The notes below the pieces were generated by a model, which worked only from the letters and a program-made list of their open reading frames with translations, searched no databases and was not told the DNA's origin. A stretch of DNA of 64,000 bases, taken from the NCBI GenBank assembly GCA_001938485.1, contig MQRK01217150.1, positions 1-64,000 of the forward strand, given 5' to 3'. This DNA comes from Girardia tigrina (taxonomy: Eukaryota). A program made the position numbers and the translations under genes. Numbering within the stretch: the stretch's first letter is position 1; each line of letters begins with the position of its first letter. Below are positions 1 to 64,000 of this stretch, in pieces.

Positions 1-111
1 TTTAATTTTTAAAAATATTTAACAAGCAAATTAATATAAAAATATTTTACCCTTTAAATTAAAAAATAATAAACTATTCAGGCGAGATAAAAAATTAAAA
101 TTAACCCCTCA
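1..111 (-). mobile_element. Start of an AT-rich LTR (TGAGGGG family) inserted between a Gypsy gag and its protease; runs off the window edge
   Basis: Minus strand begins TGAGGGGTTAATTT...ATCTCGCC, matching the start of the insertion at 32629 (TGAGGGGTTATTTAAATTTGCATCTCGCC). It interrupts the reading frame just after NKPIV. Confidence 0.6.
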
Positions 112-1158
112 TATTACTATTTCGAACTGAACACTGAACTATCGGCTTATTTGCGAACGGCTGATTTTTTAATAGCGCTTCTTTGTAAAGTGGAAGTTTC
201 GGTTTCGTTTTTGTACCGTTAATGTAAGATACATATTGGTCGATTAGATCCGGTTTTTTCAGGGGTTTAGTTTTCGCCATTGAGTTAATTTGCCTTTCAT
301 TATCTCAACTTATTTCGGAAATCGAATCTGAATTTTGGCATTCCGATAACTCCGTTTCCTGTAACAACTTAACAGATTTAAGGTTTGGGCAATTTGATTT
401 CTTGTGGTTATCACCACATTCGTAGCAAATTATAGCTTTGCAAAAACGTTTGATGTATCCGACTTTATTACATCTAAAACATTTACGTTCGGCGCTCTTC
501 ACATTATGGGACAATCGATTATTTTGAAGTTTAAATATTTCATCCGTCGGAAATTTTATTTCTACTTTTAGTTTTTGGTTCTCCTGAAGTAATTCCGCAA
601 TTGATACACTTTTGTTCATTTTATACAATTCGTAGTTATTTTTGTCACTATTGTCGCAGACATCTTCTTTCACCATCCCGAGAGCTTCGGATAATGTTGT
701 CGGTTTGAGAATTTTGAAGACTTTAGAGATCCGTTTGTCCAGTAATCCGTACTGGAAAATTTTAACTATGGAGTCCTCTGATTTGATATGTAGCTTAAAC
801 GCTTCCAATTGTACTTTTATTGAAAAATCTAGAAATGTTTCTTTTTGCTCTTGCCTCATTTGCAAGATTGGTAACGATTCACCGACTTTAGATCTTTGCA
901 TATCGATTTTTTCGATCAATTTAGAAGCCAGTGTTTGCGTATTACAGCATTTCCAATCGGATCCGGAATCGCATTGAATTTCTGCAATGAGATCTTTGTC
1001 AAATACGAAGAAAACACTTCCATTTTCGTATTTTCGTCTAATTTCGCTTCTTCGAATAATGTTAAAAATTCTTTAACATTATTGACGTATTCCGCTATCG
1101 ATTTTTCTTTCAGATGAATTTTTTCGAAGATGAATTTATCTTCGAAAGCACGTGTCAA
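112..1158 (-). pseudogene. gag: Ty3/Gypsy-like gag with two zinc knuckles, frameshifted
   Basis: ORFs 916-1158 and 305-919 show capsid-like helices (RQEQKETFLDF, KPTTLSEAL) and knuckles CFRCNKVGYIKRFC (degenerate) and CYECGDNHKKSNC. They are followed by a gag-protease linker (IDQYVSYINGTK...NKPIV). Confidence 0.8.
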
Positions 1159-3873
1159 TCGACCATTGAAGGAAATAGCAGTACTCTGGTTGATTCACAG
1201 CATACACTGCATCCATCAAACACAAATACTAAAAGCATTTTTGCTGAAGTGATCAAGTTGTTGCATACAAAAAAGACACAGTTCAATCAACAACAATTGC
1301 AAGCAAGACAACAAAAATTACAAGCAAAACAATCACAAGCACTACATAAACAACATGCATAACACACACAACATGAGCAACACATAACAAACACGCAAAA
1401 ACATCAACAACAAACCACAAACGACCAACAACATCAGGCAAACATACATGACAATTCGAACCCAAATCAGTATACAATGACTTAATTTGTCAAGAAAAGT
1501 CATCCAAATTATCAAAAATATGTTGAGGAAAAAGAAAATAGTGATGGGAAACATGAAGAGATTATCACTTCAGATCACTTTGAGGCCTTTTTCAATGCTA
1601 ACTTGAATGCAAACAACTAGCATTGGAAATGACAGATATATTCAGGGAAAAGTTTATCAGTATGAAAGGAGATAACAAAGATGTAATCAGAATAATCGAG
1701 ACGACGAAAAGCAGATTATCCACTCTTCTCAACAAGGTATCCTTTATCATCGCCAAGGAGCAATCCAATGGAAAATCTATGGCAACTTCCAGAACGAAGA
1801 GAGCTGAAAGATGAAGAGATAGAGAAAGAAATGAAGAGGAAAGTATTGGATAATGGGAGCGTGTTTATGTCAAGGGTTTTTAAACAATTCCGGGTGAGTG
1901 GAATGGAGAACTCAGCGGAATCGATAACTACCGTGGCATTTGAAGAACTGTGTCACCAGCTGAGGTGGTCAATGGAAGCACTTGTGAGCAATGAGTATGA
2001 TCGCAAGTGCATTCAAGAGTTCGCCAATGAAGTGAGAACAGAATTCTTCAAGAAGAAAAGAAAATTGATTGGGAAGAACAATGAGAAAAGAGAAGCCAAA
2101 AGAGATGTGTGCCAAGCTTTTGGAGAACTGACTGAGAAATGTAAGACATTGAAATATCGATCCAACTTGATTGACACAGTCGTGGATCCAGCTGCAGCCC
2201 GACATCTCCTACCAATGGATATACGAAATGTGCTTGTTGAAGAATTAAAAAAAAGATGGAAAGGAGGAGTGTTTGGGGGGGGGTATTACCACCCCAAATG
2301 GAGGTCACTATAACGCAACTAGTGAAAGATGCTGAAAGTGAATTTGGAAAAAAATTCCTCCATAAGCAAGGAGAGAATACAGATGAGAGGGAAGTAAAAG
2401 ATCTCGAAGGAATGAGAATCGATGATACCGAAATAACAACCCCTGTAAATACACCAATTTTGAAAGAACGGTTGTTGCAATCAGAGAAGAAAATTCATAT
2501 CTCCCGTTCGGTAGATGCAATCAGAAAACGCAACACTATTACAGGGGAAGTGGAAAAGAAGAGAACAGTTGAAATTGTAACCACGGATGAATCCACTTCA
2601 GCCGTGGAACAATACAACAAGGAAACGAAAAATAGAAATGGAGAAGAGGATGACAAAATTGAGACGGAGCAACTATCGTATGAAAGCACATTAGATGCTG
2701 ATGTTAATTCGAACAATGCAGAAACAATTATGGAAACTGATGATTCCATAATTGTAGCTGTTGAACAGAATGAGAATGAAGGTGGTGTAGTGAGAGAGAA
2801 AAGTATAGAAGGATTGGCAGAACCGAGAATACGAGAAGAATCACCAATGTGATGTCCAACTCCATTGAGAAGAAGTAAGAAATTGGAGTCACCTCCCCCC
2901 CCACAACCGGATATATCGTGCAACCAGGATAATATGTACAACATTCACATTGCAATTATGTAGAAATTGGAGGATGAGAGTGTTTATATGAACCTGGTCG
3001 AGTTGCTGACAGATCGTGTATTCTGCAGGGGCGGCAACCGCGCTCAATTTTGAAAGGCGATAATGGATGAACTAGCGGGAAGATAGGGTGCTTCGATGTG
3101 GGCTGAAGGGATCCCAGATGTCCTATGATATGGAGATCAAATATTACCAACTTGCATCGGAGGAAAGAAGACAAAGAGTTTCAGAAGTGATTAACTCTAC
3201 TCAGAGGTCATCACAAATGGAACCGTTGTTTGGAACAATTGAGGTGAGTGATGAATCAGATTCAGGTGAAGAAAAATCTGGAGATGATTCATTTAGAAAT
3301 GCAGAAATAGAAGAATGCACAATTCCGGTTTCATTCGGTCGGAGAATACCACGACCCGTTCTCGATTGTATGAAGTCTCCAGTTGTGACTCCAGTCACAA
3401 CTGAAGAAAGCCCGGAGGAGCAGAAGAAAGTTTATATACCGAAAGCACTGACAAGGGTTGTGGATGAGACAGTACCAGATACTGTTTCACCAAGGTTGGT
3501 GATATTGATAAACAGCATACTACGACCAACACCACCACCAATCAGTGCACCGAGAAGAGTCACAACGGCAGTGACAACCAAAACCGATGCTACTCCGGTA
3601 GCACCGGCAATGGTTTTAAAGAAGAAATGGGGACCGGCCTGCAAAACAATTCACAAGCCCGTGGTTGAGAAAAAGGCGGCTCCAGTGAAGAAAGTTGAGA
3701 TGGTAGACGAAGTTGATGAGTAGGGGTTTGTGCTTGTAGCCAAAGCTGGCAAGAAGGCTAAAGCTCCTTCTCCGGAAGAAAAGAAATGCACCAAATGACG
3801 GGATGGGCCCATCCCATCAACAGAAACAGGGATGGAATGCCAACCCTCACTTGTGGATGAATAAATCGAAATA

Positions 3874-4370
3874 TTGAAGGTGCAGGTTCCTGACAAAACA
3901 GCACCAGTAAACTCAATGTGGTTCACTAGTGAGCACATTGACTTTTACTTCAGGAACCATGCGGGATTGACAAGCGAAGGATATGTGAGCCCAGTGGACT
4001 GTAACGCAATGTTGAACAGCAGAACACGAGTGAAACGATTCATAGGTTTTGAGAAAGAGGATGTGAATGAGTGTAACTTTTTGTTCTGTCCGTTTAACGT
4101 TCGGAACGCTCATTGGGTTCTGTATGGAGTTCTAGTCGAAAAAGGAGTTGCCTTTCTCTTTGATCCGCTGAAGGAAAGTGGATTGAAGAGGGAGTCGGTG
4201 GCGATGGGAATGACACTTCATAGGATCGTCAACAAACATCCTGTTCGATGGTCTCTTGGAGTTTGACAGTGAGTGTGTTCCAGATTTTTATCAAACGAAT
4301 GACCACGATTGTGGTCCTTTTGTCTGTATATATGCTGCCGGGTTGGTGGAGGACAGTTTGGATGAGACTC
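3874..4370 (+). pseudogene. Ulp1/C48-family cysteine protease domain 1 (catalytic residues present)
   Basis: WFTSEHIDFYF ... FCPFNVRNAHWVL ... FLFDPL ... QTNDHDCGPFVC gives the H, D, Q and C of the Ulp1 fold. One frameshift near 4256. Confidence 0.85.
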
Positions 4371-4479
4371 CAGCCGTTGCAGTCGAACAGATTAGGGAAT
4401 TTGTAGAACTGATGCCGGGAAATGAGAGTGCTCCAAAGCTAATTGGAGGGGGTCCAACACCCCTGGACAATTCATTGCA

Positions 4480-4920
4480 GGAGTATCTCTCATTTACGGA
4501 AGATCACTTCTCGGTATTTATCAGTTCTTACACAGTAAGTCACTGACATCTGACGGTGAAGCCGATTGTAGCAACGTCAATCAGCAAAGGCAATGCTTCT
4601 TTCCTTAGAAAACAGGTTACCATGGACATTTTTGATGGAAAGGAGTGTATTTATCTGCCTGTGCTGATTGATAGTAGGTGATGGGTTTTGTTTATGGCAG
4701 ACTTGAAACACTATGATTTCTCAGTGTTAGATCCCACTGCAGATATTATTGATAAAAGTCTGTTGCAAAGAATGAGAGTGACTGCTCGATACATCGAACA
4801 CTTGTGTCTCACAAAAAGAGAAATGAGAATAAATGTATTTGTGCAGCCACATCAGCTGGTGCAGAATGGAGGACAGACGGGGCTGATGGTGTGTGGATAC
4901 ATTCGAGCTCTGATAGAAGA
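4480..4920 (+). pseudogene. Second Ulp1-like domain, catalytically degenerate
   Basis: IYLPVLIDSR*WVLFMADL...SVLDPT...QLVQNGGQTGLMVCGYI parallels domain 1, but the His position is a stop and the DCG motif reads QTG. Confidence 0.65.
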
Positions 4921-5399
4921 GCGGCCGCTTTTTGATATCAATATTGAGAAACTTAAGAAGCGGATCGCGAAACAACTCATCAAAGCAAAGAAGAAGGGTC
5001 CCACATCAACAGTGAAGCAGAGGAAGAACCACACCACTCTCAATGCAACTCATGCAGCGAGAGTGGAAAATTCATTGACCTTTGCTGAGGTCCGATCATC
5101 AACAGTGGACCCCGATATACTTGAGAGAGATATAACTAATTATATCTACTCTCACAGGCCCATTAAACGGAGAAATATGTATATGGGCAGCAAAGTTGTC
5201 GAGTCCACTAACCAGGATCCCAGATTAAGAAAATTGTATCGGGTTCAACCAAAGAAAGCAGTTTAAATAATACTAAACAACACAGTTGCTGACACTACTC
5301 CATCGACAGAAGCAATCATAGAGCACTTTAGCGTAAAATCTGTTGCCCCCCCTATTAGTGATTTGGGGGATTTTCTCTTAGTTAAGAGAGGTGATTTAT

Positions 5400-6620
5400 T
5401 CGAACTCAGGGAGGTTCTCTCTGGTGAAGTGGTATAGGCGCTGAACAAGGCCAACAATTCATCCCCGGGTTACTCAAATATTACATATAAGGATATGTTA
5501 TATTGTGACTCGGTGGGTGCAATATATACAAAATTATATAATAGGATAATCAATAGCCGAGTGATCCCGGAAAGTTGGAAGGAATTCTTTACAACACTCC
5601 TTCCAAAACCGGGAAAGCAAGGCCAGTATGATCAAGTCTCATCAAGGAGACCGATAGCTCTCTTAGAGTGTGCCTATAAAATATTGGCAACACTTCTAAA
5701 ATATCAATTAAATAGGTGGGTAGTGGACAACAAACTCTTGCACCCATTGCAGAAAAGTCCTGGACCGCATGGTGGTTGTGCTGAACACAAGTTTCTCATT
5801 AGGGCGATCCTAGACAAGTACTATTCTCAGCTGGTGGAAGCTGAGTTCCACGTAACAATGCTGGACAATGCTGATGCATTTGACTCAGTGTCGGTGAAAA
5901 TCATCCTAAAGCTGCTGGGAAGAATGGGTGTAGGAGCCGACTGTGACGGGTCAGATCCCGATTTTAGTGGGGGTGCGACAGGGTTGTTCACTCTCAATGC
6001 TGTTATTTAATATCGCCATAAACCCGGTCTTGCTGGAGCTAGATCAACAATCTTATGGCGGTATGATAATAGCTAATCACCATGTGAGTTGTTTAGCTTC
6101 TGCTGATGACCTTGTGCTGCTGGCAGACAATCAGAGTCACATGCAGTTAATGATGGATAAAGCTGCAGAACTTACAAACATTATAGGGATAAAATTCAGA
6201 CCTTCCAAATGTGCACGGATAGCGATCTCACACAATCCAAATAATAGGATCCAGATATATGGTAGCGCTATCCCGGAAATCACCGAAGGTGAATTCGTTG
6301 TATATTTGGGAGTTCACTTTTCGGAGAACATAAGAATAGCACCAGTTGAGAAGCTTGCAGAAGTTACAAGAGAAACAGTAAAGATTACAGAATACGTGCT
6401 GTTTCTTTGTCAGAAACTGCAAGCCTACATGATTTACCTGCACTCCAAGCTCATATTTGCCTTCAGGATCTTCTATATTCTATATGGAACTATTGATGGC
6501 AAGAGCTTTAGTCCGGACAATGTAATCAGACTATTGCATAAGAAGGTGTTGGGACTGCAAAAGAATGCATCAAATGCGTATCTCTACACTCCAAGAGAAA
6601 ATGGGGGGTCGGTATCAAAT
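5400..6620 (+). pseudogene. Non-LTR reverse transcriptase domain
   Basis: Motifs PGYSNITY, WKEFFTTLLPK, RRPIALLECAYK, GGCAEH, LDNADAFDSV, GVRQGCSLSMLLFN, LASADDLVL, FRPSKC, YLGV, with frameshifts. Confidence 0.92.
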
Positions 6621-7246
6621 CGTTACTTGATGAGTACTTGATACAGTCGCTGGCCCACAGTTTCCAAATGATTGCGTGTAATGATATGACAACGATGGAT
6701 GCTGCAGTCTTCTCCCTTCAGCATGGAGCTACAGGTCCCAGAAAAACGCGTCTCTTGTCGATTGAGGCGGCAATACGCTGGCTGAACGCTGGGACACAAT
6801 CGGGGAAAATCAAAAATTGGTGGGCGAAAATCAAGTTCGCCATTCATAAGATTGTGAATCTGCACCAGATTTCAGTAAGTCTGGTGCAGAATAAACGGGG
6901 TATTTGTCTACATCTCCACCAGTCATTGGTGTGGGAGAGAAGACTGTCAAATGGCGAGACTGAGGTACTTAAGGACGAAACAAGCGAAAATATGTTTCTC
7001 ACCCCCCTCCTAAAGTCCAGTGTGTTCAAGACACTAAGAAGATTGGTGGAGAAATCTTGGACACACAAATGGAATATACAAAGCAGCTCTGGACGGATTG
7101 CAAGAAGCTTGCAATCCACAATCACCTTTCACTGCGCTGTTTATGGGGGGAAGTTGAATTATAGCGAGTGGTATTTTTACCACAAGGCAATGACCTACAC
7201 AGTGCCTATTAACTACCGACAGGGTATTACTAAGAACAAGGGACAC

Positions 7247-7780
7247 TGTCGTAGGTGCCCTCATAATAAAGAAACCTTGGCCCATGTACTTACAGGATGT
7301 ATGTACAGTGAAGGGTTCTGGAACTATAAACAAAACTCGGTCCTTTATTGTATAGGGGAGCAAATAACTGAATATTTAGACTGCAAAGTCGATATAAATG
7401 TTTAGCGTAGATATGCTCCATCTACACTCCGGGTTGATCTTCAGGTATTCGTCCCATGATCGCAGATCTTATACCTAATAGATGTCAAGTGTCGGTATGA
7501 CACGAAGAAGAACATGGAGAATAGAAACCAAATGATCCTCGATCATTACGAGATTCTTGTTGTTTTTTGCAGGGCAGCAATGCTAGAGACGATTGTGACA
7601 GTGCTCGCCCTTCAGGTAGGGTGCCTAGGGACGTGGTCGAAAAGGAGCATTGTCATACTGACAACTCTAAAGATCCCGCCAAAGGTGATAAGACAGATTG
7701 CAATTGGCTGCTCAGTATCGAATATGAAATACTCAGCAGCACAATGGTCTTATCACCGTTATGGCATAGTCCCAAGCGGG
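7247..7780 (+). pseudogene. CCHC zinc finger plus restriction-like endonuclease (RLE)
   Basis: CRRCPHNKETLAHVLTGC, then LRVDLQVF...LYLIDVKCRYD and VGCLGTW, typical of R2-group RLE domains. Confidence 0.85.
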
Positions 7781-8284
7781 ATCCAGAGAATAAATAAGAT
7801 TACTGTAGAAGAGATCCAAGAACCTGATGAAGGCATGTTAGCGATGGAAGAGATGAAATATGAACATGCTATTCCTGAGGGTGTATAAGAATTTGATCCA
7901 GCCGCCCTGGAAGCACTAGTACAATCTTATAGTTACAGAGTAGGAGTGCAACAGGGGGGAGTAGTATGTATTGAGGATCAAACAGATAATGATCCATCTG
8001 ACGATGAGCTAGTCTCCAATCTAGATAGGATGAGGATCGGAGATTCATCAGAGGATGAAGAAAACTCATCATCGGAGAAGACTTGACCTTCGATGATGAG
8101 TTATTAAGGATGCAGTGAGTGAATGTGTCGGGCTTGGCGGAAACGTTCACCCAAGTGATGGGTGCGGGGGTAGGCCGCTAATGAAAAAACCACTGTGGAA
8201 ACCAGGGCCGGTGTAAAGGACGCCTTCGGGACGATACATGCGGCAAATTTATTTATGTACCAACCGGGCACTTTTACTCAATGA

Positions 8285-8545
8285 CAAAAAAGAAGGCAGA
8301 AAAATAAAGATATTCAAAGATTATTTCTAGCAATTGAAGTTCCAGGAAAAGGCACAATTAATACTGCTAAAGTGTGAACAATTAAAGTAAAAACTTTAAG
8401 ACAAAAAGTCAAAGAAATGTTTAAAATTGAAGGAACAATACTCTTATTGCTTTTGGATTTAGAATTACAAGATAAAAATTACCTATATGGTTATGGATGT
8501 TATGAAAAAGAAATTAATAATATAACAGTTTATTATATTGAGGAA
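8285..8545 (+). pseudogene. Putative ubiquitin-like (beta-grasp) domain upstream of env
   Basis: Frame of ORF 8417 extended upstream through one TGA: RLFLAIEVPGKGTINTAKV*TIKVKTLRQKVKEMFKIEGTILLLLLDLELQDKNYLYGYGCYEKEINNITVY. By eye it aligns to ubiquitin (TIENVKAKIQDKEGI...LIFAGKQLEDGRTLSDYNI). Confidence 0.5.
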
Positions 8546-8778
8546 TTTTACGATATTAATGATTTTAACGAATTTACTGATGATTTACAAAAAGTTGAAA
8601 TAAAAAAGGAAGAAAATATGTTGCAGTATCAAAACATTCCCGATGTAGATATAAATGTTAATTTAATAAGTACAAGTATGTCAAAAGAAGCAAAATGTTT
8701 CGAAATAAAGTAATAAAAAATGAATCGTTGAAAGATAACAAATTTGATGAGGGTAAACAATCTAAATATAATTCGAGA

Positions 8779-11300
8779 ATGTTGTGGTTATCATTAATTA
8801 TGATTTTATTCTTATGTATATCTCCAACGATGTCTTTAGTAGCGTATGATTGTTCACAAACAGAAGTTGGAAAAATATATTCATGGATGTCGTAGAATGT
8901 ACTGAATTACAAATTAAAGAAGAGAAAAATGTTTTTTATCATTTATATCAAGAATCAGGATTTAGAAGAGCAAAATGGCGAGAGTGTATAGTCAAACGTG
9001 CAACTTATGTTTTTCATTGTGGAAAATCGAGTCACTCTTCTCTTATTAAAATAGATGTTATACCAAGACCAGTTAATATCTTACCAGAAAATTGTGAAGC
9101 AGCATTTCAAACGAAACAACTAAAAATTGATTCCACTTTAACTTTAACTGCCAAAGTTGGATATATTACGAGAGAATCTGTATTTGGAAAAGGAGTAATG
9201 TATCAGGATGGAGAATGTAAAAGAGAATCTGTAAAATTGGGGAATAAAATAGTAGATAAAATCATGGTATCAGAGGAATATCAAACAGAATTGGGAGAAT
9301 TTGATGGAATTTTTGATTATGTTACGGGGAAATTACAGTCCCATGCATTTTGTAATTATCGAACTACAAGCTGTCAAACAGGAGAATCTGTATTATTAGA
9401 CTCAGTTAATTATAAAGAATGTAATTTGGCATTTCTTAAATCAGCAGAATTTATTGAAGCTCAAGGCATTCAAATACAAAAAAGACCAGATATATTAAAA
9501 CCGAAGAAGCATCAAGCTCGAAAAGCAGTACCAGTTCAAAAAAAAGAATTTAGCAACAGTTTTAATGTCATCTCTTTCAGCAGATGGAATGAGATTTATA
9601 AGAAAAGAAAAAGAAAACCGTTGTGGAAAATCAATGTATTCAACAAATTACAAGGGTCTATATGTTTCTCAAGAAAGGATACCCGATGCTACAGTTGTAC
9701 ATAATGCTGATATAAAATTATCCCATTATTTGAGCAATAAAATAGATTTTGCATTTCATTTTCATCAATCAACAGTGGAAAATTTATATCGTGAGGTTAT
9801 ATTAAATGATTGTAATTTGAACCGAGAAATATTACAAAATCGAATCGCTTTAGTAGTAACAAATTCTAATCTAGTCGCTCCAATATTAGTCGCTGAAAAA
9901 GGTGTATTTGGACGAATTATGGGCGAAGTTATGAATGTAAAGAAATATCAGTTCAAATAATAAAACATAATGAAACAAATGAACTTCCAGTTAGTTATAA
10001 AGGTGAACTAAGATTTGTAGAACCTATAACACGAATTCTAGTGGAAAATGGAACAAGACCTAGAAAATTATGATGTAATGAGATAACAGCACCTTTATAT
10101 GATGTAAATTATATCGATTAACACAAGAAATCTGGATTTCGTTACCAAATAATAAAGAAGTTAAAGGCATCAAAAAATTGCATTTAACAAACTTAGAATA
10201 TTTAATAAATTTTACGTCTTTAGATCAAATGTCAACAATTTGTATTTATGTTGGGTTTTAAAAATCTTTAATTTTAAATATTTACTTTTTTAAACACAAA
10301 TCTTTATTCTTTAATAGTAAGTCTTTAATCTGTAAATCTGACTCAAATTAATCAGAAAGGACTTCCAACATAAATATATAGACAATGAACACAAATTCTT
10401 TTTTGAAACTTTAATTCAAATAACAAAAATTAACAAGTCAAAAATAATAATAATAATTCAATTCTTGATGACAGAACACAAACACAAAACAATATTTCGT
10501 ACGAGTTAACAGATTACAGTAAAAACTGTGAATCTCCAAAACGAACGAATGTTAAAATTTAAATTAAACCTTTTCCTCCCATACGCGATACTTATGGTTT
10601 AAAAGAAGAATATTTTAAAAAAGAATAATAAATAATAAAAATAATTCTATATAATGAGTTAAGTTGCTTCCTTTTGTTTTTGATGAGAGAATTTTTTGGG
10701 CAAACTAAACTAAATTTGCTGCTGTTTATATAGTAATTTTCATTAGCCTTGAAAATTGATAAAATAAAACAAAGACTAAAATATTTTTAATTTTAGATTC
10801 CAAATTTTGTTAAACTAAATATTATTTTGTTTGAAATTAGTAATTTTACCAAAAGAATTATTTAAAAAATTTTTCTACATAAAATTTTATCAAAAGTGTT
10901 CAAATGTATTTTTCGAAACCCTAACATTTATTCACCAGAAGAAATTGAAGATTCAAGACGAAATTTCTTATTTCCTTCTAAAAAAGAAAGAGTAATGAAT
11001 GAAATCATCAATACCGTTTTACCTTATGGAGTAGGAAAAGTAAACTTCGATATTTTTTTGAATATAGACCATTGCCAAAGAGCCACTATGAATGCGATGA
11101 AAAGAATATGGGGAAAATTTATATTTTTTGGTCAAGCTTGTGCTGGTTTAATTGGAGTTTATAGAATTTTTACGATATCCAAAGTTTTTATTTCTCAAAT
11201 TTTATCAACATACAGATTATATACAATTTTGGGATTTTCATGGAAATTAATAATTGGATGTATTCCTATGATAGCAAAATTTTTCAAAATTTCATCATAA
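8779..11300 (+). pseudogene. env: Envelope glycoprotein of chuvirus-like / class III (gB-like) type, frameshifted and split by a solo LTR
   Basis: Signal peptide MLWLSLIMILFLCISPTMS followed by LVAYDC; ECIVKRATYVFHCGKSSH; Cys-rich ectodomain; NKIDFAFH; IYSPEEI...FLFP is restored when the insert is removed; membrane region WGKFIFFGQACAGLIGV...LYTILGFSWKLIIG. Confidence 0.8.
10249..10926. mobile_element. Solo LTR inserted in env
   Basis: TGTTGGG...CCCTAACA termini with a 4-bp TSD TTTA (10245-10248 and 10927-10930). Removing it restores the frame MSTICIYSPEEIED. Confidence 0.85.
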
Positions 11301-11699
11301 AGAAATAAATACATGAAAATCAGAAATGAAAATTAATAAACGTCGTAAAAAGTTTAAGAAAGGAAATAAAAAAGTACAAGTGTAACAAGTGATGGAAGAA
11401 AAAGTGAAACTGGAAATGAACCTGTAAGTAATAGTAATTTAACGGCACCAACAATACCTAAAAGCGAGTGGAAAGATTATGAAATTATTACAAAAAAAAT
11501 TACAAATGATAAAGAATCAAGAAATGTTAAATTCAAGTGCACCACGCAATCTGACAAGTTTAGAACCATTACCGAATTACTATCCATTCTTACAACTTAA
11601 GGAAATGAAATATATCGATCCAAAACTGGAAAATTTAAATTCATAGGAAAAACAAAAAATAGAAGTTGAAATAAGAAATCAATGGGGTTTACCAAGTAA

Positions 11700-12161
11700 T
11701 TATGTTTTTGCTGTGAGAATTAAATTCGGTAAAAGATTAACAATAACTGTTTTATTAAATGATAGATATATTACAGCTTTAGTTGATACTGGTTCAGAAG
11801 TCACGATTGTTGATGAGAAGATGCTTCTGGCATCTGAAAAATTAAATCTGGCACCTTGTATTGAAAGATTATAATCAATTACAGGTCAGCGATTGAAGGA
11901 ACTGTTCAAATGTCAATAAAAATTGGTGGCAAGAATATTATAACAAACGTACTAATTTCAAAAAGTTGCCCAGAATCATTATTGCTTGGTATGGATGTTT
12001 TGCAACAGTTAGAAGGTGTTTCTTTAGATTTAAAAAGTGGAAACTTGGTATCTATACCTGATGGAAAAATCTTACATAAAGAGACTAAATCAATTACAAG
12101 AGATCATGTCTATCAATCAACACCAAGAGATCATAATCACTACATTTACTTATTAATTTAG
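11700..12161 (+). pseudogene. Retropepsin-like aspartic protease downstream of env
   Basis: ITALVDTGSEVTIV (DTG at 11785-11793) and LLLGMDVLQQL. One stop and one frameshift; no RT follows. Confidence 0.85.
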
Positions 12162-12604
12162 ATTTCGAAAATAGAACAAAACAGGTTCAAACTATTGTTC
12201 GGTCTAAAACATTTAATTGGGATTCAGTATCGATTGCATATTTTGTGATCAAGAGTCAGTCGGATTGCTTGCGTCGATTGTGCCAGTTCGAACCTAAAGG
12301 AATCCAAATGAACTTGATTATTGTGGTGTAGATCGTGAGATAACAATTGATGTTTTGTATATATTTACATTCATTTATTTATTGATGCACTTTTATCTTA
12401 ATAACATTACGAACATCTTATAAGACATTGTGATTTTAAACTTTTTTTGTGGGTGTGTGAGGGTGTGAAAAGTTCCAAACGAGCGATATTTATTTGTGAT
12501 GGTAAAGTCAACTCTTCATTGATTAAAGAATAATATAAAAATTTAATAATAAAATAAAATATTCAAAAAATTAAAAAACGCCATTTGTTAAATTTATTTT
12601 TTAC

Positions 12605-12645
12605 GACAATTAATTTCGACGGTATAACCGTCATCGTCAGGTCTC
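12605..12645 (-). ncRNA. Minimal type I hammerhead ribozyme of the Penelope-like element
   Basis: Minus strand GAGAC-CTGACGA-T-GACGG(TTATA)CCGTC-GAAA-TTAATT-GTC: CUGANGA and GAAA core, a 5-bp stem II, palindromic AATTAATT stem III, and GAC/GTC stem I. Confidence 0.75.
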
Positions 12646-13158
12646 AAGAAAGAAATGAATTTTGAATCTGCTTATATAGACAAGCAGTGATTATGTCATC
12701 AATGAATTATTATGTCATCTAAACACGCTTAATAGGGTTTTCAAGAGACCCATTTGCACATTAATCTTAGGATCTAAAGATCTGATATAAAGTGCTTCAC
12801 AGGCCACCCTCTCCCAATAGTTTTAAAACGAGAGCACAGAATTTTAAAATCATTTAAAATTTTCATTCAACTTACAACCCTTTCTGTGTTCTGCAATATT
12901 ACTCCCACCTACATTCCGACCATGTTCTTGGATTCTCTTACAAAGATGACGGGACGTCTCTCCAATGTATGTGGCATTACANNNNNNNNNNNNNNNNNNN
13001 NNNNNNNNNNNNNNNNNNNNNNNNNNNNNNNNNNNAGATTTATTACAAAACACATTTTGGATTTTATATGTTTGTGATATTATTTTTAAATTAAAGGCAT
13101 TATTTACGCATTTTAAAATTGAACGTTTAAATTGACCAAATCCCTCTGAATATGGGCC

Positions 13159-13291
13159 TAAAACATATTTTAAAGTTGTTGAGTCTTCTTTATCATTTAT
13201 AATTGGTTTATTATTATAATAAACCGATTATTATTATAATAAACCGATTATAAATGATAAAGAAGACTCAACAACTTTAAAATATGTTTTA
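13159..13291. repeat. Near-perfect inverted repeat (foldback), arms ~55 bp
   Basis: TAAAACATATTTTAAAGTTGTTGAGTCTTCTTTATCATTTATAAT... and its reverse complement ending at 13291. Confidence 0.9.
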
Positions 13292-13849
13292 AGCATTTGT
13301 TACGATGCCAACTCGAAGAGACAGTATTAGTATGTGAATTCGAAAATGACTCATTACCCTTCCTCAATACCGATATACATATTTTGAGCTCACTATTAAT
13401 GATAATTTCTTAATGCTTACAATTTTTATTAGATTGCCTAAATGTTTTTCAAAGTGTTGCGTAACAAATTACTGAATCCCCCCACTCCAATGTCACAAAT
13501 CGCCAGAAATATAATAATTTATAATTATTACCACCCCTAGCGTTACGCATTAAATGAAGAGCCCATAAACAGTAAAATTGTTTTGTCGGCGGAAGAAAAT
13601 CCTTAATGGTTTCTTTAAAAAAATTTATTTGGTTCATTTGTGATTGTCATGTATGGTTTGGCACTCTGTTACACTATTGGTTTTTGTTTTCTAGGATGAA
13701 AATGTTCTGACTAAATCAGTAAATGTCAAACGTTACCAAACAATAATTACTGATTATAATCGATCTTATGCTCATTTATTTACACACCGTCTTAATTTTG
13801 ATATAAAGATATTCAATGGACATCAAACTGAACTTAACGAATATCGTTT

Positions 13850-14370
13850 TCTTGTGTGATTCGTTTGAAATCCCAGTTTTGTGAAAGAAATGTTACTAAT
13901 ATTGAAGAGGTGGTCATTCGGATTGAGAATGCTATCAACAACATTCGATTAATAACGATTGAAAAAGTGATGCAATATTTTATGGTTAAGGTGCATAAAG
14001 TTGGTCGTATTAGATGAGTAATATTTTTGGTATATTGAAAAATTCCAATTGGGTCAGCTAATAAATCATAGCCGTTTGCGATAATTAAAATTTATTTTTC
14101 AAAGTAAAAATATATAAAAGTAAAAAAAAACGATGAATCAAAATGGTCCAACTATTGCAACAACTCAATAACGATATGCAAAAAAAGCATCCTAATCGAC
14201 AACGTGACATTCTTCTTCAGCAAGATAGTGCCAATCATCACATATCCAATATTTCTAAATGAGCCATGCAAAGCTTAGCTTGGAATCGCTACAACACGAA
14301 CCAATGGATTGAAACCATACCCTCAGATTGTATAGTTTGTATCATATGATCACTTTTCAACGCTAAGTGT
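13850..14370 (+). pseudogene. Highly degraded mariner transposase relic
   Basis: ILLQQDSANHH (LHDNA-like), AMQSLAWN, and PSDC (SPDLAPSDY-like) remnants. Confidence 0.5.
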
Positions 14371-16228
14371 AGTCTTTGGTACAACACATGCACAATTAAT
14401 TGCTTGATTGGACGAATTCTTCGAATCAATACTATTGAGGTTATTGAGAAGAATCTGTGTTGTTGTTTGTTGTATGTTCGAATTTGCTTCATATATATTG
14501 CCTGCATTGGTCTTCAAATTATAATTATAAATTATTATATTTAATGCATAAAATGGATATAAAATATAATTTTATTGAAAACATAAGTGTTTTCAGTAAA
14601 CGTTGTACTTTATACTCAAAAATGGAATAAACTCCTGAATTTTCGACTAAAAGATATATATTAATTTATCAGAGATAAATTAGTGTTGAAATAAGTTTTG
14701 ACTAAGTGTTTGTAACTTGTGTTTTGTCAGATTCAAAAACCATTTCTCATTCAGACTTTTGCTTACTGCATTTTATTTGTCAATTTGTAAAAAAATAAGT
14801 ATCTGTAAATTTTATTTATTAAAAAAATCACTTAAAAGTTAAATTTATTATGTTTCAATTACTACTTATTATATTGTTTCAGAGAATATTAAAATATTTT
14901 TTTACGAAAATTAAAATTTCATATAAATAATGAATACAGTACCATTGCTTTGTGATTAAAATGATACATTTTCTTTGTTTTTATACTTTTCTGCTATAGT
15001 CCAGTAGAGATTAAGGCAGTTATGGAATCGAATCTATAAATTAATTGTTACAAATAAATTACATAATCAAAATGACTTTTGAATATTAAATGAAAGCAAA
15101 ATGGAATTACCAAGGTTTTTTCAAACTAATTAATAATTTATAATTAGTTTAATTTGTTAGACTCTAATCAGATTAAAAATTAATTATTTTATATATATTA
15201 TTATTTTATTTTTAAAACAATTTAAAAAAATAAATTAATTTTTGTTTTAATGAAAAACTGTTTTATAGAAATTTTTTAATTTCATATATATAAAATTTAC
15301 TTTATATAATTTAATACCATTAAACAATAATATCGAACAAGCATTTATTTAAAAAAAATATCACAATTTAATAATTATTAACACATACCTCAGTTTTCAG
15401 TTAGTTAATCTATGGATTTCCTGTGATTATTGCAGCTTGAAGCCAAAAAGAAAATAATTTCCACAAGCAATTTTAATTATTGCCTAATAGGGCTTTAACA
15501 GTTAATCGTTAGCTAATGTCTTTTCAATTTGCCAGGAGATTTGAAAAACGATCGGGAATTTGCATAACTACATTTTAACTAAATTAAATCAAGACAAACC
15601 TAATGTTATTAGCTGAACTCTATTGTCAAAATGTCGTTTGATCAACTCATAAATGAATATTAATTATTTATGACTAGTGATATCTTTAAATTTGTAGCCA
15701 AAACTTTGGAGTCATTGTATTTTTATTATGAAACTGAGAATAATATTTTGTTTTGATAATTGTTTGGTTTAAATAGTTGATCAGAATTATTTCATTAAAA
15801 ATAAATTAATAAATTGTAAAAAGAATTTTTTAATAAATTAATTACTAAAATTTGAAGTTGAATTAATAATAAAAAATTTTTTAATGCCATTTATTAATAT
15901 ATTTTAAATCATCAATTAAAATATATTAATAAATATATTATTCAATTATACTTTTATAATATTTATAATATATAATTTTTAAATCTATTCGTAAAATTAT
16001 GGTATAATTTATTAATACTAAATTTACTTTAATTTACCACGTTTTTATTAACTCGCTTTTTAATTTAATAATTATCACTATATATACATATATATATTGA
16101 TTATCCTATTTCAAAAATTAATTAGTTAATGAAAAATATAGAAACAAGTGGGAATCACACAGCTATACTAAATTCTTGTATATTAAAATGTATATCAAAT
16201 TTAAGTAATGTGGAATAAAGCGTATATG

Positions 16229-16229
<1 letters not shown>

Positions 16230-16271
<42 letters not shown>

Positions 16272-16343
16272 NNNNNNNNNNNNNNNNNNNNNNNNNNNNN
16301 NNNNNNNNNNNNNNNNNNNNNATATATATATATATATATATAT
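16230..16343. repeat. (TA)n microsatellite spanning an assembly gap
   Basis: Directly visible in the sequence. Confidence 0.95.
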
Positions 16344-16659
16344 AATATTGAGTCTTGTGAACGCAAGTTTAGTATTTCTAAAATATAATTTGATTAAAGC
16401 TTCTTTTTTTATATTTATTGGACATGTTTCGATGCTTACACACATCATCATCAACAATATTTGGAAATTTAGTATTTTAATATTTGAATAGTTTAATATT
16501 TTAATTGTTCTTAATAATATGATTTTAAAAGGTATAAGTTTAAATAAAAAAATTTTAAGAATATATTATAATTTATTGAAGTATTATTGTGTAATAATGG
16601 CAAAAATATTTTAATTAAAAATTTTAAGTATTGAAATAACCTTACTTTGCCCATTCTGA

Positions 16660-18830
16660 ATGTTAATTGATGGGTTGTAGTGTCTTATTTTTGAGATTCA
16701 GATTTGAAAGATTTATGGAACTGTAGATGAAAAGTTAGTTGCCGATGTGATAGCAAATTGTAACCGCTGTTTGTCAAATGATCCATGTGCGGTACGGTGG
16801 AAGAAGAGTTTGAAAAAAACCTTTGCAAAAGATAGATTCGGTTCATCATTTATCATTCTTAGGGATTTGCATCAGTGGTGTAGGAATCATTGCAAATAAT
16901 TAGACAATATTGAAAATGAAGATGAGCCATTCGTTGTTGCATTTAAGGTTATGTTTTAGGATGAGGATAATGAAGAGGTTGAAGTTAAAGATAACTCATT
17001 TCGTGTTGTGATATCGAAAAACAATTACTTAATAGCTTTCAAGTCAGACAAATTTCATGCTGATGCGTCATATAAGTTGAATTGGTAAGGTATGCCAGTG
17101 CTGGTTGTTGTTATTATTGATATAGATCATCACTTCCATCCTATTTTCATTACTGTTTGTTCAAATGAATGCAAGAGGGACTTTTAATTTACATTGCAAA
17201 CAATTTTAGATAGTTCAGAAGAGCCTGCTACTTGGAATGTTTGATTTTTTGGAGGTATTTCTTGAAAAAGTTCTAATTATGTGCTGGACACATGTGCGAC
17301 GAAATATTATTAAGTATTTGAATCTTGTTTCTGAAGACAAAAGAGAGGAAATTGAAGAAGATCTTGGTATTTTTAGTTGGCATCAAACAGTAGTATACTT
17401 AAGAAATTGAAGGCGTGATTTATAAAAAAGTGGAAAATAAACGTGATTTTATTTCGTATATGAATGATATATGGTTCACATCCTTTCAAAATTGGTATGA
17501 AGACGCAATGCAAAATATATCATATACTAACTGTTGGGAACGTTCATAAAATATAAAATTTTTGAATCTTATCAAATTATTAAATAAACAATTACATTCC
17601 GTAAAATATTGTTATAAATATGTTAAAATAATATTTTCAGAAATTTAATGTAAAAAAATTAATTTAAGTAAAAAATAAAATAAATTTTACGGTAGGGTTA
17701 TTAAAAGATTTATGTAAAGATTTATTATAAAGTAAAAAAAGTTAATTTCAAATTTGATGAAAATAATTATTTGAAATAAAATAAAAAGTAATTAAGTTTG
17801 ATATTTTATTTGCGAAATAAAAGTAAACTAAACCATTTTGGTAACTTTTAAATCAAAGTAAATTAAAAATGTGGTTATAATTTTTTTTGGAAAATGTAAT
17901 TATAATTTTTGGAAATTAAAATTGGAATTAAAAAATAATTGTAAATCCATTAAATCGACTTAAATAAAAAATGCGATTTTAATTTTTTTTCGGAAAATGT
18001 AATTAAGAAACAGGAAAATTTAAATGTACCATAACATTGAAAAATTAATAAAAGACGCAACAAAATCTTTGTGACAAAATTTTAACTCACTATAATTTTT
18101 TATTAAAGAAATATAGAATTTTAATTTGTAAAAAAATATACTAACCATATTTTTATTTATATCTATTTTTATTTATATTGGTTGTGTAAAAAAGAAAGTA
18201 CAAAAGTTCTTCAAAAATATTTGTTTAAAAAATTTAAATTGTTATAGAAATAAATTTTTTGTGTTCATGATAATGTCTTTTGATCAAGAACTCAATTCTA
18301 ACAATGCTTTGGAATCTTTAACTTATAAATGAAGAAAGAGCAAACTCTAAGAGAGAGATTGCGACTGAGAAGATTTTTTCAAGTGTGTCTTGATTCTACA
18401 AATAAAGTCCCGTAAATATTTACATGGTGATAAATCTGTTGTGTTAACATATCTGACAATTTTACTTCAAGATTGGAAGACTGCTTAACTTTTATTTATT
18501 ACTGTTCAAGAAGTGGATCAGTCAAGGTAACTCAAAAAGTAAATCAAAGGTAAATCAAAGAGTAGAAGTGGAACACATGCGCCTAATACAAGAAAAGAGC
18601 TTTTGTAGTTTGGATAGTTCACATGAGGCACGACAACAATTCCTGTCAAGGCGGCGTATACAATGGCTCTATCTATTTAAAGCAATACAAGTGCAAGCAT
18701 GTAATTGGATTGGCAATGTGCTTAAATACATGGAACATCCAGTAAGTGCAAAACAAATAGCAATTGGCGAGAAAAGAATAACAGGTCGACCATTAAAACG
18801 ACTCGAGTATTATAAAAAAACTAATAGAAG
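16660..18830 (+). mobile_element. Degraded Mutator-like (MULE) transposase with SWIM-like and AT-hook-like C-terminus
   Basis: FHADASYKLNW*GMPVLVV...DHHFHPIFITVCSNE; MCWTHVRRN (CxxH); NWYE...TN|NALES split by an insertion; KRITGRPLK. Confidence 0.75.
17532..18303. mobile_element. AT-rich solo-LTR-like insertion in the MULE
   Basis: Starts TGTTGGGAA and ends ...TTCTAACA, splitting the TNNALES motif. CTAAC occurs at both junctions, so the exact right end is ambiguous (18297 or 18303). Confidence 0.65.
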
Positions 18831-21302
18831 ACTTAATTTTTATTTTACTTAACATTATTCATTTAAATATTGAATATTTTTTTTTAATTTTTACTAAAAT
18901 AAAACTTAAAATACTGAGTAAAAATCATTTTTTACAGTGCAAATACTATTTATTTTACAGAGCATTTATTATTTTTTACTGAAAAAAACTATTTATTTTA
19001 CTGAGCATTTATTAAAAAATACTGTTCAAAAAATTTGTTGTCGTTGTATATATATAATAAATAATTTGAAACAAAATTAAATAAATAATGATAGAAATAA
19101 TTGATAAAAAAAATTTAAATAAAAAAATGCTTGATGTTTTGTGTTTGAATGTTGTGTTGATTTAGAATTGTGTCTCTCCTATCCAGATGGTTGATTAATA
19201 TTTAAATTCTTATTATCTGAAAATACGTAATGTTTAGATTTATTGCTAATTTAAAATAATTGTAAAAGTTTAAATAAGTTTATTAATTTTATTTACAATT
19301 TTAAATAAATAAATTGAAATAATATTTTTCAATAATTAATAATCATTTTAATTTTTGAACCAATAAAATTTAGAATAAATAGTTTAACAATTTATGAAAA
19401 TCTCCATTTGCTTAGATAATAAGATTAAATTCATTAATTACTTAACCTCGTGCAATCGTACGAAAGTTTTTACAAAGACTGTCCTGAAGACAATCAAACT
19501 TACAATATTAATAAAAATATTAAGTCATATTGGTGTTCTTAATAATAACGAGTAAAGAAAATTTTGAATCTTATTGAGTCATGTCACTCATTTTCATTGT
19601 TCGATTTCGTTACTGTTCGATTGATACCGGATTGTTTATGTTATGTGCCAAATCGAGAGAGAATATGTGCCCCGGTATGTTACGAGCCGAATAAATACCA
19701 AGAGAAATGAATAATTCGCTATGATTTTAGTCGATTTTTTGTAACAACATTTTTTGGCATTTTTAGAATTTTTAGCTCTCGAATTTTCCGATGATTGTCA
19801 AATTTTTATACTGGAATGGTATTATTATTCTAGATTTGATGTATTTTAAACTTATTTTCGAAGTTGCTATTATAAAACGATTAATCCTTAAATATTTGAT
19901 TCGATTAATAAATATTTTGACTCATTTCATCGTTTATTGTACTGATAAATCTGTGCAATTGAAGATCTTCCTTCTTGAAACATACAAGTTGCTCTCTTAT
20001 CTCTTCATTTTTGATTCACAAATTTAGTGGTATTCCGGATTGATTTCGAACAGCTTTAGATAAAAAAACTCATTCGAGGTTTACTGATACTTTCTCCCAA
20101 AATATCTTTATAACTTTTCCATTTTCTTCTTTTCAAAATTTAACAATGTTATAACTTAATTCACCGTTAGAAAATTCTAAATTATCGATGACTTCGTCAA
20201 ATTGAAGAATTTGATTTTCTGTCAAAAATTCGTCTCCTTTTCAAAATCACCAGTTGTGATTTCATTATTTTCATTTGAATTTGATTTTTTAGACTGTCAA
20301 TCGTTGATCGATTTATTCCAATTTTCATCATTGGAATTTTGTTGTTCTTCAAGGAAGCTTCTGTTAAGTCTTCACCATTACTAAACTCTGTTATATAGGC
20401 CAACGATCGTTTTATTTCTTCCTTGATATTTCCAACATGAAAAGTCAACAACCTTTTATCCTGATTCAAATATCCATGGTCCGATGGAACCTTCCAGATG
20501 CATGTCCACCTCTGCATAACTACACTAATAACTAAACGAATTGCAGCAAAATTAAAAATTATCAATTGCAATTATTCTGTTTTTGAGTAAACTACTTCAA
20601 CAGAATCCACACTGTGAGAAGTGGTTGCAACATCAATATCATAATTCATTTTTTTAACACCAAAATTTATTCTAAAATTCATTCAAAATCTTGAAGATTT
20701 ATTAAAATAATTTTCACATTATAAGTTATAATGAGTTATAAGTTACAACCCGTCAAATTGATGTTAACCTGCTCGTACCCGGAAATTATCTTACAAAGAC
20801 AGTATTTCATTTTAGACCGCTGGGTCTGTGTTCAGGATGTTCGTCGTTCGGTGGTTTGATTGGTTGAATGAAAATTTCAATCACATTTTTTCCATCCTTT
20901 ATAAATTCGAAAAAGAAAGTATATAGAGAAAGTGTATTACTTCAGTAAAACAATGTAATAACTTTATTTCACAATGTTCTATGAGGAGTTAATTAATTTT
21001 TGGTGCGATGATCAAAATTTAAATAGTTTTAAAAAGATTATTTTGATTTAAAATCAAATTGAACATTAAAAAAATTAATTTGAATTAAAAAAACATTCTT
21101 AATTAAAAAACATTCATTAAGAAACATTAATTAAAAGACATTCTTTATTAAGAAATTTTATTAATATTTGCAAAAATGTATTTTCTAATTTTGAATTAAT
21201 TTAATGATATGATTAAAAGATTAAATATTTAAAAAATACAAGATTGAATATTAAATATAACGTATTTTAAAAATTTCTAAAATAATAAAATATTAAATAT
21301 TT

Positions 21303-21454
21303 TGTTTTTATAATTTTATTTTTCAACTGAAGTCTTATATGCTGTTTTTTTTAATTTTGTATTGTTTTTTTAAAAAACCATTTTTTTAAAAAAAATACAA
21401 AATTAAAAAAAACAGCATATAAGATTTCAGTTGAAAAACAAAATTATAAAAACA
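21303..21454. repeat. Imperfect inverted repeat, ~150 bp foldback or MITE-like
   Basis: TTTTCAACTGAAGTCTTATATGCTG mirrored by CAGCATATAAGATTTCAGTTGAAAA. Confidence 0.85.
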
Positions 21455-22149
21455 GGATAAAAAGGTTAAAATAAAAAAAACATATTTAAACATTAAATAT
21501 TTTTTTTAAAAAATTTTAATACATAAATTTTTTTGTTTAAAAATTTTAAAAAGTTGAATGTTGTTGTAACTTAATTAAAATTATAAATATATGAAAAATT
21601 ATTTGAAAATAGAGATTAGCTAATTAATTATTAATTAGGAAAATTGTTTTAAAATTTACTTGAATGTTGTTTTATAATAAAGATATAAGTTCAGTAAAAT
21701 GAATTCTGATAATTAACGTCACGAATACTTATCACATTTTTAATGATTTTTGTTATATTGTTCTATCAATATTTTTTTTATTTTTTTATTTATTTTTTTT
21801 TACTTTTCACATTTTTGATTTATATTTTAATATCTATAAATATTTAAAAATCGGATAGTTATTGATTTTGGAAAGTTTGGATTCGGTTTCTCTCTTCGGC
21901 TTATTGATTTTTTTGAACTTGTGGTTTCGAGTTTTTGGTTTGATTTGTTGTGTTACAAAAATGAAAGAGAACAGAAATAATTATTATTTATGTTTCACTC
22001 ATGGTTTCTGAAGATAAATGCTATATTATACAAAATTTGATGCGAATCACAAATTTTAAATTAAAATTTAAATATTTCTAACCGCTTATCAGAAATCCCC
22101 CATTTTTTGAGAAATACATTAAATGATTTTTGAATATCAAATTTAAAAT

Positions 22150-22740
22150 AGTGACAAGGTCCAATTTCTTCAAAGAGCGAAAAGTTGATTTTGCCGAGTT
22201 CGGAGCCATGGTGGGTGTTTGAGAATCATCCAATATCGAAGTTCTCAAAGCCATCAAATTGTCTCTCATGGAATATCAAATCGATGAAGATCATATGAAT
22301 CAGCGATTCGAGCGAGTGATGCAAGCGCAATCTGAGCTAGAATTGATCGGATGGTGCGATGTCGATGAGAGCTACAACGACAGAGACGTTTGTGTCGACT
22401 CGCAATTACAGAGCCACGCGCCAGGACTTCTTATGATCAAATTGAAGGCAGAAAATTTCTAAATTCAGGACCAATTTCCGATTACAATATGCGAGCTGAG
22501 TTTCGACAGTTCCGGTTAATGTATGTTCACAACCGTTAATTTTATGCTACATAGCGAAGAAACGGAAGGGATTGGCATTAAAAACGTTTCTGAAAACAAG
22601 TACACTGATAATAAGAAAAGTGATCGAACTATTACAATGCTTCAATGGGACCAGCAAAACTTCAAGAATCCACTGCGTAACCCTGCTGCCTCCGTTTGAT
22701 TCTCGGGGCAACCTGAGGGTCGGGTGGAACAATCATCTTC
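22150..22740 (+). pseudogene. BEL/Pao-like pol fragment (RNase H to pre-integrase region)
   Basis: LLPPFDSRGNLRVGW resembles the BEL/Pao LxPFxDxxGxLRVGGR motif; an upstream W..V....ND.D segment resembles WxHVxxxxNPAD. Confidence 0.5.
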
Positions 22741-22744
22741 TCGA

Positions 22745-23470
22745 TGTGACCTTGATGAACAACTTGTTAAGTTGGCTGATCATGCTGAAGTCTTTGCTTA
22801 CCTCCACTAGAATTACGGAAGAAAATCCACTTTTCATCTCATGTAATAATTCGCTTCCAAAAACGGCTCTCTCTGGGCTATCGAGTAGTTCGCGGCAAAA
22901 ATCAATTCAACACTAGGTTTGTATATTTGTCAATTCGTGAAAACTCGGAGTGGATTTTTATTTAGAAAACCCAAGTTATGCAGATGACGGAGAATGGTCC
23001 TTTGAGAATGACCGAGCTCCTTGAAAAACCTGCGGATGCTAGTACAGAGCTGGTGCTCCACCAGAGCACAAAACTCCTCTGTGTTCACAAATGATAGTCG
23101 ACCAGAATGTTTCTGATCTTCAAGACTGGTATATCCCTGATTAAAAAGACGAAACCACCGCTGAACTTTATTTTCCTTGAGCACATCTTTGCCTCTCACG
23201 TTGTAGACTTCTCGAGTCGCAGCTGCTGCTATTAGGCATTTTTCCCAATAATTTCGTAATAAGACACAAATTACTGTTTTTTCTTCAATCATTCTTAAAT
23301 ATAAAAAATAGAGGAAAAAAGTTTTAAGTTTTAAAGTGTAGTTATGTTATGGACTATTATGGGCTTTAAAATGATACCAAATGTTGCACATAAATGTTAG
23401 ACTTAAATGATCTGGTAAAACAAAAAACTTTAATTTACTAAATGCGTGAATAAGTTCTGACTCAACCACG
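22745..23470 (-). mobile_element. Mariner element, 5' half
   Basis: HTH VQRWFRLFNQGYTSLEDQKHSGR, then RIIT*DEKWIFFRN. Terminus TA|CGTGGTTGAGTCAG. Confidence 0.8.
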
Positions 23471-25659
23471 TAAATAATTTTTCATAAAGTAAAATTGCTT
23501 TAAGTCAGAGACTTTAAAATATTTTAATTAAAAAGTTTTTTGTTAGAACATGTAATTAATTTTTATACTAGAAAATATTTAGCATAAAATAAGGTTTATT
23601 TCAATGCTGTGTTCTTTGTTGAAAATTTAAACAAGTTGGAGATTTTTCTTAATTATAAAAATATAGCATAATATTTAGAAGTAATTTTATAATGAAATAC
23701 CTCTTATTTTTAAGGTAATTATAATTTTCTGATGTCACTAGAAATGAAAACAAACAATGTCATATTTTCGAAACCTTGTGATGTTTTACAGAGAAAAAGA
23801 ATTAACGCACTTGGCGTAGACGATATTATCAATAAATATAATGACTTGATTGAAAATGAATACGTTTTTGCTTTTAGCTTAATTAAATCTTCATATTTTA
23901 ACTAATTTCATTAAAATTTTATTTTAGGTCTTTTCTTGTGATGTTGAAAAATAAAAGTAGATATATTAAATTTAGAAGAAGTGTTAATAATTTTTAAGTA
24001 TTCATAATTAATGTAGCAAAATTATCTTTTTTATTTTTCAGATAACCAAAACATTAGAAAGGAATGTCATTAACTATTGGAATTCAATTTCATTGTATTG
24101 ATATTCCAATTTATTATGATATAATAATGATTAGAATTAATTATCAAACTATTTTATTAAAGCATTCTTAAAAAAAAACTCTACTAAGAAATCGCAGGAA
24201 ATCGCTAATTGTATTTATTTGTTCACTTAATTAATTTACCAAAAAATACATAATAAATTTTAATCTGTTACAAACATGAATAATTTTAAATTGTAACATT
24301 AACTAGAAATGTGAAAATGTGTAAACAGAAGAGATTACAAGAATTGCTGGCATACCAGTGTTTCTTCCAGCTCTGTAAGGGGGGACATCCCCCCCAAAAT
24401 TTTTTAATTATAAATCATATTTAGTAATAAACATCCAAATGTTTTCAAGTAATGACACTCAAATAAGTTTATAATTACAGTAAAATGCTTTGTTTTATTA
24501 AAAAAATCATTTTAATTATTTATTTATTATATATGTAATGTTATCTACTTCTAACTTAGTTTTTCATGGCAAGCTTCTTTTTTACATATATTGTGTTAGA
24601 CACTTATTTATTGTAAATCATTATATTTTCTAGTGTTAGATAATATATTATTTAAGTATTACATTATTAGTGTATGTTCGCTTATTTAATTATTTATATT
24701 AAATTTTTGATTATTCCTTTATATTATTTAAACATTATTATAATTATTGTTATTTGTATTTTATTTGTATTATATTATTTACATTATACGCTTAACGACA
24801 TTAAGTCGTTAGGTGAAATTTTAAAAATTTTAAATTTCATATTGTGAATCAATGTTGATTGATTACATAATTAATGTTTTTAATTACAATTAATTTTAAT
24901 ATTTAAGAACACTATTAACTTTTACAAGCTATTTTTAAAGTAAGATTTCTACATATTTTTTCCGTCACAAATATAATTTTCAAGATTTGTAAATTGAAAG
25001 AAAAGTGAACGCTTTTTTTTAAAAAGACAAATTTCAAAAAAAGATTAACGATTGTCTAAATAATTTTTTGAAATTGGTTTTATAAAATTGATTTTTTAGT
25101 TTATTTTTCTTCATAAAAAGTAATTGTTGTGACCTACAGTCAAAATGCTAGGAATTTTTTTGAAAGAAGGTTAAATTAAATATTGTACAAATTAAAATTT
25201 ATATATAATTAAATATGTAAAGTTTGAAAAAATTAATTTGTAAAATTATGAAGATCTAATTAAATTTTTAATAATTTAAAATTTTTGAGTTTTAAATATA
25301 ATATAAAAATTAAAATGTATAATATTTATATGTGGAATGATTTTTAAAAAATTAATGAAATAAACGGAACGATTAAATATTTTAAAATGTTATCGTAATT
25401 TAAAATTGATTTGATAAAAGTAATTGATAAAAAAGTAATTGATATTAGTATAAAAAAAATCAAACATGAATATATATAAGTATTTTTATTATATCGCTTT
25501 AGTATATCGGTTTAAGATTTATAAAACAAATTGTTTCTCAAAAAAATAATAAGTTTGTTTAAATATTAGATTTAAACAATTTTTTGTAGGATAATAAAAG
25601 TTTTGATGTCTGAAATAACTCATAGTAATAATTCCGATGATGTTCCAAGAACCTCTAAT

Positions 25660-28600
25660 ATGGTGGCCTTTGCCACAAATTCAGACCAATTAATCACCAG
25701 ATTGATTCCGGAGCATTTTAAACGCGATGACGATGTCGAAGTATTGATTACGAGTTAAAATAGATATGTTAAAGCAGCAGGAGTACCAGATATTTAAAAA
25801 AGACATTGGTGGTGACTGCCTTTGCTGGAGTTAATCCCGGTATACGAAAACACGAGATCTTCAGAAAGAGGTTTCGAGAACAGGTTACGAGAAGCGTTTC
25901 AAAAGAAAAGATCCCAAATGGATGTTCAAAGAGAAGCCGTTGAATTTCAAAGAACAACGGAGACGACAGCAGAATTTTTTGCTAAAGCAAAGAAGATGGC
26001 TGAGGCGATAGTATCATTCCAATGGACATTCGAGGAAGTGGAAAAATGCCTGTTACTAAATTGTAATAACGATAACGATAACGAAACAAAGAAAGAAATG
26101 AAATTGAGGGATATCCAAGATAAAGTCGAGATAAAGAAAATTATTAAAAAGATGGATGAAGTCAAGTCAGAAATAAAACAGGTCGATGCCATAAGACCAT
26201 CTTATGCCAGCGTTGCACAGCGTAACAGGCTAGTAAAAAGTAGAGTTCTCATGAGAAATGGACCGAATAGAGAACAGAAAACTTGCTGGAATTGTAATGA
26301 AGTAGGCCACGTAAGAGCCAAATGCCAGCAGAAGCGCGAAGTGACAAGTTTCGGATGCGGTCAAAAAGGACGCATTAGACGCGAATGTCATGTACAATGT
26401 AAAAGATATCAAAGACCAAGTCATAGAGCGGATGTATGTTATACAAAAAGTCGATATAACATCTACAGGTATAAAAATCATGAAAAATCGTATGGAGTAA
26501 TATGGGGACAAAGACAGTTTCCACGAAATGACAGGCAACCAAGAACGGACGGAAGATCAAAGCAGTATTTGAATGACTACAGCAGAGGCATAACGAGAGG
26601 ACCAGAACTGGCTGCACTGGAAAAGCAACACAAAAATTGTTTGGAAAGAAACGAAGAGAACGAAGTCGATGGGGAACCGATTTTGGCGATGGAGAAAGTT
26701 TTGTGAATCTTAAACCGAATCGTTTAAGTAGTATGTATGATTATTATAGTAAAAGTGTGTATAAAAGTATTAATTATATAAAAGATAACAAAAACATAAA
26801 AATAAATCATAAACTAATAAAAAATTTAAATAATGCAATTATGAAAGAAAAGAAACAAGTAGCAGTAAATAGAGAGGTAGGTACAGAGGATGAAAATGAA
26901 AAAGACGAAAAAGGATCGATGAAGAGTAAATTCAGGGAGGAAAGTATTTACGAAAACCTTCATCTAACGGAGAAAACAGTACGACGGATGAAGAGTTCAT
27001 CAGTAGAGACACAAACAGGTGATGTAAAGATTATTATGGCGTTGGAAGATAAACAGGGGAAGATTTCCTATGACAAACTTCAGGGACGTCCCAGCATAAC
27101 AGTAATTATAGAGAAAGAAGAAATCGAATGTTTGCTTGATACAGGAGCTGCTATGAATGTGATAACAGAAGAACTAGCAAGAAATTTCAAGACAGCAACG
27201 ACAAACAGCACTAATCAAAGATCCACAGCAGCAAACGGCGCACAGATGAATGTCGTGGGAGAGTTGAAAGTTATATGTAGGGTAGGACAGACTAAAAAAT
27301 ATAAAATTTGTAACGGTAGAACAACTAAGACCTTAAATGATAGGAAGTGTACCTTTAAAGTAGTGTTTCGGTATAGGACTTCGTTGGCTAACGGCAATAG
27401 AAAGAGAAAAGGATGAGTTTCATAGAATACACCTAATTTATGAACTAGAAGCAAAATTTGGCGATAAAATAACAGATGACCAGAGACTAAATTAAGCAAC
27501 GAAACATATGTATATAAGCAAGGAATTAAAAGAGTTAATCATAAAATTCACGAAAATACTCGTGGTAAATGACTGGGACATCGGTAGAACAAATCTAAGA
27601 AAACATGAAACCAAAACGACAGGTAAACCGATAAATATTAAACCACGAAGACAACCAGAACAAGACAAGTTAAGTTAGACGAAGCCATCGTGAATTTGGA
27701 AGAAAATGAAATAATTCGACATTGCAATTCACCGTGGAACACACCACTGGTATGTGTGTGAAAAAAGCATACTAATTCAATAAGACTATGTATGGATTTC
27801 AGACAACTGAATCAAATCTCAGAAAGACAAGCCTTCCCGACGCCAAATATGGAAGAACTAATGGAAAAACTACACTACAAAATATTTCAGCACATTTGAT
27901 CTAGGCAATGCATATTATCAGGTATAATTACAAAAGGAATCGCAAGAAAAAACAGCATTCTCTACAAAAAGTGGTCAATTTTTGTTTCCTAGAATGCAGT
28001 TTGGTATAGCTTCAGCGCCAGGGACGTTTCAGGAGTTGATGACGAAAGTATTACAACCAATTAAAAAAGGAACGTCAGTATATTTATATGATATATTGAT
28101 AGGCTAGGGTACGGCCCGTACCCTGCCCGTGCCATTAAATCAATTGAAGGATTCCAGAGACCGAACTGCATGAAGAATTTGAGAAGTTTTCTGGGAATCT
28201 GTAACTACTATAGGCGATTCATAAATAATTACTCCAAAAAAACCAGGGCGTTAGAAGGGTTATGCGGATCGAATAAAGAGAAACTAGTATGGACGGACTC
28301 GTGTGATCTAGCTTTTAACGATATGAAGAAATCCCTCATAACAGCCCCAATTTCAGCATTCCCGAATTTCAATAAAAATATTATTTTGGATACGGATGCC
28401 AGTTTTGATAGCATAGAAGCAGTATTGTCACAAGTTGGCGAATCGGGAGGAGAACATGTAATCGCCTATGTCTCGCATTCGATGGGAAGTCATGAAAAAG
28501 GATATTGTATAACTAGGAAAGAACTTTTGGCCATTTATTATTTCTGTCAACATTTCAATCATTATTTATATTTGAAAAAAGATTTAAACTAAGGACAGAT

Positions 28601-29100
28601 CATAAAACCATCACTTTTATTTTACATACAAAAAAGCCAATAACAGCCCAGTTCCACACATGGATCAATTATCTCAGTAGTTTGGATATAGAGATGGTAT
28701 ACAGAAAAGGGGAATTGCATGGAAATGCAGATATGCTGTCTCGAAGCAAATGTGACACATGTATCCAGTGTCAAATGCAACATGAAGACGCAAAATCAGA
28801 CAGACTTAAAACGAGATTATTAGCGGTTTCGACAAGAAACCAGGCAAAAGAAGCATACAGAAAGAGAAAAGAAGTGAATTAATTACACAGACACACAGGC
28901 TGTTATGTCACGCAGAAGCGGAAAAGGTTTACCATTATTTAAGTGATTAATTTGATATGGAAGAGGAACGCAAAACAGTTAAAGAAGTAGTAGGAACATG
29001 TAAAGAATGTCAAAAAAACAAAAACAGATATGTCGAAGACTAAAGAAGAGACAATCAAGATAATATCATCTGAACCGTTTGATAAAGTATATATCGAAGA
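25660..29100 (+). mobile_element. Ty3/Gypsy gag-pol, decayed, truncated in integrase
   Basis: Gag knuckle CWNCNEVGHVRAKC; protease LLDTGA; RT SPWNTP, DFRQLN, FDLGNAYYQ; RNase H DTDAS, RKELLAI; start of the integrase zinc finger. Confidence 0.9.
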
Positions 29101-30060
29101 AAACACAAGATGGACATCATACTATCAATGTGTTTCAGCAACAGCCAAATGTCTCAATGCTATCATAGTTACTCTGCAAGAAATTCATGCGAACAGTGGT
29201 TATTGATCCTCAGAGGTTGGTGACCGTCTCTGATACTTCAAACTTGCAAAGGAATTATAATTCTACATGCCCTGAAAAGAATTATTCAGTCTCTCTCAAT
29301 CTTGACAAAGCAGCTTCAAAATGTGACAGCTACACTTGCCACTATGCAGAAAATTGTTGCTACTGCACGTTTAACTCTGACTGAAATAAGAGATAAACCT
29401 CTTTATGAAGATGATGTCACTCTCTTTCTTCAACCGCATTCATTAGCACTTGTTGAAGACAACAATGCACAGGAAGATAGATTAAGCACCAAAGTGATTA
29501 ATCAATTTATTGAATGTTTACTGAATGTTTATTGAATGACAGCATGGATTACAGATTTTCTGATAAGGTGATGGCCATATGTTACATCTATCTCTGATCC
29601 GCGCCAAAATTCTACAGATATTCTAAATTCTCATGCTCAATTGCGAACAATTTGTAAGAGTCACTCATTCCTTGAAAATATTGTTGTGGATGTTATTGAA
29701 GAGTTTAACGTATTCCGAAATCACATAGCGATTCTCCGAATGAAAGAAAACGTACCATCCTCTAGTGAAGTTCTTCGCTCTCTTGTCAACACCAGCGGAG
29801 TGCTAGCGACACCTTTCCAAATCTTTCAATATTAGCTTCCATTATTCTCCTGTTCCTTTGGGTACACCTTCTGTCGAGAGGTCCTTTAGGGCAATGAACC
29901 GAATCGAAACTCGACTTAGACCATATCTTCGACCACAAATCTAGAAGCGTGTATGCTCATTTCTATCGAAGGAAAGGATACTCTTTCTGATGAGGAAGCA
30001 TGAGAAATTCTTCCTATTTGGTATAGAAAAAAGAAGAGACGAATTTGCATCCCTTTTATG
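29100..30060 (+). pseudogene. hAT transposase C-terminal half
   Basis: NTRWTSYYQCV and PVPLGTPSVERSFRAMNRIETRLR...LEACMLISIEG (hATC dimerisation domain). Confidence 0.85.
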
Positions 30061-30834
30061 GGTTAATAATAAATTGTTCATTAGTTAATAATGAATCTTT
30101 TACCTTTAGTTTTTGTGTTGACTTGCTCATTGTATATCAAGGTTAATTATATAGTTGTAATACATATAATCAATTAAAAATAATTAAATTCTAACACTCC
30201 CTAGAAAACGAGGTCCCCCACAAAACCGTTAGGCTGAAAGAAACACTGTTATATACAACCTCAACATGCAATCTTGTAGTTCACGAGTAAGTTATTTCTG
30301 AACTTCCACAGTAGTGTTGAGTAGCACTTCTTGATAGCAATTTGAGCATACAATATGTAATGTCAACGGGAGAGGTTGAAATTCATTCTATGGAAAAGTC
30401 ATTCCATTTTCACTAAGAGTGTTGATAATTTTGAAGCTGGTACTTCAAATAGATGCCTTGATGAGCAACTGTTGGCTGAAAGAGTACCATTCGGAATTTC
30501 ATCATAAATGTCAACGGCGTGGGAATTAAAAAACTTCACAACTTCTGCATGATATTTTTGCAAACGTTTTAGCCAAGGTTGATGAGAGAACTGGATTTTC
30601 CATTTCAATTCTAAATCTTCTAGATGCACTGCCTCCTTATTGGAGTTTGAGTCTAGGTGATCAATGACAGCGGGATCAGGACATATAGTCCCACCGTTTA
30701 GTCGCCGGAAAATTATAACTCGTAAAAAATTGGGGTTGCGCATAAAACAAAGATATTAAACATGTAAATTTGATTCAAGTAAAAATTGTTTAAAAATCAA
30801 AAAGAACCATTTTAATTATAAGTCTATTCCATCA

Positions 30835-31300
30835 AAAATTATGCACTAATCGACGAAGATATTCAATTATATCTCTTTCTGAATAATTTAGAATAATTCT
30901 TAAAATTCTTGTAACAGCCTCCGCATATTTTTCTTTCTGTAAATAGGTCTCACATCGCCTCAAATATACTGTTCAAACATTCTATCTCAATTTTTTTGAA
31001 CAATCTTCAATCATCAATAATTTTCCATATCGTAACTAACTCCGAATTCACCTTGCAATCTTCTGTGTGCAACTTCAGTATAACTGTTCGTTATTGGATG
31101 ACTTGCAAGAGGTCGTTCATAAACTGACCAAATGTAAGATGGAAAAATCGGCTTTCTTCTGATTCCATTCCTGTTTAATCGATCAAGATATGAATCTTCA
31201 AAAGAATCAATTGTTCAATTCTATCGCAATATGCTGCTTTAAAGTATTGACGGTGTTTTATAGATTATTAAAGGGCACAAAGCCTAGTGCAATAAGGTTT
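30835..31300 (-). pseudogene. MULE transposase C-terminal fragment
   Basis: ALGFVP; FEDSYLDR...RRKPIFPSYIWSVYE...PITNN..EVAHRRL; RKKKYAEAVTRI...IEYLRRLVHNF. Confidence 0.75.
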
Positions 31301-31759
31301 AAGATCTAATTATAAGATTCATTAAGATTTTTTCCTTTTAAATTGAGATTTTTTATTTTAAAAGGACTTTTTTCATATAAAAATGAGAATGTTTCATTTT
31401 CTTTAATTTTATAATTTTAGGACATTGAAAATCTGAATTTTAATTGAAAAAATTCATTTTAAAATAAAAAAATCTCAATTTAAAATGAAAAACAACATAA
31501 TTCTACATACAGAAACGTACATAACATTTAAAATATTATTTATTATATTATTTATTAAATAACCGGCGACTGATTTTCCGGCGACTAATTTCTGGCCGCT
31601 CAAATTATAATTTTCATCAAACAGCTTCATAGTGTCGTAGTGAATTTAAACACAAAAAAAGAAATGTTTTTGTAATATAATCAAATGGTATAACTAATTT
31701 TCACTCACAATCAACAGACACAAAATCAATTCAACAAAGTTTAATATAATTTAAAAAGA

Positions 31760-34095
31760 GACTGAAATAACTAAGAACAACGATTATTTGCACAGGTGTT
31801 GCACAACTGATGGGAATGTTCTTTATAAACAAAAACGTGACATCCATCATATCTGGTAGAACAGTTTTTGCATTCACCAATATGGGCATTGAGCATTCAA
31901 GACACAAACCTCTCTTTCTATCATCATGAGGGTTCAACAAAGAAGGAATGGAAACTAATTTTGATAAAGAATGGTGCACCTGACCTCGTTCTATATGTGG
32001 ATGTAGTAATGCGTTTCCTAGTTCCAAGAGGTAAAGACTACGACGATGTAATTTCCGATTGTTCCACTCTGGATCATAAATAGAATGATTAACAAATCCG
32101 TTGTGTGCGCTCAAATAAAGTATGTTGCAAAAAAATGGTACATGCCTGAGGACACATTTGAATTTGACTGAGTATATACCCAAGCGTTTATCAACCGCGT
32201 CGACCGCACCCTTGGTGTTGTTATAATATAATACAACATCAGGTTTCTTATTTTCAGTCCTGTTGTCTATAACTGTCATTTTGTGAGTCGTTGATAGAAT
32301 GTTGACAACTCTATCTTTTTTGCCATATATGAAACGAGTAGTGTGTTACAATCATATGTTTGGTTTACTGCTTGGATCGTTGAGTACAGCTCTCGTTTTC
32401 GGTGGAAAGCAAGTACATTTGGCAGTTCCTGGCGGTTTTTTTTGCTACCATGGTCATATTTCTATCAAAAAGCTTCTTAGCCAGACTTAATGACGTAAAA
32501 AAACGTCACACATGACATTTCGTCCACTCTATCTGAGATGTTTAGTCAATGTCAGCACAACATGCTCACCAAGAGGTACACTAGTGTCACGATCGTTATA
32601 TTTTCCACAGAAGAACTGAATATTACTATGAGGGGTTATTTAAATTTGCATCTCGCCAAAATAGTTTATTATTTTTTTTAATTTCAAAGTTAAAATATTT
32701 TGATGTTAATATGCTTATTAAATATTTTAAAATTAAAAATGATATAATAAAGCAACTATAAAAAATAAAAATAAAATATTATTTAAATAAAAATATTATT
32801 TATTTAAAAATAAAATATGTTTTTAATGTGTTTTTTAAATATTTAAAAAATTAAAAATGATATAATAAAAGAAAATCATAAAATTAAAAACGTATTTAAA
32901 AATAAAAAAATGTTTTTAATGTATTTATTAAATATCTTAAAATTAAAAAAAATAATAAAATTATTTATAAATAAAACTATTTTTACAGTCATATTAATTT
33001 ATATATTTTAATAGAAGTTATGAAACAATTTTAAATAAATTTTAACATAAATTTTTAGTTTTAATGTGAAAATTATTTAATAAATTTTCAAGATTTTAAA
33101 AATTGAATCGAAAAGAAGTTAATAGATTTATTTGTGGCGAGATTATTAAATTAACAGACAAATTTGTTTAAATATCTGAATTGTTGTTATATTAATAACT
33201 TGCAGTGTTAAATTATGAGTTCTGAATTTGATAAAAATGAAAGTGGCATAAACAATACTTACAATTACAACAGTAGTAGTTGTCAGAATCATATGCTAGC
33301 CAAAATTTAAGACCATATTTAGCGGGTTTTCAAGGCATGTGTTGACGATAGCGACAGCGCCCTAATAGGGATATAACTGCTCATCAACTCTTATGGAAGC
33401 CTTCGGCACGTAGGCTATTTGACTGTGATCAACAAAGCTGTAGAGCAATAAACAAACAGCTGCCAGTTTGTCTCGAGCTAGACGTAACTGACTAGTGTCC
33501 ACATTGTCAAACCTGAAAATGCCCCAAATAAGTTTGAATCAGTTTACACTCATTGTTTTGGAAAAGATAGGTCGGCCATGGAGATGAGACCATAGGTCAT
33601 CAGTACGCTCTCCAGATGATCTATAAACACCATGAAGCAACAACAACTCTAAAAATGCATTCATTTCAATAACATCCACCGGCTTGTAATTTTCACCAAA
33701 CATTTTCCGGCCTTGTCGATTCGTCTCCATCATTGTGGTTTCGATCATGTCATTGCTGAAGAAAATGAAAAAAAACTATGTAAAACGGGATCTTCTCTAG
33801 TTTGTTGGTAAGCATATAATGTCAAGCCAGGTGCTGGATATAAAATATTTTGTCGCATGGATCTGCCTGTTGTTGTCAAATTTCATTCGATTACTTCCCA
33901 TTTTGTACCATTTCTGCCAAAATAAACACCTTCAAATGAATCTTTCTCACGTTTCACTTCACTTCCACTGTCACTTTCTTTTATGCTTTCAAATTCATAT
34001 TCATCTGCATCAATCATATGTTCGTCAAAAACGTCTTCATGAATATCATAAATTACTGACAAGTCTGATTCATGCTCGTAGTCACTATCTTCGTC
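31760..34095 (-). pseudogene. piggyBac (PGBD4-like) transposase, decayed
   Basis: Acidic N-terminus; EMNAFLELLLLHGVYRS...DLWS...RPIFSKTMS; VDEQL; KPAKYGLKFWLA; KKPDVVLYYNNTKGAVDAVD; C-terminal Cys-rich remnant. Confidence 0.9.
32629..33272. mobile_element. Solo-LTR-like insertion (TGAGGGG family) in piggyBac
   Basis: TG...CA bounded AT-rich block separating DNYY from SNIQFFCGK. Its start matches 1-111. No clean TSD seen. Confidence 0.65.
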
Positions 34096-34098
34096 AGT

Positions 34099-34283
34099 AA
34101 TAATTTTTTTCTAGACACGTGAGAAATTTTATACCTAACGAAAAACGTGGGGCATAGAAATGATCGATTGTTACTAAAAAGCAGTAAAGAGGAAATAGCA
34201 GTTACTAATAGCAGTAATTCAGAAATCCGCCCCACGTTTTTGGTTAGGTATAAAATTTCTCACGTGTCTAGAAAAAAATTATT
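34099..34283. mobile_element. MITE-like element with ~55-bp terminal inverted repeats
   Basis: AATAATTTTTTTCTAGACACGTGAGAAATTTTATACCTAAC...GGGGC mirrored at 34229-34283. Confidence 0.8.
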
Positions 34284-34608
34284 TTCCTCTTTTTAGTGCA
34301 TTGGTAATGCTTGAAAAACGTGGTTGTTTTTATAAAAAAAATTTTTTATTAATAATATTATTTTCATATTTTTTTCTCATGTTTGAGTGCAATGAAGACC
34401 TTGAAAACCAACTTGGCGCTGGTTTTCGGTTTCTTCTCAAATTCATGTTTACAAAAATAGTAATTAAAAAATAATTAAATCTTACAATAAGCTACTACTT
34501 CTTACAAACGGTGTACTCAAAATTTAATGATGTTATTATTCCTTTCTAATGGTTTTTTTCTAAAATGTAAAAGAAAAAATATAAGTCGCAAAATAAAATT
34601 TTATAATA

Positions 34609-35146
34609 TCTATATTATAAAAGCCCAAGTCACTCACTGCCTGCTTCACTAACGCTGACGTAATAATTGTTGACGTAATAATAGTATTATTTGTTGAAAA
34701 ATAAATGTGAAAAAATATNNNNNNNNNNNNNNNNNNNNNNNNNNNNNNNNNNNNNNNNNNNNNNNNNNNNNNNNNNNNNNNNNNNNNNNNNNNNNNNNNN
34801 NNNNNNNNNNNNNNNNNNNNNNNNNNNNNNNNNNNNNNNNNNNNNNNNNNNNNNNNNNNNNNNNNNNNNNNNNNNNNNNNNNNNNNNNNNNNNNNNNNNN
34901 NNNNNNNNNNNNNNNNNNNNNNNNNNNNNNNNNNNNNNNNNNNNNNNNNNNNNNNNNNNNNNNNNNNNNNNNNNNNNNNNNNNNNNNNNNNNNNNNNNNN
35001 NNNNNNNNNNNNNNNNNNNNNNNNNNNNNNNNNNNNNCAGCATTAGTGAGGCAGTGAGGCAGGCAGTGAGTGACTTGGGCTTTTATAATATAAAAAAAAT
35101 TGAACCCCCGGCAAGAGAGGGCCGCGAAGCGGGCCGAGCGCGCTAG
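34609..35146 (+). mobile_element. Non-autonomous Helitron (gap inside)
   Basis: A|TCTATATTATAAAA 5' end; GC hairpin GGCCGCGAAGCGGGCC followed by CTAG|T at the 3' end. Confidence 0.75.
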
Positions 35147-36471
35147 TTATCTAATATGAAAGAATATATAAATAGATTATTAGAAAAAAGTGAATGTAAA
35201 CAGACAAATAGATAAGGATTTTTTACGTAATTGTAATTATATACCATTCATGAGAAATAAAACAAAATGATTTCTAGTGTACTGATTTATTATGAAACTT
35301 CAGATAAATATTAATTTAATACATAAAATAATAAAAAGAATTAATATTATTAAACTGCTCGTAGCATTTTTAACACATTTCAAAATGAAATATAAACAGG
35401 AATAATCAATTTACTAATCAAGCATTCGTATCAGGTTTCTGAAATAATAATTTATCAATTTATTATGTGATTAACCAGTTAAGTCTAAGAAAGAAAATCA
35501 TTTCCCGAACAAAAAATCAACGAGGTTGAACCAATGATGGAAATATTTATGAAAATTATTTCAATCTAATTGCTCGTAGAAGGTGTCGTATCTGGGAGAT
35601 TCTTGTTAGCTTTAATAGGCAATTGGATATCTAATTTGATTAGTTTTATCTCAATTACATTGAAATTAGATTTGCTATTAATCAACAATGGCGTTTTGGT
35701 TTCTTTTGCACCATCACACGTAATTGCATTACATTTAATTGTTTTCCTCTTATATTTTGATTTCTTTTTACGTTTGACGTATTTTAATTGAATATTCGTT
35801 CAATGAGAACATTTCTAATAAAAGAAAAAAACTTCTTTTAATAATATTTTATTTAATGATATTCGATCATTCTTTAAAACAAAAATAAACTAATTTTTTT
35901 ATAAATTATTATTCAACGTTCTGAAATACCGATATTCTTATTGATTTGGTTATTACATATTATTTTGTCAAATATTTATTTATCAACTTCACAACTTTAT
36001 TATAATTGAAGGTTAAATACAAAAGGAACATCAGTATAGTTAAAAATGCTGAAATAAAATTGAAAATTGAAAAACAAATGAAACATTATTAACAAATAAC
36101 TCTGAAAACCATATAAAATTATTTTTCTTATTAATTTTGGTGGATAACTCGCCATTATTAAACAAATTGTATCAATTTCGATCTTTGTTTACAATGTCAA
36201 AAGATCAAATTAAGCGGTGTAGAAGAAGTTGAATGTGAGGTTTTAATATTGATTTTCGAACTAATTGATATTACCAATAGGACCTGGCACACCCATAATA
36301 TCGCGATGCCCAAATGCGAGTTTTAATAGGTTTATTACTAAATGTATCGCTTATTTATAATGGTTTAGAAATAATTGTTAAGTTCATCATATTTGAAAAT
36401 ATTACAAGAAATACGACAATTTGAAATATAAACAATAAAAAATGATACTTATCAAATATTATTGAATAATA

Positions 36472-37755
36472 TTAGGTGTACAAGTATGAAATGCGGATTT
36501 CAGAAAACGGATTGTGCACAATGCAAAAAGTAGGTCAATAGTTACGCAATGATGTCATAATATTGAGTAATTATGTAGTGTCTCATACGTAACTCATAAA
36601 TTGATAAAGCGTTTTAATAATTGTTGTATTTCTGTGTTTAAGATGTCCAAATTTATACCAAGCAGGGAGCATTCGCGGACGGTACTAATTTTTTGTTACC
36701 ATCTAAAGAAAACTGCTGCTGAATCATACCGATTACTCCAAGAAGCTTATGGTGAATATGCCCCATCGCAAGATACATGTGAACGATGGTTTCGGCGCTT
36801 CCATGGTGGTGACTTTGATGTTGCAGATAAGGACTATTGGAAACCACGAAAAGGTTTCGAAGATGTGGAATTGCAAGCTTTGTTGGACGAAGATGTTTCG
36901 CAAACACAAAACCAACTGGCAGAGCAATTAAGTGTAACTCAACAAGCTGTTAGCAATCGCCTCAGGCAGATTGGAAAGATTCATAAGATCGGCCGATGGG
37001 TACCATATCAATTAAACGATAGGCAGATGGAGAGTCGCAAAACCACTTGTGAAATCTTGCTTGCACGATACAAAAAGAAGTCATTTTTCCATCGCATCGT
37101 TACTGGGGACGAAAAGTGAATTTATTTTGATAATCCTAAACGAAAAAGATCATGGGTAGCCCCGGGTACGCCATCCACATCGACAGCCAGACCAAATCGC
37201 TTTGGCAGAAAGACAATGCTCTGCGTTTGGTGGGACCAGAAGGATGTAATTTATTATGAACTATTAAAACCCGGTGAAACGGTGAATACTAAACGTTACA
37301 AACAACAGTCGGTCGATTTAAACCGTTCGCTGCTTCAAAAAAGACCTGAATACCTCAAAAGGCAACACAAGGTTATTCTTCTCCATGACAACGCTTCGTC
37401 ACATACATCAAAACCGGTTCGCGCCATGTCGGAGGAAATGAATTGGGAAGTTTTACCTCATGCGGCTTATTTACCAGACTTGGCTCCTTCAGATTACCAT
37501 TTGTTTGCACGATGGGTCACGCATTTGCTCAGCAGCGCTTTGATTCTTACGAAAATGTGCAAAAATGGGTCGATGAATGGTTCATGGAAAAAATGGAAGA
37601 CTTTTACTGGCGAGGTATCCACAATTTGAGATATAGATGGGACAAATGTATCATTAGTAATGGAGCATATTTTGAATAAAGCTTTTTTTATCGTTCTTTT
37701 GTTTTAACGTATTTCTTTTCAAAATTTAATCCGCATTTCATACTTGTACACCTAA
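36472..37755 (+). mobile_element. Full-length mariner, mauritiana (Mos1-like) subfamily, 1284 bp
   Basis: Perfect 28-bp TIRs TTAGGTGTACAAGTATGAAATGCGGATT with TA on both sides. Transposase MSKFIPSREHSRTVLIFCYHLKKTAAES, WVPYQL, TGDEK*, HDNA, YLPDLAPSDYHLF. One stop and one frameshift. Confidence 0.95.
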
Positions 37756-38264
37756 TATAATAGAATTATTATGAACACTAATTGGATTTTTAATAAATTT
37801 ATTTGTATCATAACTTGAATCGCTAGTAGGACAATTCTCCATAAAACTTTCATAGTTAGTCATCGTTCTTGATTGGTAATTTTAATTCTATTTCTAAACG
37901 TCTTATTATTTAAACAAATTTAAATTACAATTCGATTTCAAAATAATTTATAATATAAATTACAAAAGTAATTTTAATTATTTAAAAAAATATTTTACAT
38001 ATATTATTTATGATATATTAATTTAATTTTAAAGTATTTACAGTAATCGTAGAAATTGCAATTCTAAGAAAATACAAATTAATAAATGTGCGAGGCTCAA
38101 GTAAAAACTCACCATTTTCGTAAGTGGATTTTGAAATAATGACAAAATACCTTGATATCGCGATATCTGATAACATTTATTACATTTATTTTAATTGATG
38201 CAATAAAACAAAGAGACATATATAACAAGATTCATTAACACAATAATACAACTGGTATAAAAAA

Positions 38265-39068
38265 TTAAATACAACGAATTTCTGACAATTTCCATATTGA
38301 ATAATTTTCACCATTTCTTTCTTTTCTTCCTTGTATGCATATTTTGATAAATGCCATGGAATAATTAGACAAGTCCATTGCTGGTATTTCATGACCCATA
38401 AAATCTCTGAATTTTAATCCATCATCTAATCGAAAATATTTTTCTCGATGTTCACTCAGCTTCCCATCTGGTCTTGTTCCTACTTCTTGTATGGCTACAT
38501 TCAAAAGATCATAATTGCGATCACTAATATCCTTTACATGATAGCTAAATTTGCTCTTTCTAACATATAACAGATCTCTCAATTTAATTGATTTTGGATA
38601 TTTCAACAAGTTAATCTGATATCCTCTATATGTTGTTGATGTAGAAACTCATAGCGAGGAAGATTTTTGTGGAGCATCTCTTTGTTTTGGTTGAAAATAA
38701 CTAGCTTGGTTAGCCTGACTAACCAAAGCTTCAGCAATTGGTGCCTGGATATCCTTAGTTGTCTGAGTGCCTAGACTAGCCCGGCTTGCCTTGGCTACTA
38801 TTGGTCGTCCAACTAGCCTAGGCAGTCTGACTAGTCTAGGCCGCCCTACTGGTCTGACTGGTTCGACTAGATTAGGTTGATCAGCATTTATCTCTTCAGT
38901 TAATTGGTTAGGTCCATTAATTGTCCCATCATCAATCTTCTTTTCTTCAGTTACCTGGTTAAGTTCATTAAAGGTTTAAAACTTCCACTTCATTTTAGCA
39001 GGAGTAACTTGATTTGTCAAACGGATTTTGAAATAATAACAAAATGTCTGAATGTTGCGATATATCAT
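38265..39068 (-). pseudogene. Unknown 268-codon gene with two in-frame stops, AT-hook-like GRPR/GRP motifs and a globular beta-rich C-terminal domain
   Basis: One frame: MIYRNIQTFCYYFKIRL...*...PVGRPRLVRLPRLVGRP...*...LLKYPKSIKLRDLLYV...IWKLSEIRCI. Confidence 0.5.
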
Positions 39069-39216
39069 ATCATGTTAACATTTATTGTATTTATTTTATT
39101 TGATGCATTAAAAAAAACAAACTATTATAATAATATTACTTATTACTTTTAAAATAGCAAAACTAACACTTGTTATTAATTTGTTTTAATGAATCACTTT
39201 TAATAAATAGACACAA

Positions 39217-39230
39217 GGCGGGAATTTGAA
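39217..39230 (+). promoter_or_regulatory. E2F-like site abutting a CHR-like motif (GGCGGGAA-TTTGAA)
   Basis: The only GC-rich motif in the 195-bp AT-rich spacer between two divergent ORFs. Confidence 0.5.
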
Positions 39231-39263
39231 TTGAAATGAATACTGAGGTACATTTTTAACAAA

Positions 39264-39701
39264 ATGCTGCGTAATATCAAATACAAAGGATTTACTGAAG
39301 AATGCCTAAAAGACCTCCATTTTGGTACTAAACCGTGTCAATGTGTTTTACCCTTTCCGGAGTACACCATCATATTCTTCCGCAATGGAAAATGTCGAAT
39401 AATGGGATGTAAACAACGAATTGATCCATCCACTTTATCATTCAATATCACCAATGTCAGTATACAATCTATTACAGTGACGTGTGATTATGGTGAGCCT
39501 ATAAATAGCAATGCTTTGAAAAAGACTACTCCGAATCATTATGAACCTGAAATGTTTCCTTTTTTGAGATTTGCTTGTTTCAATCCAATATGTGTAAATG
39601 TTTTTGGTTCTGGGAAAATTTTAATCACCGGTTTGAGAGATTTAAACTATAATGATTTTGTTACACGTCTTTTTGACTATATTTTGTTTACAACTATGTA
39701 A
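39264..39701 (+). CDS. Minimal divergent TATA-binding-protein-like protein, 145 aa, intronless
   Basis: Repeat 1: NIKYKG...TIIFFRNGKCRIMG. Repeat 2: IQSITVTCD...YEPEMFPFLRF...VNVFGSGKILITG, compared with TBP IQNMVGSCD...YEPELFPGLIY...LIFVSGKVVLTG. Confidence 0.85.
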   Translation: MLRNIKYKGFTEECLKDLHFGTKPCQCVLPFPEYTIIFFRNGKCRIMGCKQRIDPSTLSFNITNVSIQSITVTCDYGEPINSNALKKTTPNHYEPEMFPFLRFACFNPICVNVFGSGKILITGLRDLNYNDFVTRLFDYILFTTM

Positions 39702-39749
39702 GTTATGTTTCAAATATATTGTTGTATCTTCATTCAAAATCTTGTGTAT

Positions 39750-40742
39750 ATTAAGCTTTAACTCATTAAGCTTTTGAAGAGTCACTTTTGAAATATGAGA
39801 TCTAGCGTTATGATGAAGAAGGATGGGACTTTTTCGATTGACCAAACCCGGAGAAAGGGTTTTCAATTTCTTATGCATTTCATCAATTTCATGACAGTAC
39901 CTCTCCGCTGTGATTGTCTCACCTGGATTCAAGAAACTATAGTGGATGATTCCAGCATCACACCACCAAACTGTCACCATAACCTTACGGGGTGTTAGAT
40001 TCGGTTTGGGGAAGTGCTTCGGTACTTCATCTTTGTTCAACCAATGTGCAGATCGATGTCGGTTATCATACAGGATCCATTTCTCATCACAGGTAACAAT
40101 ACGATCAAGAAATGGATCGTTTTTATTGCGAAGATGATTGACAGAACAAATTTATAGCGTCGGTTCTTTTGATTTTCATTCAAATCATGTGGAACCCATT
40201 TATCAAGTTTCTTGATTTTTCCAAGTTGTTTTAAATGATACAGGACTGTTGAATGACTAATGCCAAACCCATCTGCAAGTTCTCTGATTGTTGTACGGGG
40301 ATCTGTTTCCACCATTATCCTCAAATTGTCGTTGTTCACAACAACTGGACGACCACGACCTTCTTCATCTTCAAGGTTTTCATCTCCATCAAAAAATTTT
40401 CGGAACCATCGTTGCACTGTGCGCTCAGAAGCTGTTCCCTTGCCAAACGCTTTATTGATATTGCGAGCCGTTTTTGCTGCTTTACGACCCAGTTTAAATT
40501 GGTACAAGAAAATTGCTCGAATTTTCATTTTTTCCATTATTAATTTAGCACCGTAAACATTCTAAAATATAACAGCAATATGTTAATAATGGCTATAGGA
40601 ATATACAGCTATGCATAAGATTTCAAATAATATTTAACACTAATGCATTTAAACTTATATACATATCAAAGTAGATAAACAAAGTATAAAGCTCAAAANN
40701 NNNNNNNNNNNAAAAACCGCCATTATTTTTCGACCAACCTAA
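39750..40742 (-). mobile_element. Mariner, cecropia (Hsmar1-like) subfamily, 3' truncated
   Basis: IRAIFLYQFKLGRKAAKTARNIN, WVPHDL, TCDEKWILYDN, LLHHNARSH. Left TIR TA|TTAGGTTGGTCGAAAAA. Confidence 0.92.
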
Positions 40743-40816
40743 TATATCAACCTATTATATCAACCCATTATATCATAATATATCATTTTTGATCACTTTT
40801 TTGAGAATTTCCGACC

Positions 40817-40872
40817 GTTGCTAGGGTGATCGGAACCGTTGCTATGGTAACCGTAACCGTTGCTTTGGTAAC
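40817..40872. repeat. Three RFX X-box-like palindromes at a 21-bp period
   Basis: GTTGCTAGGGTGAT (40817), GTTGCTATGGTAAC (40838), GTTGCTTTGGTAAC (40859). Confidence 0.6.
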
Positions 40873-40980
40873 GGGTGATCCCCTTGGGGGGGGGTGTGGG
40901 TCAGAAAATACATTTTATCCATTCTTTAGTCGGCATTTTGTGAATGAGAAGGATGTCGACCTGTGAGCGAGAGAATCTAG

Positions 40981-43560
40981 ATGTTGAATGGGAGCACCAC
41001 AGCTAGTGCACTAGCAGTGAAGAGAGAAGTGGAAGTGCAACGGACCAAAATTGAGGTGGATTTTTTTGTGATCGATCTGCTTCTAGGTTTCGATATTGTA
41101 TTGGGTATGGATGTGATCGGGCTCTGCGGCGGTGTCTCGATTGCGGCTGATAGGAAGGACGTGCAGTTCGCGGTACCGCAAGGAGCTTGCGTTGGGGCAC
41201 AAGAAGAAATTCGAGTGGAAGACTTTGATTTCACGGCGGTGTTCGCGAATGGGTATTGGTCAGTGACATATCATTGGAAGGATGCCGACCCTGTACTGAC
41301 CAATAGTGTGGTAGATTATGGAATTCCCGATGAATTCAAAGAAGAATTTAATGCAGAGATAGAAGAGCGAATTCGGCAAAGGTGGATAATTCTGTATAAT
41401 GAGTACAGGAAGGGTACTTTTATTCCGCTTATTTTAGTAATGCAGCAATCAAAAAACAAAGTAAGACCCGTAATGGACTTCCGAGAGCTGAATGAGTATG
41501 TTTCATGTCATATGGCGAATGGAGACTGTACAGTAACAAATTGAGAAAGTGGCGTCAGATGGTGACCAAATTATCAATCATGGATTTGCGGAAGGCGTAT
41601 CTGCAGATTAAGGTTGATGCTCGGTTGTGGCGATATCAAATTATTAGATTTGGTGCAAAAAAGTATTGTCTCACTCAATTAGGCTTCGGATTAAAAGTTT
41701 GTCCAAAATATTTCGGCGATTGTTAACAATGTGTTGGAAATGGATGAGCAAGTGTGAGCGGTAACTGATTCGTATATCAACGACATTGTCGTTAACAATG
41801 CGATGGTGAAGACGGAACATGTGGTTAAATTTATGGCGCAGTATGGATTGGAAGCGAAAGCACCAGAACAGCCAGTTGGTGTTCGGATACTTAAGTTAAG
41901 GGTGGATCGGAATGATAAAGGAAAGTTGGTATGGAATCGAGATGGCACTATCTCGAAGATACCAGACAAACTGACGCGGCGGTCAATTTTCTCGTGGAGC
42001 GATCAGCTAATCGGGCATTTTCCTGTTGTAGGTTGGCTGCGACCCGCGTATTGTGTACTCAAGCGAATGACAAAAGATACTGTATGGGACAAAGTAGTGG
42101 ATAACAACTTTACTATGGTTACACATGACTTGTATCAACGCGCACTGAGGAATGATCTGGTGACAGGGGCATGGGAAGGGAAAGAAGAGTCAGTAAAGTT
42201 ATGATGTGATGCAAGCAGTGCAGCGCTAGGTGCGTGTGCGGAAACAGGAAGAACAATTGTAGAGGATGCTGTTTGACTTAGACATATCGATGATGGCAAT
42301 CACATTAATTTTGCCGAATTGGAGGCACTTATTAAATGCTTGAATTTGGTTTGTGCGTGGAATTTTCACAAAGTGGAAATTTATACTGATTCAACATTAA
42401 TAGTTGGGTGGATAAAATCAATAGTTGCAGACGACATGCGTATAAAAGTGAAAGGTTTAGGGGAAGCACTTGTTCGAAGAAGGGTGATGATAATTGCAGA
42501 TACGGTCAAAGAATATAAGCTGGACATTTGTGTGACACCCAAAGCTGATCGGTTGAATAGGGTTCCTCGTGAGTGGTTGGTGCCTTCGACAATAGCGGTG
42601 GTAGCACTGACGTTGGTGACTTGTTCAGAGAGTGAGAGTTATATCCGAGATTTTCACAAGCAACATCATTTTGGGGTCGAGAAAACTCTATTTTGGCGAG
42701 ATAGGTTTTCCCTGAAGATGATATTACGGTTGATGATGTAAAAAAAGGTGATAACATCATGTGTTCAATGTTTGCCAGTCGATCCCGGATAAATTAAATG
42801 GCTTTCAGAGAAATTGGAGGTCGAAGAGAACTGGTAGCAGGTTGCATGTGACGTCACGCATGTTGCGGAAAGCAAATATATGACCTTGGTGGATTGTGGG
42901 CCAAATCAGTTTGCCATATGGAGACGAATCCAATCAGAAAGTGGAGCAGACATTTCATGGAATTTAGAGTCGATCTTTAGAGAGAGAGGGACCCACAGCA
43001 AATCTCGTTGGTGGGCTGGCTACATGTAAAGGTTGTTAAAAAGTTACATGTAAAGATACAGTTTCGGTGTGCGTACCGGTCTGAGGGCAATGATATCATA
43101 GAACGCAACCATTTCACGATTAAGAGAATGATGGCACAATGCGGGAGAAATGTACTGCGGATGGTGTACTGGTACAATATGGCGCCTCGAGGGGGAAGGG
43201 CGAAGATTTCATTCTACACTGGCAAAATTTCAAGTACCCCTGGAGAGTGCCAAGAAGTGAGAACACAACTATCGATCGATCCTAGAAAATTATGTCAACG
43301 TCGGCAAACAAGCTATACTATTATGAAGTGGGAGACCGAGTAGTAATGAAACCACCTGATGCGAGATGTACCACACCGTGGTCACAGGACGTAGTGTCTT
43401 CGGTCCAAGCCCCTCAAGTAGAGGAAATTGGTGGAATACCATGGCATTTTTCGAATGTCCGTCCTATCCCGATTAGTGATGTGGTGGAAGAAAACGAAGA
43501 CAAGGCCAGAGTTTAAGTGAATGAAGAATCGTATCGGCGGCCCCGACAATATGCGTTGAC
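40981..43560 (+). mobile_element. LTR retrotransposon pol (PR-RT-RNH-INT), decayed, 5' truncated
   Basis: IVLGMDVI; KVRPVMDFRELN; DLRKAYLQI; SYINDIVV; CDAS...HINFAELEAL...YTDS; HKQHHFG...CVQC; CAYRSEGNDIIERNHFTIKRM. Confidence 0.88.
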
Positions 43561-43793
43561 GCCGGAAAGATTGCGTGATTTTGTGACGCAAAAAAAGATT
43601 TATTTGATGATGATAATGTAGTAAATTGTATATATGAACGACAATGATGTTCAGTTTTGTTTGAATTGTAGTGTCGCGTGCGTGGTTTGAATTCGAATAA
43701 ATTTATTTTCGTTGATCCAGTCTTATTATATTTTGTACACATATATAATTCGAAGATAATATTAGATTAGTATTAGATAATATTACATTAATA

Positions 43794-44689
43794 TTAGGTT
43801 GTCATGAAAGTTCACGGTCAATAATGAAAATACATTTTTTTTCAAATTTCTTTTTGGCATTATTTATTTGATATACATATATACATCGATTTATTTATAG
43901 CATTATATGGACTACGAGATTACAAAGCTTGAAATTCATGTGTTGCTGCGTCACTATTGGAAGAAAGGCTTCACAACACGAGATGCTTCCAAGGCAATTT
44001 GCAAATCTACGAGATGACCGCTTTTGAAAAAGAATTGTGACGTCAGACGAGAAGTGTGTCTACTTGGTCAACCACAACCGAAACAAGCGATGGGTTCCAC
44101 CGGATCAAACAACGCCGTCAGTTCTAAAAAAAGATCGATTGGGCTTGAAAATCAGGTTGCGCGTCTGGTGAAACTTTGAGGGAGTCGTCCACTTTGAGTT
44201 GGTTCAGAACGGCCAGGCCATCAATGCTGAGCTCCATTGTCAACATCTGGACCATGTCTCCGAGAAGCTCAAGAAGAAGTACTCTGCCTTAATCAACCGA
44301 AAACGTGCACTACTTCAGCGAGCCAAACTGCATACCGCCAAGAAGATTACGGACAGGTTCCAAGAGTTGAATGGAGTCGAAATCCTGCCGCATTCTGCCT
44401 ACAGCCATGATTGCGCTCCATCCGACTATGGTCTCTTCCGATCCATGCAACACTTCTTGAAAGGCCGCCGATTTGAAGCATTCGATGAAGTTGAACAAGC
44501 ATGTCAAGAGTTCTTCAGTTCGTAGCAGCCGGAAGGGTACTTTGACCAGATCCGAAAGCTTGCAGACCGTTGGCAGAAAGTAATCGAAAACGATGGACTT
44601 TGAAGATTAATTGTTATTTATTTAAAATAAATTCTTGCACAAAAAAATGTATTTTTCATTCTTGACCGGGAACTTTTAGGACAATCTAA
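43794..44689 (+). mobile_element. Internally deleted mariner
   Basis: Imperfect TIRs TTAGGTTGTCATGAAAGTTCACGGTCAA and TTGACCGGGAACTTTTAGGACAATCTAA with TA flanks. TSDEK and HSAYSHDCAPSDYGLF motifs. Confidence 0.9.
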
Positions 44690-46007
44690 TAAAAAATTAG
44701 AATTCGCTTTATTTATAAAATAATGTTAGCATCATTTAACAGTGCTGGTATAAATTTTCAAAATATTTTACCTCATTTGTTAGTTAGAAGATGAATTTGA
44801 TTAATTGATTAGTTAAGAAATTTGTTTTGATTTTCATATTCAGAATTTTTATTCTTAAAAATTCATTTCATATTCTTAAATATTCATTTGAACCAGTAAT
44901 TTTCCGCTTAATAAAATAAAAAATTCCAAGTTGAAATTCACATTTTTTGCGTTATTCCGCTTAAAAATTCCCCGCATCTGACACCCGAAAAATTCAATAT
45001 ATAACTAATCGCCATTGCCGGAAGACTGCATTAAATCCACTTATTTGAAATTCCAGTTGCATCGTCACTAATAAAAACTTCTTACTCTTTATTTTGTTCC
45101 TCTGTTGGGACGACAGTTTGGGCACTTCTTTTGTATCTTCTTCATTGCTGCTGTCTTCCAATGATGACGATTCTTCTTTAGTCACAGTTCCTTTACTTGC
45201 GACTGAATTAGTAGCTTGTTTCATTTTCTTGTCGTCTTCCTCGTCTGAACTTCTTCTGTTAATAGAATTTTTGGATTTGCCATACCCATAAAGTAGACAC
45301 TTAATTCGAATTATCTATCTGTCATTTCAAATGTACTATACCAACATGTCGCTTGATCAATAATTGTTTCTTTTCCCTCAGGTATTTTCCAAATTATATC
45401 TTTTTTTGGGAATTAGGAAAAATAGTTTTTTTTCTTATAGAAAGCATTGCAGGTCTTCTTATGTTCAATATAATCTTAGATTCAAATTTTATATTACATA
45501 GCTTTAGAGGAATAGTATTTTTGATTTCTCAATTATTTTAATTGTTATACAGATACTTTAAAATTTTTCATGGTTTAAATTAATTAATTTCTTCTTAATA
45601 ATATAAATTAAAAAAATTATTTAATTATTATTTGGATTACTTTTCATGTAACATATCTGTAAAACAGACAATAAATATTTTTCATAACCGTTTTTATTCG
45701 AATACTTTAAAAATTAAATATTATTTAATATGTATAATAATACTAAACCTATAAAATAAAACATGAAATTTAAATTTCTAGCCCTTCAAGAAAATATACA
45801 GAAAAATTTATTTCCTACGAAATACGCACCAATGGGGATAGTTTGCTTAATTACAGACGAGACCAATAGAAATGAATTAATCGGCTATTTTAACGGGGCG
45901 CAATATCTTGATTATTATTTCGTAACTGGAATCTTTAATTATAGTACGTTATCTTAATATGTTATTAAAAATTAATTCAACTTTTAATTTTAGAAATCTG
46001 TAGAAGA

Positions 46008-47153
46008 ATGGATAATAATAAACATGAAATGGATCCCATAAGTAAGCATTCGTCACAAAACTTTTCAAATACAATCAAGATGGTTTCATTATATGGGTCT
46101 TCTATTGTATCGCTGATAATAAATGGTCAAGAGAGACTTTGTCTTGCCCAAATTTCTAATACATTGCTCAGTAAATATAGTTATAATGAAATACACAACA
46201 GAAGAGTTGCATTGGGTATTACGTGCGTTCAATGTACTCCAGTTCAACTTGACCAACTCAGAAGGGCTGGAGCTATGCCAATATCATCAAGGCGATGTGG
46301 AATGATTACAAAGCGGGAAGCTGAAAGATTAGTGAAAAGTTTTCTTGATGAAATCAGTCCACCGAAATTGCCAGCAAATTTTGCGTTTAATGTGAAGCAT
46401 AGTTGTGGATGGGGTTGTCACGGTAGTTTTATTCCAACTCGTTATAATAGCTCTAGAGCAAAATGTATAAAATGTCATCAATGTCAGATTTTTTTTTCAC
46501 CAAATAAATTCATATTTCATTGCCATAAACCCGATAATGATGAAATTAAACGATCAAATTTAAATTACCACCATCCCGATGCAGCTAATTTTAATGCTTG
46601 GAGAAGACATTTAGTAATAAGTGACGAAAATCCATTAGAAAACATTTTACATGCATGGGAAGATGTCAAGGCAATGTTTAATGGAGGGAATAGAAAGCGA
46701 TTGCTTAATCAACAACAAATAGATGTTAATTCTTTAACGGAAGATTTAAATTCGACAGAAAGTGCTTTGAAACAGGATTTTAAATTGATCAATGATCTCC
46801 CGAAGTATGATATAAATTTCCAGTCAGTCGTAGCAAAAAAAAGTTATAAAGAAGACTTGAATAGCTATTTATCGACATCTTTAATAAATTATGAATATTT
46901 AAACAATGGAAAATTAAATACTGGTCTTCTTGATGGAAGTTTATTTAGAAGATCTATTAATCCATTTAATATTTCAATGCAAACAAGGGAACCAACCTAT
47001 TCATGGCTTTTTCCATCAATAATTCCAAATATATTAAATCATAATATGATTGCTCCTATTGATAACTTTGTGAAGCCTATTTCATCTACTGAGAAGGATT
47101 CAATATGTAAAACAACTTACGACATTGATTCGATAATAAACAACAGATTTTAA
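46008..47153 (+). CDS. SKOR: SKI family transcriptional corepressor (SKOR/Fussel/Corl), 381 aa
   Basis: Ski/Sno domain GQERLCLAQISNTLL..YSYNEIHNRRVALGITCVQCTPVQL..LRRAGAMPISSRRCGMITKREAERL. SAND-like domain HSCGWGCHGSFIPTRYNSSRAKCIKC..C..FFSPNKFIFH, FNAWRRHL, WEDVKAMFNGG. A possible splice acceptor TTTTAG at 45993 may mean an upstream exon exists. Confidence 0.96.
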   Translation: MDNNKHEMDPISKHSSQNFSNTIKMVSLYGSSIVSLIINGQERLCLAQISNTLLSKYSYNEIHNRRVALGITCVQCTPVQLDQLRRAGAMPISSRRCGMITKREAERLVKSFLDEISPPKLPANFAFNVKHSCGWGCHGSFIPTRYNSSRAKCIKCHQCQIFFSPNKFIFHCHKPDNDEIKRSNLNYHHPDAANFNAWRRHLVISDENPLENILHAWEDVKAMFNGGNRKRLLNQQQIDVNSLTEDLNSTESALKQDFKLINDLPKYDINFQSVVAKKSYKEDLNSYLSTSLINYEYLNNGKLNTGLLDGSLFRRSINPFNISMQTREPTYSWLFPSIIPNILNHNMIAPIDNFVKPISSTEKDSICKTTYDIDSIINNRF

Positions 47154-48539
47154 TTGTGATTATAAAGTAAATACAATTGTTCAATTAGATTGCCTTTTAC
47201 TTAGAAATAATAGAATAAAAATTTATGAAACTGATACATTATCTAAAACATTATTTTATTATAATTGGATATATCATCCATTGAAAAAACTTAGGTAAAC
47301 AAATGATTGATATTAAGTTTTTATATTATGTTAAAAATAATTTTGTACATAATTTTTTTGAAATATAAGTAAGTACCAATATATTTTGTTCATTTACATT
47401 TAAATTTTAAGCACTACTTTTAGATATCAAAAACATTTAATCTTTGAATATTATGAAGACAAAAAAATTGTTTATTTGATGTTTTATTTGTAATCAGTTT
47501 GTTATTTTTATTCATTAACGACTTCTCATTTTTCAAAATAACAGTGAACTTTAAGATATTGCTAATATTGGTTATTTTAATCAAAAACTGATAGAAAATT
47601 ATTTTAAACCGTTGTATTTTAATGTTTGTTATATTTATTATGTTATATTTTATTATATATTTTATGTTATATTTAATCACATTACTATCAATGGTAATGT
47701 AAAATAATTAATTGCGGCAATTATTCGAATGTTAACGTATCAAACTGTCAGCGCGCTGAATGACAACAGAAATTGGTTACGGTATGTGATAATTCGTGAT
47801 TCCATGACGATGAATTTAAAAGTCGCTTCATGATGAACTTAATGACTCATCTGATTTATAATGAAGACACCAATTAGCTAACATCTGATTAACTGTATTA
47901 CGATTCTGTCAAAACGAAACTCAATTCTGGTACTCAGTCTGGCACAAAATTATTACTCGAGATGGCCCTTTTGATGTACTTATCTGTGTTCGACCGATTA
48001 TGACGAGCTAAACGAAGGGTTCTTTGGCTCGCAACTGCACCGACCAAGGCCGATGACAACTTGCGAACAGGAAGGTGCTCCTGTAATATCCCATGTTTTG
48101 ATGATAAAGTTATTAGTGGATACATCATCCATAAAATACTGATACAGAAGTTACGAACCCCCCGGTTAAACCTCTGTAAGAATCCTTATTTATATCTTTT
48201 CATTAAAATTCATTATTATTACTACACAATATTATTTATATAATTAAAAATTCCAACGTTTACATTAATAACCCCCATTCAGCAATCGCAGTGTTTATAA
48301 GGCACCCTGAGGTTCCATTGAAGCCGTTTTAGTAACAAATGCGACGATGAATTATGTTATAACAGAAAACAAAACCACAAGCTCGGAGTTATTACTATTT
48401 TGATTACTATTACGTTAAGAACAATGTTAGATTTCTTGTCACCTATAGGGACTATAAGGCTGTAAAGGTTGAAATTGACAACTGAGGTACCTAAAGGCAC
48501 CCTATAAACCATTTGAGGGATTGCCCAACCCTTCCACCC

Positions 48540-50010
48540 TAGGTGATCCCCGTGGGCACATTTTCACAGTTGAGCGTCTCACTTCTACTCTTCAGGCCTG
48601 GGCTGGTTCAATGACTTATTTAAAATATGGCATCAAGCCTTTACACGAGAGTTTATTTTGGCACCAATATAGCATCACCGGCAACGCCATATTGGATTGC
48701 CATATAGTTCTGCAAAAGGGTATTGATAGTAACGCTGGCCATAATTTAGCTAGCCCTACAAATTCTAGTGCCTTAATCGTTGGGTCACCATACTTTTTCG
48801 TCGATCAGACCGGTACACCTAAAATATGGCCATGCACTTTAAGTCAAAAAACAGTCTGTTCCAAAACATGGCAAGTGCGATCCCAGCGGAACAGTTTAAG
48901 ACAATTGAACCGCACCTTACTACTATCATCCAACACACATACTATATGAACAGTTTCGTTGGCAAATCATGGTCACTCTTGATCCTAAATCTGATGTGGT
49001 CTTTGAGAATTATTTCAATCAGCTACGTGGAGTTGATCCAACCAGGGATCACCCAGGACAAAAAATTCTTCATCCAATCACTCCCGCCAATACACAAGGC
49101 CACCAGAACAACTGATTTACTGGAACTAGTAGCACTCACTGATAACATTGCCGAAACCATGCTTTCAAGTTCAGATGCATGATTCCAGGCCGCTACATCG
49201 GTGGTTGAATGTACCAGCCCTAGGTAGGCTACACAAAAAATACAAATTGCTGCACTTACAGCCCAGGTAGCCCAAATGGTCACAATCATGATCGAGCTAA
49301 CAGCCCTTGTGGCATCACTAATAACATAAGCCAACGATTAACAGTTCTGACGGTCCAGCAGTCGGCTTAACAGCAGAAACAGTTCGACAACCCATTTAAA
49401 ACTACTCTGCTATTATCATCAAAATATCGGAACAAAGGCCCGAAAGTGCCAATCTGACTGAATAGAAGGGCGATCAAAAGACATTGGCAATCAAAAATAT
49501 GGCAATCAAGCCAGATCATATGCTCCTGGCTGCAAAAAGAAAAAGGTGGGAAACTAAAAGCGCCTTCCGTTCAAGCAGCAGTTACAGGAGGCTACAATAC
49601 ATGATGTGATTTATTTACTTATGATCTGCACATAAGTAATAAAATTATTTCACTGGCGTCATTTCACTGGCATCATTTCATTGGACAATGGATCTGTGCT
49701 ATCTGTCCTGCACACCGTTTCCAATCGCACAAATCCCGACATAGCAATCAACTTACAGCTGCGAATGGATCCACAGCCCCAATCTTTGGAAACATTCAGC
49801 CGAAGCTACCACTACAGAAACTATTGTCAACCTACTCGTCAATCACAGGATCACAAGATTTGACATCCCAACGAAGATCATCCCAGATCAAGGCTGTCGA
49901 TTCGAATAAGATCTGTTTAAAAGCCTCGCTAAATTATGGGGAATGCAGAAGATCAGAACAACAACATTTCAACCGCAGCGAATGGCATTTTCATCGAACG
50001 TTGCAGAATT
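48540..50010 (+). mobile_element. Heavily deleted Gypsy relic related to 52270-56046
   Basis: PBS-like AGGTGATCCCCG; gag KFFIQSLP and CYYHQNIGTKARKCQ; protease LDNGSVLSVL; integrase IPDQGCRFE. Confidence 0.75.
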
Positions 50011-50414
50011 AACTCCGCACAAATAAACAATTTACCAAATCCAAAATCTAATAATTAGACTAGAAACTAGTAAACAAAAGAAATTTTTTTAATCCACTCT
50101 ACTTGGCCAACAGAATTTTTTTTGTAATCTTTTGTAGAAGGAAAATTAATATTAAATTTTTTAATCAATTTATTTTGTTATTAGTAATAATTAAAATCTT
50201 TTGTAGAACGGACAATTTCATACAAAAAAATTACAACTCAATTTTTCAATTAAATAGTTAATAATAACAATAAATTTATTATAAAGCATGGAAGGAAAAA
50301 AACCAAAACATTATACTGTATTAAATATACTGTATTAAATAGAAAACGTTTTTTTGAAAAAATTATTTTGAGCTACTAGTTTGATCAAATTTTCACATTA
50401 TCATTTATTGTCAT

Positions 50415-53400
50415 TGTAGTGACCACTTTTATAAAAAAAACCTTTATTAAAAACTTTTTATAAAAAACTTTAATAATAAAAAAAACAATAAACGATTAAA
50501 TTAAATCAAAAAAACTTGATTTAATTTAATTAAAAAAAACATAATTAAAATCAATATTAGTAATTATAAATAAATTAAAATTACTATATTAATTATTTAC
50601 CAAAAATCAGATGTTTTAACTGACGATTTTTTATACTTTTTTTGAATCAAATAAATCTTCTCAACACGCCTATTTACTTTTATTTTCAATAAATTCTATA
50701 AAAATCAGACTCCGGAATTATCCGTCGAGTTTTTATTCTCTCTAACAATGGTGTCAGAAGAAAAAATGACCTATGAAACCAGATCAAAGACCGGCATTCC
50801 AGGTGACGATCCTCACATTACCGCTACGAACTTCCCGATCCGACAATCAGCTATCCTGGTCGCAACAAACGCTGGGCAGACTCCAGCAACCGCTAGTCCG
50901 ATGACCACTACGACAGAACACATCGACAATTCAGAGACCGATGGCTCTCATCAGTCGACAGATTGCGATCGGATCACAGTCCTTTCCGATCACCGGTCGC
51001 ACGACCAACAGCGATCGGGTGATTCAATTCCTCGATCGATCAATCCGTGTGAAAACTGCACTAATCAGAGACAAACCGATTCATTTAGGCCAGCAATTGA
51101 TAACTCAGACGTCATCCGAACTGAGAGCCGTGCCGATCGGATGTTAGCAGCTGCTCTACCGATCACCACTTCGACCGAATAGCGAAAACCAGAATAAACT
51201 CCGGACCGATCAGATTGTTCCAGTTGTCGGCTCGACGACCTCTTCGACCGAATACGATGATGAACCGAAAAGCGAAAATCCAAATCGACTGCAGACCGAT
51301 CAGATTTCACTAGTTGCCGGCTCGACAACCGCTCCGAACAGCATGATTCGCCAACCAGTCAACCGAGTCGTGAAACACACCGAGTAGGTGCTGAGAGATA
51401 CTGTTCCAGAGATCACTCCAACCTATCACATCTACGAGTATGAAACTGAAGAGTCAATTCTGCGTCTACGATACGGGAATGCTTCAGCAGTGCCCAGTCG
51501 GATCACAGTCCTTTCCAGCTACTATTCGGATCACCTTTGCGGTATCATACTGTATTTAATAGTGTATATTTAATTTCTCTTCATAATATTTATTTATATG
51601 ATATATAATATATATTCAATTCATATGGGATATTTGTCACATGTTTATTCCTTTTAAGAATTAAAATAAAAAGGGGGGAACAAATAAATTGCAATCTTTC
51701 ATTGAGAAAATATAATGGATCAGATATTATTTTAAATTATTTTTTCACCGGTCTGATGAGCGCATATACTTTGCAACCTCGATGAGACGATTTCCAACGA
51801 CACATTCTTACAATGGAAATTACCTGTCCACTGTACGCATTCGCCGATTTCACAGGGCCGAAGTCACATTCCACGTACATGAAACCAAATCATGTCACCC
51901 GTGCCATTATCCTCATCGACCTCAGGCACGACAAGCTTAACCTCCAAGTCTAAAGACAAGACCCCATTAACCAATCAATTGATGGAAGCGCTTCACACCA
52001 AGTCAATAAGACCATTAAAATTACAATAATAAACTTAGTGGATCTCTCACAAAACATATTTGACGTCGACATATTTGATGTCACCAATATCCGAGTTCAT
52101 ATAACTTCTAGAGTCCATCACCAAACACCCTTTTTACTTATCATATGTTTTCAAATCGCTGAGACCAAACCTTTCATGGTTCCAATACGGGATAGTTTCT
52201 CACATCGCTGTAACTTTCAACTCCACACTATCTGGAGGGGGTAACAATGGCGAAGAACCACGGATAGACGCTCAGATGTCCACATTTGCGATCACTGATG
52301 TGCCGCTTTGTTTCTTCTTGGATAAAAATGGCTCACGAAAAGCTTGGCTCAACCTTATTGATTTTAGGCTGAAATAGCAAAACATTAAGACTCAAAACAG
52401 TCTATTCAATCAACTATTATGATACATTCCGGTAGACCAGTTGCAATCAATTGTGTTACACCTGCGCAAAATTTCCGCACACCCAGCGCAATACGATCAA
52501 TTGTGTAAACAATTATTGCAGGTACATACCCCATCGTTTGACGTTATCTTTGAAAATTATTTCAAAGCTCAGCACATCGGGAACTTGAAACCATACCAAT
52601 TCCTTCAGTAGGTGATGACAGAACTGGAAATGATGCACCCAGGAATAATTAAAGATAACGAGACAACAATTCTTAGGAAATTTTTCATTCAGTCACTTCC
52701 GTCTATGCACAGAGCTATTCTCGCAGCCACAACCACGGGGGACCTCAAAGAATTAACGTGCACAGCTGACTGAATTGCTTAAACGGTGCAACCCGATACA
52801 GACGATGTTGTCAGATTTTACCAGGTTCCACTACCACCGCAACAAACGTATCAACCCAGGATACACTATTCTCTGTTTTGACGACCCAGATGACACAGAT
52901 GGTGTCCATGATGGCCGATTTCACGAACAGCATAGCTGCTTTGACTACAACAACCTCCAATAAACAGAGAGGACGACCACACTTTCGGAGTAGAAAAATG
53001 TCGAACATCAGGCGAGGACAGTTGTGTTATTTTCACCAAAGGTTCGGTAATAATCCGAGGAAATGCCAGCCTGGCTGTGGATGGAACGGAGACCATACAA
53101 CTTTGGAAATATCGGATTTTTGCATCCAACACTCCAAATATGGCGATGAGGCCAGGGGGTGTTCTACTGGATGTCAGTAACAGACGACAAAAAACTAGTT
53201 TCACCCTCCATCCGAGCAGCAGATGGAAGAGGCGATGAAAGTTGCTGCGGTTTGTTCACTTCAGATGCCGAAATCTCAAATTCATCAATCACAGTGGCAT
53301 CGCTCTTGGTTGACACCGGCTCTGCGTTATCAGTTCTAGCGCGTCAATTCCAGCAGCACAACTATCTCAGCACCAAACGGCTCACAGCTGCCAATGGATC

Positions 53401-56400
53401 CATCGGTCACACATACAGAACGATCCAGCTGACATTTTTGCTAAAACAACTGAAACGGAAGTTCCAGTGGACATTCACAGCGGCCGAAGTTACACAACCC
53501 ATATTGGGTGCAGATTCTTTTGAAAATTTTGATATTCTTGTCGATTGCAAGAATTGAAGATTACTTTTCAGTGAGACCTCGCCAAGCTCCGTGGTCATAG
53601 ATCCAACATTCAACAGCATTAATACCATTGACCTGGGGACTGCCGATTTCATTGATCGCATCAAGGGTAAGTTTTCCAATGTCCTTGCTCGATCCATCGG
53701 ATCTGATCAACCGGCTTGCATCTCATCGCAAGTCATAGTCACTTCAAGCTGTGCTCCAGTTCGACAGCGTCGAAGAGAACTGGCACAAGACAGACGACTG
53801 TTGATCGAAAAGGAGTTCAAAGAGCTCGATGAATCCTAGTCAAGACCTATCATCGGATCCCAGTCGACCCAGAATCAATTCCGAAGACCGCAATCATCAT
53901 ACCATTTGGTTTGTTTGAATACATTCGAATACCTTTTGGCTTACAAACGCGTCACAAACCTTTCAGCGTCACATAGACATCGTGCTTCAAGGACTTTCAA
54001 ACGTCGCAGCATACATGAATGACATCATTATTGCATCTCCGGACATCACGAACCATCAACAACACTTGTCCGAGACTTTGGCAAGATTCAATTCCCACAA
54101 TCTGCAGATCAAGCTCGAGAAGTGCCTATCTTTTCAGTCAAATGTAGAATTTCTAGGTCACGAGCTATCCAAGGATGGAATCAAGCCACTTGAGAGCAGA
54201 GTGAAGGCTATTCGGCACTTTCCCCGCCCAGACACCGTTACCTCCATGAGAAGCTTCCTGGACATAGTCAACTACTGCAGACGTTTCATACAAAACTTGT
54301 CTGCTGCTCTTGCTCCTCTCACTGCTTTTTCATCCGGACCAAAGAAATCCAAAATCAATTGGACTGATGAAGCTGATGCAGCATTCAAACAGATCAAAGA
54401 GGACATGCTGTCGATGTCATCCCTTCACTTTCCTGACAGTTCATTACATCTCACACTCACAACCGACGCATCAAACACGGGTATAGATGCTGTACGCTTG
54501 CAAGTACGGGGAGTCCATCCAGAGCCCATCGAATTTTACTCTCACAAGCTCTCACCTGCTCAAACGCGCTACTCCACTTTTGATCGCGAACTTTTGGGAC
54601 TCTATTTGTCTGCCAGACATTTCGAACACCTCATGATTGCCCGTAACACCACAGTATATACACAAACTGTTACTCTATGCCATGACCATGAAGTCACCAT
54701 CACCGAGACAACAGCCACAGATCAGCTATCTCTCCCAATTCAACATGGAGATCAGGCACATCAAAGGAGTTGATAATATTGTGGCCGATTGTCTATCCAG
54801 AACAGACATCGCCAGCCTCATCTTTGAACCATCTTTCACGATGGAGATACTGGAACAACACCCTCCGACACAAAAGGATCTGTCTCAATTCAAGACACCT
54901 CCCATAGCCCTTGGAAAAGTGTTCTTAGACACCTCTTTCCCGGGATGTCCACGTCCAGTGTTCTCTCGTGACTTACGAGCACAAGCGTTCCAGGCAATCC
55001 ATAACACTTCCAATCCTGGTTCGAAAGCTAAATACGAGCTACTCCGCACCAAAGTCATATGGCCCTTCATGCGCCGAGATCTCAAGATATGGTGTCGCGC
55101 TTGCTTTTCTTGTCAAAAGAGCAAGGTCACCCAACACACTGTCTTATCGTTCCCAACAGGTATTCGATTCGACACGGTACACATGGACATCGTGGGCCCT
55201 CTTCCAAACTCCAATGGTTTCAACTATATCCTCACCATCATCGACCGGAACACACGCTGGACAGAAGCGTTTCCACTGAGGACTATCACGATGGACACCA
55301 TAGTCGATCATTTCGTAAATCATTAGATCGCAACATTTGGCATCCCAAAGAGGATAATAACCGATCAAGGTCACCAGTTCGAATCTGATCTTTTCAAAAG
55401 CCTAACAAAACACTTGGGAATACAGAAAATCAGGACTACCCCATTCCACCCACAAGCTAACGGACTCGTGGAGCGTTTTCACAGAACGTTGAAGAATTCT
55501 CTTCGCGCATTAGCCGCGAACAGCGATTGGTCCAAACAATTGCCATACATTCTACTTAGTTGGAGGAACATCCCGAACAGCCATCATGGGACCTCACCGG
55601 CGCAAATACTCTTTGGATCCAAAACCTCCTTCGTTAACGAACTATTCTTCAACGAAGCCCCACAGGACGATAAACTTCTTTCTTCAGCACGAGAACACTT
55701 CCTACAAGCAGACAGATTACCTACACATACGGGAACTGACAAAATTTTTGTTCCAAAGGAACTTGTCACAGCAAAATTTGTTTGGTTGCAACGAGAGTCA
55801 CCATCTTCACTTCAAGACCGCTATACCGGACCTCATCGGCTTCTCAAACTCTCAACAGAGAACAACACAGTTACAATAAACTTTCAGGGCACTGACTGGA
55901 CCGTCAAGATCAGCAAACTTAAACCATGTATTCACATCGAAGATATTCCAGCTGACCCCTCAGTATCATCCCTCAGAAAAAACTCAGCCTCCTTTTCACC
56001 ATGGGTCCAGTATAATGATTCTCGCATAGCTCTCACAAAGCCTTGATCTGCCTACTTTCCATCATGCTCCGCATCTTTCGTTGGGGTATGATGTAGTGAC
56101 CACTTTTATAAAAACACTTTTATTAAAAACTTTTTTTATAAAAAACTTTAATAAAAAAACAATAAACGATTAAATTAAATAAAAAAACTTGATTTAATTT
56201 AATTAAAAAAAACATAATTAAAATCAATATTAGTAATTATAAATGTCCATATGTATTTAAAATTACTATATAAATTATTTACAAAAAATCAGTTGTTTTA
56301 ACTGACGATTTTTTACACTTTTTTGAATCAAATAAATCTTCTCAACACGTCTATTTACTTTTATTTTCAATAAATTATATGAAAACCAGACTCCGGAATT

Positions 56401-56428
56401 ATTCGTCGAGTTTTCATTCTCCCCAACA
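50415..56428 (+). mobile_element. Complete two-LTR Gypsy insertion with a composite interior
   Basis: LTRs 50415-50747 and 56092-56428 (TGTAG...AACA); 5-bp TSD GTCAT on both sides; tRNA-Leu-type PBS TGGTGTCAGAAG at 50749; purine tract before the 3' LTR. Confidence 0.95.
52270..56046 (+). pseudogene. gag-pol of the 50415-56428 element
   Basis: CYFHQRFGNNPRKCQPGC; LVDTGS and ILGAD; RT with an internal deletion near 53840, KTAIITPFGLFEY, AYMNDII; TTDAS, FDRELL; HMDIVGPLP, TDQGHQFES, GLVERFHRTLK; YTGPH. Confidence 0.93.
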
Positions 56429-56552
56429 GTCATCAAGAGTGAGAAATTTTTCAAAGTTCGGAGAAAATTGATTGAGGAAAAAGCCTTCAAAAATAGTTTT
56501 CTAAATTCCATGGATACAAACAAACACACACACACACATATATATATATATA

Positions 56553-56963
56553 TTATATTATAAAAACCCAAGTCACTCACTGCCTCACTGCCTCACTAAC
56601 GCTCATATTATCTACTTACAATTGTAAGTAGATATTTATATTAATAATAATTCATATATAAATTCATAATTCATTTTATAAGATAAGATAATCGTAAANN
56701 NNNNNNNNNNNNNNNNNATTAGCAAATATACTACTGCTGTTTGTCAGTAGTATCAGTTTGATATTATTTATATTTATTCAAAATTTGTGGGTATTAAAAT
56801 TGTAACGCAAATATTATATTGTCAAAAAATATTTCATTCATTTTTTTGAGTAATAAAAATATTTTGAAAAAAATAAAAATAAAAAACGATTTAAATATTA
56901 AAACAGAAACTTACAAAGTCGAAAAGTCAGCTCACCCGTCATATATGACGGGTCTTTTTCTAG
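56553..56963 (+). mobile_element. Non-autonomous Helitron sharing its 5' end with 34609
   Basis: TATATTATAAAAACCCAAGTCACTCACTGCC start; hairpin CCCGTCATATATGACGGG followed by CTAG|T. Confidence 0.8.
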
Positions 56964-56995
<32 letters not shown>

Positions 56996-57055
56996 NNNNN
57001 NNNNNNNNNNNNNNNNNNNNNNNNNNNNNNNNNNNNNNNNNNNNNATATATATTA

Positions 57056-57583
57056 TGTAAGAGCGTGCGCAGCGCGGCTGCAGCACCATATAGTCGGGCG
57101 GAGGTGGTGGGATCGAGGGGAATAAAAAATTACTTTCTCACTCGTTACTAGAAAATTGTCTTCTTTTTATCAATTTCGAATCGCTGATCTTTGCCCAAGA
57201 AAGCAATTGATCGATTTCACTCGACACTCCGATATCCATTTTCGTAGTTCGATTATCGCTAAAACCGAGACAGTCCGTATCAAAAAGAATCGCTTCGTAA
57301 AGAAGCCTCAGCAGAGTCTCCAGTTGTGGTAGAACGAGCGTAGAACAAGAACTGACTGTCTGAATGCTTTCTGTCTCCAGCTAACCCGGAGTAATTATGC
57401 ATGTGATCTCGCGATGGTCAATGATCTCTGGCACGTGACACTCGTTCCGTGCTCGATGGTGGTCGAGAGTGACTAGCACATTTTCCCAAAATCGACAATC
57501 ATTGAAACGCATTTCTATTCATCCAAATAAACCAAATCATTGGCGACATCGATATCAAACTTTCGTTGCAACCATTCTTAACA
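57056..57583 (+). mobile_element. Probable solo LTR
   Basis: GC-richer block TGTAAGA...TCTTAACA with AATAAA near the 3' end. No TSD seen, and the left side borders a gap. Confidence 0.5.
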
Positions 57584-58089
57584 TAATGCTTTGCTTGGAA
57601 TTAGAGCTAATCAGAATGACATTAAACGAATCGTGACATTACAAATGCTTGTAAAATCCATAAACTAAACTGGAAACAATACGGACGATTTATTGCCGAT
57701 AATTAACCATTTCGGTTTATCGGAATTCAAAATCGTTTTTCGTGAGGAAATGAACTCATTAAATGAAATAATTGTACTCATATTATTTGAATTTTTAAAA
57801 ACTAATCAGAAAAATATTTATTGAAAAAATCTTTTCGCTCGACAAAAATTCATATTTGAACAAGAAAAAATAGAAAATATCGATTGGACTTTGAATTTTA
57901 GTTTGAATTAGAGGTCGAATTCGATTTCACTGAGAGAAATTTTCCGTATTTTTATATCGATTAATTTTCTATCAATTAAAATTTAAGGAAATTTTTCGAG
58001 AAATTTTTATCGGTTCGATTTATTGGAACAAATAAATCATTTTCACTATTGATTGATCGCAATTATCAAATGAGATGCGTACAATATAA

Positions 58090-58450
58090 ATTATCATTAT
58101 CAAGAATAGGTGCAGTTAAACCAGTTGCCCTTCAATTAAAATCCTTATTATCAGCTGTGAATGAATTTGAGGTACGTAGTCTTCCAGCTGATACTCAGAC
58201 ACAGATTAAATTCTTTAAAAAATATCTAACATCATTTGAATGTGTTTTGATGTCTACAATTTGGATGAAAGTTCTTGTTTTATTGCATCAAACAAATCTA
58301 ATTCTCCAAACCCAGAAAGCAACACTGACAACAGAAAAAAATAATATTGACAAACTTATTGAAGATATAAAAAAATAAAAATGTATGGAATTTGCTTATT
58401 TCGGAGTCAAAGAAAAGTCCAGCAAATAATGAAATCGTTGCAGAATTTGC
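58090..58450 (+). pseudogene. hAT transposase internal fragment
   Basis: SRIGAVKP...KKYLTSFECVLMSTIWMKVL...TNLILQ. Confidence 0.65.
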
Positions 58451-58848
58451 GACGAATCGCCGTGTTGCGGTTCCTTTTGGTGAACTTTAAATTTTTGATA
58501 TTTTTTAAAAATCATATTTGCATTTTAAGTAAATTAAAAATAATGTTCGATTAATTAAAATTAAATAATTCTTTAAAATAAAAACCTTTTAAATTCTTAA
58601 AAAAAGAACAAGCTCATTCTTTAAATTTTTGGAAATAATTAATTGTTATAAATAATCTCTAAAATAAAATCAAAAGTTTTAAACAGTTATTAGTAAAAAA
58701 ATCTTAATTAATTTTAAAAAAGTTAATATCATAAATAATTGAATTTTAATTGTTAAGCATTTATTTTAAGAGTTATTCGGAAGAATTTTTTGTTAAAATT
58801 TTTGTTGTCAGAGATGTAATAAAAAAAGATAATTTAAAGTTAAAAGGC

Positions 58849-61800
58849 AGTTAAATCTTCAGGTGTTTCACTTCAGTATTCGTTATAAGAACAAGTAGAA
58901 TTTATTAATTATTTACAATCTTTTTAGAATACTTAAACAAATAATAATCGCAACTTCCCCTCTTTTATAATTCGTTATTCACTATCTTAATCCCCTCAAT
59001 TCTTCGACGAATTATTTTTCCATCTTTCAAATTCTGTAGTTCCAATTGGTGTGGCAATATATGTCTTAAAATTTGGTACGGTCCATCGAATGGGAAGGTG
59101 TCTTTTCTCAGTTTTGTAGGATCTTGTTTTACAAAGACTTTCTGACCATCCTCGAAATGTCGATTTGTTCTCTTCTCTCTCTCCCAATTTTCCATTCGTC
59201 TTGTCGCTTTCTCTAAATTTTCTCTTACCTTTATTTTGATCACCTTGCTCTCTTCCGTTTTAGCTATTCCTGCTGCCGCATGTAAATTTATTTTTCTACC
59301 AAACACAACTTCGAAAGGCGAATATCAGGTCGTACTTTGAACTGTTACATTTAAGACAGAATTCTATCTTCGAAACAATTTGCCACCATGATCGTTTGAC
59401 TGTGTCTCCTCTGCTTGTTACAATCATGTCTCTCACTATTCGAATAGTTCTTTCTGCCAACCCGTTTGATTGATGTTGAAATGGGCTATTAAATCTCTGT
59501 TCGATTCCATATTTCCTGCAAAAATCTTTAAATTTTCCGCCAGTAAAACATTTTTCATTGTCTGTTAATATCCATTTTATCAACACGCATTGAACTATGG
59601 TGTCTTCGTTTTGAGTTCTAATCTCTGTCAAAGAGACCAATTTCGAAAAATGGTCCACCATGACCAATATATATGGGTACATGCTATTCTTGTCACCCAC
59701 ATATGCGATATCCATCACGACTTGCTCTAAAAACTCGTCACTTCTAATTGGCATCAACTTCTCTTTTGTTTTTTCACTTGTATTTTTTCTGCGTATACAT
59801 TCCTGGCATTCTCCTATAATGATTTGCACCTCTTTCGCTAAATCTGGTAGTATAAAATGATTTTGGATGTACTTCTTTGTCTTTTGATACCTACATGACA
59901 TAAATCTCTGTGTATTTTCCTGATGAAATCTCTTCTAATTTGCTTCGGAACCAATGGTAACACTCAATTTCCTTCTTGCCTACCCAATAACCCATTCTGA
60001 TAAACTAATTGGTCCTTTAGTTGTAATAACTCCTTGATGATTTCCTTCTTTACACCCTCTGCCATCTCCTGTATTTGTTTCAACTGGTTCAACTCTGAGC
60101 ACTTTTCTTGTTCGTCTTTTATCTATTGAATTGTAGACTGAATCACCACTGTATTGATGTGTTTCACCCTTGCTTTTATTGATTTTGGTTCTTCGTGTTT
60201 TGTTTCACACTGTGCACAAACGTCGTCGTATAGCTGTGATAATCCATCTGCATTTCCATGTTCGTCACCTTATCTATACTTCAAATCAAAGTCAAAATCG
60301 GCCATGTTTGCTAACCATGTCAGGAATTGAGGAGTTATTGGTTTGGAAGTACTCTTCATATACACCAGTGCATTATGATTAGTTCTTGCTGTAAATCGCT
60401 TGCCATATAAATATTGCTTGAAATGTAACATGAACTCTTGTAAATCTAATAGTTCCTTTCTTGTCACACAGTACCCTTTTTCATGTGTGGTTAAAGTCCT
60501 CGATGCATACGCGATTACTACTTCTTTCTCTTCTGATATCTGACTAAGAGCTGCTCCTATCGATCCGAATGATGCATCTTTGTCTAAGATGAAATTATTA
60601 TTCGGGTTTACATATGCTAATTAAAATGAAAGACACCACATAACTTTTGCTTCAATTCGTTAAAACTTCTGTCGCACTCGTCTGACCAAAATATTTCTTT
60701 ACATTTTCCGCTGCATGCACTGTGCAACGGTGCTGCTAATTCTGCGTAATTCTTGATAAATNNNNNNNNNNNNNNNNNNNNNNNNNNNNNNNNNNNNNNN
60801 NNNNNNNNNNNNNNNNNNNNNNNNNNNNNNNNNNNNNNNNNNNNNNNNNNNNNNNNNNNNNNNNNNNNCTTCTTTGTTAATTGTATGTCCCAGAAATACC
60901 AGCTCCCCCACTCCGAATTTGCATTTCCCTGGGTTGACTTTTAAACCTGCTTTCTTCAGTCTATTCAGTACTTCTTCTAATAGTCTCATATGATCCTCAA
61001 TTGATTTTGAGTAAATTAAGACATCATCTAGGTATATTACTACTTCAGAGAATAGTAAATCTTCAAATAATGAATTCATTATTCTCTGAAACGTTCCTGG
61101 TGCTGTTGAAAGTCCAAACGGTACACGGTTAAAACAATACTGCTGTGTTCTTGTTCAAAACGCAGTCTTTTCTTGAGAACTTTCCAATGCTACTTGATGG
61201 TATGCTTTGCCTAAATCTATACTGGAAAAAATTCTGGAGCCACCAAGAGCATCCATTAACATTTGGCTGTCTGGCATTGGAAAGGAAATTTTCTTTGATA
61301 CATCATTCAATTTTCTGAAATCTAAAGAAATTCGAATACCTCCATCTTTCTTTGGCGTAATGACTAACGGGGAGTTCCATTCACTTTTACATTTCCGAAT
61401 TATTCCTGCCTTTTCTAATCCTTTCAGAAATCCTTCGATTTGACTTTCTAAATGAATCGATTGCCTCTTTGGATTCAGAAAAATCGGTTTACCTTCTGTT
61501 TCAATTTTATGGACAACAATATCCGTAAATCGCAGATCGTATTCATGTTTCATGATCGTTTCAAATCGTTTCACAAGGTCTTCCAGTCTTTTGTTCTGCT
61601 CTTGCAGTTTCATATCTGTCTGCACTGTCCCATAACATTACTACGTTGTGATTAATCAGCTAAACATCGCTCCACCATCTACCATCTGACCCCTCTACTA
61701 TCTCTAAAATTTTGATTTTTTGTATATTTTATGCCGACTCCACTGACAAAATACTCACCATAGAGTCTCTGGCGTTTAAATCATCTTCATATTCATCTTT

Positions 61801-62982
61801 ATATGATACGATATTCACGTTGTCTTCATTATACACATCTTTGATGCATCTATACTACATTAACATTCTTAATATGATTACAGTTTCTGAACCCGTGTCC
61901 ACTTTTTCCACAAATTAAACAACGATTATTTAAAGAACAATCTTTCCTCAAATGCTCATGTTTTCAACAGCAATAACAATCCCCTCTGGTTAAATGCTCC
62001 TCTTCTGGAGTTGGAAGTCTCTTTATTTTGTAATATAACTTCCTTGCTTCGCACCAAGCCGAATGCACCGGGCGATTATATTCTTGTTTATCTTCTGACA
62101 TTCTACTGGATCCTTTCTCATTACTTTTATTAAATCTTTCCGATGGTATTCTTAATGTTCTTAATATGTTCTTAATATTGGTTGTCTATCGTTTGATTCA
62201 TTAAATCGAGCTGTATTTCTTTTATGTTCAGGATTCTCATATCTTCTAACTTGATATTTGTCTTTCTTTGTCATTTCTGCATACGATGTTTTGACGGCTA
62301 AAACATCATTTCTTTCTTCTTTTGATATGTTGTCATCATAAATCTTAGCTTCCGCTCTCATTTCATCCACCAATATGTTAGGTTTGAAAACAAATCGATC
62401 CTTCAGAACTTGAGATTTTATCCGCTTTTTCAAAAATTCATTCAAAATTTCTTCATCGCTGTGTTTCCTAAAATTTTCAATTGTTTCCGAACCCTTAATT
62501 TGAATGTTAAAAATCTTTCATTCTCACCTTGACAAATTTGGCTTAGTTTGTCCAATTCTTCCAACAGCGGTACTTTCTTTATAAATGTTTTCTGGACCCA
62601 ATTTTTGGATTCCACATCTGACATTGGTTTCTTACCTTTTTCTGTTGCATTCACCCAAAGAATTTTCGCTTCGTCTATCAACAAATAGTTACACATTTCC
62701 GAGAATGTTAACCCAAAAATTCTGAGCATTGGCATATATCTCTATACCATATTTGATCTTCTTCAGAATACACACCATTGTACTCCTTCATTTTCTTCTC
62801 GAGGGTTTCCTTACAGATTGATGGAAGTTCTAGTTTAGGAAGCCTCAAAACTTTTATTGGAACACTAGCATGGTCGCCGTTAAATCTCCAGGTTTCACTT
62901 CAGTATTCATTATAATTACAAGTGGAATTTATTAATTATTTACAATCTTTTTAGAATACTTAAACAAATAATAATCACAACT
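58849..62982 (-). mobile_element. Gypsy element with ~105-bp LTRs, decayed gag-pol
   Basis: Direct repeats at 58849-58955 and 62879-62982 with AGTT...AACT termini; flanks AAGGC/AAGGT; PBS (T)GGCGACC; PPT AGAGGGGA. Motifs VDTGSET, SEWNSP, IDLGKAYHQ, IYLDDVL, RKELL, MDIAY, TDN, GLAERTIR, FDGPY. Confidence 0.92.
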
Positions 62983-63383
62983 AAGGTAGTTGGAAATTCT
63001 GCAAATTAAAATTCGATAAATAATAGATAAAATACAGATATATATTAAAAATTTTATAATTAATGAATCTCTATTAAATAATAATAAATTTAAATATTGT
63101 TAAATATTTTTGTATATTAAATTTGTAAGTTATTATTGCAATTTTATTAAAAAACAAATTAAAAAGAAATTATTTATAATCGAATGATTTAAAATCAAAA
63201 AAATCAAAATTGAATAAAACAACATATTTATATATTTATCAATATTATTATTTATATTTAGAATTTGAGATCTGGATTATGTAATTAAAATATTGTTCCT
63301 CATAAATTTGTTTCAATAATGAAAATTGTAGTAGAAATAAAGTTTACAAAATTATGACTTCCAATTTTAATCACGAACCTAAT

Positions 63384-64000
63384 ATGGCGACCATAGCCAG
63401 CAACTCGGATCAATTGATTGCGAGACTTCTACCGGAAAAATGCTGGAAAGAAGACAATATTGAAACATTTATAGCAGTACGCTCAAGGTATTTTAAGTTG
63501 GCTAAAATACCAGAAAGCATACAAGAGATTTTTATAATTGGATTGCTTTCTCATGAACTTGTACCTGTCTACGAGAATGTATCGGTCGAGACAAAGGGAT
63601 ATGAAGCTCTGTTACGAGAAGCTTTTCGAAAGAAAAGCTCTCTGATGGAGGATCTGATGGAGGCTGTAAATTTCGAAAGAACGAATGAATCAGCGGAAGA
63701 ATACTTTGCAAAAGCAAAGAAACTTGCAGCAAAATTAGCAAAACATAATTGGTCGGAAGAAGAAATTGAAAAGAATCTTCTAATTCAGGGGTCGAAGTAC
63801 AGCGATGTGAAGAAAGAGATAAAGTTTAGAGAGGTAAAAGAAATAAAAGAAGTAAAAAATGTCATCAAAAAAGTGGATGAAGTCGGGGAAATGGAAAGGT
63901 CAGTACATGCGATGAAAACGTCATACAAGGACGTAGTAAAAAGAGGATCAGCGACAGGAAGCATAACGAAGAAAGGAGACACTTTTGTTAGACGACATCC
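63384..64000 (+). CDS. gag: Gypsy gag, open to the window edge, homologous to the gag at 25660
   Basis: Uninterrupted frame MATIASNSDQLIARLLPE...LREAFRKK...EEYFAKAKKLA...HAMKTSYKDVV. It is missing from the supplied ORF track because it has no stop in the window. Confidence 0.88.
   Translation, partial: MATIASNSDQLIARLLPEKCWKEDNIETFIAVRSRYFKLAKIPESIQEIFIIGLLSHELVPVYENVSVETKGYEALLREAFRKKSSLMEDLMEAVNFERTNESAEEYFAKAKKLAAKLAKHNWSEEEIEKNLLIQGSKYSDVKKEIKFREVKEIKEVKNVIKKVDEVGEMERSVHAMKTSYKDVVKRGSATGSITKKGDTFVRRH

Follow-up and report, generated by a model that had tools for sequence, protein, structure and literature searches.

Ty3/gypsy elements that carry an envelope (env) gene between gag and pol have been described in nematodes, bryozoans, and flatworms by Chary and Hayashi (eLife 2026), whose GAG-ENV-POL errantiviruses are multi-copy and encode a gB-type env (PMC13524379). 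The giant planarian LTR retrotransposons Burro/GYPSM1 (Arkhipova and Yushenova 2019) are presented as a single ORF in which a gag with CCHC knuckles and a Ubi2/SUMO-like domain are joined to an env related to mononegavirus fusion proteins, placed in frame between gag and pol, with a dUTPase-like domain between protease (PR) and reverse transcriptase (RT) (PMC6431247). A chuvirus-related glycoprotein is also found in Anakin, a BEL/Pao LTR element of mosquitoes (PMC7642597), and env precedes pol in nematode endogenous retroviruses (NERV), as cited in PMC13524379. The NERV form a nematode clade and differ in this from the elements considered here. In 2022, Sacco et al. reportedly found NERV to possess a continuous gag-env-pro-pol ORF.

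The locus analyzed here lies in a 64,000-nucleotide stretch of Girardia tigrina DNA, hereafter the window (contig MQRK01217150.1, positions 1 to 64,000). It is very probably a decayed member of a pol-deleted subfamily of Ty3/gypsy gag-env-pol elements, one that likely spread with RT and integrase (IN) borrowed from complete relatives and kept the capacity to encode capsid, envelope, and protease. The parent family resembles the errantiviruses in its Ty3/gypsy pol, its gB-type env between gag and pol, and its multiple copies, and it resembles Burro in each of the features listed above. Burro ORF1, however, spans 4873-5140 aa and carries MATH, BIR, ankyrin, and BCL2 cargo (PMC6431247), whereas the protein of the window family is ~3200 aa long, possesses two modules that each combine a helical part with a ubiquitin-like domain (UBL), and has no Pfam match to MATH, BIR, ankyrin, or BCL2. 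A BCL2-like stretch (E 0.008) is present in a second family in the G. tigrina genome. The gag-env-pol layout with a ubiquitin-like domain is already known from planarian Burro and from errantiviruses (PMC6431247, PMC13524379), and a reading of the locus from its sequence only, which had suggested an undescribed invertebrate lineage, is superseded on this point. What distinguishes the window’s subfamily from the GAG-ENV-POL errantiviruses is the loss of intact RT and IN, both of which are present in the parent family. The main text of PMC13524379 makes no mention of ubiquitin, fibronectin, exonuclease, frameshift, non-autonomous, or in-frame, and because that survey keeps intact elements only, a pol-less subfamily would go unlisted there.

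Table 1. Features of the window copy (positions in the window; strand “.” where none applies).
Feature	Position	Strand	Basis
Pol-deleted gag-env-pol remnant, Ty3/gypsy by domain content	8283..12563	+	91% and 88% identity to the two-LTR copy C210766 over 8283-10249 and 10926-12563
Second ubiquitin-like domain (UBL2), without C-terminal diglycine, interrupted by stops	8285..8521	+	81% to sister-copy UBL2
Env internal signal peptide, predicted	8776..8841	+	Hydropathy peak 2.34 in sister copy; 86% match
Fusion glycoprotein ectodomain, 5' part, several frame changes	8842..10248	+	PF24664 E 1.4e-12, 3.5e-13
Left copy of 4-bp target-site duplication	10245..10248	.	Sequence; uninterrupted site in sister copies
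Solo LTR of the same family, antisense, TG...CA ends	10249..10926	-	91.5% to 5' LTR and 90.0% to 3' LTR of C210766
Right copy of 4-bp target-site duplication	10927..10930	.	Sequence
Ectodomain, 3' part	10931..11135	+	PF24664 E 2.3e-19 for 10866-11297
Membrane region, two hydrophobic peaks	11136..11300	+	Peaks 2.05, 2.01 in sister copy; 88% match
Basic then Ser-rich tail joining env to protease, predicted cytosolic	11301..11724	+	In frame with membrane region in 10/17 copies, with protease in 15/19
Retropepsin, the family’s single pol protease, broken in window copy	11725..12081	+	Sister-copy RVP then RVT_1 in one frame; protease tree
Pol-deletion junction and remnant of polyprotein C-terminal end, last membrane segment missing	12082..12331	+	Divergence after 12081
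3' UTR, cut off before purine tract and LTR	12332..12563	+	Homology to two-LTR copy

Three-frame translation and comparison with a sister copy show one co-linear, decayed plus-strand coding region from 8285 to about 12330, as the sequence-only reading had recognized, and the absence of RT behind the protease that it reported is likewise true of the window copy. The position it took as the end of the frame, 12161, reflects decay in this copy, since the homologous family stop lies at 12329-12331. The T-run/G-rich tract and TGAGGG at 12458, taken for a polypurine tract (PPT) and the start of the 3' LTR, instead belong to the 3' UTR; homology to the two-LTR copy continues to 12563, leaving a gap of ~130 nt to where the true purine tract and 3' LTR start. 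At its left edge (8283) the copy meets the end of an unrelated non-LTR element. The window copy lacks the 5' LTR, gag, the first UBL, PPT, and 3' LTR, and a search across the 64-kb window found no further part of the element. Two other coding regions in the window were considered and rejected: a minus-strand gag-like ORF (305-1072) gave no tblastn match to any copy of the family, and an RT at 5438-6641 is part of a non-LTR element with matches to Ulp1-type C48 protease and zf-RVT.

The interruption noticed earlier at 10249-10930 is real; it is a solo LTR of the family in antisense orientation, accompanied by a 4-bp duplication of its own. After insertion, the window copy would have been hit by a member of its own family, an insert now reduced to a solo LTR, and would have lost its 5' half beside the non-LTR element and decayed. 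Contigs assembled from RNA runs (shares 0.10-0.20) represent the family in 4 of the 11 runs listed and bridge the solo LTR, which is not proof of transcription; no splice-like joint was found in these contigs.

A DNA search of the genome returned at least 77 matches from 40 scored candidates out of 7026, with 90-92% identity over env, and the flanks of 20 copies were examined. Contig C210766 contains a whole copy of the window’s deleted type, bounded by two LTRs of ~680 bp that are 95.1% alike and by a 4-bp target-site duplication. Its 5' LTR is followed, 10 nt on, by a PBS-like run led by TGG, and its 3' LTR is preceded by a purine tract. The region between the LTR and the UBL is gag (Retrotrans_gag, E 6e-5; zf-CCHC, E 1e-10, three knuckles), not pol, so that a single ORF ordered pol-UBL-env-PR between LTRs is not what the copies contain. 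Pfam matches in sister copies follow the order gag, zf-CCHC, PF24664, RVP, RVT_1, RNase H, H2C2, rve. Judged by domain content and LTR features, the element is a member of Ty3/gypsy (Metaviridae). The locus was rightly called an enveloped LTR element, but env is not its 3' end, as it precedes pol in the order gag-UBL-env-PR-RT.

In complete relatives from this genome, the polyprotein begins with gag, two helical-plus-UBL modules, a signal peptide, the fusion glycoprotein, a membrane region, and a tail, and continues with one protease, a dUTPase-like stretch (no Pfam match; labeled by position only), RT, RNase H (RH), IN, a second signal/transmembrane (TM) segment, FN3-like repeats, and a last TM segment; a separate exonuclease ORF follows the polyprotein. 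The family coding region is ~9.6 kb. To ask how far this layout is one frame, junctions were scored across 21 copies as open when they contained no stop or gap. Toward the N-terminus, the UBL1-UBL2 junction is open in 5/12 copies, UBL2-signal in 2/13, TM-tail in 10/17, and tail-PR in 15/19; further on, PR-dUTPase-like is open in 5/11, dUTPase-like-RT in 6/10, RT-RH in 2/11, RH-IN in 3/8, IN-second TM in 5/8, and TM-FN3-like in 6/9, while FN3-like-exonuclease is open in 0/4. Each tested junction from gag to the FN3-like repeats is therefore open in at least two copies, the knuckle-linker junction being judged from natural ORFs because its 0/4 score is an artefact of overlapping intervals. None of the copies examined is open end to end.

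Public databases contain at least 10 relative proteins of 1582-3865 aa (among 2245 candidates), whose RT is 62-67% identical to that of the family. Env occurs together with RT and IN in 7/10 of them, and in 3/10 gag, env, and pol are joined in one stop-free protein of 3761-3865 aa, so that the relatives bear out the single ORF. The FN3-like piece had no significant match to the post-integrase proteins of the 10 relatives (best iE 0.36).

The env segment bears out most of what had been noticed in the letters, namely a signal peptide (predicted, from a hydrophobic signal), a cysteine-rich ectodomain with homology to chuvirus-type fusogens, a membrane region, and a charged tail, which is basic and then Ser-rich. 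Three separate pieces of the window match PF24664 (Monjiviricetes_fusion) in profile order, and env of a sister copy matches the same profile at E 3e-79. The ectodomain contains 14 cysteines and lies between the signal peptide and the TM region, as placed by hydropathy. Env is probably a class III (gB-type) fusogen, by analogy to its close relative Smed_errantivirus_1 (PMC13524379), whose env sequence in the supplement shares 43 of 61 residues with the window env over one stretch, counted by hand. A sequence comparison of env with the PDB gave no fusogen match and only centrin noise, and no furin-like site was found in a natural frame of 833 residues that runs from the signal peptide through env into the protease. 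The two hydrophobic peaks in the membrane region are compatible with more than one topology.

The UBL-like segment proposed from the sequence also holds. A profile built from 11 natural homologous stretches scores 19.1 bits against host ubiquitin, compared with 8.2 bits for the best of 1000 shuffles, and hhalign gives a probability of 82% (E 1e-5). The segment has no Pfam match, and phmmer with the UBL region against 1.84 billion representatives returned 0 matches; the Atlas score of the region, 0.80-0.82, serves as a lead only. Fold models are of low confidence, with the UBL parts at pLDDT <50 in both (43 for the single-sequence model). Foldseek with the single-sequence model of the region found nothing at E 0.001, and in the second model, whose input alignment was misaligned over the UBL half, the helical half alone is usable. 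A C-terminal diglycine is absent after both UBLs in the copies read, and the UBLs are therefore unlikely to be deubiquitinase cut sites; as a guess, they and the TND-like helical module might serve in binding. In Ddi1-like proteins a UBL is linked with a retropepsin. A connection of this kind was rejected for the family, as its two domains are >1000 residues apart and its UBL has its own published precedent.

The protease is present as proposed, with DTG at 11785 and LGMD at 11985 in two different frames and an N-terminal half that matches RVP (E 1e-3). On one alternative reading, the locus would come from a gag-pol-env element, as a 3' env module equipped with a second, dedicated protease, consistent with env and PR lying in one frame, with the lack of RT after PR in the window, and with the extra env-proximal protease, catalytic motif intact, of 9/10 more distant public relatives. 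Yet RT follows this same protease in 24 of 40 scored contigs, which matched the search region at both its protease end and its RT end; in one natural frame of a sister copy RVP (E 1.6e-7) is succeeded by RVT_1 (E 3.4e-25), and complete copies agree, an outcome that the sequence-only reading had itself named as its refutation. The region upstream of the UBL is gag, as shown above, and the upstream RT in the window is that of the non-LTR element. No second protease was found in the tail or near gag of the family, leaving one per element, and in a tree of 31 protease domains the family’s three rows group with RT-proximal proteases (support 89/88, under the tool’s strong threshold). Pairwise identities had hinted that the window protease is an orthologue of the env-proximal proteases of the relatives, a candidate rejected because the tree did not agree. 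A dedicated second protease is thus hardly credible here: env does belong to a polyprotein with a protease, but this is the family’s ordinary one, and an extra env-adjacent protease is a property of the more distant relatives. It is also most improbable that the locus derives from a BEL/Pao element of Anakin type with a captured chuvirus glycoprotein. The glycoprotein family (PF24664) is the same and Anakin is described as such a capture (PMC7642597), but the Anakin backbone is BEL/Pao, while the window family has no BEL-type Pfam domain, shows RT_RNaseH, Integrase_H2C2, and retrotrans_gag of gypsy type instead, and places env before pol; the element is of Ty3/gypsy rather than Pao type.

Env and pol could be expressed separately, through programmed frameshift, readthrough, or splicing, rather than as one polyprotein, given that A-rich sites upstream of the signal peptide and between RT and RH show repeated frame changes, and that a single ORF would yield Gag, Env, and Pol in equal amounts, which is unusual for retroelements. 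The RT-RH changes, however, lie mostly at different sites, one site being shared by 4/11 copies and free of a shift in the other 7/11, relatives possess stop-free single proteins, and Burro is described as a single ORF (PMC6431247); we consider separate expression improbable. Possible, although we think it unlikely, is that the pol-less form was a passenger RNA that kept its packaging signals, its open frame a leftover without selected protein function. Identity to pol-bearing copies stops at 12081, and this junction is carried end to end in 33 of 40 scored places (945 candidates), window included. In the deleted subfamily the protease is joined in frame to the last stretch of the polyprotein, and in 14/34 deleted copies the frame continues 104 residues past the protease to one common stop, homologous to the natural one. 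A deletion stays in frame by chance one time in three, but against a passenger stands the keeping of this frame over the junction, as does the post-junction part (12150-12412), which is 92% identical among deleted copies and ~76% identical to the end of the complete polyprotein; the frame being kept, this difference indicates either long persistence or origin from a diverged partner. Variants found in at least three deleted copies fall at codon positions 1/2/3 in the ratio 18/8/32, compared with 110/102/96 for singletons (Fisher p 8e-4; based on 19 deleted copies, after 15 deleted and 3 pol-bearing copies were dropped as short). For shared variants private to deleted copies the third-position bias is weak (8/5/13; chi-square p 0.15, Fisher p 0.02 against singletons), and deleted and pol-bearing copies are intermixed in the tree. 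Both observations favor a passenger, and owing to the second, part of the bias may be inherited or recombined in. Selection specific to the deleted subfamily is suggested by these data.

On the preferred reading, in which a pol-deleted gag-env-pol subfamily depends on complete relatives, the family product would be a single polyprotein threaded through the membrane. Gag and the UBLs would remain on the cytosolic side, cleavage by signal peptidase would release env into the ER lumen, and the TM region would bring the chain back to the cytosol, where the protease would detach itself and pol from the env tail and also process gag to its mature form. The env tail would be trimmed as a by-product, with or without an effect on fusion, and the deleted form would depend on RT and IN supplied in trans. 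Such helper dependence is familiar from the TR-GAG elements of plants, which are non-autonomous and LTR-flanked, keep gag, lack RT and IN, and are amplified in trans. The window’s subfamily differs in having retained env and the protease as well, joined in one frame. Non-autonomous LTR elements would have an enveloped counterpart in an amplified pol-less subfamily of this kind.

A broader and more tentative model, which we regard as doubtful in its entirety, would view these elements as two-glycoprotein viruses made as one membrane-threaded polyprotein, in which a gB-type fusogen precedes pol and an FN3-like protein that binds the receptor follows integrase. Relatives would possess a separate retropepsin for each cytosolic loop, cutting there, and the window’s subfamily would be a helper-dependent form under selection, contributing capsid, fusogen, and protease but neither copying enzymes nor the attachment protein. 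Herpesvirus class III fusogens need a partner for attachment. The second membrane protein behind integrase is a candidate for such a partner and is absent from the text of the surveys cited here. Our literature search found no report of an env-keeping pol-less subfamily, of an FN3-like membrane protein behind integrase, or of 2-4 retropepsins per retroelement polyprotein, any of which figure supplements or Repbase entries may already record. Polyproteins with 2-4 proteases make up 9/10 of the public relatives, and these multiple catalytically intact retropepsins offer a pointer to how the polyprotein is cut.

Retropepsin domains are repeated in the public relatives of the window's family. Nine of the ten relatives compared (P0002-P0010) possess two to four, with D[TS]G motifs present, positioned behind the env transmembrane segment (TM) and ahead of the reverse transcriptase (RT). 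A further retropepsin lies downstream of the integrase (IN) in 6/7 integrase-bearing relatives, where it precedes a second ectodomain bounded by signal/TM. P0011 is a retroelement polyprotein whose source label is that of a bacterial MAG protein, a label that we infer is likely due to contamination.

Each ubiquitin-like domain (UBL) is preceded by a helical module whose fold is predicted with a pLDDT of about 90. LW/TFIIS N-terminal domains are among the top structural matches of its model (Z 10.8, rmsd 2.6, 79 aligned), as are Elongin A, MED26, IWS1 and the LEDGF IBD. As helical bundles with Z under 13 were treated as leads only, the modeled fold offers a lead that the module may resemble LW/TFIIS N-terminal domains.

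The FN3-like membrane protein fused behind the integrase recurs in sister complete copies of the window's family, and in Atlas it scored 0.94 with 179 shared features but low recognition. The separate RNase_T exonuclease ORF is matched in four pol-bearing copies of the family; DEDDy ORFs are described for rotifer LTR elements in PMC5408684.

L023 holds a second, divergent gag-env-pol family, whose single helical-UBL module is accompanied by a BCL2-like stretch ahead of env (E 0.008). A 3' portion of the window's family is joined to this element, with the fusion point inside the RT-RH region of the latter. Elsewhere in the Girardia tigrina genome, near-perfect ubiquitin (including loci L039, L082 and L094) occurs at 150/150 scored places, many within long frames, and some copies are joined to gag-like sequence or lie antisense within LTR-element sequence.

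Features in the window and at loci elsewhere in the genome
Feature	Location	Strand	Evidence or remark
Helical module	L009:1296-1520		directly upstream of part kept in window copy; predicted fold pLDDT about 90
FN3-like membrane protein, fused behind integrase	L028:2675-3433 (contig C225110)	minus	Pfam fn3 E 1e-4, under curated cutoff
RNase_T (DEDD) exonuclease, own ORF 3' of polyprotein	L028:964-1941	minus	Pfam E 7e-9
Second gag-env-pol family	L023:1-6492 (contig C194919)	minus
Gag-like ORF, unrelated	window 305-1194	minus	two zinc knuckles; no pol behind
Decayed non-LTR element	window 1650-8282	+	Ulp1-type C48 protease matches, RT, zf-RVT
TBP-like ORF, short, intronless	window 39240-39698	+	PF00352 E 4e-13; amid transposon fragments
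SKI/SKOR-like host gene, intronless	window 45969-47150	+	Ski_Sno E 7e-36
Other decayed elements	window 12570-13300, 25816-28879, 31734-32345, 36571-37626, 39645-40561, 40981-43340, 50400-56430, 59299-64000

Within the window, the 3' end of the non-LTR element, which we take to be NeSL/Utopia-like, adjoins the env element. The other decayed elements include a GIY-YIG-like fragment, piggyBac-like and mariner transposases, and several env-less gypsy elements, one of which has a direct-repeat pair at a spacing of 5.7 kb.

Follow-up and report, generated by a model that had tools for sequence, protein, structure and literature searches.

The window considered here, a stretch of 64,000 nucleotides of the Girardia tigrina contig MQRK01217150.1, carries a TBP-like gene at 39264..39701 on the forward strand, an intronless open frame of 145 codons (Pfam TBP, E 3.6e-13), as the earlier note had described. 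A divergent gene, orfA, lies at 38265..39068 on the reverse strand, and the previously reported dimensions of this arrangement are exact, with a broken frame of 268 codons that is interrupted by stops at codons 31 and 140, and a spacer of 195 bp (39069-39263) between the two frames. The start of orfA is likelier to be the AAAATG at 38993. Further to the left, the 5' remnant of a protein-primed polymerase gene (pPolB) occupies 38010..38115 on the reverse strand, and is formed by an ATG at 38115-38113, a predicted GT..AG intron of 49 nt at 38112-38064, and the first codons of exon 2. Each of these three genes is preceded by the same 30-bp motif, a candidate early promoter, found 5' of the TBP gene at 39180..39209 (forward strand), of orfA at 39088..39117 (reverse), and of the polymerase gene at 38183..38212 (reverse); these are its only three occurrences in the window, a count that is descriptive, given that the profile was built from the same sites.

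The element to which these genes belong extends from approximately 38010 to 40925, beyond the limits of 38265..39701 originally assigned to it. The stop codon of the TBP gene is followed by 52 further positions of the element (39702..39753, forward strand), and then by a transposon inserted in the element and foreign to it (39754..40744, reverse strand, including a short N gap), beyond which lies the right terminal inverted repeat (40745..40925), which is internally deleted and has a decayed terminus near 40925. A second foreign transposon is found on the forward strand at 36470..37757, approximately 250 bp to the left of the polymerase remnant. Both are presumably of the mariner type, a family name based on the motifs of their transposases, and the pair had been described as lying between two mariners; the flanking transposase frames are present, although the one on the right sits within the element, and any role of the mariners was discarded as incidental. 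The remainder of the pPolB gene and the left terminal repeat are absent from the window.

Other features of the window include a short sequence 5' of the TBP gene (39217-39230, GGCGGGAATTTGAA), found as an exact 15-mer in 15 of 54 copies, most of which retain the TTTGAA part. We take this to resemble an E2F site followed by a CHR-like element, which might tie early expression to cycling cells. Elsewhere, the window holds a host gene of the Ski/Sno family (45969-47153, Pfam) and a decayed non-LTR retrotransposon (1696-7888), the frames of which are presumably protease-like, reverse-transcriptase, and endonuclease-like. The fragments downstream of this retroelement, at 8378-11300, presumably resemble a viral fusion glycoprotein.

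The AlphaFold2 model of the TBP-like protein, built with 80 homologues, reached a pLDDT of 95.6, and was adopted in place of folding from the single sequence, which was dropped at a pLDDT of 34. The best structural matches of this model are TBPs (Foldseek E 4e-9; Z 14.2, with an rmsd of 2.5 Å over 145 residues), so that the protein shares the two-repeat saddle fold of the cellular TBP/TRF (PF00352) and the TBP-like proteins of the NCLDVs. The first repeat is nevertheless shortened, as claimed at the outset, given that the model has no helix of four or more residues within positions 1-75, and both of the helices of this repeat are missing. In comparison with the cellular TBP/TRF, the protein is approximately 30 residues shorter and has altered saddle residues, and its identity to solved TBPs is only 19-26%, versus 41-50% to Polinton-type proteins. 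The phenylalanines F39, F98, and F114, which presumably intercalate into the DNA and kink it, are kept in 79-80 of the 80 homologues, while the first of the four positions is variable, with the register judged by eye in repeat 1. The residues E94 and E96, which we assume to be the acidic stirrup residues with a role in the contact with TFIIB, are kept in 75 and 78 of the 80 homologues, respectively. The usual saddle residues are replaced by N6, R45, M47, S69, and N112, and the polar positions specific to the family are nearly invariant.

The protein belongs to a family of short TBPs found in Polinton-like viruses. When 1.84 billion representatives were searched, 73 matches were recovered at E<=1e-10, mostly of 140-200 aa and aligned over the whole of the query, and a scan of viral contigs found no relative. 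In a tree of 87 columns, from which P0071 was dropped, in which the row P0139 was badly cut, and which held no named animal TBP, TRF2, or TRF3, 20 of the 21 two-repeat TBPs form a single clade (100/99), with the window protein outside it. In the genome of the species itself (1.43 Gb), at least 152 protein matches with 69-90% identity were obtained from the 150 scored of the 1,680 candidates, and the best DNA matches span the entire TBP-orfA gene pair. Other genomic copies are linked both to orfA and to pPolB, within a Polinton-type element. The suggestion that the locus represents part of an endogenous DNA virus, or of a large transposon, that has a TBP-like factor of its own has held.

The suggestion that the frame stayed open through selection or recent insertion has not survived, given that 27 of the 52 near-full TBP copies have no stop or frameshift, and that a frame at a divergence of 4-7% would, by calculation, remain open with a probability of 0.38-0.58. 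The ratio of nonsynonymous to synonymous change (dN/dS) is 0.65 in the TBP gene and 0.79 in orfA for the rare variants, versus 0.09 and 0.18, respectively, for the variants common to at least six copies. Selection therefore acted during the replication of the element, not on the copy in the window. The contigs from four runs, whose status as RNA is a guess, cover the genes and the spacer alike, with many variants, and are uninformative on transcription.

In related viruses, a conserved version of the C-terminal 120-aa domain of orfA is encoded next to the TBP gene, and homologues are found on 22 of the 80 metagenomic TBP-bearing loci, with a pairwise E of 6e-7 to the contig L108. The core of an AT-hook is RGRP, and the AT-hook-like motifs previously seen in this gene do not stand up to comparison, given that the core occurs in none of the 51 matches to the stretch, and the tripeptide GRP in 28 of them. 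Profile and sequence searches for a known fold or an OB-fold returned no match, and a weak atlas lead (0.80) is to a cluster with 23% Phi29 SSB; a role in single-strand binding would be a guess.

The longer copies of the element, here termed segment P, read from one terminal repeat through pPolB, orfA, and the TBP gene to the other, and the complete copies, of approximately 8-9 kb, carry these three genes only. Three copies were followed from repeat to repeat (7,870, 8,317, and 8,858 bp), with 6-bp target duplications. The ends read AGTAGGGG, with AGTAG termini and inverted repeats of the AG..CT or AGT..ACT type, and the target duplications match at six of six positions in L040/L053, L063/L064, L041, L045, and L186/L187, and at five of six in L039/L051. 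Exact matches to a 21-nt terminal pattern number 4,267 in the genome, against none for its control. The catalytic motifs of pPolB are seen in the P copies, and an ATG followed by a GT..AG intron of approximately 49 nt is found in 10 of 18 pattern matches (four of the 18 being chance), which points to a predicted intron directly after the start codon. No ATPase, capsid, protease, or exonuclease-like gene of the second segment described below was found in the 59 stretches of P, and the three integrase matches in them belong to a resident Polinton (two) and a Gypsy insert (one). The best reading of the window locus is one decayed copy of segment P of a high-copy element of the Polinton/adintovirus type.

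The polymerase lies behind orfA at 15 of 48 orfA ends, and is inverted toward it at 17 of the 48, counts from which duplicates were not removed. The two orientations of the polymerase block are thus similarly frequent (L039, L040, and L049 versus L032, L059, L189, and others), and may be subfamilies or isomers. The loci L045, L234, L244, and L268 hold short derivatives, in which intact repeats, flanked by target duplications, enclose a single gene or a few genes.

A second element of approximately 8-9 kb, segment V, carries the ATPase, integrase, minor capsid, major capsid, and protease genes, together with an exonuclease-like gene, labelled EXO in this analysis. It was reached through probes from the metagenomic contigs L108 and L113, with which 107 matches to the capsid gene and 151 to the ATPase were recovered from the genome, at identities of up to 77%. 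The V genes were assigned by homology to the metagenomic genes, with Pfam support for the ATPase, integrase, and protease probes, while the capsid labels are based on size, position, and one weak Capsid_N match in a relative. The ATPase regions lie inside terminal repeats of the P type in 10 of 10 cases in one set and 16 of 20 in another, and V copies with their own target duplications were found in L234, L244, L268, and L259/L260. Within the repeats, pPolB, orfA, and TBP were found in none of the 30 ATPase-centred regions and none of the nine capsid-centred regions; the polymerase found next to L256 is external to the repeat, and its DNA matches neither the P probes nor those of the resident Polintons.

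At 12 of the 13 distinct loci with enough sequence past EXO (besides the contig L323, discussed below), a version of the P-type motif follows, with no polymerase. This motif is partly deleted in L214, and the old V copies run from it into the repeat. Past EXO, the motif in L263, L257, and L214 is followed by AAAATG and several codons, and then by GTAAGT, which resembles a splice donor and leads into the terminal repeat, in the manner of a vestigial first exon.

The two segments carry complementary gene sets on elements with indistinguishable ends. The identity of the terminal repeats is 85.9% between P copies, 85.9% between P and V, and 86.0% between V copies (19 P and 18 V ends), and the P and V labels are unclustered on the tree of the repeats, with 13 changes against a shuffled mean of 12.7. 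An integrase and a pPolB were never found on a single element of the old family in the sample, and are supplied only by the two segments jointly, in a sample that is small in relation to the approximately 1,680 TBP and 780 ATPase candidates and is weighted to the best-scoring copies of a fragmented assembly, so that a rare unsplit parent of the old family could be missed. The copies of P and V available to read are all integrated and decayed. The P polymerase does not group with that of its closest metagenomic relatives, L108 and L113, in a small tree with no named members, and the DNA identity to the sister family described below is 70-78% in the old P genes and 86% in the ATPases, which suggests that P may be older than V, or partly foreign to it.

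The heptamer TATAAAC is found 63 times in the sense orientation and never in the antisense in 47 kb of V, and once in 43 kb of P. Six V starts are preceded by it, mostly at 30-46 nt, as are three others at a similar spacing, and it is present before these nine starts in 29/32, 26/32, 28/35, 25/28, 9/11, 8/10, 13/15, 12/13, and 21/21 copies, that is, in 80-100% of the copies in each case. Before a tenth V gene, it was found in none of 12 copies. In the metagenomic relatives, in which the gene starts were picked automatically, the box precedes 17 of 25 ATPases, seven of 13 EXO genes, and six of seven genes that follow the ATPase, and none of the 66 TBP or 15 orfA starts. The strict form is rarer before the integrase (0/14), minor capsid (0/10), protease (1/7), major capsid (1/5), and polymerase (1/3) of these relatives, with a looser box being found more often before the first four. 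None of the 42 ORF starts in the resident Polintons, which have no TBP, is preceded by the box, which thus marks the genes of the virion module in the TBP-bearing elements, and not in the TBP-less ones. Judged from its position, TATAAAC is a candidate target of the TBP-like protein, and is also near enough to a normal TATA box that it could be read by the host TBP. A TAAGA-type box was rejected in V, where it is unenriched (TATAAGA being found seven times in the sense and nine in the antisense orientation), and the 30-bp motif is a less likely target, given that it precedes the genes of P and, in V, is found once, at the end of the segment.

A younger sister family with the same repeats inhabits the same genome, with TBP copies that are 96% alike, versus 92% in the old family. 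Its TBP2 has 69% amino-acid identity to the window protein, and TBP2 and orfA2 lie directly before the ATPase, at the position where V carries a gene termed v2. The sister polymerase, pPolB2, has 70% DNA identity to that of P, and the end of the gene adjoins the repeat; in the contig L323, EXO, the P-type motif, and the start of a polymerase with the same intron follow one another on one strand. The sister family looks unsplit, given that its TBP lies beside the ATPase, and EXO, the last gene of the virion module, beside pPolB2, a link seen at a single junction on one internally deleted contig of a family whose contigs are short. This arrangement, together with the motif past EXO in V, would fit an unsplit ancestor whose early genes left for P. 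In four sister loci (L320, L325, L282, and L283), the acidic gene v1 is present, together with its box, at each end, which gives the impression that the terminal repeats have captured it. The ORFs beside a sister cassette at L277:1935-4189 are presumably Rep-like and helicase-like, and are accompanied by a presumably PLA2-like fragment.

In the metagenomes, 113 TBP relatives were found and 80 kept, and Polinton core genes are present on 27 of the 34 loci of at least 3 kb. In complete relatives, both of the gene sets sit on a single molecule, and the TBP, ATPase, integrase, and capsid-type genes and pPolB occur together on single contigs (L108, L113, L151, and L160); a search of the G. tigrina genome for a polymerase close to that of L113 returned a best identity of 41%. 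One of these viruses carries a ubiquitin-conjugating E2 gene (L108:225-722), and a second TBP-bearing clade (L151, L156, L160, and L164) has a PLA2 gene, with the box before the virion-module genes taking the variant form CATAAAC. Canonical Polintons of 16 kb are also abundant in the planarian genome (127 capsid matches; L080-L082 and similar loci), and were rejected as the partner of P, given that they have other termini and repeats, and no TBP match in 10 regions and 10 short loci. The contigs that contain both P and a resident Polinton are nested insertions, in which P inserts into the Polinton (L183).

Given the gene sets, the common repeats, the target duplications, the fold of the protein, and the distribution of the box, it is probable that the window holds a decayed segment P of a two-element Polinton, in which P and V complement one another in trans, with the TBP-like protein as a late-gene switch that acts through TATAAAC. 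The common terminal ends would serve as cis signals, from which the P polymerase would copy both segments, the V integrase would insert both, and the V capsid would package both, so that P would supply replication and the transcription switch, and V, integration and particles. The altered saddle of the TBP-like protein would bind TATAAAC, and the protein would recruit the host TFIIB, through the kept acidic stirrup, and RNA polymerase II. Host regulators bind the face of TBP that carries the helices of repeat 1, and the loss of these helices would free the viral protein from the regulators of that face. The split is likely to have arisen from an unsplit ancestor similar to the younger sister family, along the boundary between early and late genes. 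In its boldest form, this reading would make the element a double-stranded DNA virus of animals, of Polinton lineage, that is genuinely bipartite and divided exactly between early and late genes. The polymerase, orfA, and a minimal TBP would lie on one segment, and all of the particle and integration genes on the other, behind the TATAAAC that this TBP reads, so that each segment would hold a switch required by the other, and the unsplit sister would retain the ancestral state. This form is put forward tentatively, and falls somewhat short of an even chance.

It is rather unlikely that P and V are not partners, and are instead deletion derivatives, both non-autonomous, that an unsplit helper mobilizes, the helper being either an unseen parent in the old family or the sister itself. 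A sister that shares the repeats and looks unsplit does exist, many further deleted forms are found, down to a TBP gene flanked by repeats and gene-less elements, and the exact terminal matches far exceed the gene-bearing candidates. A helper would not, however, account readily for the fixed and complementary gene sets of P and V, with no intermediates in the sample, for the purifying selection on the common variants of the P genes, or for v2 in the place of the TBP cassette, and the sister copies are younger than those of the old family.

It is also unlikely that the split is real and the TBP-like protein is a decoy that titrates the host TFIIB, or a DNA-binding factor of the replication origin or of packaging. 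The loss of both helices of repeat 1, the association of the TBP gene with the replication genes, and a box that could suit the host TBP would all agree with such roles, but three of the four DNA-kinking phenylalanine positions and the polar residues of the saddle are nearly invariant, and the box precedes the virion-module genes in the elements that bear a TBP and is absent from those that do not. A retrocopy of the host TBP, or a domesticated gene held open by selection at the window locus, would explain an intronless open frame, but is scarcely credible for a protein with so many genomic matches within a mobile element, closer to Polinton-type proteins than to solved TBPs and outside the cellular clade, given that about half of the copies are open anyway.

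The nearest known systems are the Polintons/Mavericks (adintoviruses), which, in the accessible parts of the published accounts, share the inverted repeats that start with AGT, the 6-bp target duplications, and the genes for pPolB, the rve integrase, the packaging ATPase, the adenain-type protease, and the capsid (PMC8097293, PMC8502044, PMC6431247). As described there, these are single elements of 15-25 kb, whereas here the genes are found on two elements of 8-9 kb. The available text on intact vertebrate Mavericks reports no introns (PMC8097293), unlike the polymerase gene here, with its predicted intron after the ATG. A gene labelled TBP is present on the MELD viruses, which have an adintovirus-like PolB (PMC8502044, legend of Figure 5; bioRxiv 697771). 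This likewise places a TBP-like gene on a Polinton-type genome, as a figure label, with no family, structure, promoter, or function given in the accessible text, and the gene may be a member of the short family; in the literature searched, that label is the only prior record of a TBP on such genomes.

A functional parallel is provided by KSHV ORF24, the viral TBP of the beta- and gammaherpesviruses, which the accessible text describes as a mimic whose phenylalanines are conserved, and which binds DNA through a polar face and brings the host polymerase II to late promoters (PMC12529657). By analogy, the planarian protein may work like ORF24, and is not a member of that system: ORF24 is large, belongs to a multi-protein complex, and is predicted to be incompatible with TFIIB (PMC12529657), in contrast with the bare saddle of 145 aa that keeps E94 and E96. 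Segmented genomes with a Polinton-derived pPolB are reported, in the parts available, for the bidnaviruses and the segmented bidna-class viruses (PMC8502044; bioRxiv 2024.03.25.586562), which are parvovirus-like, with single jelly-roll capsids, unlike the present elements, with their integrase, Polinton capsid genes, and integration with 6-bp duplications. Neither a bipartite Polinton nor a study of the TBP of a Polinton was found in the literature search, and either could be present in Repbase, subscription papers, figures, or supplements. What is new here is that a TBP and its candidate box lie on different elements, with a sister that seems to be unsplit in the same genome.

Segmentation of the genome is uncommon in the double-stranded DNA viruses. 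The reason why viruses split their genomes is an open question, and the presence of split and apparently unsplit relatives in one genome, in hundreds to thousands of datable copies, makes the ratios of the segments, their ages, and the selection on them directly measurable. The TBP of 145 aa and its candidate 7-bp box offer a one-protein model of viral late transcription, and the pair of segments may also identify what moves the many elements of this genome that have such ends and carry no genes.
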